This document shows, in pieces, positions 1 to 32,000 of a stretch of 32,000 nt of DNA. The stretch comes from Phycisphaera mikurensis NBRC 102666. GTDB taxonomy: Bacteria; Planctomycetota; Phycisphaerae; Phycisphaerales; Phycisphaeraceae. Every line of letters starts with the position of its first letter. Position 1 is the first letter of the stretch. Where the stretch lies: assembly GCF_000284115.1 (NCBI RefSeq), contig NC_017080.1, forward strand, positions 2,220,001 through 2,252,000, written 5' to 3'. Below the pieces are notes generated by a model. That model did not search any database. It had not been told where the DNA came from and saw only the letters and a program-made list of their open reading frames with translations. The translations under genes were made by a program, and so were the position numbers.

Positions 1-918
1 GCGTCGCTCGCCCTCCTGCCCGACGATCTCCGCGCGACCGAGGCGCTGGCCGGGCTGCTCGACGACGCCGACGACGGCGTCCGCATCGCCGCTTACGAGG
101 CGGTCGCCGGCGGCAGCGCGCTGGTCGAGCGGACCGCCGTGGAGAATCTCGACGGCGTGAAGTTCCTCATCGACCGGGTACCGGCGGAGCGGCCGCTGGT
201 GCTGGCGATCCCGCGGGGCGTCCCGCGGCTGGTGATCTTCGGGCCGCAGACCGGCTTCACGCCTCCGGTGTTCGACGCGGACCCCGCCGGGGCCCTGCTC
301 ATCCGGACGCCGACCTCTTTCGCGCAGGCGATGTCGGGGCTGCGCGACGGCGACACCGCCTTCCTGCCCGCCGTGGGCCGGACGCAGGTGCGCGACGGCG
401 CGGAGGGCCCCGTGGCCGAGGCGCTCGACGCGGAAGGCGCCATCCTCAGCGTCGAGCTGGGCGGGGCCGCCGAGGCGTTCGCGTCTGCGCTCCCGCTGGG
501 CGGGAGCGCGGGCGGCGTGCCGGCGACGCTGCGCTGCCGGGTGGAGGATGCGGGGCGCGGCACCGTGTCGCTGCTGGGCCTCGAGCCGGGGCTGGGCAGC
601 ATGCCGCTGTCGATCTTCTACCGCGGCCCCGGGGGCGAGGGCGCGACCACCGAGCGGGTCGCGCCGACGGTCGCGGCGTTGGCCTTCTTCCTCGCCCACC
701 GGCCCACGATGGGCACGCCGCAGGAGGGGCTGGACCTCTCCTACGGCCGCACCGTCTCGGTGCTCGAGCGCCTCGCGCGCGGCGGTTCGATGCCCAGCCC
801 CATGAGGCTCCTCGACAACCCGCTCGCGGCCCGGGTGGCCGAGGCCGAGGCGGCCGAAGAGGCGAGCCGGGCCGGTCGCCAGCTCAGCGGCGCGACGCTG
901 CCCGCTGATGGTTCCTAG
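1..918 (+). CDS. Hypothetical protein, 5'-truncated by the window edge, with a HEAT-like repeat near the start
   Basis: Frame 1 is open from base 1 and continues into tracked ORF 139..918, so the GTG at 139 is probably internal. Third codon positions are almost all G/C, as in the homology-supported genes. 'LLDDADDGVRIAAYEAV' looks like a HEAT-type repeat; I recognise no family for the rest. Stop TAG at 916-918. Confidence 0.55.
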   Translation, partial: ASLALLPDDLRATEALAGLLDDADDGVRIAAYEAVAGGSALVERTAVENLDGVKFLIDRVPAERPLVLAIPRGVPRLVIFGPQTGFTPPVFDADPAGALLIRTPTSFAQAMSGLRDGDTAFLPAVGRTQVRDGAEGPVAEALDAEGAILSVELGGAAEAFASALPLGGSAGGVPATLRCRVEDAGRGTVSLLGLEPGLGSMPLSIFYRGPGGEGATTERVAPTVAALAFFLAHRPTMGTPQEGLDLSYGRTVSVLERLARGGSMPSPMRLLDNPLAARVAEAEAAEEASRAGRQLSGATLPADGS

Positions 919-950
919 CGCGTCGCGCCCGATCACCGGGCCACCGCCCG

Positions 951-996
951 CCGCGGACCGCGGGCCCGCGGACGCCAGAACGCCCGCGGTCCGCGG
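951..996. terminator. Candidate bidirectional terminator or REP-like hairpin between convergent genes
   Basis: Perfect 14-bp inverted repeat: ccgcggaccgcggg (951-964) and cccgcggtccgcgg (983-996), with an 18-nt loop. It lies between the stop at 918 (+) and the sppA stop at 1056 (-). There is no U-tract. Confidence 0.4.
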
Positions 997-1055
997 GTCG
1001 GCGGTGCCGCCTCGCCGCGGCGCCGCCTCGCCGCGTCCGGCGGCGCCCGCGGGCG

Positions 1056-2177
1056 TCAGCGCATGCGGTACGCGATCCGGAGGCGTCCGACCGATTCGAT
1101 CAGGCGGCGGAGGTCGGCCGCGGCGACGCGGCCCGAGGAGAAGTCCGCCGACGCCTCCGCGAAGGGGTCGCCGGTGCGAGCCCCCAGCAGGCCGAGCAGG
1201 CCGCCGCCGCCGCGCTCGAGGATCGTGACACGGGCCTCCTCGGCGTCGGCGACGCCCAGCGTGGTCGACACCGACGCGATCGCGTCCTCCAGGTACCCCA
1301 CCTCGTCGACGAGCCCGTTCTCCACCGCCGCCGCCGAGGTGAAGACCGAGCCGTCCGCCACGCCGCCGACGCTGTCCTCGTCGAGCGCCGGCCGCCCCGC
1401 CACGACCACCGAGGCGAAGCGCTCGTACGCGTCGTCGATGAGCGTCGCGACGACCGCCCGGTCGGCCTCGGTCCAGTCGCGGTACAGGTTGTTGGCGTTG
1501 TCCTTGCGGGGGCTGCCGTCGGCGACCAGCGTGACCCAGTCGACGCCGAGCTTGTCCATGGCGCCCGCGAGCGTCGGCACCTGGGCGATCACGCCGATGG
1601 AGCCGGTGAAGCCGGTGGGCTCGATGAAGATGCGGTCGGTGCCGGCCGCCACGTAGTAGCCGCCGGAGGCCGCGACGCCGCCGAAGCTGGCGACGACGGG
1701 CAGGTCGGGGTGGCGCTCCTGGAAGCGCTCGAGCTCGTGCCAGATCCGGTCCGACGCGGTCACGCCGCCGCCGCCGGACTCCACCCGCAGGATCAGCGCG
1801 TCGGGGAGGCGGCCGGGCTTCTCGAGGCTGCGCAGCGCCTCGCCGCAGAACCAGGCCATCTCCTCGTCGATGACGCCGACCACCGGCAGCACGGCGACGT
1901 GCTTGGGGTCGATGCCGACCCCCTCCCGCAGCACCGTCTCCGCCGGGCCGGCGGTCATCGCGTAGACCAGCGCTCCCAGGTACAGGTTCAGGAGCAGCGA
2001 GAACAGCAGCAAGGCGACGGCGAGGGAGCTGAGCACCTTGCCGATCCAGCCGCCGCGTCTGGCGGCGGGGGCGGCGAAGGCCCACGGCGGCGCGAAGCCC
2101 GGAGGCGGCGGCGGGAACGGGTGGGCGGCCGCGGGGTCGACGGGCGGCCGCGGCGCGGGCGGGGTAGAGTCGGGCAT
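1056..2177 (-). CDS. sppA: Signal peptide peptidase SppA (36K type, S49 family)
   Basis: Lower-coordinate part of ORF 1056..2717(-). There is an N-terminal TM helix (VLSSLAVALLLFSLLLNLYLGALVY) and S49 hallmarks 'LRVESGGGGVTAS' and 'FGGVAASGGYYVA'. ATG chosen at 2177-2175 (MPDSTPPAP...), in frame. The part of the ORF upstream of it is Ser/Arg-rich junk. Confidence 0.85.
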   Translation of the reverse strand: MPDSTPPAPRPPVDPAAAHPFPPPPPGFAPPWAFAAPAARRGGWIGKVLSSLAVALLLFSLLLNLYLGALVYAMTAGPAETVLREGVGIDPKHVAVLPVVGVIDEEMAWFCGEALRSLEKPGRLPDALILRVESGGGGVTASDRIWHELERFQERHPDLPVVASFGGVAASGGYYVAAGTDRIFIEPTGFTGSIGVIAQVPTLAGAMDKLGVDWVTLVADGSPRKDNANNLYRDWTEADRAVVATLIDDAYERFASVVVAGRPALDEDSVGGVADGSVFTSAAAVENGLVDEVGYLEDAIASVSTTLGVADAEEARVTILERGGGGLLGLLGARTGDPFAEASADFSSGRVAAADLRRLIESVGRLRIAYRMR

Positions 2178-2262
2178 GGCGCAGGAGGAGCGGGCGGGGC
2201 CACCGGCGCGTCGCGGCCGGTGGGCGTCGAGCGTATGGGAGCCGGACGCGTACGCTCGGCGG

Positions 2263-3153
2263 ATGCCGCCGACGCACCTCCACTTCGACCCCTTCAGCGG
2301 CGTCTCCGGCGACATGATGCTCGGGGCGCTGCTCGACCTCCGCGTCGACGGCAAGCCGCTGCTGGCGGTCAGCGCGCTGGAGGAAGGCCTCCAGAAGCTC
2401 GGCCTCTCCGATCGCTGGACGCTCCGGGTGGGCCGGGTGCAACGCTGCGGCGTCGGCGGCACCGACGTGGGGGTGGTGACGCCCGAGGGCCACCACCACC
2501 GGCATCGGGCCGACCTCCTGGAGCTGGCGGAGCGGCTGGATCTCTCCGCCCGCGGCCACGCCCGGGCCGTCGCGGCGATCGACGCGCTGGCCGCGGCCGA
2601 GGCGCGGGTGCACGGCACGTCGATCGACGCCGTGCACTTCCACGAGGTCGGCGCGATCGACTCCATCGTCGACCTGCTCGGCAACGTGCTCGCGCTGGAG
2701 CTGCTCGGCGTCGACACGCTGTCGTGCGGGCCGCTGCCCGTCGGCCGCGGCTACGTGGACTGCGCCCACGGCCGCATGCCGGTGCCGGCGCCCGCGACCG
2801 CGTACCTCTGCGAGGGCCTGCCGACCGTGGGCGTCGACCGCGAGGGCGAGCTGGTGACCCCGACCGGGGCGGCGCTGGTGTCCACGCTGTGCGACGCCTT
2901 CGGCCCGCCGCCGGCGATGACGGCGGCGGCGACCGGCTACGGAGCCGGGGACCGCGACGACCCGCGGGTGCCCAACCTGCTGCGGGTGGTGCTGGGCTCG
3001 GTGGGCGCGGCGGGGGCCGGTCACCGCCACCGGCCGGGCCAGGCGGGAGCCCGGAGCCACGGCCGCGGCCACGCGGAGGCCGGCAGCCACGGGCATCCGC
3101 ACACGCACGGGCACGCCCCGCCGGCGGAAGCCGCCCCCGGTGCCGGGGGCTGA
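2263..3153 (+). CDS. larC: LarC-like (DUF111) nickel-insertion protein: N-terminal domain only, with a His-rich tail
   Basis: ATG at 2263 gives 'MPPTHLHFDPFSGVSGDMMLGALLDL...'. It carries 'HHHRH', 'VHFHEVGAIDSIVDLLG', 'MPVPAPAT', 'ELVTPTGAAL', 'GYGAGDRD' and 'PNLLRVVLG', all typical of the LarC N-terminal domain. It ends in HRHRPGQAGARSHGRGHAEAGSHGHPHTHGH followed by TGA at 3151-3153. Confidence 0.75.
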   Translation: MPPTHLHFDPFSGVSGDMMLGALLDLRVDGKPLLAVSALEEGLQKLGLSDRWTLRVGRVQRCGVGGTDVGVVTPEGHHHRHRADLLELAERLDLSARGHARAVAAIDALAAAEARVHGTSIDAVHFHEVGAIDSIVDLLGNVLALELLGVDTLSCGPLPVGRGYVDCAHGRMPVPAPATAYLCEGLPTVGVDREGELVTPTGAALVSTLCDAFGPPPAMTAAATGYGAGDRDDPRVPNLLRVVLGSVGAAGAGHRHRPGQAGARSHGRGHAEAGSHGHPHTHGHAPPAEAAPGAGG

Positions 3154-3155
3154 GC

Positions 3156-4598
3156 TTGGCCGTGCTCCTGCTGGGCGCGGTGCTGCTGCTGGCCCTCACG
3201 ACCGACTTCGGCGTCCACGCGCAGCTCGCCGCCGCGGGCTGGGTGCCCGCGGACCCGCTGCCCGCCGGCCCGCTCGTGCTCGGGCTCTGCCTCGGCGCCG
3301 TCGTCGTGCCGCACGCGCTCGCCGGCACGCTGGCGGCGCGTCGGCTGGGCACGGCCGCGGGTGCCGGCCGCCGGTGGCTGGCCCTCCACGAGCGCCTCGC
3401 GGCCGCCGCGCCGCCGCTGCTCCTGCTGGGCTTCGCCGCGGGCCTCGCCTGCGGCTGGGCCGAGGCCGTGCGTGCGTGGATCGGCGACCCGTGGATCTTT
3501 GACGACGCCATCCTCCTGGCGCCGCCGCTCGCCGCGACCGCGCTGATGGACGCCGCGGCGTGGCCGCTGGTCCGGCGGTTCCGCGAGGCGACGCTGCTCG
3601 GTCGGGCCGACGCCGGGCTGCCGATCCACCCCGTGCCCGGCCGGTGGGCCTACGTGGGGTCGCGCTTCCGCGGGGGCGTCGGGATCCTCGGCGTGCCGCT
3701 CGCGCTGGTGCTGGGCTGGAACCAGGCGCTCGAGGCCGCGCTCGCGGCGGCGCCGGACGGCAGCCCGCTCCCGCCTCCGGGCTCGTCGCCCGCTTTGCTG
3801 CTGGCCGCCGCCGGCTCGCTGCTCGCCGTGGCGCTGTGCCCGCCGCTGCTGGTGCGCGTGGTCCCGACGATGCCGCTGCCCATCGGCCCGCTGCGGGACG
3901 AGCTGCTGGCCTTCCTCGCGGCGGAGAAGGTCCGAGCGCGCAGGCTGCGGGTCTGGCTGACCGGCTCCGCCGTCGCCAACGCCGCGCTGGTCGGCCCGCT
4001 CCCGTGCCTCCGCTACCTGATGCTCAGCGACCGGCTCCTGGAGAGCCTCCCGCGGGAGGAGCTGCTCGGCGTGCTCGCCCACGAGACCGGGCACGCCCGC
4101 CACCGCCACCTGCTCTGGCTCGGTGGCTGGGCGATCGCGTCCGCCGTTCTGCTCGCGCTGACGCTCGATGCCGCGGTCCCGCGGCTCCCGGTCGCCGCCG
4201 AGTGGCCGCTGGTCGGCCTCGCGGTGGCGGCCTGGGCGGCCGCCTTCGGCTGGGTCTCCCGGCGCGTGGAGGCGCAAGCCGACGCCCACGCCGCGGCGGC
4301 GATGAGCGACCACCTCGGCCCGGCGACGCCCGACGCCGCGGCGTTCACCCCCGCCGGCGTCGCCGCGATCGCCGACGCGCTCGCCCGCGTCGCCCGCCTC
4401 GCCGGCTCGTCGCAGCGCCGCCGCAGCTTCCGCCACGGATCGATCGCCTCGCGTCGGGCCGCCCTCCTCCGCCTGCTGCACCGGCCGGACGAGCCCGCCG
4501 CCGCCGATCGCGCGATGACCGTCGTGAAGCTCGGGGCCGTCGCCTGCGTGCTGCTGAGCATCGGCCTGGGGCTTCTCGCCAGAGGCCCCTGGATCTGA
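3156..4598 (+). CDS. M48-family (HtpX/Ste24-like) membrane zinc metallopeptidase
   Basis: C-terminal part of ORF 1710..4598(+). It has multiple hydrophobic helices, an HEXXH motif 'LAHETGHARHRH' and a downstream 'SRRVEAQADAHA' (ExxAD). There is no ATG near the first TM helix. Candidate starts are TTG 3156 or GTG 3162, just after the larC stop, so the start is uncertain. Confidence 0.7.
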   Translation: MAVLLLGAVLLLALTTDFGVHAQLAAAGWVPADPLPAGPLVLGLCLGAVVVPHALAGTLAARRLGTAAGAGRRWLALHERLAAAAPPLLLLGFAAGLACGWAEAVRAWIGDPWIFDDAILLAPPLAATALMDAAAWPLVRRFREATLLGRADAGLPIHPVPGRWAYVGSRFRGGVGILGVPLALVLGWNQALEAALAAAPDGSPLPPPGSSPALLLAAAGSLLAVALCPPLLVRVVPTMPLPIGPLRDELLAFLAAEKVRARRLRVWLTGSAVANAALVGPLPCLRYLMLSDRLLESLPREELLGVLAHETGHARHRHLLWLGGWAIASAVLLALTLDAAVPRLPVAAEWPLVGLAVAAWAAAFGWVSRRVEAQADAHAAAAMSDHLGPATPDAAAFTPAGVAAIADALARVARLAGSSQRRRSFRHGSIASRRAALLRLLHRPDEPAAADRAMTVVKLGAVACVLLSIGLGLLARGPWI

Positions 4599-4682
4599 GG
4601 GAAGCCGAAGGCAGGCCGAGCCCCGGCAAGCCGTGGCCCCGGGGCCTGCCGCGCGATGGCCCGGGGGCACGCCGGGGCGGAA

Positions 4683-4730
4683 GCCGCGGACCGCGGGCGA
4701 TCCGGCGCGAAGGCGGCCGCGGTCCGCGGC
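4683..4730. terminator. Candidate bidirectional terminator or REP-like hairpin between convergent genes
   Basis: Perfect 14-bp inverted repeat: gccgcggaccgcgg (4683-4696) and ccgcggtccgcggc (4717-4730), with a 20-nt loop. It lies between the M48 stop (4598, +) and the thiE stop (4736, -). A second GC hairpin lies just upstream: ggcaggcc...ggcctgcc at about 4610-4650. Confidence 0.45.
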
Positions 4731-4735
4731 GCGGC

Positions 4736-5809
4736 CTACGCGGCCAGCGCCTCCAGCAGCCCGTGCACCGCCGCCGCCGGGTCCGCCGCCCCCGTCACCG
4801 AGGCCGCGACCGCCACGCCGCGGACGCCGGCGGCCGCGAGGCCGCCGGCGTTGGCCGGCGTGATGCCGCCGATCGCCAGGTGCGGCAGCCCGGGGTGCCG
4901 CCGGAGCGCCGCCTCCGCGTACGCCACCCCCGCGACCGCCTTGCCCGGCTTGGTTGCCGTGGGGAACATCGGCCCGAGCCCCACCGTGTCCGCCCCGTCC
5001 GCGACCGCGGCCGCCAGCTCGCAGAGACTGGTCGTGCTCACCCCCACGAGGGCCGCGGGCCCGAGCACGCGCCGCGCGTCCGCCACGCCCACGTCGTCCT
5101 GCCCCAGGTGGACCCCATCGGCGCCCGACAGCAGCGCCAGGTCCGGGCGGTCGTTCACGACGACCGCCGCCCGCCGCTCCACCCGGCGCACGACCTCCCG
5201 CGCGTGCGCGAGCAGCGGGCCGCTTGGCGTCTGCTTCTCCCGCACCTGGATCGCGTCCGCTCCCGCGTCGAGCACCGCGGCGAGCAGACGCTCCCAGGGC
5301 AGCCGGCACGCCGCCCGGTCGAGCAGGACGCAGACCCGCCAGGGATGCGCTTGCAGCTGCGCCCGCCGGTCCTTCGCCTGAGCCGCCACCCTCAGCCGGG
5401 TTGCCAGCTCCGCCGCGACGGCGTAGCCGCGGTAGCGGATCGCCTCGATGGCCGCGGCGTCCACGCCCGGCACCGCCTTCCCGTACTCCTCCAGCGCCCG
5501 CAGCGCCTCGGAGGCGCGGCCGCCCGCCGCGGCCACCACCGCCACGACCGTGTCCCGCTCGCCCTCGGCCGGCGTCGTCAGCGTCCGGCCCACGTCGCCG
5601 CCGACGTCGCGGCCCGCGGCGAGGTCGCCCGCGCCCGCCAGCGCCGCGCGCAGCGCGTGACGATCGCTCTTGAGCGTGCCGGCGAGGCGTGAGTCGTCCA
5701 GCAGGAAGCGGGCCGCTTCCTCCATCACCCGCAGCGCCTCCCGCGCCCGGTTGGCGTTCGCATCGAGGATGCGCAGCGGCCCCCGGTCCTCCCGGTGGGG
5801 CACGCTCAA
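4736..5809 (-). CDS. thiE: Thiamine-phosphate synthase ThiE, long form with an N-terminal extension domain
   Basis: The C-terminal half has ThiE motifs: 'IQVREK', 'VVVNDRPDLAL', 'GVHLGQDD', 'VGLGPMFPTATK', 'AIGGI'. The N-terminal ~150 aa ('RILDANANRAREALRVMEEAARF...ALRALEEYGK') match the extension seen in cyanobacterial-type ThiE. There is no ATG. TTG at 5809 overlaps the upstream stop as TTGA; GTG at 5803 is the alternative. Confidence 0.85.
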   Translation of the reverse strand: MSVPHREDRGPLRILDANANRAREALRVMEEAARFLLDDSRLAGTLKSDRHALRAALAGAGDLAAGRDVGGDVGRTLTTPAEGERDTVVAVVAAAGGRASEALRALEEYGKAVPGVDAAAIEAIRYRGYAVAAELATRLRVAAQAKDRRAQLQAHPWRVCVLLDRAACRLPWERLLAAVLDAGADAIQVREKQTPSGPLLAHAREVVRRVERRAAVVVNDRPDLALLSGADGVHLGQDDVGVADARRVLGPAALVGVSTTSLCELAAAVADGADTVGLGPMFPTATKPGKAVAGVAYAEAALRRHPGLPHLAIGGITPANAGGLAAAGVRGVAVAASVTGAADPAAAVHGLLEALAA

Positions 5810-7170
5810 GCCGGCACCCCCATCGTGAGGGCGGTGCCGCCGCTGGCACCCGCCGCCGAGAGGCCCATGAGCACCAGCCACGCCCAGGCCGCGAACGCCG
5901 CCGCCGCCCAGACCGGCCGGTCCCCCCAGGCGGGAACGGCCGACGCGCAGGCGAGCACGCCCGCCAGCACCGCCAGGGCGATCGCCCCCGCCAGCGGGGT
6001 CCCCGCGGCCTCGGCGAGCGGTGGCATCCACGCCGTCGCGGCCGGCAACTCCGCCAGCTGCGCCGTCCAGCCCAGCAGCACCGAGGCGAGCAGCAGCCCC
6101 ACGGCCGAGGCGATCGACACGCCCCGCCAAAGCCACATCCGCCTGCCGGTCTCCGCCGCCTCCGCCATCGCCGAGAGCGCCTGGCCGACCGCCACCGAGC
6201 AGGCCGCCGCGGCGAACAGCGTCGCCCCGGGCCCCGCCCAGCCGCCCGCCAGCGGCAGGCAGGCCGCAAGGGCAACCAGCGCCAGGGCCCAGCCGTGGAT
6301 CAGCCGCCCCGCCGTGCCCTGCCGCTTCACCTGCCCGGTGAAGGGCAACACCGCGGCGCAGGCGACCAGCGGCAGCCACGGCCCCAGGGCGCGGCCGAGG
6401 TCCACCGCGACGCCGGAGAAGCCGCCCGTGCCGCCGGTGGGGGCCGCGGGGAAGAGGCTGGCCACCACGGCCGCGCCCGGCGACGCGGGCAGCAGCCAGG
6501 GGATCACCAGCAGGACGGCCAGGCACGCCGCCGCGAGCAGCCCCGCCGCGTCGCCCAGCCGCCGCGGCGACAGCACGACGAGCACGACCACGGCCGCCGC
6601 GGGCGGCAGCGCCGCGGCCGCGCCCCCCGCCAGCGCCGCCACCGCGAGGCCGACGCCCGCCAGCGCCCACCCCGACGCCAGCCGGGCCACCCGCGCCGGC
6701 GGCTTGAACGGGCGGATCGCGGTGAGCGCCCCCGCCACCGCCAGAAGCGAGGCCGCCAGCTGCAGCGTCGCCGGCGTCGCCGCCCGCCCCCAGGCCCAGA
6801 GCGCCGGGCTGCCCAGCAGCGTCGCGCCCGCCAGCAGGCCCGCCCGCGTGCCGCCGAGCTGCGAACCCGCGCGGCACGCCGCCGCCACCGACAGCGCCAC
6901 CATCAACGCCGACAGCAGCCGCGGCCCCAAAGCCGGCGGAGCCGCCGCTTCCTCGCTCTTGGGCCACCACGCCGCCGCCGGTGGCACCTCCGCGACCGGC
7001 CGCTGCCGCGTCGGGCGGTCCGCCCGCTCCGTCGCCAGCGTCGCGGCCTCCAGGGGCCCGACGCCCGCGTGGCCGGGCACCGCCGCACCGGGGGCGCGTC
7101 GGCCCAGGTGCGGCAGCAGCGGGAGCACCGCCAGCAGCGCCAGCACCGCCACGAGGACCCCGCTGCGCAA
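5806..7170 (-). CDS. Polytopic membrane protein, possibly a GT-C fold glycosyltransferase (ArnT/PMT-like)
   Basis: Lowest-coordinate part of the 1570-aa ORF 5806..10518(-). It is an Ala/Leu/Gly/Trp-rich multi-helix protein whose overall pattern resembles family 39/83 glycosyltransferases. This is a weak call made by eye. Start assigned to TTG 7170 (MRSGVLVAVLALLAVLPLL...). An internal ATG at 6903 is the alternative. Confidence 0.5.
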   Translation of the reverse strand: MRSGVLVAVLALLAVLPLLPHLGRRAPGAAVPGHAGVGPLEAATLATERADRPTRQRPVAEVPPAAAWWPKSEEAAAPPALGPRLLSALMVALSVAAACRAGSQLGGTRAGLLAGATLLGSPALWAWGRAATPATLQLAASLLAVAGALTAIRPFKPPARVARLASGWALAGVGLAVAALAGGAAAALPPAAAVVVLVVLSPRRLGDAAGLLAAACLAVLLVIPWLLPASPGAAVVASLFPAAPTGGTGGFSGVAVDLGRALGPWLPLVACAAVLPFTGQVKRQGTAGRLIHGWALALVALAACLPLAGGWAGPGATLFAAAACSVAVGQALSAMAEAAETGRRMWLWRGVSIASAVGLLLASVLLGWTAQLAELPAATAWMPPLAEAAGTPLAGAIALAVLAGVLACASAVPAWGDRPVWAAAAFAAWAWLVLMGLSAAGASGGTALTMGVPA

Positions 7171-7284
7171 GCCGACCCGCGGGGCGGGCGGTCGGGGAGC
7201 CGGAGGAGGAGTCGCGGGCACGGGGTCGCGAGGGTAGAGGTCGCGGGAGCGGGCGGCCGCTCCCGCGGCCGCGTAGCCTCGGAC

Positions 7285-8295
7285 ATGCGGATCCTCGTGC
7301 CCGGCGGCGCCGGCTACATCGGCAGCCACGTGGTGCGGGCGCTGCACGACCGCGGCGACACCCCCGTCGTGTTCGACAGCCTCAAGAGCGGCCGCCGGAC
7401 CAACCTGCCCGAAGCCTCGTCGCGGGGCGGCTCGGTCCCGCTCTTCCACGGGGACGTGCGAGATCGGGCCGCGCTCGACGCCGCGTTCGCCGCGGAAGGT
7501 CCTTTCGACGCCGTGGTCCACTTCGCCGCCGAGAAGGCCGCCGGCGCGTCCATGACCGACCCGCAGAGGTTCACCGAGACCAACGTCGTCGGCTCCACCA
7601 ACCTCGTCCACGCGGCGCTGGCGGCAGGCTGCCACCGCCTCGTCTTCTCCTCCACGGCCGCCGTCTACGGAGAGCCGCGGCGCGTGCCCATCGACGAGCG
7701 ACACCCCACCGAACCCGCCAACTGGTACGGCCACACGAAGCTCGCCGTCGAGCGGCTGCTCGGCTGGTACGGCCGGCTCACGCCCTTGAAGTCCGTCGCG
7801 CTCCGCTACTTCAACGCCGCCGGCCTCGACCCCGCCGGCCGCATCCTCCACCAGGAGCCCGCCGCGACGAATCTGATCCCGGTGGTCCTGGAGGTCGCCG
7901 CCGGTCTGCGCGACGGCCCCGTGCGGGTGTTCGGCGACGCCTACGACACGCCCGACGGCACCGGCGTCCGCGACTACGTGCACGTCAGCGATCTCGCCAC
8001 CGCCCACCTCGCCGCCCTGGACGACCTGGCGGCCGACGCATCGACGGCCGGCGCGCACCTCGCCCTGAACCTGGGCACCGGCGACGGCCACAGCGTGCAC
8101 GACGTGCTCGCCGCCGCCCGCCGGATCACCGGCCGCGAGATCCCAAGCGTGGTCGTCCCGCCCCGCCCCGGCGACCCCGCCCGCGTCTACGCGAGCGCCG
8201 AGGCGGCGAGGGAGCGCTGGGGCTGGGCGCCGAGGCACAGCGGGCTCGACGAGCTGATCTCCACCTCCTGGGCGGCCTACGCCCCGCCGGCCTGA
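7285..8295 (+). CDS. galE: UDP-glucose 4-epimerase
   Basis: ATG at 7285 gives 'MRILVPGGAGYIGSHVV' (GxxGxxG Rossmann motif). It also has 'FSSTAAVYG', 'YGHTKL' (YxxxK) and 'RYFNAAG', giving a full-length SDR epimerase. It diverges from the membrane protein across a 114-bp gap. Confidence 0.9.
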   Translation: MRILVPGGAGYIGSHVVRALHDRGDTPVVFDSLKSGRRTNLPEASSRGGSVPLFHGDVRDRAALDAAFAAEGPFDAVVHFAAEKAAGASMTDPQRFTETNVVGSTNLVHAALAAGCHRLVFSSTAAVYGEPRRVPIDERHPTEPANWYGHTKLAVERLLGWYGRLTPLKSVALRYFNAAGLDPAGRILHQEPAATNLIPVVLEVAAGLRDGPVRVFGDAYDTPDGTGVRDYVHVSDLATAHLAALDDLAADASTAGAHLALNLGTGDGHSVHDVLAAARRITGREIPSVVVPPRPGDPARVYASAEAARERWGWAPRHSGLDELISTSWAAYAPPA

Positions 8296-8607
8296 CGCGG
8301 GGCGGCGGGGCGCCCGACCTCCTCGCCGTCCGGCTCGGAGCCGCCGGAGGCTCCGAAGGCACGAGCACGAGCCGGCCGCCCGACGCGGCACGGCCGCCAC
8401 CGCGCCTCGGCCTGCGCCCGCTCGATCAAGCCGCCCCCGCTCGGCGCGGAACCCGCCGCTGCCCGGAACGTGGGGGCGGTGGAGACCCTTCCGCGGGTTC
8501 CGGTGCGGCGGCTTCGCGAGAGGCGAGGCCCCGGCCCGATGTGGGGAAAATACTGAAGGCCCGGACCGGACGTGCCGAAACGAAGAGACCTCGCATCGGA
8601 TCCTCTC

Positions 8608-10593
8608 ATGACCTTCTCCCGACGCCATCAGCCTTATCGCGTCCTTCTCGTCGACGACAACCCCGCGATCCGCGCCGACTTCCGGCGGATCCTCCACCAC
8701 GTGCCGGACGCTCCCGCCGCGCTCGAGGCCCTCGCCGCCAGCTTCTTCGGGGACGAGCCGGCCGCCGCGGACGCCGTTGGGGCCGGGACCCCGCTGGAGA
8801 TCGACGAGGCCGCCGGGGGTGAGGCCGCCGTCGCGTTGGCGGAGGACGCCGTCGCCGCCGGAAGGCCCTACGCGCTCGCCTTCGTCGACATGCGGATGCC
8901 GCCGGGCATCGACGGCCTCGCGACCGTCGAACGGCTCCAGGCGATCGATCCGAACCTCCACACCGTCATCTGCTCGGCTTACTCCGACGCGAGCCACGAA
9001 GACATCGCCCGCCGCTTGGGCGACAGCGACCGGCTGCTCATCCTCCGCAAGCCCTTCGACGCCATCGAGGTCAGCCAGATCGCCTCCGCGCTCACCGCCA
9101 AGTGGGACGCCGCGGCGCAGGTGCGACGCCACCTCGGCGAGCTCGAGAGCCGGGTCCGCGAGCGGACCGACGCTCTCGAGAAGGCGAATCTGCAGCTGCG
9201 GGAGGCGGTGCGGCAACGCACGGAGGCCCAAGAGCAGATGCGGCACGCGGCCCTCCACGACCCGCTCACCGGGTTGCCCAACCGCGCGCTGCTGATGGAG
9301 TCTCTGGCGCGCTTCGCCGACCGCTTCCGGCCGGGGCTGGGACCGACCCACGGCGTGCTCTTCCTCGACCTCGACCGCTTCAAGGTCATCAACGACGGCC
9401 TCGGCCACGCCACCGGCGACCGCGTGCTCATCGGCGTCGCGCAGCGGCTGCGGCGGGTGGCCGAGCGGGTCGAGCGGGAGCCGGGCGTGCGGGAGGCGCT
9501 GGTCGCCCGGCTCGGCGGCGACGAGTTCGTCCTGGCGCTCGGCGGGCTCGACGCGGATGGCGCGCTCCGAGCCGCCGAGCGTGCGGCCCGCCTCGTGTCC
9601 GAAGCGCTCGCCGAGCCACTGATGCTCGGCGGCCGCGAGCTGCACGCCGAGGCCTCCATCGGCTTCGCCGTGGCCGAGGAGGACGGCGACGGCAGCGCGA
9701 GCCTGCTGCGGGACGCCGACACCGCCCTCTACCACGCCAAGGAGGCGGGCCGCGGCCGCTGGGCGGCGTTCGACCGCCCGATGCGCGAAGCCGCCGTGCA
9801 GCGGCTCGAGCTCGGCGCGGACCTCCGCCGCGCCCTCGAGGCCGGGGAGTTCTGGCTCGCCTTCCAGCCCATCGTCGACCTGCGGACCGGCCGGCTCGCC
9901 GCGGCCGAGGCGTTGCTGCGGTGGGCCCACCCCGTCCACGGCCTGGTCGGGCCCAACCGCTTCGTCCCGCTCGCCGAGGAGACCGGGCTGATCGAGCCCA
10001 TCGGCCTCTGGGTGCTCCGCGAGTCCTGCCGCCAGGCCGCCGCGTGGTCGGCCGCCTGCCCCGAGCACGCCAGCCTCGCCGTCACCGTCAACGTGTCGCC
10101 CCGGCAGGTCCTCGCCGGGAACCTGCCCGCGCTGGTCGCGGACGCTTGCCGCGACGCGGGCCTCGCCCCCGATCGCCTCAAGCTGGAGGTGACCGAGGGC
10201 ATGCTGCTCCGCGGCAACGCCCGGGTCAGCGGCGCCTTCGAACGGATCCGAGCCGCCGGAACGCGGGTGCTCATCGACGACTTCGGCACCGGCTACTCGT
10301 CGCTGTCGTACCTGCACCAGATGCCCGTCGACGGCATCAAGCTCGACGCCAGCTTCGTCCGCCAGCTCGGCGAGGACCGCTGCTTCACCAACACCGTGCA
10401 GGCGCTGATCACCCTCGCGATGAACCGGGACCTGGTCGTCGTCGCCGAGGGCATCGAGCGCGTCGACCAGCTGGTGCAGCTGCAGGCCCTCGACTGCCAG
10501 ATGGGGCAGGGCTACCACTTCGGCCGGCCGGTGGCGGCCGGCGAGTTCGGCAAGCTGCTGCTCGGCGGGGCGAACTGGAAGGAGGCCGCTTGA
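8608..10593 (+). CDS. Response regulator with REC-GGDEF-EAL domains (c-di-GMP turnover)
   Basis: REC domain: 'YRVLLVDDNP', 'FVDMRMPPGIDG', 'LRKPF'. A coiled-coil linker follows. GGDEF domain: 'RLGGDEFVLAL'. EAL domain: 'EALLRW', 'DDFGTGYSSLSYL', 'IKLD', 'VAEGIE', 'GQGYHFGRP'. ATG 8608 is preferred; the tracked GTG 8572 is the alternative. Confidence 0.9.
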   Translation: MTFSRRHQPYRVLLVDDNPAIRADFRRILHHVPDAPAALEALAASFFGDEPAAADAVGAGTPLEIDEAAGGEAAVALAEDAVAAGRPYALAFVDMRMPPGIDGLATVERLQAIDPNLHTVICSAYSDASHEDIARRLGDSDRLLILRKPFDAIEVSQIASALTAKWDAAAQVRRHLGELESRVRERTDALEKANLQLREAVRQRTEAQEQMRHAALHDPLTGLPNRALLMESLARFADRFRPGLGPTHGVLFLDLDRFKVINDGLGHATGDRVLIGVAQRLRRVAERVEREPGVREALVARLGGDEFVLALGGLDADGALRAAERAARLVSEALAEPLMLGGRELHAEASIGFAVAEEDGDGSASLLRDADTALYHAKEAGRGRWAAFDRPMREAAVQRLELGADLRRALEAGEFWLAFQPIVDLRTGRLAAAEALLRWAHPVHGLVGPNRFVPLAEETGLIEPIGLWVLRESCRQAAAWSAACPEHASLAVTVNVSPRQVLAGNLPALVADACRDAGLAPDRLKLEVTEGMLLRGNARVSGAFERIRAAGTRVLIDDFGTGYSSLSYLHQMPVDGIKLDASFVRQLGEDRCFTNTVQALITLAMNRDLVVVAEGIERVDQLVQLQALDCQMGQGYHFGRPVAAGEFGKLLLGGANWKEAA

Positions 10594-11894
10594 GCGACTG
10601 CCCCGCCGCTTCGTTGCCCAAGCTCGACCCCGAAGCCGCGCGGCAGCGGGACCAGGTGCTGCGCACCGTGCTCGAGTCGATCCCGCACTGCGTCTTCTGG
10701 AAGGACCGCGACTGCCTCTACCTGGGCAGCAACTCGGGCTTCGCCCGGCTCGCCGGCTTCGACGACGCCGCCGACCTCATCGGCCAGGACGATTACGACC
10801 TGCCCTGGACCCGCACGGAGACCGACTTCTTCCGCAAGTGCGACCTCGACGTCATGGCCCGCGGCGAGGCCATCCTCAACGTCGAAGAGCCGCAGAAGAA
10901 TGCGCTGGGCGAGGAAACCTGGTTGCTGACCAGCAAGGTCCCGCTCCGCGACGAGGCGGGCCGCGTCTTCGGCATCCTGGGGATGTTCGTCGACATCACC
11001 GACCGCAAGCGTGCCGAGCTCGAGCGTGACGAAGCCCAGGCGAAGCTGGTCGTCGCCTCACGCGAAGCCGGCAAGAGCGAGATCGCCACCGGGGTGCTGC
11101 ACAACGTCGGCAACGCCATCAACTCCATCGGCGTCGGCGTCGACCTGCTCCGCGAGAGACTCGGGGCCGGTCCGGTGGCGCTGGCCGAGCGTCTCGCCGC
11201 GTCGCTCCGCCCGCACCGCGCCGACTTCCCCGCCTTCGCCGCCGCCGACCCGCGCGCCGCCGCTCTGCCCGACCTGGTGATCGGCCTCTCCGAAGCGATG
11301 CGGCGCGAGCACGACCGCCTGCGCGACGAGCTGGCGCAGCTCACCGAGCAGGTCGCGCACGTGAAGGACGTCATCAGCAGCCAGCAGGCCTTCGCACGCC
11401 CCCGCACCGCTCGCGAGCCCGCACCCGCCGCCGCCCTGGCCGAGGAGGCCGCGCGGATGGCCACCGCCTGCATCGGTCCCGGCGGCGCGGCGGTCCGCGT
11501 GCGGACGGCCGCCGACGCCCCCGTCGTCACGACCGACCGGAGCCTCGTCCTGCAGGTCCTCGTCAACCTCCTCCACAACGCGCTCCAGGCCGTGCCCGCG
11601 GATCAAGAAGACGGCTCCGTGGAGATCCGCGTCGCGCAGGACGCGACCGCCGGCACCCTCGCCTTCGTGGTCGAGGACAACGGCCGCGGCATCGACGCCC
11701 GAGCGATCGGCCGCCTCTTCGAGCACGGCTACACCACCCGCGCCGACGGCCACGGCTTCGGCCTCCACACCGCCGCGCTCTCGGCCGGCGTCCTCGGCGG
11801 CCGGCTGGAAGCGGCGAGCGACGGCCCCGGCCGGGGCGCTCGCTTCACCCTGACGCTGCCGATGGACCAAGCGGCGGTCCACCCGGCGGCCTGA
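10590..11894 (+). CDS. Cytoplasmic PAS-domain sensor histidine kinase
   Basis: C-terminal part of ORF 9102..11894(+). It has a PAS domain ('LESIPHCVFWKDRDCLYLGSNSGFARLAG...FVDITDRKRAE'), an H-box-like 'ATGVLHNVGNAINS', an N-box 'LVNLLHNALQA', G1 'VEDNGRGI' and G2 'GHGFGLH'. TTG 10590 overlaps the upstream TGA (10591-10593) as TTGA, and GGAGG lies at 10581-10585. I see no TM segment. Confidence 0.8.
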   Translation: MSDCPAASLPKLDPEAARQRDQVLRTVLESIPHCVFWKDRDCLYLGSNSGFARLAGFDDAADLIGQDDYDLPWTRTETDFFRKCDLDVMARGEAILNVEEPQKNALGEETWLLTSKVPLRDEAGRVFGILGMFVDITDRKRAELERDEAQAKLVVASREAGKSEIATGVLHNVGNAINSIGVGVDLLRERLGAGPVALAERLAASLRPHRADFPAFAAADPRAAALPDLVIGLSEAMRREHDRLRDELAQLTEQVAHVKDVISSQQAFARPRTAREPAPAAALAEEAARMATACIGPGGAAVRVRTAADAPVVTTDRSLVLQVLVNLLHNALQAVPADQEDGSVEIRVAQDATAGTLAFVVEDNGRGIDARAIGRLFEHGYTTRADGHGFGLHTAALSAGVLGGRLEAASDGPGRGARFTLTLPMDQAAVHPAA

Positions 11895-11947
11895 GGCTCC
11901 GGGCCGCGGGTCCAGACGCTGCGGGATCCCGCCGGAGAGCCGCGGCC

Positions 11948-13054
11948 TCAGGCCAGCGGGTGCACCCGCCCGTAGGCCCGCCGGGGGACGCGGGTGCCGG
12001 CGGTGGCGAGGCCACGCACGTTGCCGCCGCGGAGGAAGTCGTGCGGGAAGCCCAGCTCGATCGGCGCGAGCCGCTGGATCTCGGCCTGCTCGTCCTCGGA
12101 AAGGTCGAAGCCGAGCGCGCCCAGCGAGCCCTCCAGGTGATCCGGCGTCCGCGGGCCGACGATGACCGAGGGCACGGCCGGCCGGGACAGCAGCCAGTTC
12201 TGAGCGACCTGCGCGACGGTCTTGCCGTGGGCGTCGCCGATCTTCTGCAGGCCCTCCACCAGCTCGACGCGCTGCTCGTCCCACTTCATGTCGCGCTTGC
12301 CGACGCCCTTCTTCTCGCCGGCCTCGATCTTCTGGAGGTCCTCGCGGCCGTACTTGCCGCTGAGCACGCCGCCCTTCAGCGGCGACCACGGCAGCAGGCC
12401 CAGGCCCATCTCCAGCGCCATCGGCGCGATCTCCCGCTCCACGTCGCGGGTGATCAGCGAGTACTCGACCTGCGTGGCGACCGGCCGCGTGAGCGCGTGG
12501 TGCCGCGCGTAGCAGACCAGCTCGCACAGCTTCCACGCCGGCGTGTCGCTGATCGCGACGTAGCCGATCTTGCCGGCCTTCACCAGGTCGTCGAAGGCCC
12601 GGACCAGCTCGTCGGTGGGCGTGGTGAAGTCCCACATGTGCAGCCAGTACAGGTCGATGTGGTCGGTTTTGAGCCGCTTCAGCGAGGCCTCCACCGCGCG
12701 GTGCATCGAGAGCCGCGAGTTGCCCGCCGCCATCGGCTGCCCGTCGGCCCGCTTGATCGTGTACTTCGTCGCGAGCACGAAGCGATCGCGCTCGCTGGCG
12801 ATGAACTCTCCGACGAAGGACTCGCTGGAACCGTTGGTGTAGAAGTCCGCCGTGTCCAGGAAGTTCCCGCCGGCTTCGGCGTAGGCGTCGAAGACCTTCT
12901 TCGACGTCTCTTTGTCGGCCCCGGTCCCCCAGTCTTCCCCGAAGTTCATCGTCCCCAGGCACAGCGGGCTCACCCGCAGGCCCGAGTCTCCGAGCAGCTG
13001 GTAGTCGTCCAGGGAGGAGGGAACGTTCTTCGACAGCGGGGCGTTCTCGGGCAT
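11948..13054 (-). CDS. Aldo/keto reductase family oxidoreductase
   Basis: Full tracked ORF of 368 aa. It carries 'LGDSGLRVSPLCLGTMNFG', 'GGNFLDTADFY', 'VLATKY' and 'IDLYWLHMWD', which are typical AKR signatures. Confidence 0.9.
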   Translation of the reverse strand: MPENAPLSKNVPSSLDDYQLLGDSGLRVSPLCLGTMNFGEDWGTGADKETSKKVFDAYAEAGGNFLDTADFYTNGSSESFVGEFIASERDRFVLATKYTIKRADGQPMAAGNSRLSMHRAVEASLKRLKTDHIDLYWLHMWDFTTPTDELVRAFDDLVKAGKIGYVAISDTPAWKLCELVCYARHHALTRPVATQVEYSLITRDVEREIAPMALEMGLGLLPWSPLKGGVLSGKYGREDLQKIEAGEKKGVGKRDMKWDEQRVELVEGLQKIGDAHGKTVAQVAQNWLLSRPAVPSVIVGPRTPDHLEGSLGALGFDLSEDEQAEIQRLAPIELGFPHDFLRGGNVRGLATAGTRVPRRAYGRVHPLA

Positions 13055-13187
13055 GCGACGACGCTAGGGGCGCTCGGGGGGTTCCGCCGAACGAGCGCTC
13101 CGCTCCATCGCGAACGAGGGCGCGGGAGGCACGGAGGCCGCGAGCGCGAACAAGAGCGAAGCCAGAGCCATTGGGAGCGAGCCGTCG

Positions 13188-13233
13188 CCGCGGACCGCAG
13201 GCTCATGGGCCCGGAACAGCCGCCGGTCCGCGG
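13188..13233 (-). terminator. Candidate terminator or REP-like hairpin downstream of tkt
   Basis: 10-bp inverted repeat: ccgcggaccg (13188-13197) and cggtccgcgg (13224-13233), with a 26-nt loop. It lies about 100 nt downstream of the tkt stop on the minus strand. The arm sequence is the same as in the hairpins at 951 and 4683. Confidence 0.35.
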
Positions 13234-13333
13234 ATCCGAAGGGAGCGTCGCCTCCTCGCTCCGCCGGTTCTCTCGCGCGGCCTTCGCGTCTTGTCTTGCT
13301 TCGCGATGGAGCGAAGCCACCGCCCGCACACGC

Positions 13334-15313
13334 TCAGAGCTCCAGCATCCCCAGCGCCTCACGCACGACGTCGTCGACGGAGAGGCCGACGTACGCGAGG
13401 ATGTCGTCGGCGTCGGCGCCGCTCTTGGGCAGCCGCTCGACGTGCATCTGCTTGACGGTGAAGCCGTCGCCGGTGGCGGCCAGCGCGTCGGCGACGGCGG
13501 AGCCCATGCCGCCGCCGTAGTTGTCCTCCAGCGTCAGCACCCGGCCGTCGTGGTCGTTGGCGAGGTCGGCGAGCGCCTCCTCGTCGAAGGGCAGGCTGTA
13601 GAGGTCGACGATCGTGGCGTCGACGCCCTGCGCATCCAGCGCCTCGAGCGCGGCGTTGGCCTGGTGGACCATGTAACCCTGCGCGACGATCAGCAGGTCG
13701 CGGCCCTGGTTGAGCACCTCGTGGCCGCCGAGGGTGAAGGTCGTGCCGGGGCCGTAGAGGAACTCGGTCTCGGGCCGCATCGTCCGGAGGTAAACGCTGC
13801 CGGGGTGGTCGGCCATCGCGGCGACCAGGCCGTGGGTGGCCCACGCGTCCGCGGGCGTGCAGACGTAGAAACCCGGGTGGCCGCGGTGGTCTCTCATCGT
13901 CCCGAAGCTGCGGAACCAGGCGACGTCGGGCAGGGCCATCTGCGAGGGGCCGTCGGGCCCGAGCGTGCAGCCGGCGTGGCTGCCGACCAGCCGCAGCGGC
14001 TGGCCCGAGAGCACCGCCATCTCGACCTGGTCGTAGGCCCGGGTGAGGAACTTGCCGAAGGTGGAGACCACCGGCAGCTTGCCGCCGGCGGCCATCCCCA
14101 GCGCTGCCGAGACCATGTTCTGCTCGGCGATGCGGCACTCGATGAAGCGGCCAGTGAGCTCCGGGTCCTTCTTGAAGGAGGCCGAGCCGGTGGAGCCCGA
14201 GACGTCGGCGTCGAGCGCGGCGACGTCGCCGCGGGCGTGCCCCAGGGCCCGCAGCGAGATGCCGTAGGCCTTGCGCGTGGCGAGCACGCCCTTCGCGAGC
14301 ACCTCCTCCTGGCCGAAGCTCCTGCAGGCCTCGTCGAAGGCGGGCATCTGCTCCCGCTTCACCGGGCCGGGCTTCTCGGGGGGGAGCAGGTCGCGCTGCA
14401 GCTTCACGTCCGCGGTGGCACCGAGCTGCTTGTGCTTCGCGTCGAGCTCGGCGAGCGCGGCCTCCAACGCCTCGCCGGTCGGGGCCGTGCCGTGGTGGCC
14501 GTTGCCGTGCTGGCTCTGGGCACCCCAGCCTTTGACGGTGCGGGCGACCAGGGCGACGGGCGCGGCGTCGGGGTTGTGCTGGGCCTGGGCGTGGGCGGAG
14601 AAGGCCCCGGCGACGGCCTCGGGCGCGTGGCCGTCGACGTCGCGGACGTCGAAGCCGGCGGCCTCGAGCTTCGCCACCAGCACGTCGGCGGATTGCTGCA
14701 CCGAAACGGCCTCGCTCTGCGCAAACCGGTTCGCGTTGAAGACCGGGCAGACGGCCTTGAGCCCGTGGTCGATCAGGAAGTCGACCGCCTCCCACACCTG
14801 GCCCTCGCGGCTCTCGCCGTCGCCGATGAGGCAGTAAATGCGCTTGCCGAGGCCGTCCATCCGCGCCGCGAGCGCCAAGCCGGCGGCGACGGAGAGGCCC
14901 TGGCCCAGCGACCCGGTCGCGGCGTCGAAGAAGGGAAAGCCCAGCGCCGGGTTGGGGTGGCCGTCCACCGGCGAGTCGATCGCGCGCAGCGTGCGTGCCA
15001 GCTCGTGGGTCATCGGCTTGAGCGTGCCCTCGGCGTCGTCGGGCCCGTCGAATCTGCGGTAGGCGATGCCCAGGTCGGCCATGGCCGCGTACAGCACCGG
15101 CACCGCGTGTCCCTCGGAAAGCACGAGCCGATCGCTCGCGGGGTGGCCGGGGTTCATCGGCTCAAAACGCATCTGCTGGTAGAGCAGCACCGACACCAGG
15201 TGCGCCAGCGACGCTCCGGAGCTGGGGTGGCCCGATCCCGCGGCGCCGGTGATCTCGTAGGTCAGCTTGGTGAGCTGGATGGCCTTGTCGTGGATCGTGC
15301 TGTCGAAGCTCAT
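13334..15313 (-). CDS. tkt: Transketolase
   Basis: ATG at 15313 gives 'MSFDSTIHDKAIQLTKL...'. TPP-binding signatures are 'GSGHPSSGASLAHL', 'LSEGHAVPVLYA' and 'CLIGDGESREGQVWEA'. The C-terminal pyrimidine-binding and C-terminal domains are present. The tracked ORF extends to 15427, but that extension has no family resemblance. Confidence 0.9.
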   Translation of the reverse strand: MSFDSTIHDKAIQLTKLTYEITGAAGSGHPSSGASLAHLVSVLLYQQMRFEPMNPGHPASDRLVLSEGHAVPVLYAAMADLGIAYRRFDGPDDAEGTLKPMTHELARTLRAIDSPVDGHPNPALGFPFFDAATGSLGQGLSVAAGLALAARMDGLGKRIYCLIGDGESREGQVWEAVDFLIDHGLKAVCPVFNANRFAQSEAVSVQQSADVLVAKLEAAGFDVRDVDGHAPEAVAGAFSAHAQAQHNPDAAPVALVARTVKGWGAQSQHGNGHHGTAPTGEALEAALAELDAKHKQLGATADVKLQRDLLPPEKPGPVKREQMPAFDEACRSFGQEEVLAKGVLATRKAYGISLRALGHARGDVAALDADVSGSTGSASFKKDPELTGRFIECRIAEQNMVSAALGMAAGGKLPVVSTFGKFLTRAYDQVEMAVLSGQPLRLVGSHAGCTLGPDGPSQMALPDVAWFRSFGTMRDHRGHPGFYVCTPADAWATHGLVAAMADHPGSVYLRTMRPETEFLYGPGTTFTLGGHEVLNQGRDLLIVAQGYMVHQANAALEALDAQGVDATIVDLYSLPFDEEALADLANDHDGRVLTLEDNYGGGMGSAVADALAATGDGFTVKQMHVERLPKSGADADDILAYVGLSVDDVVREALGMLEL

Positions 15314-15470
15314 AGCGCGGGAGGGTAGTGCCGCGGGAGAAGCGGTCTTTTTCGACGGGAAGTGGGCACGCTCCGCGTGTCGAGTGCTTGTGCCCCGCAA
15401 CGCTCCGCGCGTCGGAACGCTCGGCACACGGCAGGAGGTCGCGGGTCGGCCGGATCGCCCAGGGCCCGTT

Positions 15471-16406
15471 TCAGCCGGCGTCGTGCGTCGGGAAGTGCCG
15501 GCCCCAGAGCGGCTGCAGCCGCTGGACCTCCGCCGGGTCGATGTCGGCCTTCTGCGTCCAGATCGCGTGATCGAGCGCGCGGTGGGCGGGGCTGGCCTCG
15601 CGTCGCAGCCGGCCGGTGTGCCGCAACGCCTCGCGGACCAGCGACAGCGAGGAGGCCACCGCCACCTGCAGGTTCCCGAGGATCTCCTCCAGCAGCGACT
15701 CGCTCGCGGCCTCGCCGGGCTTCCACGAGTCGTAGTCGGTGGGCATGGCGAGGCTCGCGTAGGCCATCTCCGCCTCCCGCGCGAGCCGTGCCTCCGGGAG
15801 GCCGGTCATGCCGATCACGTCGCCGCCCCACTGGCGGTACATCCGCGATTCGGCCCGCGTCGAGAACGACGGCCCCTCCATCACCATCATCGTCCCCTGC
15901 CGGTGGACGCGGCGTTGGTCGCTCTGCTCGTTGGCGCCGCCCCCGCTCAGGCGGTCGGCGGCTTCGATGAGCCAGCGACGCATCACGGGGCAGAAGGGCT
16001 CGGCGAACTCGACGTGCACCGCGGCGGCATCGAAGAAGGTGCGCGGCCGCCCGAGCGTGCGGTCGATGAGCTGGTCGAGGATCATCAGCTCCCCGGGTTG
16101 CACGTCCTCACGCAGGGAGCCGACGGCCGCGGAGGCGAGCACGTGCGTCACCCCGAGCTGCTTGAGCGCGCAGACGTTCGCCCGGTACGGCACCGCCGAG
16201 GGGTTGAACGCGTGCCGCGGCCCGTGCCGCTGCAGGACGAAGACGTCGGTGCCCTCCCAGCGGGTCTTCACGATCGGCGAGGCCGGCGGCCCGAAGGGAG
16301 TCTCCACGGTGATCGCCTCGCCGCCCTCTTCGGCGAGGGCTTCGCCCATGCCCGAGCCCGCGATCACGCCCACCTTCACCTCGTCCACGACGTCGCCATC
16401 GGCCAT
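15471..16406 (-). CDS. mtnP: S-methyl-5'-thioadenosine phosphorylase
   Basis: Full tracked ORF of 311 aa. It carries 'VGVIAGSG', 'FVLQRHG', 'PSAVPYRANVCALKQLGV', 'MEGPSFSTRAES' and 'GGDVIGMTGLPEARLAREAE', which are typical of MTAP/PNP family 2. Confidence 0.9.
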   Translation of the reverse strand: MADGDVVDEVKVGVIAGSGMGEALAEEGGEAITVETPFGPPASPIVKTRWEGTDVFVLQRHGPRHAFNPSAVPYRANVCALKQLGVTHVLASAAVGSLREDVQPGELMILDQLIDRTLGRPRTFFDAAAVHVEFAEPFCPVMRRWLIEAADRLSGGGANEQSDQRRVHRQGTMMVMEGPSFSTRAESRMYRQWGGDVIGMTGLPEARLAREAEMAYASLAMPTDYDSWKPGEAASESLLEEILGNLQVAVASSLSLVREALRHTGRLRREASPAHRALDHAIWTQKADIDPAEVQRLQPLWGRHFPTHDAG

Positions 16407-16482
16407 GGCGGCACCCTACCGGAGCCGCCGGGCCCCGCGTCGGCCTCCGCGGCCCGCGGCTTTGTGCGATACTGCGTACGCC

Positions 16483-17484
16483 ATGAGAACCCGCCTCCAC
16501 GCCCTCCCCCTGCTCGCCGCTCTCGCCCTCCCGGCCGTCACGTCCGCCGCGGCGGAGGGCGCGGCCGACCCCGTCGAGCCCGTGTGGACCGTCGGCTTGA
16601 ACATGCGTCGGGCGATGGCGAGCCCGCTCGCCTCGAGCCTCCGCCTGGGCATGGCGGCCAACGGCGACGAAGCCCAGATCGACGAGCTCAACGAGACCCT
16701 GGGGCTGGACCTCGCCGAGGACGTGGGCTCGATCGTGCTCTTCGGCGACGACTTCGAGAGCGGCGTGTTCTCGATGGTCGCCGAGCTCGGCGAGAGCGCC
16801 GGCAACCTCGAGGGCATGATGCTCGCGATGCCGGGGTACCGAAGCGACGAGCTGCCCGGCGGTGGCCTGCTCCACCACTTCACGGTCAACGAGGGCGCCG
16901 GCGCCGACGAGATGCCCGTCTGGGCCGCCGTGCCCGAGACCGCGGAGGGCTACCGCTTCGTCGCCTCGACCGACGAGCAGAACCTGCGCCGGCTGGCCGG
17001 CGAGGCGAGCTTCGAGAAGCGGCTGGCGCCGGGCCGGCTCGACGGCGACCGCATCCTCTCGGCCCGCATCGCGAAGGTGCCCGAGGACGCCGTGCCCGAG
17101 GACACCTTCGGGGCCGCCGCGATCAAGTCGATCACCTCGTTCCAGATGGACGTCACCAGCGGCGAGTCGCTCGCGCTGGACATCAACCTGCAGACGCCCG
17201 ACCCGACGCGGGCGAAGCAGCTCCAGCAGTTCCTGCAGAGCATGGCCGGCATGGGCCAGATGATGCTCGGCAGCCAGCCCGACAGCGCCGAGATCGCCGC
17301 CATGCTCGCGGGCATCGCGATCCAGCCGCAGCCGCCCGCCGAGGACGGCTCGACCGTGGTGAACGTCAACCTCGGCGTGGAGCAGGACGTGGTCGACCGC
17401 TGGATGGTCGAGAACGCCTCGAAGATGCCGACCGGGCAGGGCGTCGCGGGATCCGACGCCGGCGTCGTCACGCCCGCCCGCTGA
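16483..17484 (+). CDS. Secreted hypothetical protein
   Basis: ATG at 16483 gives the signal-peptide-like 'MRTRLHALPLLAALALPAVTSAAAEG'. GC3 is high throughout. I recognise no family. It diverges from mtnP across a 76-bp gap. Confidence 0.65.
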   Translation: MRTRLHALPLLAALALPAVTSAAAEGAADPVEPVWTVGLNMRRAMASPLASSLRLGMAANGDEAQIDELNETLGLDLAEDVGSIVLFGDDFESGVFSMVAELGESAGNLEGMMLAMPGYRSDELPGGGLLHHFTVNEGAGADEMPVWAAVPETAEGYRFVASTDEQNLRRLAGEASFEKRLAPGRLDGDRILSARIAKVPEDAVPEDTFGAAAIKSITSFQMDVTSGESLALDINLQTPDPTRAKQLQQFLQSMAGMGQMMLGSQPDSAEIAAMLAGIAIQPQPPAEDGSTVVNVNLGVEQDVVDRWMVENASKMPTGQGVAGSDAGVVTPAR

Positions 17485-17718
17485 TCCACGAGGCAGAGCG
17501 CGATCGGAGCGGGAACGAGCAGGCCAGCGGACGCCGCGTCCGGCAGCCGCGGCGCCGCCGCCCTCGCTCGGCTCCGAAGCCTGCTGCCTGCCCGTCCGTT
17601 GCCCCCTCCCGCTTCCCCGCCCGCCCGCCGCGGAGCGGCGCGTACGGCCCCGCCCCCGCCGCACGCAACTCCTAAACTCGCCCTCCCCCCGGCCCCCCGC
17701 GTGCCGAAGGAACCCACC

Positions 17719-19590
17719 ATGACCGCCGCCCCCACCTCCACGCTCTCCTCCCGCGGCATCACGCCCACGCGCCACGGGCCCGCCACCGACCGCTACGCCG
17801 GCATGACCGGGGCGCAGGCGTTCACGGCCCTGATGGCCGAGCACGGCGTCGACACGATCTTCGGATACCCAGGCGGCGCGATCCTCCCGGTCTTCGACGC
17901 GATCCACGAGAGCAAGAACTTCCAGTTCGTGCTCGCCCGCCACGAGCAGGGCGCCGGCCACATGGCCGAGGGCTACGCCCGCGTCACCGGCCGGCCGGGC
18001 ATCGTGCTGGTGACCAGCGGGCCGGGCGCCACCAACACGGTGACGCCCCTGCAGGACGCGCTGATGGACGGCACGCCGATCATCGTGTTCGCCGGCCAGG
18101 TGGCCACCGGCGCCATCGGCAGCGACGCCTTCCAGGAGGCGGACATGACCGGCATCACCCGGCCCTGCACCAAGTGGAACACGCTGGTGAAGGACGTGGA
18201 CGACCTGCCCCGCGCCGTCAACACCGCCTTCCACGTGGCCACCACCGGCCGCCCCGGCCCGGTGTTCGTCGACCTGCCCAAGGACGTCACCGCGGCGCTG
18301 ATCGGCGGGAGCGTGCACGACCAGGTGCACCTGCCCGGCTACGCCATGCGCGAGGCCGGGACGTCCTCGCAGATCCGGGAGGCGGCCGAGCTGATCAACC
18401 GGGCGGAGAAGCCGCTGCTCTACGTCGGCCAAGGCGCGATCCTCTCCGGCGCCGAGGGGATCCTCGCGCAGTGCGCCCGCGACGCCGGCATCCCCGTGAC
18501 GACGACGCTGCAAGGCCTCGGCGCCTTCCCCGAGACCGACGAGCTCTCGGTGCACATGCTCGGCATGCACGGCTCGGCCTACGCCAACTGGGCGATGCGG
18601 GACGCCGACGTGGTGATCTCGGTGGGCGCCCGCTTCGACGACCGCGTCACCGGCAACGTCGCCACCTTCGCCCCCGGCGCCCGTGCGGCGGAGGCCGCCG
18701 GCCGCGGCGGCATCATCCACTTCGACATCGCCCCCGAGAACATCAACAAGGCGGTGCCGGTGGCGATCGGGGTCGAGGGCGACGCGAAGAAGAACCTCGA
18801 GCTGCTCCACCCGCTGCTCACCCGCCACGACGCCGCCGGGGCGACCGACCGCAGCGCCTGGCTCAAGCAGATCGCCAACTGGAAGGCGGAGGCGCCGTTC
18901 GCGTTCGACCACGACGAACGCGAGTTCCACCTCAAGCCCCAGGCGGTCATCCAGGAGCTCTACGAGCAGCTCGGCGAGAACGGCATCATCACCACCGGCG
19001 TGGGCCAGCACCAGATGTGGGCGGCCCACTTCTACCAGTACACCTTCCCCAAGCAGTGGATGACCAGCGGCGGGCTGGGCACGATGGGCTTCGGCGTGCC
19101 CTCGAGCGTGGGCGCGCAGGCCGGCGAGATGATCGAGGCCAAGAAGCAGGGGCGTCCGCACCGGCAGGTCGTCAACATCGACGGCGACGGCAGCTTCTCG
19201 ATGACCTGCATGGAGATGACCACCGCCGCGCAGTACGGAATCCCCGCGAAGTCGATCATCCTCAACAACGACTTCCAGGGCATGGTCAAGCAGTGGCAGG
19301 ACCTCTTCTACGAGGAGCGGTACTCGCACACCGAGATGCACAACCCCGACTTCGTGAAGCTCGTCGAGGCGATGCACTGCGGGGCCTTCCGCGTGACGAA
19401 GCTCGAGGACCTGCCACGCGTGATGAAGGCGTTCCTCGCGTACGACGGCCCCGCCGTGCTCGAAGCGCTCGTGGAGAAGCACGAGCACGTGTACCCGATG
19501 GTGCCCGCCGGCAAGAGCGTCGACGAGATGGTCCTCGGCAAGCCGCCGGTGCCCGCCGATGCGCCCGAGGCCGTCAAGGCCGAGGGCTGA
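17719..19590 (+). CDS. ilvB: Acetolactate synthase (acetohydroxyacid synthase) large subunit
   Basis: It carries 'GVDTIFGYPGGAILPVFDA', 'RHEQGAGHMAEGYARVTGRPGIVLVTSGPGATN', 'QEADMTGITRPCTKW' and 'GLGTMGFGVPSSVGAQ...IDGDGSF'. ATG 17719 is chosen; GTG 17701 is the alternative. No ilvN or ilvC follows it in this window. Confidence 0.9.
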   Translation: MTAAPTSTLSSRGITPTRHGPATDRYAGMTGAQAFTALMAEHGVDTIFGYPGGAILPVFDAIHESKNFQFVLARHEQGAGHMAEGYARVTGRPGIVLVTSGPGATNTVTPLQDALMDGTPIIVFAGQVATGAIGSDAFQEADMTGITRPCTKWNTLVKDVDDLPRAVNTAFHVATTGRPGPVFVDLPKDVTAALIGGSVHDQVHLPGYAMREAGTSSQIREAAELINRAEKPLLYVGQGAILSGAEGILAQCARDAGIPVTTTLQGLGAFPETDELSVHMLGMHGSAYANWAMRDADVVISVGARFDDRVTGNVATFAPGARAAEAAGRGGIIHFDIAPENINKAVPVAIGVEGDAKKNLELLHPLLTRHDAAGATDRSAWLKQIANWKAEAPFAFDHDEREFHLKPQAVIQELYEQLGENGIITTGVGQHQMWAAHFYQYTFPKQWMTSGGLGTMGFGVPSSVGAQAGEMIEAKKQGRPHRQVVNIDGDGSFSMTCMEMTTAAQYGIPAKSIILNNDFQGMVKQWQDLFYEERYSHTEMHNPDFVKLVEAMHCGAFRVTKLEDLPRVMKAFLAYDGPAVLEALVEKHEHVYPMVPAGKSVDEMVLGKPPVPADAPEAVKAEG

Positions 19591-19645
19591 AAGACCGAGG
19601 GCTGAAAGGCCAGGATGCCGCGCCCCCGCGGCCGAGCCTCGTGAA

Positions 19646-20503
19646 TCAGTCGTAGGCGATGCCGCCGAGGCGGCGGTGGAGCGCCTCGTGCGCGGCGACG
19701 TCGGCCCGCCAGGCGGCCTCCGTCGCGGGACCGCCGCCGGGCTCGCCCCGCAGCACCACGCCGACGCCGGCGGCGGTCGCGCCTCCGAAGGCCGCACGCC
19801 AGGCGCCCAGCCCGGCGGGCGTCCGCGGGACCTCCACGAGCGCGAGCACCCGGCGGCCGCGGCGGCCGGCCTCGTCGAAGAAGCGCTCGACCGCTCCGGC
19901 GGAGCGGCCTTCCGGCGGAGCAACCGCGAGCAGGTCGACCGAAGCCAGCACCGCCGCGTCCCGGTCCGACGCGGCGGGATCGGCGTCCCGGCCCGGCAGG
20001 AAGCCGACGCGGGCCACCCGCTGCCCGGGCGCTCGGTCCCGGACCGCGGCGACGAACGCCGCGACGGCGTCCGGTTCGGCGTCGCCTGCCTCGATGAGCA
20101 CGACGCCGCTGGAGGGCAGCGTCGGGAGCCCGGCGGCGGGCGTTCCCACCGCCAGCACGACGACCCGCTCGCCCGGCGTCGACGCCTCCGGGCCGCTGAG
20201 CGCGTTGTAGATCCGGCTCCGGCGGGCGGGGTCGGGCGCCGTCGGCGTCGGCTCCACACCGGGGGGAGCGGCGACCGGCGCCGCAGCGGGCTGGGCCTCG
20301 CCCGGATCCGCGGACCGCGGCGCCTGCGGCCCTCCGACGGCCGCGGTCCGCGGGAGCGTGCCCGCGGGCGGCCCGGCGGGCCCGGTGGCGTCGGCAGGCG
20401 TGGGCGCCGCCGTCAGCCGCCCCGACCCGCCCGCCGCCCCGTAGAAGACCGCCACCCCGAGGCAGACCCCGGCGGCGCAGGCGATCGAGGAGCGGAGGTC
20501 CAT
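19646..20503 (-). CDS. Hypothetical protein with an N-terminal hydrophobic anchor and a Pro/Ala-rich linker
   Basis: GC3 is high in this frame. 'MDLRSSIACAAGVCLGVAVFYGAAGG' looks like a signal or anchor sequence. A low-complexity P/A/G linker and a ~200-aa unrecognised domain follow. ATG at 20503; the upstream ATG at 20548 is the alternative. Confidence 0.6.
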   Translation of the reverse strand: MDLRSSIACAAGVCLGVAVFYGAAGGSGRLTAAPTPADATGPAGPPAGTLPRTAAVGGPQAPRSADPGEAQPAAAPVAAPPGVEPTPTAPDPARRSRIYNALSGPEASTPGERVVVLAVGTPAAGLPTLPSSGVVLIEAGDAEPDAVAAFVAAVRDRAPGQRVARVGFLPGRDADPAASDRDAAVLASVDLLAVAPPEGRSAGAVERFFDEAGRRGRRVLALVEVPRTPAGLGAWRAAFGGATAAGVGVVLRGEPGGGPATEAAWRADVAAHEALHRRLGGIAYD

Positions 20504-20572
20504 GGAGCTTCTTTCGGCTGCCGGCGGGATGGGCGTGAGAAGCGTCATCGAGGTCCCCCGGGGTTCAGATCC

Positions 20573-21325
20573 GCCCGGCCGCGGTCGCTGCGTGGCGACG
20601 CCACGCTGTCCGGGTCGCCATCCAGCTCCTTGGCGCACAAGCCAGACAGAGCGGCGTCGCCGCTCAGCTCTCGGAGCCAGCCTGGCCGCGGTAGCTGCGT
20701 GGCGACGCCACGCTGTCCGGGCCGCCGATCCAGCTCCCTCGCGCACAAGGCAGACAGAGCGGCGTCGCCGCTCAGCTCTCGGAGCCAGCCTGGCCGCGAT
20801 AGCTGCGTGGCGACGCCACGCTGTCCGACTCCCGATCCAGCTCCCTCGCGCACAAGGCAGACAGAGCGGCGTCGCCGCTCAGCTCTCGGAGCCAGCTTGG
20901 CCGCGCTAGCTGCGTGGCGACGCCACGCTGTCCGACTCCCGATCCAGCTCCCTCGCGCACAAGCCAGACAGAGCGGCATCGCCGCTCAGCTCTCGCCGCC
21001 AGCTTGGCCGCGGTCGCTGCGTGGCGACGCCACGCTGTCCGAGCCGCCGATCCAGCTCCCTCGCGCACAAGGCAGACAGAGCGGCGTCGCCGCTCAGCTC
21101 TCGGAGCCAGCCTGGCCGCGCTAGCTGCGTGGCGACGCCACGCTGTCCGAGCCCCGATCCAGCTTCCTCACGCACAAGCAGACAGAGCGGCGTCGCCGCT
21201 CAGCTCTCGGAGCCAGCCTGGCCGCGGTAGCTGCGTGGCGACGCCACGCTGCCCGAGCCGCGATCCAGCTCCTTCGCGCACAAGCAGACAGAGCGGCATC
21301 GCCGCTCAGCTCTCGCCGCCAGCCT
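20573..21325. repeat. Tandem array of 7 copies (plus a partial leading copy) of a ~107-bp unit with two 17-bp palindromes per unit
   Basis: Units start at 20587, 20694, 20802, 20909, 21016, 21124 and 21230, giving periods of 107, 108, 107, 107, 108 and 106 bp. Consensus unit: GCTGCGTGGCGACGCCACGCTGTCCG-[~8 nt variable]-GATCCAGCTCCCTCGCGCACAAGGCAGACAGAGCGGCGTCGCCGCTCAGCTCTCGGAGCCAGCCTGGCCGCGnTA. It contains the perfect palindromes GCGTGGCG-A-CGCCACGC and GAGCGGCG-T-CGCCGCTC. Confidence 0.9.
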
Positions 21326-21492
21326 CCGCCGGCATCGCCTCCGGCGACCACCACCCCGCAACCGCTGTTCCACCGACCGGTCCATGCATTGGGGCTCCGC
21401 CAGGGGCTCCATCGGAGGCGCGACCGCGAGGGCGGGGCACCCGGAGGCGGTGCGTCCGCGCCGCGGCGGAGGCGTCCCAGCCATTCGAGGCC

Positions 21493-24400
21493 TCAGCGGC
21501 GGCGGCGGCGCGTGAGCAGGCTCAGGCCGACCCCCAGCGCGGCGGCGGTGCCGGGCTCGGGAACCAGGAGGCCCGCATCCACGAAGCGCTGGCGGGCGAG
21601 CGCACCGTCGGCGAAGAGGTCCAGGAACGGGTCGATGTCGCCGCGGTCGAAAACGAAGTCGCGGTTGACGTCGCCGGTAACCAGCGCGTCGATCGAGAAG
21701 GCCCGCTGGTACGCGTCCACGTCGGTGAGCGCCAGCACGGCGGCGTCGGCGTCGTCGAGGTCGATCACGCCGTCGCGGGTGAAGTCGCCGCTGATCTCCC
21801 CGAGGAAGGCGGTGACGAACAGCTCGGCGTCGACGCCGTCGAGCGTGCCGTCGGGGTTCAAGTCCAGCGTCCAGAGGAGGTCGGCGTCGGTGGTGAAGCG
21901 GTTGTCGCGGAGGAACAGCAGGTCGAAGCTGTCGGTGTCGCCGTTGCCGTTGAGGTTCCCGCGGCGGTCGAGCACCTCGTCGTAGGCGGCGGCCGCGTCG
22001 GCGGTGACGGCGGCGGCGTCGAAGAGCGGGCGGATGGCGAGCAAGTCCAGCGTGTCGACGTTCCCGTCGCCGTTGGCGTCGGCGGCGGGGCTGAACAGCC
22101 GATTGCGGCTGTAGAGGAAGGTCTCGAAGTTCGTCGCCGAAGCGGTCAGATCGGCGCGGGTGAGCGAGCCGTCGCCGTCGACGTCGCCGATGCCGGCGCC
22201 GTTCCCGTTGTCGATGCCGATCCCGCTGTAGCGGCGGACGCTGCGGTTGCCGGTGACTTCGAAGGTGACCAGCGTGACCGCGTTGTTGCCGGCGGCCACG
22301 CCGGTAAAGCCGCGGCGGAACAGGTCGCGGTCGATGCGGTTGCCGGCGTTGCCGCCGTCGACCTGCGCCAGCACCTCGGCATCGGTGAGGCCGCTGCCCA
22401 GATTCAGGAAGAAGTGCATCGCGTCGGCGGTGCCATCGGTGCTGCGTCCGTCGAAGTCGATGTCGTGGCCGTCGGCGCTGAAGGGCGTCAGGCCGGCGAG
22501 GGCGGACTCGGGAGCGAGGCGGTCGACGTAGAGGACTTCCTTGAAGTCTTCGAAGACCGCCGGTCCGCCGTCGCCGCCGGTGGCCACGTCGCGGTGGCGG
22601 AAGGCGCGGACGGTGAGGTAGTGCTCGCCCTCGGCCAGGCCGGTGGTGTCGATCGTCTGGGCGAAGCGGCCGCGGCCGTCCGCGTTGAAGAAGCCCGGGT
22701 CGTTCACGTCGGTGAAGTTCTCGAAGCCGTAGGCGGTGCTGCCGGGCGTTGTGAAGTCGACCGCCCCGCTGCCGTTCAGGTCCAGGCCGCCGTCGAGGCG
22801 GAAGGCGGCGAAGTCGCCGTCGGCGTCGCGGTCGCGGACCGCGATCTGCTCGATTTGCTGCGTCAGCGGGTTCAGCCAGCCGCCGGTGTGCGTGACGGCG
22901 TCGGTCTCCAGCGAGATGCCCAGCGTGTCGCCGGTCACCACGCGGAGCGGGGCGAGCCGAGCGCGGGAGCGGTCGCGGTTGCTGCCGGCGTCGGGCACGC
23001 CGTCGCCGTCGGTGTCGACCGTGAGCGGAACGGCATCGGGGCCGATCGTGCGGGTGGAGCCGGCGAGCTGGATGCCGGCGGAGGACTCGGGCTTCGCCAA
23101 GCCGTAGACGAGGTAGCCCTTGTCCTGCCCGTCGTTGCGGAGCGCGCGGACGGTGACCTTCGACGGCCCCGCGAAGAAGTCGTTGTCGACGACGAGCAGC
23201 TCGGCGATGTCCGCCTCGGCCGCCGCGTTGCCGGTGAGCTCGACCAGCGGCGTGCCGAAGGGCAGGTCGACCTCGACGCGGCGCGTGTCGAAGCCGGCAT
23301 CGTTGCGGTTGGACAGCACGACCAGCGCGCTGCCGGCCCGCTCGTAGACGAGCGTCTCCTTCTCCAGGAAGCGCTCGCGGTAGTCGCCGCGGCCATGCGT
23401 TTCGCGGAGCTTCGTGAGCGTGGTGATCCGGTCGCTGCCGGTGCCCAGCGCGTCGCGGCGGCCGTCCTTGGGGAAGTCGCGGCCGTCGCCGTGCTCCTCG
23501 GCGTTGTGGTAGACGACCGCGTTGCCCGGCCGCATCAGCATGTGCGCGTGGGCGACGTTGTTCATCGCCAGGCCGTTCTGCGCGGGCCCGTCATCGTGGC
23601 TCTGCACGAAGAGCAGGCCGTTGCTGCCGTTGATCAGCCCGTCGTCGGCGACGTCCATGCCCGACGCCTGCACGGCGCGCCAGTCGTTGCCGATCGCGTT
23701 GCCCTGCAGGTTGCGGGCCAGGGCGGCCTGGTAGTTGAAGTCCAGCGTGTCGCGGTTCCCGCCGACGCGGCCGGGATCGTTGGGATCGATGTCCTTGCGG
23801 ACGTGGACGCCCAGCAGCGTGCCCGTGTCGGTGAGGAAGGCTTCGCCGAAGCTGAACACGTCGCGGCGGCTGCCGTCCAGGTTCGTCCGCGTGCTCGCCC
23901 GGTACACGGCCTGGTCGAAGTAGTCGAAGACGAAGGGCTCGAAGTGCTTGGTGGCGTCGAGGCGGAAGCCGTCGACGCCGACGTCGGCGACCATCCAGCG
24001 GCTGTTCCGCATGAGCAGGCCCATCGCGTTCTCGGGCACGGCGTCGCCGGCGAGCGGATCGGACGTGTTGAAGGGGTGGATCGCGATGTCCTGCTCACCG
24101 GTGTACGGGTTGAACACGCGGATCGGATCCAGGTCGCGGTCGGCGTAGAAGCGGGCGTTGGCCGGGTCGGGCCGATTCGCGGAGGTACCTGCAGGGATGT
24201 TGCGGGGGTCGTTCGCGTTCACCGGCGTGCGGATGAACCGGAAGTTGGTCGCGTGGTTGATGTCGATCAGGCCCGCGAGGCGGCCGCGGAGGTCGCCGCC
24301 CTCGAAGGCGGAGTGGAAGTCGCCGTCGGTGCCGGGCACGCCGAAGGGGTCGCTGCCGCCATCCGGATCCTGGAGGAAGAAGCCCGGGTACCCGCCGCCG

Positions 24401-24810
24401 GCGATGAAGCCCGGCCGGCTGGCGTCGGAGAAGCCGTTGTGGTTAAGCACCTGGTCGACGTAGATGCTGCCGCCGACGCGGTGGATGCGGTCGGTCAGCG
24501 TGCGGAGGCCGGTCTCCGTGCCGTACAGCGTCGGGGCGTTGGCGCGGCCGAGGTCGAAACGGTCGTACACGTCGTAGCCGACGCTCTGGTTGCCCGAGTC
24601 GGCGCGGCCCACCGGCGGCACCCACGTGCCGCCGTAGCCGGCCAGGAAGAAGTCGCCGAGGCGGTTCTCCTGGTTCTCGTACGTGCTGTCGAACCACTGG
24701 AGGATCGCGGGGGCGGACACGTCCTGCGCGAAGGCGGAGCCGGGGGCCAGCGGGGCCGCGAGGGCGGCGGCGAGGAGGCAGCGGGAGCGGGAGAGGGAGA
24801 GGATGGCCAT
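21493..24810 (-). CDS. Secreted GH13 alpha-amylase with C-terminal dockerin-like Ca-binding repeats and a PEP-CTERM anchor
   Basis: ATG at 24810 gives the signal peptide 'MAILSLSRSRCLLAAALAAPLAPGSAFAQ'. GH13 conserved regions are 'YVDQVLNHNG', 'GFRLDATKHF', 'FSFGEAF' and 'FVQSHD'. The C-terminal third carries repeated 'D.NGDG..D..D' and 'GDVDGDGSLTRADL' dockerin/EF-hand-like motifs. The terminus 'VPEPGTAAALGVGLSLLTRRRRR' is a PEP-CTERM motif. Confidence 0.85.
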   Translation of the reverse strand: MAILSLSRSRCLLAAALAAPLAPGSAFAQDVSAPAILQWFDSTYENQENRLGDFFLAGYGGTWVPPVGRADSGNQSVGYDVYDRFDLGRANAPTLYGTETGLRTLTDRIHRVGGSIYVDQVLNHNGFSDASRPGFIAGGGYPGFFLQDPDGGSDPFGVPGTDGDFHSAFEGGDLRGRLAGLIDINHATNFRFIRTPVNANDPRNIPAGTSANRPDPANARFYADRDLDPIRVFNPYTGEQDIAIHPFNTSDPLAGDAVPENAMGLLMRNSRWMVADVGVDGFRLDATKHFEPFVFDYFDQAVYRASTRTNLDGSRRDVFSFGEAFLTDTGTLLGVHVRKDIDPNDPGRVGGNRDTLDFNYQAALARNLQGNAIGNDWRAVQASGMDVADDGLINGSNGLLFVQSHDDGPAQNGLAMNNVAHAHMLMRPGNAVVYHNAEEHGDGRDFPKDGRRDALGTGSDRITTLTKLRETHGRGDYRERFLEKETLVYERAGSALVVLSNRNDAGFDTRRVEVDLPFGTPLVELTGNAAAEADIAELLVVDNDFFAGPSKVTVRALRNDGQDKGYLVYGLAKPESSAGIQLAGSTRTIGPDAVPLTVDTDGDGVPDAGSNRDRSRARLAPLRVVTGDTLGISLETDAVTHTGGWLNPLTQQIEQIAVRDRDADGDFAAFRLDGGLDLNGSGAVDFTTPGSTAYGFENFTDVNDPGFFNADGRGRFAQTIDTTGLAEGEHYLTVRAFRHRDVATGGDGGPAVFEDFKEVLYVDRLAPESALAGLTPFSADGHDIDFDGRSTDGTADAMHFFLNLGSGLTDAEVLAQVDGGNAGNRIDRDLFRRGFTGVAAGNNAVTLVTFEVTGNRSVRRYSGIGIDNGNGAGIGDVDGDGSLTRADLTASATNFETFLYSRNRLFSPAADANGDGNVDTLDLLAIRPLFDAAAVTADAAAAYDEVLDRRGNLNGNGDTDSFDLLFLRDNRFTTDADLLWTLDLNPDGTLDGVDAELFVTAFLGEISGDFTRDGVIDLDDADAAVLALTDVDAYQRAFSIDALVTGDVNRDFVFDRGDIDPFLDLFADGALARQRFVDAGLLVPEPGTAAALGVGLSLLTRRRRR

Positions 24811-24869
24811 GGCGTGGACGCCGGTTTGGTGCAGGGGAGGCGCAGCGGGAGCCCGCTGCCGCCGAAACA

Positions 24870-24899
24870 GACGGCCCCGGCGTTCCCGCCGGGGCCGTC
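24870..24899 (-). terminator. Intrinsic-terminator-like hairpin after the 297-aa PEP-CTERM gene
   Basis: 13-bp perfect stem: gacggccccggcg / cgccggggccgtc. The loop is ttcc, which reads GGAA on the minus strand and is GNRA-type. On the transcribed minus strand it is followed by TGTTTCGG. It lies 60 nt downstream of the stop at 24960. Confidence 0.55.
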
Positions 24900-24959
24900 G
24901 CTTGTCGCCCTCCTCCACCGTGGGCCGGAGAGCCTTTTGCCAAGCGAGACGCAGGAGGG

Positions 24960-25853
24960 TCAGCCGCGGCGACGACCGGCGATCAGCAGGCCGCCGAGGC
25001 CGAGCAGCGCGAGGCTGGCGGGCTCGGGGACGACCGGAGCCGAAATGGTCACGAACTGTTCACCGGCGAGCGTGTTGAGGTCCACGACCGTCGGATCCCC
25101 GAGGTTGCCCGTGCCCGCAGGCAGCGAGCCGAGGAGCTGATTGGAGGCGAAGGTGCCGTCGGCGCTGGTGTAGATCGCCGCGACCTTGATGTCGCCCTCG
25201 GTGGTGCCAAAGAACGCGGCGAGATCGATCTCCAGCTCGATGCCGGTCGTCGCCGAAGCGGCGAGTGAAGCATCGGCATCGGTGACGCCGAGCACGTTGC
25301 TGTTGTCCCAGCCAACCTGCACGCCGTTCGAGCCGACGTTGCTCAGCGGCAGGTCGCCAGGGCCGCCGCCCGAGACCACGCTGACGGCGGTGTTGTCGAT
25401 CAGGTCGAAGGCATTCACGCCGTAGAAGCCGCTGCCGATCTCGAAGCGGAGGCCGTGATCTGCGGTGAAGCCGCTGTCGAACGTCAGGCCCGCGAGCGCG
25501 TTGACCTCGCCGAAGCCGCCGTCGGCGTTGTCGTTCGCGAGGACGTTCTCGCCGCCCGCGACACCATCGAAGAACAGGAACAGCTTGTTGAAGTTGCCCT
25601 CGACGTTGCCGGTGATGCCCAGCTCAAGATTTCCGGTCGCGGCGTTGTAGTCGCCGAAGATCTGGTTCAGCTCGCCGCCGCCCGCAGAGTCTTGGCCGCC
25701 GCCGGTGGCGTTTCCGAAGCCGGTCGCGTTCTGCTGCGTGGCGAGCAGCGTGAGACCCTCGGACGGGATGTTCTGCCCATCGAGCGTGATGGCCGAGGCG
25801 GAGCCCGCGGCGGCGAGGGAAGCGGCGGCGGAGAGAAGAGTCAGGGTTTTCAT
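24960..25853 (-). CDS. PEP-CTERM sorting-domain protein of unknown function (297 aa)
   Basis: ATG at 25853 is preceded on the minus strand by GGAGG. The signal peptide is 'MKTLTLLSAAASLAAAGSASA'. The body is Gly/Asn/Asp/Thr-rich ('ITLDGQNIPSEG...GNVEGNFNKLFLFFDG'). The C-terminus 'VVPEPASLALLGLGGLLIAGRRRG' is a PEP-CTERM motif. Confidence 0.8.
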   Translation of the reverse strand: MKTLTLLSAAASLAAAGSASAITLDGQNIPSEGLTLLATQQNATGFGNATGGGQDSAGGGELNQIFGDYNAATGNLELGITGNVEGNFNKLFLFFDGVAGGENVLANDNADGGFGEVNALAGLTFDSGFTADHGLRFEIGSGFYGVNAFDLIDNTAVSVVSGGGPGDLPLSNVGSNGVQVGWDNSNVLGVTDADASLAASATTGIELEIDLAAFFGTTEGDIKVAAIYTSADGTFASNQLLGSLPAGTGNLGDPTVVDLNTLAGEQFVTISAPVVPEPASLALLGLGGLLIAGRRRG

Positions 25854-25883
25854 CGGAACCTCCAGGGGAGTGACGTGGCCGGT

Positions 25884-25907
25884 GGGCGGCTTCCACGAAG
25901 CCGCATC
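25884..25907 (-). promoter_or_regulatory. Conserved 24-nt leader hairpin motif, copy 1
   Basis: gggcggcttccacgaagccgcatc (8-bp stem gcggcttc/gaagccgc) lies 31 nt upstream of the ATG at 25853. It is identical to 26623-26646. The homology continues to the upstream stop codon. Confidence 0.5.
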
Positions 25908-25957
25908 ACCACCGGGAAGGCCGCGATCGCCGTCTCCGGCGGCCGCGGGGAGAGGGA

Positions 25958-26593
25958 TCAAGCGCGGCGGCGGCGGAACAGGAGCGCCGCTCCGGCGCCC
26001 AGCAACGCGAGGCTCGCCGGCTCGGGCACGACGCTGAAGGTGGCCGTGTAATTGCTCCCGCCGTTGTCGGCGAGCTGATCGCCGTCCGCGGCGGTGAAGG
26101 CCCTCGCGAAGATCTCGATCTCGTAGTCGCCCTCGACCAGGCCGGCGACCACGTCCGGCGTGCTGGTGATGCCGCCGGGGCCGCCCCAGAGCTGGTCGCC
26201 GCCGCCGGTGAAGGTGTTCCCCGCGGCGTCGGTGAAGGTCGCGTTGGCGCCGAAGTTGTGCGCGATCGCCGTGAAGACGCCCGGCGCGTCGCCCACGCGC
26301 GTGACGCGGTAGTTGGTCTCGACGCCGGTGACGTCGCTGCCACCGTTCTTGAAGGTGAGGCCCTGCGCGTTGGAGATCACCAGCGTGTCGCCGGTGACGT
26401 CGAAGTCGCCGAGATCGAGGCCGTCGAAGTCGCTCAGCGGGCTGGACCCGGGCACCAGGAGGTTGTAGGAGGTCGCGGCCCCGCCGCTGGCGGTGAGCTC
26501 GACGTACGCGCCGAAGATGCCCGCGGCGCCGAAGGCGGAGGTGCTGGAGGCGGCAACGGCCGAGGCTGCCAGGACGGAAAACAGACGGTTCAT
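25958..26593 (-). CDS. PEP-CTERM sorting-domain protein of unknown function (211 aa)
   Basis: ATG at 26593 gives the signal peptide 'MNRLFSVLAASAVAASSTSAFGA'. The body is Gly/Thr/Asp-rich. The C-terminus 'VVPEPASLALLGAGAALLFRRRRA' is a PEP-CTERM motif. Confidence 0.8.
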   Translation of the reverse strand: MNRLFSVLAASAVAASSTSAFGAAGIFGAYVELTASGGAATSYNLLVPGSSPLSDFDGLDLGDFDVTGDTLVISNAQGLTFKNGGSDVTGVETNYRVTRVGDAPGVFTAIAHNFGANATFTDAAGNTFTGGGDQLWGGPGGITSTPDVVAGLVEGDYEIEIFARAFTAADGDQLADNGGSNYTATFSVVPEPASLALLGAGAALLFRRRRA

Positions 26594-26622
26594 GCGGATT
26601 CTCTTCGATCGGACTCGGACAT

Positions 26623-26646
26623 GGGCGGCTTCCACGAAGCCGCATC
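26623..26646 (-). promoter_or_regulatory. Conserved 24-nt leader hairpin motif, copy 2
   Basis: gggcggcttccacgaagccgcatc lies 30 nt upstream of the ATG at 26593 and is identical to 25884-25907. The flanking ~50 nt towards the upstream stop (26698) also align with copy 1. Confidence 0.5.
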
Positions 26647-26697
26647 GCACGCGGGAAAGCAGCGACCGCCGTTCCCGGCGGGCGGTGCGGGGAGAGT

Positions 26698-27642
26698 TCA
26701 GAAGTCCCAGGGGGAGACGCGGACGGAGTCGAAGTCGCTGCGCGGCACGCTGCTGCCGTGGCCGTCGACGAAGGCGACGTTGAGCGCACCGTTGTGGCGG
26801 TCGTTCTCGCTCACGTCGGCGCTCCGGGTCGTCACGTCCTTGGAGGGGAGCCCGTCGGAGAGGTACGAGAACTGAGCCATCGCGTCGAGCGTCCCGCCGA
26901 CGTTGAGGAACAGCGTCGAGAAGTACGTGGAGTCGTTCCACTGCACGGGGTTCCCGCCGGAGTTGGTGAACGGCCGCGTGCCGTAGTCGCCGTAGAGGAG
27001 TGTCTCGCTGGGCGCGGTCACGTTGTCGAGGTTGCCGCCGAGGGTGCCCTTGAGCGTCGGCGTGCCGTTGACCTCGGCGTACGCCGCGATGATCTGCCCG
27101 AAGCCGACCTGACCCCGCGTCCCGTCGGCGGTGGGGATGGCGGCGATGTCCGCGTTGACTCCATAGGAGATGGGGTCGAACTCGTTGCCGTTCGCGTCGG
27201 CCACGGTGTTGATGACGAGACGGTGCCCGGGCTGCTGCTGCTCCATGTCCGGGTCCTTCGGGCACACGAAGATCCGGGACACCTGCGGGTCGGTGTTGAG
27301 GAAGGTCTCCGAGGTGGCGCCGCCGAGGTAGGGAACCAGGGCCGAGGCCCAGTCCTTCACGAAGCGACCCGCGGGATCGGAGCGGAAGTCGTTGTACTGG
27401 GCCCACCGCGTGTTGATCACGCTGTTGTGGTCGGTGATCGTCTGGATGTGCTGCTTGTGGTCCGTGGCGAAGGTGTAGCCCGCCTGCCCGAGCGAACGCA
27501 CGTTCGCGAGGCACTTGAGGTTCTGCGCCGTGTCGCGGGCCGCACCCAGCGCGGGAAGGAGGATTCCGATCAGCAGGGCGATGATCGAGATCACCACCAG
27601 AAGCTCGATGAGCGTGAAGCCGGAGCGGGAGGAGCGGGTCAT
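26698..27642 (-). CDS. Prepilin-type N-terminal cleavage/methylation domain protein of the H-X9-DG (DUF1559-like) class
   Basis: ATG at 27642 gives 'MTRSSRSGFTLIELLVVISIIALLIGILLPAL', a type IV pilin-like leader with the GFTLIE motif. The C-terminal 'HNGALNVAFVDGH' fits the H-X9-DG signature. Confidence 0.85.
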   Translation of the reverse strand: MTRSSRSGFTLIELLVVISIIALLIGILLPALGAARDTAQNLKCLANVRSLGQAGYTFATDHKQHIQTITDHNSVINTRWAQYNDFRSDPAGRFVKDWASALVPYLGGATSETFLNTDPQVSRIFVCPKDPDMEQQQPGHRLVINTVADANGNEFDPISYGVNADIAAIPTADGTRGQVGFGQIIAAYAEVNGTPTLKGTLGGNLDNVTAPSETLLYGDYGTRPFTNSGGNPVQWNDSTYFSTLFLNVGGTLDAMAQFSYLSDGLPSKDVTTRSADVSENDRHNGALNVAFVDGHGSSVPRSDFDSVRVSPWDF

Positions 27643-27655
27643 GAGAAGCCTTGGT

Positions 27656-27674
27656 GGAGGTGAAACGGTTAACC
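27656..27674. promoter_or_regulatory. Candidate LacI-family operator, site A, in the leader of the H-X9-DG gene
   Basis: GGAGGTGAAACGGTTAACC lies 14-32 nt upstream of the ATG at 27642. It matches the reverse complement of site B at 17 of 19 positions, giving the shared motif GGAGGTGAAACRGTTWACC. Confidence 0.4.
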
Positions 27675-27926
27675 CGGAGCGGGTGGATGGAAGAGAATCC
27701 TCCCAAGCGGGAGGAAAAGGCCCGGCAAGCGGGGCATGAGATCGGGAGCAAGGGGGTGACTTCAACCCCCGGTCGGGCGAAATCGGCGAGAACTCGGGAG
27801 GCAGGAGGTGCGATTCCGGAGAAACGTCCGGAACGTCCGCGGATCGGGCCGCAAACGGGGGTCCACGATACACCGTCCGCGGAGGGAGTCAAGCGCAGCA
27901 CCGTGGAAGTTGCGTGCGCGGCGGCG

Positions 27927-27948
27927 GGAGGTAAACTGTTTCACCTCC
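27927..27948. promoter_or_regulatory. Candidate LacI-family operator, site B, upstream of lacI
   Basis: GGAGGTAAACTGTTTCACCTCC is a near-palindrome (GGAGGT-AAAC-T-GTTT-CACCTCC). It lies 42-63 nt upstream of the lacI ATG at 27990. The AAAC/GTTT core resembles LacI/GalR operators, although the centre is odd-spaced. Confidence 0.4.
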
Positions 27949-27989
27949 CGGCGGCTCGATTCTTCCTCCACGCCCCTCCGGCGGCTCCC

Positions 27990-29039
27990 ATGCGAAACGC
28001 TCCAGGCACCACCTCCCGCAAGCGGGTCGGCATCCGCGACATCGCCGCCAGCGCCGGCGTCTCCACGGCCACCGTGTCGATGGTGCTCAACGACAACCCG
28101 AAGATCTCCGACGCGACCCGCGACCGGGTGCGGGCGGAGATCGATCGGTCGGGCTACCAGCCCAACCGGATCGCCCAGTCGCTCTCGGGCAAGTACACGC
28201 GGGTGATCGGCATCCTGCTGCCCGAGCTTCGGCACACGCTGGCGGACCCCTACTTCGGCGAGGTCATCTCCGGCGTGTGCGACCGTGCGGCGCAGCTGGG
28301 CCACAAGGTGACGCTGGAGAGCGCGCGACCGGACTTCATCCGCGAGCGGAAGCACCTGGAGCTGTTCGAACGGCGCTTCGTCGATGGCGTGCTGTGCATC
28401 GGCTTCGACGACCGACACAACTTCCTGGGCGACTTCTCGGCGGCGGGGCACCCGATGCTGGTGGTCAACAACCGCTTCGACGGGCTCGGCGAGGCGACCG
28501 GCGTCGTGCTCTGCGACTACGCCGCGGGGGCGGAGCGGGCGCTCGCGTACCTCGACCAGCTGGGCCACCGGCGCGTCGGGATGGTCTACGGCAGCCGCGA
28601 CGTCCACACCTCGCGCCTGCTCGTCGACGCCTTCGAGAAGCGGCACCACGCCTTCGACCCGTCGCTGCTGGAGGAGGGCCGCTTCGCCGAGGACCCGGGG
28701 CAGGCCGCCGCCGCCGCCCTGCTCGATCGGCACCCGGACCTCACCGCCCTGTTCTGCGGCAACGACAAGATGGCGCTCGGGGCGGTCCGCGAGCTGACCG
28801 ACCGCGGCTTGCGCGTGCCCGAGGACGTCTCGGTGATCGGCTTCGACGACCTGCCCTACGCCCGCTTCATGAACCCCGCACTCTCGACGGTCCACTTGCC
28901 CTTCTACGAGGTGGGCGACCTCGCCTGCGAGCGACTGGTCGAGCGGATCCGCGGCCGCAAGAAGCCGGTCGACGAGACGCTGCCGACCCGCCTGGTCATC
29001 CGCGAATCCACCGGCCGCGCCACCCCCCGGCGCCGCTGA
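27990..29039 (+). CDS. LacI-family transcriptional regulator
   Basis: ATG at 27990 is followed by the HTH 'VGIRDIAASAGVSTATVSMVLNDNPKISDATRDRVRAEIDRSGYQPNRIAQSL'. A periplasmic-binding-protein-like sugar-binding core follows ('VDGVL', 'GHRRVGMV', 'ALFCGNDKMALGA', 'PEDVSVIGFDD'). Confidence 0.9.
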   Translation: MRNAPGTTSRKRVGIRDIAASAGVSTATVSMVLNDNPKISDATRDRVRAEIDRSGYQPNRIAQSLSGKYTRVIGILLPELRHTLADPYFGEVISGVCDRAAQLGHKVTLESARPDFIRERKHLELFERRFVDGVLCIGFDDRHNFLGDFSAAGHPMLVVNNRFDGLGEATGVVLCDYAAGAERALAYLDQLGHRRVGMVYGSRDVHTSRLLVDAFEKRHHAFDPSLLEEGRFAEDPGQAAAAALLDRHPDLTALFCGNDKMALGAVRELTDRGLRVPEDVSVIGFDDLPYARFMNPALSTVHLPFYEVGDLACERLVERIRGRKKPVDETLPTRLVIRESTGRATPRRR

Positions 29040-29072
29040 ATCTTCTTCTCCGTCCACTCTCGGACCCTCCTC

Positions 29073-31889
29073 ATGCGTGTTCTCCCTGTCCTCCTCGCCG
29101 CTGTCTTGCTCGCGGTGCCCTCGGCGGCCGATCCGGTCGTCTTCTCCCTCGACGTCGCCGGCTTCGAGCACAAGCCGCGGACCGTTGCCGTCGCGGGCGA
29201 TTTCAACGCGTGGTCCGCGGATGCGGACCCGATGGCGCCCGACGGCGGCGCGCCCAACCGCTGGTCGGCGACGGTGGACCTGCCGCCGGGCCTGACCCGG
29301 TACAAGTTCGTGATCGACGGCAGCCGCTGGATCGCCGACCCGACGGCGGAGCGGGGCGAGCCCGACGGCCAGGGTGGCACCAACTCGGTCGTGCTCGTCG
29401 GCGGCGAGGCGGCGCTCGCGGCGAGCACGCACCGCTTCGAGCTGGACGCCCGCGGCTGGGACGACAAGCCCTTGACCGTGAACCTCGCCGGCGCGTTCAA
29501 CGGCTGGAGCAAGACCCACACGCCGATGCAGGAGGTGGCTCCGGGTGTCTTCGAGGTGAGCGTGGCGCTGCCGGATGGGATCCACCCGTACAAGTTCGTC
29601 GTCGACGGCGACCGCTGGGTGAACGACGAGAAGCACAGCGACGAGAGCCTGGAGGAGAGCGACGGCAACGGCGGCGTGAACTCCGCCGTGCTCATCGGCT
29701 TCGACGCCCGGGCGCTGCCCGCGCCCAAGCCGGACCACCTCAGCGTCGAGGCGATGAGCCACCGGTCCGGGGACTTCCTGCACCTCAGCGTCGCCTCACC
29801 GGGGCTCGTGCTGCTGGGCGTGGACACGCAGGCGGGCGACGCCGAGCGGGTGCGCGTCCACACGCGGACCGGCGGCGGCGACTGGTCGACGCACGAGCTC
29901 GCGAAGCAGCAGACCAAGTTGGGGCTCACGACCTTCGGCGGGCTCGTGCGGCTGGGCGGACCCGCCGACGCGGGCGACGCGCGTGAGGACCTGGAGCTGA
30001 GCTACGTCTTCGAGGCCGTCGACGGCGACGCCCGGGCGTTCCTCGGCGCCGGCGGCGTGGCGGGCGGGCTCGACGCGGCGGAGCCGTTCGCCACCGAGCT
30101 GACGCCGGGCTTCCAGACGCCCGAGTGGGCGAAGGACGCCGTCTGGTACCAGGTCTTCGTCGAGCGCTTCCGCAACGGCAACCCCGCCAACGACCCCGGC
30201 GCCTACCCCTACGAGAACCTGCTGCCGTGGACCAGCGACTGGTGGGAGACGCACACCGCCTTCGGCGAGGCGGCCGGCGAGGAGAACTTCTACGAGGGCG
30301 CCGGCAACGTGTGGGCCCGCCGCTACGGCGGCGACATCCAGGGCCTGCAGGAGGCGCTGCCGTACCTGAAGGAGCTCGGCATCACCGCCCTGTACCTCAA
30401 CCCGATCTTCGAGGCCGACTCGATGCACAAGTACGACACGGCGGACTTCCGCCACGTCGACGACAACTTCGGGATCCTCGCAGAGAAGCGCTTCGAGCAG
30501 GTGGCCGGCGAGACCGACGACCCGGCGACGTGGAAGATCACGCCGTCGGATCGGGTGTTCCTCGACTTCCTGGAGGTCGCCCACGCCCAGGGCTTCAAGG
30601 TCGTCATCGACGGCGTGTTCAACCACACCGGCACCGCGCACCCCTTCTTCCAGGACGTGCTCATGCACGGCCCCGAGTCGGAGTACGCCGACTGGTTCGA
30701 GGTCACCGACTGGGGCGACCCCGCGAACTGGGGCAAGCCGGAGATGGCCGGCGAGCCCGGCGGCATCCAGTACAACGCCTGGGACGGGCCCAGCGGCGCG
30801 CTGCCGGTGTTCAAGAACGACCCGCAGACCGGCTTGGCGCCGGGGCCGCGCGAGCACATCTTCGCGATCACGAAGCGGTGGCTGGATCCCGACGGCGACG
30901 GCGACCCCAGCGACGGCGTAGACGGCTGGCGGCTCGACGTGCCCGGCGACATCGCCCACCCCTTCTGGATCGACTGGCGGAAGGTCGTGAAGGATGTCAA
31001 CCCCGACGCCTACATCGTCGGCGAGATCTGGCCCTGGGCCCACCCCTGGCTCCAGGGCGATCAATTCGACGCGGTCATGAACTACCAGTTCGCGATGCCC
31101 GCGACCGACTTCTTCGCCGACGTGGAGAACCCGATGCCGCCGAGCGTCTTCGCCGAGCGGATGCTCCGCGTGGCGTACGGCTACCCCATGCAGGTCGCGC
31201 TCGCGCAGCAGAACCTCTACGGCAGCCACGACACCGACCGCTTGGCGTCGATGTTCGTGAACACGGACCGTCCCTACGACGGGATGAACCGGATCCAGGA
31301 CTCGGACCCGAGCTACGACAAGCGGAAGCCCGACGCCGAGGAGTGGGCGCGGATGCGGCAGGCGGTCGTCTTCCAGCACGCCTTCCTCGGGGCGCCGATG
31401 ACCTACTACGGCGACGAGGCCGGGATGTGGGGCCCGGACGACCCGAGCAACCGGGCGCCGATGGTGTGGCCGGACGCGGGCACCTTCGAGCAGGAAGGCG
31501 TGGGCTTCGACCCGGAGATGTACGCCTTCTTCCGCCGCGTCATCGCGATCCGCCAGCACCTGCCGGCGCTGCAGCGGGGCGCCTTCAACGTGGTGCTCGC
31601 CGACGACGACGCCGGCGTGTTCGCCTTCGAGCGGGTGCTCGGAGACGAGCGGGTCGTGGTGGTCCACAACCGCAGCGGGCGGGCCCGCGACGTGGAGGTG
31701 CCGGTGGACGCCGAGCGGGTGCTCGACCTGCTGGACCCGGCGACGGCTTCGGTGCCCGCGCCGGATCTCGCGGACCCGCAGCGGCCGGAGCTGGAGGTCC
31801 GCGGCGACGGCCCGGTGCTGCGGGCGAGCGGCGGCGAAGCCACCGTGCGGCTGCCCGCCTGGGGCAGCGCGATCCTCGTCGCTCCATGA
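29073..31889 (+). CDS. Secreted GH13 alpha-glucan hydrolase (neopullulanase/cyclomaltodextrinase-like) with two N-terminal CBM48/AMPK-type glycogen-binding modules
   Basis: The signal peptide is 'MRVLPVLLAAVLLAVPSAA'. There are two modules, 'VAVAGDFNAWS...YKFVIDGSRWIADP' and 'VNLAGAFNGWS...YKFVVDGDRWVNDE'. The catalytic core carries 'WYQVFVERFRNGNPANDP', 'YGGDIQG', 'LYLNPIF', 'VVIDGVFNHTG', 'GWRLDVPGD', 'IVGEIW' and 'GSHDTDR'. It starts 33 bp after lacI. Confidence 0.9.
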   Translation: MRVLPVLLAAVLLAVPSAADPVVFSLDVAGFEHKPRTVAVAGDFNAWSADADPMAPDGGAPNRWSATVDLPPGLTRYKFVIDGSRWIADPTAERGEPDGQGGTNSVVLVGGEAALAASTHRFELDARGWDDKPLTVNLAGAFNGWSKTHTPMQEVAPGVFEVSVALPDGIHPYKFVVDGDRWVNDEKHSDESLEESDGNGGVNSAVLIGFDARALPAPKPDHLSVEAMSHRSGDFLHLSVASPGLVLLGVDTQAGDAERVRVHTRTGGGDWSTHELAKQQTKLGLTTFGGLVRLGGPADAGDAREDLELSYVFEAVDGDARAFLGAGGVAGGLDAAEPFATELTPGFQTPEWAKDAVWYQVFVERFRNGNPANDPGAYPYENLLPWTSDWWETHTAFGEAAGEENFYEGAGNVWARRYGGDIQGLQEALPYLKELGITALYLNPIFEADSMHKYDTADFRHVDDNFGILAEKRFEQVAGETDDPATWKITPSDRVFLDFLEVAHAQGFKVVIDGVFNHTGTAHPFFQDVLMHGPESEYADWFEVTDWGDPANWGKPEMAGEPGGIQYNAWDGPSGALPVFKNDPQTGLAPGPREHIFAITKRWLDPDGDGDPSDGVDGWRLDVPGDIAHPFWIDWRKVVKDVNPDAYIVGEIWPWAHPWLQGDQFDAVMNYQFAMPATDFFADVENPMPPSVFAERMLRVAYGYPMQVALAQQNLYGSHDTDRLASMFVNTDRPYDGMNRIQDSDPSYDKRKPDAEEWARMRQAVVFQHAFLGAPMTYYGDEAGMWGPDDPSNRAPMVWPDAGTFEQEGVGFDPEMYAFFRRVIAIRQHLPALQRGAFNVVLADDDAGVFAFERVLGDERVVVVHNRSGRARDVEVPVDAERVLDLLDPATASVPAPDLADPQRPELEVRGDGPVLRASGGEATVRLPAWGSAILVAP

Positions 31890-31938
31890 TGCCGGCCGCC
31901 CGCCTGGGCTTGGTTCCCCCTCCTCCTCCGGACTCCCG

Positions 31939-32000
31939 ATGCGAATGCTCCCTCTGCTCATCCTCGCCGCCGCCGCCGCGACGCTCCCCGCTTGCGCGAC
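31939..32000 (+). CDS. Start of a probable lipoprotein, 3'-truncated by the window edge
   Basis: ATG at 31939 gives 'MRMLPLLILAAAAATLPACA', a signal peptide with a lipobox-like LPAC. Only 20 codons are visible. Confidence 0.4.
   Translation, partial: MRMLPLLILAAAAATLPACA

What the first reader, a model, noticed from the sequence alone, without database searches (positions are those of the whole stretch)
20573..21325. Seven tandem copies of a ~107-bp non-coding unit, each carrying two perfect 17-bp palindromes
About 750 bp of the ~950-bp gap between the amylase 3' end (21493) and the start of the hypothetical gene (20503 or 20548) is a head-to-tail array.

- **Unit structure.** Periods are 106-108 bp. 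Every unit carries GCGTGGCG-A-CGCCACGC and, 60 bp later, GAGCGGCG-T-CGCCGCTC. The two palindromes share the core GGCG(A/T)CGCC.
- **Variation.** Only about 8 nt after CTGTCCG varies between units. A few variants are shared in a mosaic pattern: GGCATCGCC with CTCGCCGCCAG occurs in units 4 and 7, and ACTCCCGA occurs in units 3 and 4. This suggests recombination or gene conversion between units.
- **Why it is not coding.** All six frames are open, but the period is not a multiple of 3, so the repeated-peptide ORFs in the track are artefacts.
- **Why it is not CRISPR.** There are no unique spacers.

I see four possible readings. It could be a BIME-2-like cluster of alternating REP-type palindromes. 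It could be an array of repeated small-RNA genes, as known for tandem sRNA arrays in cyanobacteria. It could be a multi-site landing pad for a dimeric DNA-binding protein. Or it could be a long structured 5' leader or upstream regulatory array for the adjacent gene. I cannot place it in any described family from memory.
Basis: seen in the sequence. Interest (0 to 1): 0.7.

Follow-up and report, generated by a model that had tools for sequence, protein, structure and literature searches.

The report
Tandem cluster of REPIN-like palindromic repeats
The 750-bp array is real and non-coding, and it is best read as seven head-to-tail copies of a selfish-type palindromic repeat that also occurs elsewhere in this bacterium's genome; this is a known kind of bacterial repeat, here a new family in an unusual lineage.

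Summary
Window 20573-21325 carries 7.0 copies of a 106-108-bp unit at 92% identity. It is non-coding and base-identical in two independent assemblies of Phycisphaera mikurensis.

- P2 is a perfect palindrome in 5 of 7 units.
- 24 of 112 aligned columns vary.
- The six frames together contain 15 stop codons.

**What it is.** Each unit is an inverted pair of one asymmetric module, [AGCT][17-bp palindrome][TGTCYG]. P1 lies on the plus strand and P2 on the minus strand, separated by two spacers. That is the layout of a REP doublet (REPIN), repeated in tandem as in BIME-2 and REPIN clusters.

**The family is dispersed**
- Spurious ORFs PSMK_00570, PSMK_05570 and PSMK_21390 translate related units at three distant chromosomal loci.
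- A marine metagenome contig (L120) holds a solo unit, again just downstream of a PEP-CTERM gene.

**Constraint on symmetry.** All three arm differences among P1, P2 and L120's P2 are compensated.

**Negative results**
- Orthologous gaps in relatives lack the unit.
- There is no Rfam match and no promoter or terminator consensus.
- The window contains no transposase.

**Not tested.** RAYT association and genome-wide copy number could not be checked.

**Verdict.** This is a new member of a known kind, of modest interest.

The parts
20573..21325 (.). Whole tandem array: 7 units of 106-108 bp
   Evidence: TRF gives period 107, 7.0 copies, 92% matches, score 1229. The sequence is identical in a second assembly. 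No gene is called here.
20573..20679 (.). Unit 1, an edge unit and among the most divergent. P1 20590-20606, P2 20649-20665.
   Evidence: It differs from the other units at 9-16 positions.
20680..20787 (.). Unit 2 (108 bp). P1 20697-20713, P2 20757-20773.
   Evidence: It differs from unit 5 at only 3 positions.
20788..20894 (.). Unit 3. P1 20805-20821, P2 20864-20880. Carries the variable patch ACTCCCGA, shared with unit 4.
   Evidence: It is the best match to covariance model R1, at 115 bits.
20895..21001 (.). Unit 4. P1 20912-20928, P2 20971-20987. P2 is imperfect (GGCATCGCC), and the unit carries the CTCGCCGCCAG variant shared with unit 7.
21002..21109 (.). Unit 5 (108 bp). P1 21019-21035, P2 21079-21095.
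21110..21215 (.). Unit 6 (106 bp). P1 21127-21143, P2 21185-21201.
21216..21325 (.). Unit 7, the edge unit and the most divergent. P1 21233-21249, P2 21291-21307 (imperfect, GGCATCGCC).
   Evidence: It differs from the other units at 13-16 positions.
21326..21492 (-). Non-repeated 167 nt between the stop codon of the amylase-like gene and the array
   Evidence: Read directly from the sequence
20504..20572 (-). Non-repeated 69 nt between the array and the ATG of PSMK_18960
   Evidence: Read directly from the sequence. The gene call comes from L061.
21493..24810 (-). Upstream co-directional gene: amylase-like protein of 1105 aa with a PEP-CTERM-type C-terminal tail
   Evidence: Pfam Alpha-amylase, E = 1e-05. 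The translation ends in ...PEPGTAAALGVGLSLLTRRRRR. The NCBI gene call is L061 5694-9011.
19646..20503 (-). Downstream co-directional gene: hypothetical protein of 285 aa (BAM04055; PSMK_18960 inferred from the accession-to-tag offset)
   Evidence: 100% identical to P0001. Accession. No Pfam family. Seven homologues exist in relatives.

Best explanation
The array is a tandem cluster of seven REPIN-like elements, belonging to a dispersed family of extragenic palindromic repeats in Phycisphaera mikurensis.

**Anatomy (shown)**
- The basic module is about 27 nt and asymmetric: AGCT, then a 17-bp palindrome with 8-bp arms and one central base, then TGTCYG.
- Each 107-bp unit holds two such modules in inverted orientation. 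P1 is on the plus strand and P2 on the minus strand.
- The TGTC ends face each other across a spacer of about 30 nt. The AGCT ends face the neighbouring unit across a spacer of about 23 nt.
- Each palindrome can form a 7-bp hairpin of about -9 kcal/mol as single-stranded DNA. The whole unit can close into one hairpin of about 90 nt.

**History (partly shown, partly inferred)**
- Shown: the same unit sits at three or more other distant loci in the chromosome, and as a solo copy in a marine relative.
- Inferred: one doublet arrived downstream of the PEP-CTERM amylase gene in the P. mikurensis lineage. Orthologous gaps in relatives lack it.
- Inferred from the pattern of variation: the doublet was then amplified and partly homogenised by unequal exchange or slippage between units. 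Central units are nearly identical, edge units are divergent, and variants are shared in a mosaic.

**Spread (inferred by analogy, not shown)**
- Movement to new loci is most likely through single-stranded hairpin intermediates handled by a HUH/Y1 (RAYT-type) transposase.

**Effect on the host (inferred)**
- The array lies between two co-directional genes, so it is probably transcribed with the amylase mRNA.
- Like E. coli REPs, its hairpins may slow 3'-to-5' decay or dampen read-through into PSMK_18960.
For: - **Array is real and reproducible:**
- **Non-coding:** no GC3 signal, no gene called, stops in every frame.
- **Inverted-module anatomy:** the flanks AGCT and TGTCYG are shared only in inverted orientation. 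Flank identity is 14-20 of 34 inverted, against 10-16 of 34 direct.
- **Constraint on symmetry:**
  - P1, P2 and L120's P2 differ at three arm positions, each compensated on the other arm.
  - The only uncompensated change sits next to the centre, where a hairpin loop must be.
- **Structural model:** local palindromes plus a terminal stem give 92.9% paired cells and 4 pairs changed on both sides. P1:P2 pairing gives 83.1%.
- **Dispersal:**
  - PSMK_00570, PSMK_05570 and PSMK_21390 translate related units at 80-82% identity, with two units in two of them.
  - The window's own gene is PSMK_18960, so these are distant loci.
- **Solo copy in another organism:** L120 has 81% identity over 99 nt, scores 94 bits against model R1, and again lies just after a PEP-CTERM gene.
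- **Tandem-array dynamics:** edge units are the most divergent, units 2 and 5 differ at 3 sites, and the variants of units 3/4 and 4/7 occur in all four combinations.
- **Not an ancestral regulatory region:** four orthologous loci lack the unit.
- **The lineage carries similar elements:** families of 134-136 bp and 152 bp form tandem arrays in relatives, at two sites in one 17-kb locus, with copy number 2.9 against 3.5 between genomes that are 89% identical.
- **Known precedent:**
  - REP heterodimers with structured spacers, and clusters of dimers reiterated in tandem, are described, and REPs with Y1 transposases occur in the planctomycete R. baltica (PMC3733652).
Against: - **Copy number is only known to be at least four loci.** Classical REPs number tens to thousands. 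The rest of the genome could not be scanned, and no other copy lies in the 32-kb window.
- **No RAYT or any other transposase is in the window**. Its presence in the genome is untested.
- **The GTAG tag typical of many REPs is not conserved.** It appears before P1 in 2 of 7 units, and the P2 side reads GAGA. The rules of the CGTC family are not met.
- **The palindromes are perfect, with a single central base.** Classical REPs are imperfect, with bulges.
- **The covariation is thin.** All of it comes from one divergent sequence (L120). The seven units are copies of one another, not independent observations.
- **Spacer B folds no better than shuffled sequence** (z = 0.2-0.4).
- **Nothing here shows transcription or any effect on the flanking genes.**
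Confidence: 0.68

Rival explanations
1. The array works at the RNA level. In this reading it is a string of structured modules in the 3' UTR or intercistronic region of the amylase mRNA. These modules would act as stabilisers, processing sites or protein sponges, or would be cut into small RNAs of about 100 nt. The repeat-element ancestry would then be secondary.
For: - The array lies between two co-directional genes.
- In both the window and L120, the unit has the same orientation relative to the upstream PEP-CTERM gene.
- The minus, sense-strand RNA folds more stably: -527 against -437 kcal/mol for the whole array, and in 7 of 7 units.
- The G-to-A variant of units 4 and 7 becomes a G-U pair in the minus-strand long hairpin.
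- The orthologous gap in L059 is also packed with perfect hairpins.
Against: - The strand advantage is mostly compositional. The minus strand is G-rich, with C = 307 against G = 238 on the plus strand. After dinucleotide shuffling the z-scores are similar, at -2.8 against -2.3 per unit.
- No unit has promoter-like or terminator-like sites.
- There is no Rfam family match.
- The unit is not conserved at the orthologous locus.
- In relatives, the analogous 134-bp family sits in the same orientation at two sites whose genes run in opposite directions.
- The orientation evidence for this family rests on only two loci.
Confidence: 0.1
2. The unit is a conventional MITE: an internally deleted DDE-type insertion sequence. 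It would be recognised through its terminal inverted repeats (CTGGCCGCGGTAGCT ... AGCTCTCGGAGCCAG) and would insert repeatedly next to itself.
For: - The units are bounded by imperfect inverted termini, matching at 9-12 of 15 positions.
- L120 keeps an 8-bp terminal stem through three pairs changed on both sides.
- A 152-bp repeat in the relative L058 has 13-bp perfect inverted termini.
Against: - No target-site duplication can be seen at the array edges or around the L120 copy.
- The termini are weak, and segment B folds no better than shuffled sequence.
- The strongly conserved parts are the internal palindromes rather than the ends.
- The window contains no insertion sequence.
Confidence: 0.1
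3. The array is a multi-site platform for a dimeric DNA-binding protein, such as a regulator, a nucleoid protein or a partition-type protein. The protein would recognise the shared core GGCG(A/T)CGCC in duplex DNA.
For: - There are fourteen near-perfect 17-bp dyads at regular spacing, sharing a 9-bp core.
- The array ends 69 nt upstream of a gene start.
- A LacI-family regulator gene lies in the window.
Against: - The dyads differ between P1, P2 and L120 by paired changes. This preserves symmetry but not sequence.
- The dyads have odd symmetry around a single base, unlike LacI-type operators with a central CG. This point rests on general knowledge.
- Copies occur at unrelated loci and directly after stop codons.
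- Orthologous promoters lack them.
- No partition genes are nearby.
Confidence: 0.05
4. The array is a conserved structured 5' leader or upstream control region that belongs to PSMK_18960.
For: The array is adjacent to and co-oriented with the gene.
Against: - Four orthologous loci keep the gene (50-53% identity) and its synteny but have no unit upstream. In two of them the upstream neighbour is a different, divergent gene with a short gap.
- The same unit occurs at loci with other genes.
Confidence: 0.03

Closest known systems
REPINs and ordered REPIN clusters of Pseudomonas fluorescens SBW25 (Bertels & Rainey 2011, PMC3116915)
   Same: - Two short palindromic REP modules sit in inverted orientation, separated by a less conserved spacer, and the whole can fold into one long hairpin.
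- The placement is extragenic.
[quoted passage not shown] SBW25's largest such cluster has 4 REPINs and exceeds 700 bp.
   Different: - There are seven doublets here, against four in SBW25's largest REPIN cluster.
- The palindromes are perfect 8-bp arms around one base, not imperfect cores.
- No RAYT has been shown.
- Only four or more loci are known, not hundreds.
- The host is a planctomycete of class Phycisphaerae, not a gammaproteobacterium.
- There is no sequence similarity.
BIME-2 of Escherichia coli: tandemly alternating Y and Z2 REPs with two linker types (description from general knowledge)
   Same: - Two related palindromes alternate in opposite orientations.
- They are separated by two distinct linkers and reiterated head to tail.
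- They sit between co-directional or convergent genes, after a gene's 3' end.
   Different: - There is no sequence similarity to any of 5,426 E. coli genomes.
- No GTAG tag is conserved.
- The spacers are longer.
- Gyrase or IHF binding is untested.
GTAG- and CGTC-tagged REP super-families (Di Nocera et al. 2013, PMC3733652)
   Same: - Stems of 5-13 bp.
- Organisation as inverted dimers 20-100 bp apart, often heterodimers that differ at stem positions, with structured spacers.
- Clusters made of dimers reiterated in tandem.
- Spurious short ORFs annotated over repeats.
- Families reported in Planctomycetes (R. baltica).
   Different: - The flanking tetranucleotide is GTAG in only 2 of 7 P1 copies and GAGA on the P2 side.
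- TGTC abuts the stem, but the stems do not begin with A-T pairs and the loop is not 4-5 nt as in CGTC families.
- The element therefore fits neither tagged super-family.
Tandem long-hairpin repeats of 134-136 bp and 152 bp in related Phycisphaerae metagenome genomes (L057, L058; found here)
   Same: - Intergenic tandem arrays of 2-3.5 units.
- Each unit is a long nested inverted repeat.
- Several sites occur per genome, and copy number varies between close relatives.
   Different: - The sequences and unit lengths are unrelated.
- Each unit is a single long hairpin, not two 17-bp perfect palindromes.
- These repeats have not been described anywhere that I could find.

Membership tests
REP / REPIN / BIME-type extragenic palindromic repeats | Short palindromic core in extragenic DNA | tested here: met
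   The window holds 17-bp palindromes, 14 in all. The region has no coding signal and no called gene. As single-stranded DNA the hairpins fold at about -9 kcal/mol, z about -2.5 to -2.9.
REP / REPIN / BIME-type extragenic palindromic repeats | [quoted passage not shown] | tested here: met
   The flanks AGCT and TGTCYG are shared only in inverted orientation. The P1-to-P2 segment folds as one hairpin in 6 of 7 units on each strand (unit 7 folds as two separate hairpins), at -34 to -54 kcal/mol.
REP / REPIN / BIME-type extragenic palindromic repeats | Dispersed at many loci in the genome (tens to thousands of copies) | tested here: inconclusive
   At least four distant loci are known: PSMK_00570, PSMK_05570, PSMK_21390 and this one at PSMK_18960. 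The whole genome could not be scanned, and the genome-collection scan did not return this species. No other copy lies in the 32-kb window.
REP / REPIN / BIME-type extragenic palindromic repeats | Higher-order ordered clusters: doublets with their flanks reiterated in tandem | tested here: met
   Seven units with a period of 106-108 bp. Two-unit stretches also occur at PSMK_05570 and PSMK_21390.
REP / REPIN / BIME-type extragenic palindromic repeats | Cognate RAYT (Y1/HUH transposase) gene in the genome, flanked by the same repeats | not testable with these tools
   The 32-kb window has no transposase (Pfam scans).
GTAG- or CGTC-tagged REP super-families | Conserved unpaired GTAG or CGTC motif at one end. 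For CGTC families, also a stem starting with A-T pairs and a 4-5-nt loop. | tested here: not met
   The tetranucleotide before P1 reads GTCG, GTAG, ATAG, CTAG, GTCG, CTAG, GTAG in units 1-7. The P2 side reads GAGA in 7 of 7. The stems start G-C/C-G or G-C/A-T, and the centre is 1 nt. Criteria are taken from PMC3733652.
E. coli BIME-2 (sequence-level membership) | Sequence similarity to the Y and Z2 REPs of enterobacteria | tested here: not met
   blastn in distant mode against 5,426 complete E. coli genomes gave no match.
MITE (non-autonomous DDE transposon) | Terminal inverted repeats plus a target-site duplication | tested here: inconclusive
   The termini match at 9-12 of 15 positions, and L120 has a compensated 8-bp terminal stem. 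No direct duplication is visible at the array edges or around the L120 copy.
CRISPR array | Short direct repeats separated by unique spacers of similar length | tested here: not met
   88 of 112 columns are invariant across units. The variable patch is only about 8 nt and is shared between units.
Any Rfam RNA family (including tandem sRNA families) | Match at the family's gathering score | tested here: not met
   There are 0 matches at gathering thresholds over the whole window. The only hits are sub-threshold ones to generic hairpin (miRNA) models, with a best score of 32.6 bits against a gathering score of 168.

The most novel reading that the evidence does not exclude
Phycisphaerae may carry a class of long-hairpin intergenic elements that is not RAYT-dependent. 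The 107-bp family here and the 134-136-bp and 152-bp families in relatives would be members. They would amplify preferentially in tandem at the 3' ends of genes and be kept because the transcribed hairpin arrays act as RNA-level insulators or stabilisers between co-directional genes. That would make them a lineage-specific repeat system with its own spreading mechanism and a host function.
Probability: 0.1. Interest if true: 0.6.

Novelty: new member of a known kind. Interest (0 to 1): 0.3.

Why it matters
REP, REPIN and BIME elements have been studied almost entirely in Proteobacteria.

- **A new lineage.** A clean seven-unit cluster of inverted REP-like doublets in a Phycisphaerae planctomycete extends the phenomenon to a poorly studied group. 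Unrelated tandem hairpin families in its relatives do the same.
- **A tractable test case.** It could show whether such clusters arise by transposase action or by local unequal exchange, and whether they affect expression of neighbouring genes. Here the neighbour is a surface-anchored amylase.
- **A practical warning.** The family generates spurious 'hypothetical proteins' (PSMK_00570, PSMK_05570, PSMK_21390) and breaks short-read assemblies at its palindromes.

Tried and rejected
1. **Genome-collection scan with the P1 19-mer** gave 56 singleton hits in unrelated phyla, no array, and not the source species.
2. **Metagenome scan with the same 19-mer** gave 62 singletons, of which only L120 is a true relative.
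3. **Viral-contig scan with the two cores at the right spacing** gave one hit, L062. It lies inside a coding region and shows no further similarity, so it is chance.
4. **Plasmid, phage and E. coli collections** gave no match.
5. **Minus-strand spurious-ORF search** found nothing.
6. **P0011**, a 1317-aa hit from the exhaustive protein search, is a low-complexity chance match.
7. **DNA for PSMK_00570, PSMK_05570 and PSMK_21390** could not be retrieved. Their gene context and orientation remain unknown.
8. **Covariance model R1** recovered only the seven units and L120. The weaker hits sit on the pre-selected 19-mer, and L112's hits lie in SerRS-like and UvrD-like coding sequence.
9. **L034's P1 match** is inside an ORF. 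**L004's match** is a hairpin 3 nt after a stop codon with 23 nt identical, but that is not significant given 118 pre-selected loci.
10. **Homology between the L059 orthologous gap and the unit** is not supported. Alignment scores fall within the shuffle range.
11. **L057 against L058 at the second array site** is a synteny break, not a filled-versus-empty pair, so no target-site information could be drawn.
12. **The long P1:P2 duplex as the conserved structure** is less well supported than the local palindromes.
13. **The minus-strand folding advantage as evidence for an RNA function** is largely explained by G-richness.
14. **The window-wide inverted-repeat list** was uninformative in this 73% GC sequence.
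Full report
**1. Observation.**
The array is there. Tandem Repeats Finder reports window 20573-21325, period 107, 7.0 copies, 92% matches and score 1229.
- P1 (GCGTGGCGACGCCACGC) occurs exactly seven times, at 20590, 20697, 20805, 20912, 21019, 21127 and 21233.
- P2 (GAGCGGCGTCGCCGCTC) follows 58-60 nt later.
- The distance from P2 to the next P1 is always 48 nt.
- Allowing three mismatches, both motifs are far above chance, and all matches beyond chance level lie in the array.

Three details of the finding need correction.
- P2 is a perfect palindrome in five of seven units. Units 4 and 7 read GGCATCGCC.
- 24 of 112 aligned columns vary, not only about 8 nt.
- The six frames are not all open. 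There are 5 stops on the plus strand and 10 on the minus strand.

The non-coding conclusion is nevertheless right.
- The array has no codon-position GC signature. GC3 is 0.73-0.78, against 0.93-0.99 in the flanking genes.
- NCBI calls no gene in the 990-bp gap.

**2. Source and reliability.**
The window comes from Phycisphaera mikurensis.
- A second, independent draft assembly (GCA_014207395.1) is identical over 20,858 bases including the whole array. This answers the assembly-artefact objection as far as sequence data can.
- Short-read (Logan) contigs break 58 nt upstream of the gene's alternative start. That is exactly at the end of P1 in unit 1, as expected for a repeat.

**3. Context.**
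The array lies between two minus-strand genes.
- It starts 167 nt after the stop of a 1105-aa amylase-like protein with a PEP-CTERM tail.
- It ends 69 nt before the start of a conserved hypothetical protein, BAM04055.
- The 32-kb window otherwise holds housekeeping and starch-utilisation genes and no transposase.

**4. Anatomy.**
The two palindromes are the same module in opposite orientations.
- Read on the plus strand, P1 is ...AGCT-GCGTGGCGACGCCACGC-TGTCCG.
- Read on the minus strand, P2 is ...AGCT-GAGCGGCGACGCCGCTC-TGTCTG.
- The flanks match only in this inverted arrangement.
- The central base, A in P1 and T in P2 on the plus strand, says the same thing.

Each 107-bp unit is therefore an inverted heterodimer of an asymmetric module of about 27 nt, with two spacers.
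- The inner spacer carries the variable patch.
- The outer spacer (segment B) joins neighbouring units.

Folding results are as follows.
- Each palindrome folds as a 7-bp hairpin of about -9 kcal/mol as single-stranded DNA, with z about -2.5 to -2.9.
- Segment B folds no better than shuffled sequence.
- The P1-to-P2 segment can also fold as one hairpin of about 80 nt, in 6 of 7 units on each strand.

**5. No match to known RNA families or expression signals.**
- Rfam gives nothing at gathering thresholds. There are only sub-threshold hits to generic miRNA-hairpin models.
- No sigma-70-like promoter or intrinsic-terminator pattern occurs in 20300-21700 on either strand.

**6. The unit is a dispersed family.**
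The period is 3n+2, so a translation across three units samples all three frames of a strand. I used this to look for spurious ORFs annotated over other copies.
- The plus-strand translation hit PSMK_00570.
- An exhaustive phmmer search added PSMK_21390 and PSMK_05570, at 80-82% identity. Each covers two consecutive units with different variable patches.
- The accession-to-tag offset places the window's own gene at PSMK_18960. These are therefore three further loci, far apart on the chromosome.
- PSMK_21390 carries the CTCGCCGCCAG variant of units 4 and 7, but without their G-to-A change. Variants are thus shared between loci as well as between units.

One metagenome contig, L120 (marine, 2.3 kb), holds a solo unit.
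- It shows 81% identity over 99 nt and scores 94 bits against my covariance model.
- It lies about 30 nt after the stop of a PEP-CTERM gene, in the same orientation relative to that gene as in the window.

**7. Constraint on symmetry.**
- P1 and inverted P2 differ at arm positions 2 and 4, each with the matching change at positions 16 and 14.
- L120's P2 (GAGCCGCGTCGCGGCTC) differs at position 5, with the matching change at position 13.
- All three arm differences are therefore compensated.
- The only uncompensated change is G-to-A in units 4 and 7. It is adjacent to the centre, where a hairpin loop must open.

I counted pairs on an alignment of the seven units plus L120.
- A model with each palindrome paired to itself, a terminal stem and the base of the inner spacer pairs 92.9% of cells. 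It has four pairs changed on both sides.
- A model with P2 paired to P1 pairs 83.1% of cells, and L120's change breaks two of its pairs.
- The caveat is that all covariation comes from L120, and the seven units are copies of one another.

The minus strand folds more stably: -527 against -437 kcal/mol for the array, and in 7 of 7 units. Most of this is explained by composition.
- The minus strand of the array is G-rich.
- After shuffling, the z-scores are similar.

I therefore do not count the strand asymmetry as evidence for an RNA function.

**8. Array dynamics.**
- Units 1 and 7 are the most divergent, at 9-16 differences from the other units.
- Central units 2 and 5 differ at three sites.
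- The multi-base variant of units 3/4 and that of units 4/7 occur in all four combinations. That requires exchange between units.

This is the usual signature of amplification and homogenisation by unequal crossing-over or slippage.

**9. Relatives.**
Four loci orthologous for the downstream gene (50-53% identity, conserved synteny with the acetolactate synthase, PNP_UDP_1-family phosphorylase and transketolase genes) lack the unit.
- In L059 and L060 the amylase-to-gene arrangement is kept. The 442-bp gap has no detectable similarity to the unit.
- That gap nevertheless holds at least six perfect palindromes with 7-9-bp arms.

Relatives L057 and L058 carry other tandem hairpin families.
- A 134-136-bp unit forms a single hairpin of about 120 nt, with z of -4.3 to -5.9.
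- It sits at an orthologous site with 2.9 against 3.5 copies, in genomes that are 89% identical.
- It occurs again at a second site in L058, in the same orientation, although the flanking genes there run the other way.
- L058 also has a 152-bp repeat with 13-bp perfect inverted termini.

Tandem arrays of hairpin elements are thus a habit of this lineage, and the 107-bp array is a lineage-specific acquisition.

**10. Comparison with the known.**
The architecture matches REP doublets (REPINs) and their ordered clusters.
[quoted passage not shown] The largest in P. fluorescens SBW25 has four REPINs and exceeds 700 bp (PMC3116915).
- Di Nocera and colleagues describe inverted REP dimers 20-100 bp apart, heterodimers differing at stem positions, structured spacers, clusters of dimers reiterated in tandem, and spurious ORFs over repeats. 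They also report REPs with tyrosine transposases in the planctomycete R. baltica (PMC3733652).

Membership is incomplete.
- The GTAG tag is not conserved, and the CGTC-family rules are not met.
- There is no similarity to E. coli genomes.
- Copy number is known only as four or more loci.
- A RAYT could not be looked for.

I therefore file the array as a REPIN/BIME-like cluster of a new, untagged family, and not as a proven RAYT-mobilised REP.

**11. Mechanism, with its status.**
- *Shown:* the module anatomy, the hairpin potential, the compensated symmetry, the dispersal, the solo copy elsewhere, the absence from orthologous gaps, and the mosaic pattern with divergent edges.
- *Inferred:* a doublet arrived downstream of the amylase gene and was amplified locally by unequal exchange.
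- *Inferred by analogy only:* spread through single-stranded hairpin intermediates handled by a Y1/HUH transposase.
- *Inferred:* co-transcription with the amylase mRNA, and a REP-like effect on mRNA decay or read-through.

**12. Rivals.**
- An RNA-level role (0.10) is not excluded, and it is compatible with a repeat-element origin.
- A DDE-type MITE (0.10) is suggested by the weak inverted termini, but no target duplication is seen.
- A protein landing pad (0.05) and a gene-specific leader (0.03) are disfavoured, by the compensated sequence changes and by the comparative data respectively.

**13. Verdict.**
It is a new family of a known kind of element in an understudied lineage, and of modest interest.

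Noticed in passing
L058 5767-6236 and 13560-13816; L057 5852-6247: A 134-136-bp tandem repeat family occurs in related Phycisphaerae metagenome genomes. Each unit is a single hairpin of about 120 nt (z = -4.3 to -5.9). Copy number is 3.5 against 2.9 at an orthologous site between the SRP54 and HPr genes, in genomes that are 89% identical. A second array in L058 has the same orientation although the flanking genes run the other way.
   Followed up: partly
L058 13203-13496: A different 152-bp repeat, present in 1.9 copies, has 13-bp perfect inverted termini (CGGCAGGTGGCTC ... GAGCCACCTGCCG). It lies directly beside the 134-bp array, between the PNP_UDP_1-family and transketolase genes.
   Followed up: no
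L059 3108-3550 (same region in L060 1131-1572): The gap orthologous to the array's gap has no similarity to the 107-bp unit. It holds at least six perfect palindromes with 7-9-bp arms. Two of them are related and differ by compensated changes: CCGGACTGC-GT-GCAGTCCGG and CCGGATCAC-AC-GTGATCCGG.
   Followed up: partly
L004 2204-2229: In a Planctomycetota metagenome genome, a single hairpin CAGCGTGGCGTCGCCACGCAGCT sits 3 nt after a stop codon. Its 23 nt are identical to the minus-strand P1 with flanks. It may be a singleton of the same module, but the match is not significant given how the locus was selected.
   Followed up: partly
window 21493-31889: The array sits at the edge of a starch-related cluster. 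The cluster has two alpha-amylase-family genes (one with CBM48 and AMPK1_CBM modules), a LacI-family regulator, a protein with a prepilin-type N-methylation motif, and three PEP-CTERM-tailed proteins in a row. The PEP-CTERM amylase also has dockerin-like D-x-D-x-D repeats near its C-terminus.
   Followed up: partly
window 19576-19608: A 15-bp tandem duplication (AAGACCGAGGGCTGA, 2.2 copies, 94% matches) straddles the stop codon of the acetolactate synthase large-subunit gene. It lies in the short convergent gap before the end of PSMK_18960.
   Followed up: no
P. mikurensis annotation (PSMK_00570, PSMK_05570, PSMK_21390): Three annotated 'hypothetical proteins' in the finished genome are wholly or partly translations of this repeat family and are almost certainly not genes. 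The N-terminal 180 aa of PSMK_00570 also look like an antisense ORF, being rich in arginine and proline.
   Followed up: partly
Genome-contig collection: The scan for a 19-mer that occurs seven times in the window returned no Phycisphaera contig. This stretch of the species is therefore absent or masked in that collection. Negative results from the scan do not speak to the source genome.
   Followed up: no
L125 1-58 (window about 20549-20606): Two independent Logan short-read assemblies (SRR12223476 and SRR29904083) both end their contig at the same base, the end of P1 in unit 1. Their gene call uses the upstream ATG at window 20548, giving 300 aa instead of 285.
   Followed up: partly

Follow-up and report, generated by a model that had tools for sequence, protein, structure and literature searches.

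The locus of the marine planctomycete Phycisphaera mikurensis NBRC 102666 analyzed here is probably a system for the utilization of alpha-glucans (starch, glycogen or floridean starch), in which two divergent operons would answer to one LacI repressor. Because the families of three of its proteins, here named B, C and D, all accompany amylase genes in bacteria that are only distantly related, these proteins probably form a new kind of cell-surface apparatus for starch capture or secretion. The locus lies in a stretch of 32,000 nucleotides (NC_017080.1, positions 2,220,001 to 2,252,000), here called the window, in which the genes and sites of the locus are numbered. Planctomycete genomes contain tens to hundreds of pilin-like DUF1559/H-X9-DG proteins each, without known function, and PEP-CTERM proteins are likewise mostly uncharacterized. 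The locus links one pilin-like protein and two PEP-CTERM families to alpha-glucan, a single and simple substrate. The organism is in culture and its source was a starch-storing red alga, and the locus supplies a defined repressor and a putative operator pair. With specific proteins, a simple substrate, a cultured host and a repressor/operator pair at hand, the question of what such proteins do is therefore directly testable.

Organization of the locus

The two operons diverge from a common 347-bp control region. The minus-strand operon contains, in this order, D (314 aa), C (211 aa), B (297 aa) and the GH13 amylase A, while the plus-strand operon contains lacI, a neopullulanase-type GH13 enzyme with two CBM48 modules (F) and a DUF4380 lipoprotein. 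A preliminary description of this DNA had proposed the gene order on both strands, and every gene was recovered where it had been placed or close to it. The lipoprotein (336 aa, plus strand, lipobox LPAC, DUF4380 at 42 bits) starts at 31939, runs beyond the end of the window at 32000 and ends at 32949; it is not conserved in the loci of relatives. No uptake gene was found within the P. mikurensis locus. The preliminary description had set the locus apart from canonical ones with ABC-type uptake; this needs correction, as ABC uptake genes join the orthologous locus in some relatives.

Two exported GH13 enzymes

Gene A (21493..24810, minus strand) encodes an exported GH13 alpha-amylase of 1105 aa with a signal peptide, dockerin-like modules and a C-terminal PEP-CTERM anchor. 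GH13 regions I to IV are intact (DQVLNH, GFRLDATKH, FGEA and FVQSHDD, with D285, E323 and D407). The match to PF00128 (Alpha-amylase; 25.6 bits, cut-off 22) covers the N-terminal part only, as do the closest solved structures, Bacillus-type and Halothermothrix alpha-amylases (E=6e-14). About three dockerin-like Ca-loop modules are present; a pattern search for D-x-[DN]-x-[DN]-G gave four loops, the match to PF00404 (Dockerin_1) is weak (17.2 bits, cut-off 22.9), and no cohesin partner emerged. Orthologues of A in syntenic loci share 37-45% identity.

Gene F (29073..31889, plus strand), located 33 nt past lacI, encodes an exported GH13 enzyme of 938 aa of the neopullulanase/maltogenic amylase/cyclomaltodextrinase type. 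It matches PF00128 with 160 bits and, over its full length, the neopullulanase/cyclomaltodextrinase structures 1sma, 1bvz and 1j0h (E 1e-76 to 3e-81), while its N-terminus matches PF16561 (AMPK1_CBM; 76.1 bits) and PF02922 (CBM_48; 42.7 bits) in two stretches each. In relatives, F orthologues (49-54% identity) adjoin lacI. Judged from sequence, the catalytic GH13 motifs are complete in both enzymes, and all structural products of the locus bear signals for export and anchoring.

A LacI repressor and a pair of putative operators

The lacI gene (27990..29039, plus strand) encodes a LacI-family repressor of 349 aa with a PF00356 HTH domain (59.1 bits, cut-off 27) and a PF13377 domain (Peripla_BP_3; 119 bits), and its orthologues in syntenic loci are 43-57% identical. 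Putative operators of one motif had been noticed in front of both lacI and the pilin gene; they turned out to form a conserved phylogenetic footprint, both types of site recurring in orthologous loci. More specifically, the palindromic O2 (AGGTAAACTGTTTCACC, 27929..27945) precedes the lacI start by 45 nt, and O1 (GGTGAAACGGTTAACCC, 27659..27675) lies 17-33 nt upstream of the D start codon, the predicted consensus of the two being GGTrAAAC-N-GTTTyACC. Both sites have the core AAAC-N-GTTT and are unique in the genome. A matrix built from the relatives only was scanned over the 3.88-Mb genome, where O2 ranked first (25.4 bits) and O1, a weak site, sixth (15.2 bits). O2 is also the sole AAACNGTTT in the genome. 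At least 12 orthologous loci have a site equivalent to O2 ahead of lacI, and L029, L030, L032 and L042 have the O1 variant, GGTTAACCGTTTMAMC, in the part of the control region that faces the pilin gene; L053 and L058 have an additional site before the amylase gene. We consider both candidate copies of the operator to be real. When a wider LacI regulon was sought, only one further site above 16 bits emerged, at C1:1523081. The locus around it is of an amino-sugar type (GHL10, SIS, NAGPA) and includes a separate GntR-PBP regulator, and this site was treated as unrelated.

A 25-nt hairpin motif with an 8-bp stem (GCGGCUUC/GAAGCCGC) is found in the leader of B (25883..25907, minus strand), and an identical copy in the leader of C (26622..26646, minus strand). 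Both leaders, of about 104 nt each, are paralogous. Allowing up to 4 mismatches, these two copies are the only ones genome-wide, and the motif is absent from every relative locus that was fetched.

Surface proteins B and C

Genes B (24960..25853, minus strand) and C (25958..26593, minus strand) encode proteins with a signal peptide and a PEP-CTERM anchor, B belonging to a GH13-linked family. TIGR02595 (PEP-CTERM; cut-off 16) matches the extreme C-terminus of A, B and C with 21.4, 21.9 and 25.4 bits, and all three tails show VPEP together with a hydrophobic segment and clustered Arg residues. The two small proteins had been described as having no recognizable catalytic or binding domain, and indeed PEP-CTERM is the sole domain match in both.

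Structural models were examined for CBM-like folds. Both proteins are confidently predicted beta-sandwiches, and their resemblance to CBM9/DOMON-like or CBM21-like domains is faint. The AlphaFold model of B (pLDDT 88.8, pTM 0.86) is a compact beta-sandwich for which Foldseek returned no PDB match below E 1e-3 (best E 4e-3), with the CBM9 structure 1i82 at probability 0.35 and TM 0.38 and a TM of at most 0.38 to DOMON/CBM9. The model of C (pLDDT 89.3) is an Ig-like beta-sandwich with a RhoGDI-like/E-set fold (TM 0.37-0.52), and CBM21 is among its weaker matches (TM about 0.37). Attempts to assign B and C to a named fold family by Pfam, NCBIfam, PDB profiles and Foldseek gave nothing convincing, the PDB profile searches returning no match at all; neither protein had a significant match in sequence or fold to a known CBM family in these searches (Foldseek being run against the PDB), and Foldseek found no cohesin-like fold in the PDB for either. 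B and C may found new carbohydrate-binding or enzyme-scaffolding families.

We then considered the genomic contexts of both families. More than 184 B homologues were found, and GH13 genes lie within 10 kb in 43 of the 97 rows of the B-family tree, on both of its halves. In family f3, B homologues adjoin a MalK/SBP ABC transporter or a CBM48-GH13 gene. None of the tested markers occurs within 10 kb of 46 of the 107 extracted homologues (38 of the 97 tree rows), some contigs being short. The C family surfaced only in the large protein database: among 40 same-order relatives there was no full-length homologue, PEP-CTERM tails alone being matched. Outside P. mikurensis, C homologues directly adjoin GH13 in four of seven contexts (Rubellicoccus, a Verrucomicrobia MAG, Prosthecobacter and one further contig), three of the four being Verrucomicrobiota. 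The comparative genomic check proposed earlier gave a positive answer, the B, C and D families each co-localizing with GH13 independently and partly in other phyla.

PEP-CTERM/exosortase protein sorting was reportedly set out by Haft et al. in 2006, and its classical setting is in loci for exopolysaccharide and flocs. The A, B and C tails, which score above the cut-off, agree with that system, as do the three exosortases of the genome (PF09721 matches above cut-off, none inside the window), whereas the P. mikurensis cargo consists of a glycoside hydrolase and accessory proteins in catabolic operons. The classical association could mean that B, C and D serve the envelope in general or act in adhesion (algal attachment, flocculation or biofilm), and that they are co-regulated with, or inserted near, the starch genes and have no direct role on glucan. 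C indeed matches the flocculation protein PepA weakly (NF033554, E=1e-5, below cut-off), a clade of 17 B homologues adjoins ftsI in the cell-division (dcw) cluster with no GH13 nearby, and three C contexts lack GH13, one of them adjoining an exosortase. We nevertheless find a general envelope role improbable, given that three unrelated families each follow GH13 across phyla, that the ftsI context belongs to one nested, derived clade, and that a candidate operator lies within the leader of the D-C-B-A operon.

The pilin-like protein D

Gene D (26698..27642, minus strand) encodes a prepilin-type protein with a GFTLIELLVV N-terminal helix, a private head of about 270 aa and a C-terminal H-x9-DG motif. 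PF07963 (N_methyl) matches with 31.6 bits (cut-off 21.2) and TIGR02532 with 27.4 bits (cut-off 16.3), and only the N-terminal helix aligns with solved pilins. Of the H-X9-DG label given to D earlier, the literal motif, H-NGALNVAFV-DG, is present, while the TIGR04294 model reaches 16.2 bits (cut-off 19). D has no Pfam match to PF07596 (DUF1559/SBP_bac_10) and is not among the 33 genomic matches to that family; since some homologues of its head domain are annotated as PF07596, a distant kinship is likely. Three of four head-domain homologues lie in loci with a regulator, a pilin and GH13 genes. The best paralogue of D in the genome reaches 88 bits and 31% identity, compared with 36-40% (E 1e-42 to 1e-46) for syntenic orthologues, and B, C and D are all without close paralogues in the genome.

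DUF1559 (PF07596)/H-X9-DG (TIGR04294) paralogues of PVC bacteria are gene candidates for the 'fishing-rod' pili that have been proposed to serve planctomycetal polysaccharide uptake (review PMC12078418, citing Boedeker et al. 2017), and the 'fishing-rod' idea of whole-polysaccharide uptake has no genes assigned yet (PMC12078418). D resembles these families in its prepilin methylation motif, its C-terminal H-x9-DG and the large number of paralogues per genome; it differs from them in scoring below the TIGR04294 cut-off, in the missing PF07596 match and in being a single-copy, locus-specific orthologue tied to GH13.

The window had been described as free of exosortase, prepilin peptidase and secretion ATPase genes, which proved correct. 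Searches of the whole genome located a single prepilin peptidase (PF01478, C1:2179839) and 11 T2SS-E-type ATPases (PF00437), all outside the window, in addition to the three exosortases. With no PF00437 or PF01478 gene beside D, a Pul/Gsp-type cluster is not seen in the window.

The pullulanase secreton of Klebsiella oxytoca, in which pulA diverges from pulC-O under MalT control, is a parallel on which a different view of D can be built. As in Klebsiella, an alpha-glucan surface enzyme is coupled to a pilin-like gene across a divergent control region, with maltodextrin control (putative in P. mikurensis). The Klebsiella locus, however, encodes the whole machine (secretin, ATPase, platform and five small pseudopilins), whereas P. 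mikurensis has one orphan pilin-like gene with a private head of about 270 aa and H-x9-DG, its machinery being encoded elsewhere. D could then be a substrate-specific pseudopilin for a shared type II machine, B and C being scaffold or chaperone partners of A, all dedicated to secretion and anchoring of the amylase. This would fit the coupling of enzyme, pseudopilin genes and maltose control in Klebsiella, the dockerin-like repeats of A and the Dockerin_1 domains of some B orthologues (P0039 and P0065), the want of a recognizable CBM in B and C, the number of T2SS-E-type ATPases and the private pilin in each locus. We regard it as unlikely. In L113 and L114, loci of D head-domain homologues, the gene that follows the pilin and takes the place of B/C encodes a protein with a domain of starch-binding type (X25_BaPul_like or, faintly, CBM_1st_SusF), which favors binding over scaffolding; no cohesin-like fold was found in the PDB for B or C; and the f3 homologues of B adjoin ABC importer genes with no surface amylase.

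Proposed mechanism and comparison with Sus

We favor alpha-glucan utilization with a starch-capturing or secreting surface apparatus, which would work as follows. Without a maltodextrin-type inducer, LacI would sit on both operators and repress both operons, and the distance of 270 bp between operator centers would make DNA looping possible. With inducer, the minus-strand operon would yield the endo-amylase A, the non-catalytic B and C, and the private pilin-like D. A, B and C would be exported by Sec and then kept at the cell surface by one of the three exosortases, where B and C would hold the polymer or organize the amylase while A cuts the polymer, in parallel to SusE/SusF and SusG. D, cleaved by the single prepilin peptidase, would join a type II secretion/type IV pilus-like machine encoded elsewhere, and would either take proteins of the locus across the outer membrane or carry bound oligosaccharide inwards. 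Finally, the exported F with its two CBM48 modules would trim the imported dextrins, as SusA does.

The Sus system of Bacteroides thetaiotaomicron is the prototype of the polysaccharide utilization loci of Bacteroidota. Both systems have a regulator of their own that responds to sugar (putatively in P. mikurensis), a GH13 endo-amylase tethered at the surface (SusG, comparable to A), an exported GH13 enzyme of the neopullulanase type to act on imported dextrins (SusA, comparable to F), and many parallel loci per genome with private accessory proteins. SusE and SusF, the non-catalytic starch-binding proteins of the Bacteroides surface, compare by position with B and C, and also with the X25/SusF-CBM-like proteins in L113 and L114. 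The likeness is functional only, given that none of the seven products of the P. mikurensis locus has a TonB-receptor or SusD domain. Moreover, anchoring relies on PEP-CTERM/exosortase where Sus uses lipidation, the conserved members include a pilin-like protein, a LacI-type regulator takes the place of SusR, and the sequences of B and C show no relation to those of SusE and SusF.

Conservation and genome-wide pattern

The preliminary description would have counted a lack of conserved adjacency in all relatives as a refutation, but the adjacency of these genes is clearly kept well beyond P. mikurensis. At least six other genera and three families of the order share a layout with LacI facing pilin, B and amylase, and a CBM48-GH13 gene beside lacI (L004, L005, L007, L009, L011 and L014), the pilin being absent from the otherwise orthologous L007 and L014, and the same layout is found in many MAG loci.

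By our own crude GC3-based gene caller and motif patterns, which make all counts approximate, the genome contains about 56 pilin-like and 70 PEP-CTERM genes, and 20 of the 56 pilin-like genes have an immediate PEP-CTERM neighbor (2.7 expected), while for 11 of 12 LacI genes a pilin-like gene lies no more than three genes away (1.3 expected). The abundance of both families raises the question of whether they met the starch locus by chance. Neither value was reached in any of 5000 permutations, orthologous synteny extends across families of the order and beyond, and B, C and D lack close paralogues in the genome; a chance meeting is therefore very hard to credit, and we rejected it on the permutations and the synteny.

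The starch locus is one of at least 10 loci that combine a regulator, a pilin-like gene, PEP-CTERM proteins and CAZymes; the pilin and surface proteins are divergent and particular to each locus. Whereas the preliminary description had presented the module as one for alpha-glucans, its architecture is found genome-wide, and the starch locus is the representative for alpha-glucan. In an incomplete literature search, we found neither a description of this architecture nor a link of PEP-CTERM cargo to catabolic glycoside hydrolase operons. We tentatively raise the possibility, which we hold to be somewhat doubtful, that PVC bacteria (Planctomycetota, Verrucomicrobiota and Lentisphaerota) have a non-Sus mode of polysaccharide utilization composed, in each substrate-specific locus, of a sugar-sensing repressor, a private DUF1559/H-X9-DG pilin and exosortase-anchored, non-catalytic glycan binders of families so far undescribed as CBMs (such as B and C), the pilin replacing SusC/SusD. 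If so, polymer would be captured by the pilin and the anchored binders and then passed to enzymes at the surface and in the periplasm, and specificity in uptake or secretion would lie with the pilin. The starch locus would then be a tractable test case, as its substrate is cheap and defined and its host is in culture.

The other LacI/pilin loci of the genome hold GH10, GH2, GH78, BNR propellers, a sulfatase, a lyase-like protein and a PEP-CTERM protein with a porphyranase domain, and one PEP-CTERM partner carries a mannanase galactose-binding-like domain.

Conserved gene content and layout of the locus

Because the G+C content of the window is about 72%, plain ORF lists are crowded with shadow frames; real genes were picked out by codon-position G+C, and gene calls and motif counts were obtained with our own simple scripts. 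The gene list of the preliminary description was borne out by this analysis, the minus strand encoding D, C, B and A, and the plus strand lacI, F and a lipoprotein. More specifically, A (21493-24810, minus strand) is a GH13 amylase with a C-terminal PEP-CTERM domain, with 4 out of 4 GH13 signature regions, the catalytic Asp, Glu and Asp all present, and four dockerin-type calcium loops, the dockerin match itself being below threshold in the domain search; solved alpha-amylases are only distant relatives of this protein. PEP-CTERM is the sole domain match of both B (297 aa; 24960-25853, minus strand) and C (211 aa; 25958-26593, minus strand). The pilin-like protein D (314 aa; 26698-27642, minus strand) carries a prepilin methylation motif and a literal H-x9-DG, with an H-X9-DG score under the curated cut-off and no DUF1559 match in the domain search. 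On the plus strand, lacI (27990-29039) encodes a full-length LacI family member, and F (29073-31889) combines two CBM48/AMPK1_CBM modules with a GH13 domain and is near solved neopullulanases, maltogenic amylases and cyclomaltodextrinases (E ~1e-80). The DUF4380 lipoprotein gene downstream of F (31939-32949, plus strand, 3' end outside the window) is absent from the orthologous loci of relatives, suggesting that it may be no part of the conserved module. The left flank of the locus is occupied by unrelated genes (GGDEF-EAL protein, histidine kinase, aldo-keto reductase, transketolase and TPP enzyme).

Within the order, the orthologous locus is retained across genera and families. In L004, amylase-B-pilin diverges from LacI-pullulanase-F; in L005, F-LacI diverges from pilin-B'-B-amylase; the divergent partner of LacI is pilin-B'-B-amylase in L009 and pilin-B-amylase in L011. 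Two further loci, L007 and L014, have the layout of L011 without the pilin gene.

A conserved operator footprint between two putative operons

The minus-strand genes D to A are not separated by any terminator-like site and the spacing between lacI and F is only 33 nt, so the locus is likely organized as two operons. The D-lacI gap of 347 bp contains a 17-mer in two copies, at 27659-27675 on the pilin side (O1) and at 27929-27945 on the lacI side (O2). The core AAACNGTTT has a single occurrence in the whole genome, upstream of lacI. In order to avoid circularity, we restricted the weight matrix to relatives, using eight sites, all from their orthologous control regions; the genome scanned comprises replicons of 3,803,225 and 81,157 bases. 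With this relatives-only matrix, the lacI-proximal site is the top match of the 3.88-Mb genome (25.4 bits) and the pilin-proximal site ranks sixth genome-wide (15.2 bits). A strong site (21-29 bits) is also present upstream of lacI in further loci outside the matrix training set. On the pilin side, L029, L030, L032 and L042 carry a weaker variant, GGTTAACCGTTTMAMC, which is the reverse complement of O1 in the window, and L053 and L058 have an additional site immediately before the amylase gene. Since the relatives-only matrix recovers both sites and the same sites recur in orthologous loci, the two operators of common motif proposed in the preliminary description can be considered a conserved footprint. 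LacI would bind both operators, its presumed effector being a breakdown product of alpha-glucan.

Two other features of the leaders were observed. The D leader includes a terminator-like hairpin (27698-27715, minus strand) whose tail is T-rich, situated between O1 and the sole match to a sigma-70-like promoter (27892-27865, minus strand); this hairpin, known from a consensus match only, could be an attenuator. The gaps before B (25854-25957) and C (26594-26697), of about 104 nt each, are paralogous; both contain the same 25-nt stretch, which folds into a hairpin with an 8-bp stem some 30 nt ahead of the respective start codon. Neither the rest of the genome nor the retrieved loci of relatives contain a further copy of this motif. 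It may serve in RNA processing or stability within the operon, or be a remnant of a duplicated leader.

Association of the gene families exceeds chance

By our patterns the genome contains about 56 pilin-like and about 70 PEP-CTERM genes, numbers so high that chance adjacency had to be excluded. A PEP-CTERM gene is the immediate neighbour of 20 of the 56 pilin-like genes (2.7 expected), and 11 out of 12 LacI genes have a pilin-like gene at most three genes away (1.3 expected); none of 5000 permutations matched either count. None of B, C and D has a close paralogue in this genome, and D is nearer to its syntenic orthologues (E 1e-42 to 1e-46) than to its best in-genome paralogue (88 bits), indicating that each locus has private accessory proteins. 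A chance meeting of large paralogue families is thus ruled out by the permutations, the orthologous synteny and the absence of close B, C and D paralogues. The other LacI loci of the genome contain GH10 xylanase-type enzymes, GH2, GH78, BNR propellers, a sulfatase and a heparinase-like lyase; one such locus encodes a protein that has a porphyranase domain and ends in PEP-CTERM, and one PEP-CTERM partner in the genome has a galactose-binding-like domain.

Homologues of B, C and D are linked to GH13 genes elsewhere

Linkage of B, C and D homologues to GH13 or LacI genes in other genomes was confirmed by the orthologous loci and by the family contexts. Of four homologues of the D head domain (36-40% identity), three lie in loci of the type regulator / pilin ... 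GH13. The gene after the pilin in two of these loci matches X25 pullulanase-type or, faintly, SusF-CBM, so that recognisable starch-binding domains fill the position of B and C.

The B family has more than 184 members in a large protein database, and its taxa, in 80 loci of species-representative genomes, are Phycisphaerae, Planctomycetia, Verrucomicrobiota, Armatimonadota and a few others. A GH13 gene is found within 10 kb of B in 43 of 97 tree members, on both deep halves of the tree, a count uncorrected for shared ancestry. Of 29 loci with a GH13 context, 14 have a pilin-like gene no more than 5 kb from B, versus 6 of the 51 others, counts that are not phylogenetically independent. In family f3, B adjoins a MalK-type ABC transporter or a dockerin-bearing CBM48-GH13. 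Position beside ftsI, in a cell-division cluster, is limited to one nested clade (17 rows of the 97-member tree). In one Phycisphaerales MAG clade (L031, L033, L035, L052 and L061; B homologue at about 10000-10840), the order is mraW, LysM protein, small ftsL-like gene, ftsI, B and then valS, with no GH13 close to the B homologue, which in L031, L033 and L035 is 56-61% identical to B.

Among 40 genomes of the order, no full-length relative of C was found. Its family has 29 other members elsewhere, and a C homologue directly adjoins GH13 genes in Rubellicoccus, a Verrucomicrobia MAG, Prosthecobacter and one further contig; some of these GH13 genes encode 2800-residue giants, and two contexts include a LacI- or AraC-PBP regulator. 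Three other C-family contexts are without GH13. In Verrucomicrobiota (L015 1-7670, L016 4106-9983 and L109 1-7897), the C-family gene and a gene for another small PEP-CTERM protein adjoin genes for giants of about 2800 residues, which match Alpha-amylase only weakly.

Predicted folds and a proposed model for the locus

B and C gave no match in profile searches against PDB sequences and were modelled with family alignments (pLDDT 88.8 and 89.3, respectively). The B model is a beta-sandwich of about 240 residues whose best PDB match has E = 4e-3 and whose best-shaped matches are DOMON domains and CBM9 (TM ≤0.38); the C model is an Ig-like sandwich of the RhoGDI/E-set type (TM 0.37-0.52), with glycogen-binding CBM21 domains among the weaker matches. 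In neither case is the likeness to a known CBM convincing. The predicted folds are compatible with binding modules; B and C may bind glucan or, as the main rival reading, organise the amylase.

We propose, as the most likely mechanism, that the LacI repressor would shut both operons via the two operators until a breakdown product of alpha-glucan arrives. After induction, A would be displayed together with B and C by the PEP-CTERM/exosortase route, and the private pilin-like D would be made, processed by the single prepilin peptidase of the genome and cooperate with secretion or pilus machinery whose genes lie elsewhere in the genome, either in the export of locus proteins or, alternatively, in inward transport of bound sugar. 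The dextrins would be finished by F. By function, this scheme resembles the Bacteroides Sus system, with A in the role of SusG, F in that of SusA, and B and C taking the place of SusE and SusF; it differs in lacking a SusC/SusD pair and in its anchoring chemistry. Our literature search, of incomplete coverage, found no account in which carbohydrate loci regularly include PEP-CTERM and pilin-like genes, and in a 2025 review (PMC12078418) the pilin-based capture of polysaccharides by planctomycetes is still a hypothesis, with no genes assigned. The locus contributes a substrate that is simple and defined, an operator footprint that has been verified, and a cross-phylum link of each accessory family to GH13.

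One PEP-CTERM gene and one pilin-like gene also occur at G000:C1:1527212-1532414, on a contig of the same genome, immediately upstream of an ABC sugar importer (binding protein and two permeases). Upstream of them are genes for a GntR-PBP regulator and for enzymes of amino-sugar type (GHL10, SIS and NAGPA). Position 1523081, in this locus, has the genome's third-best operator-like site.
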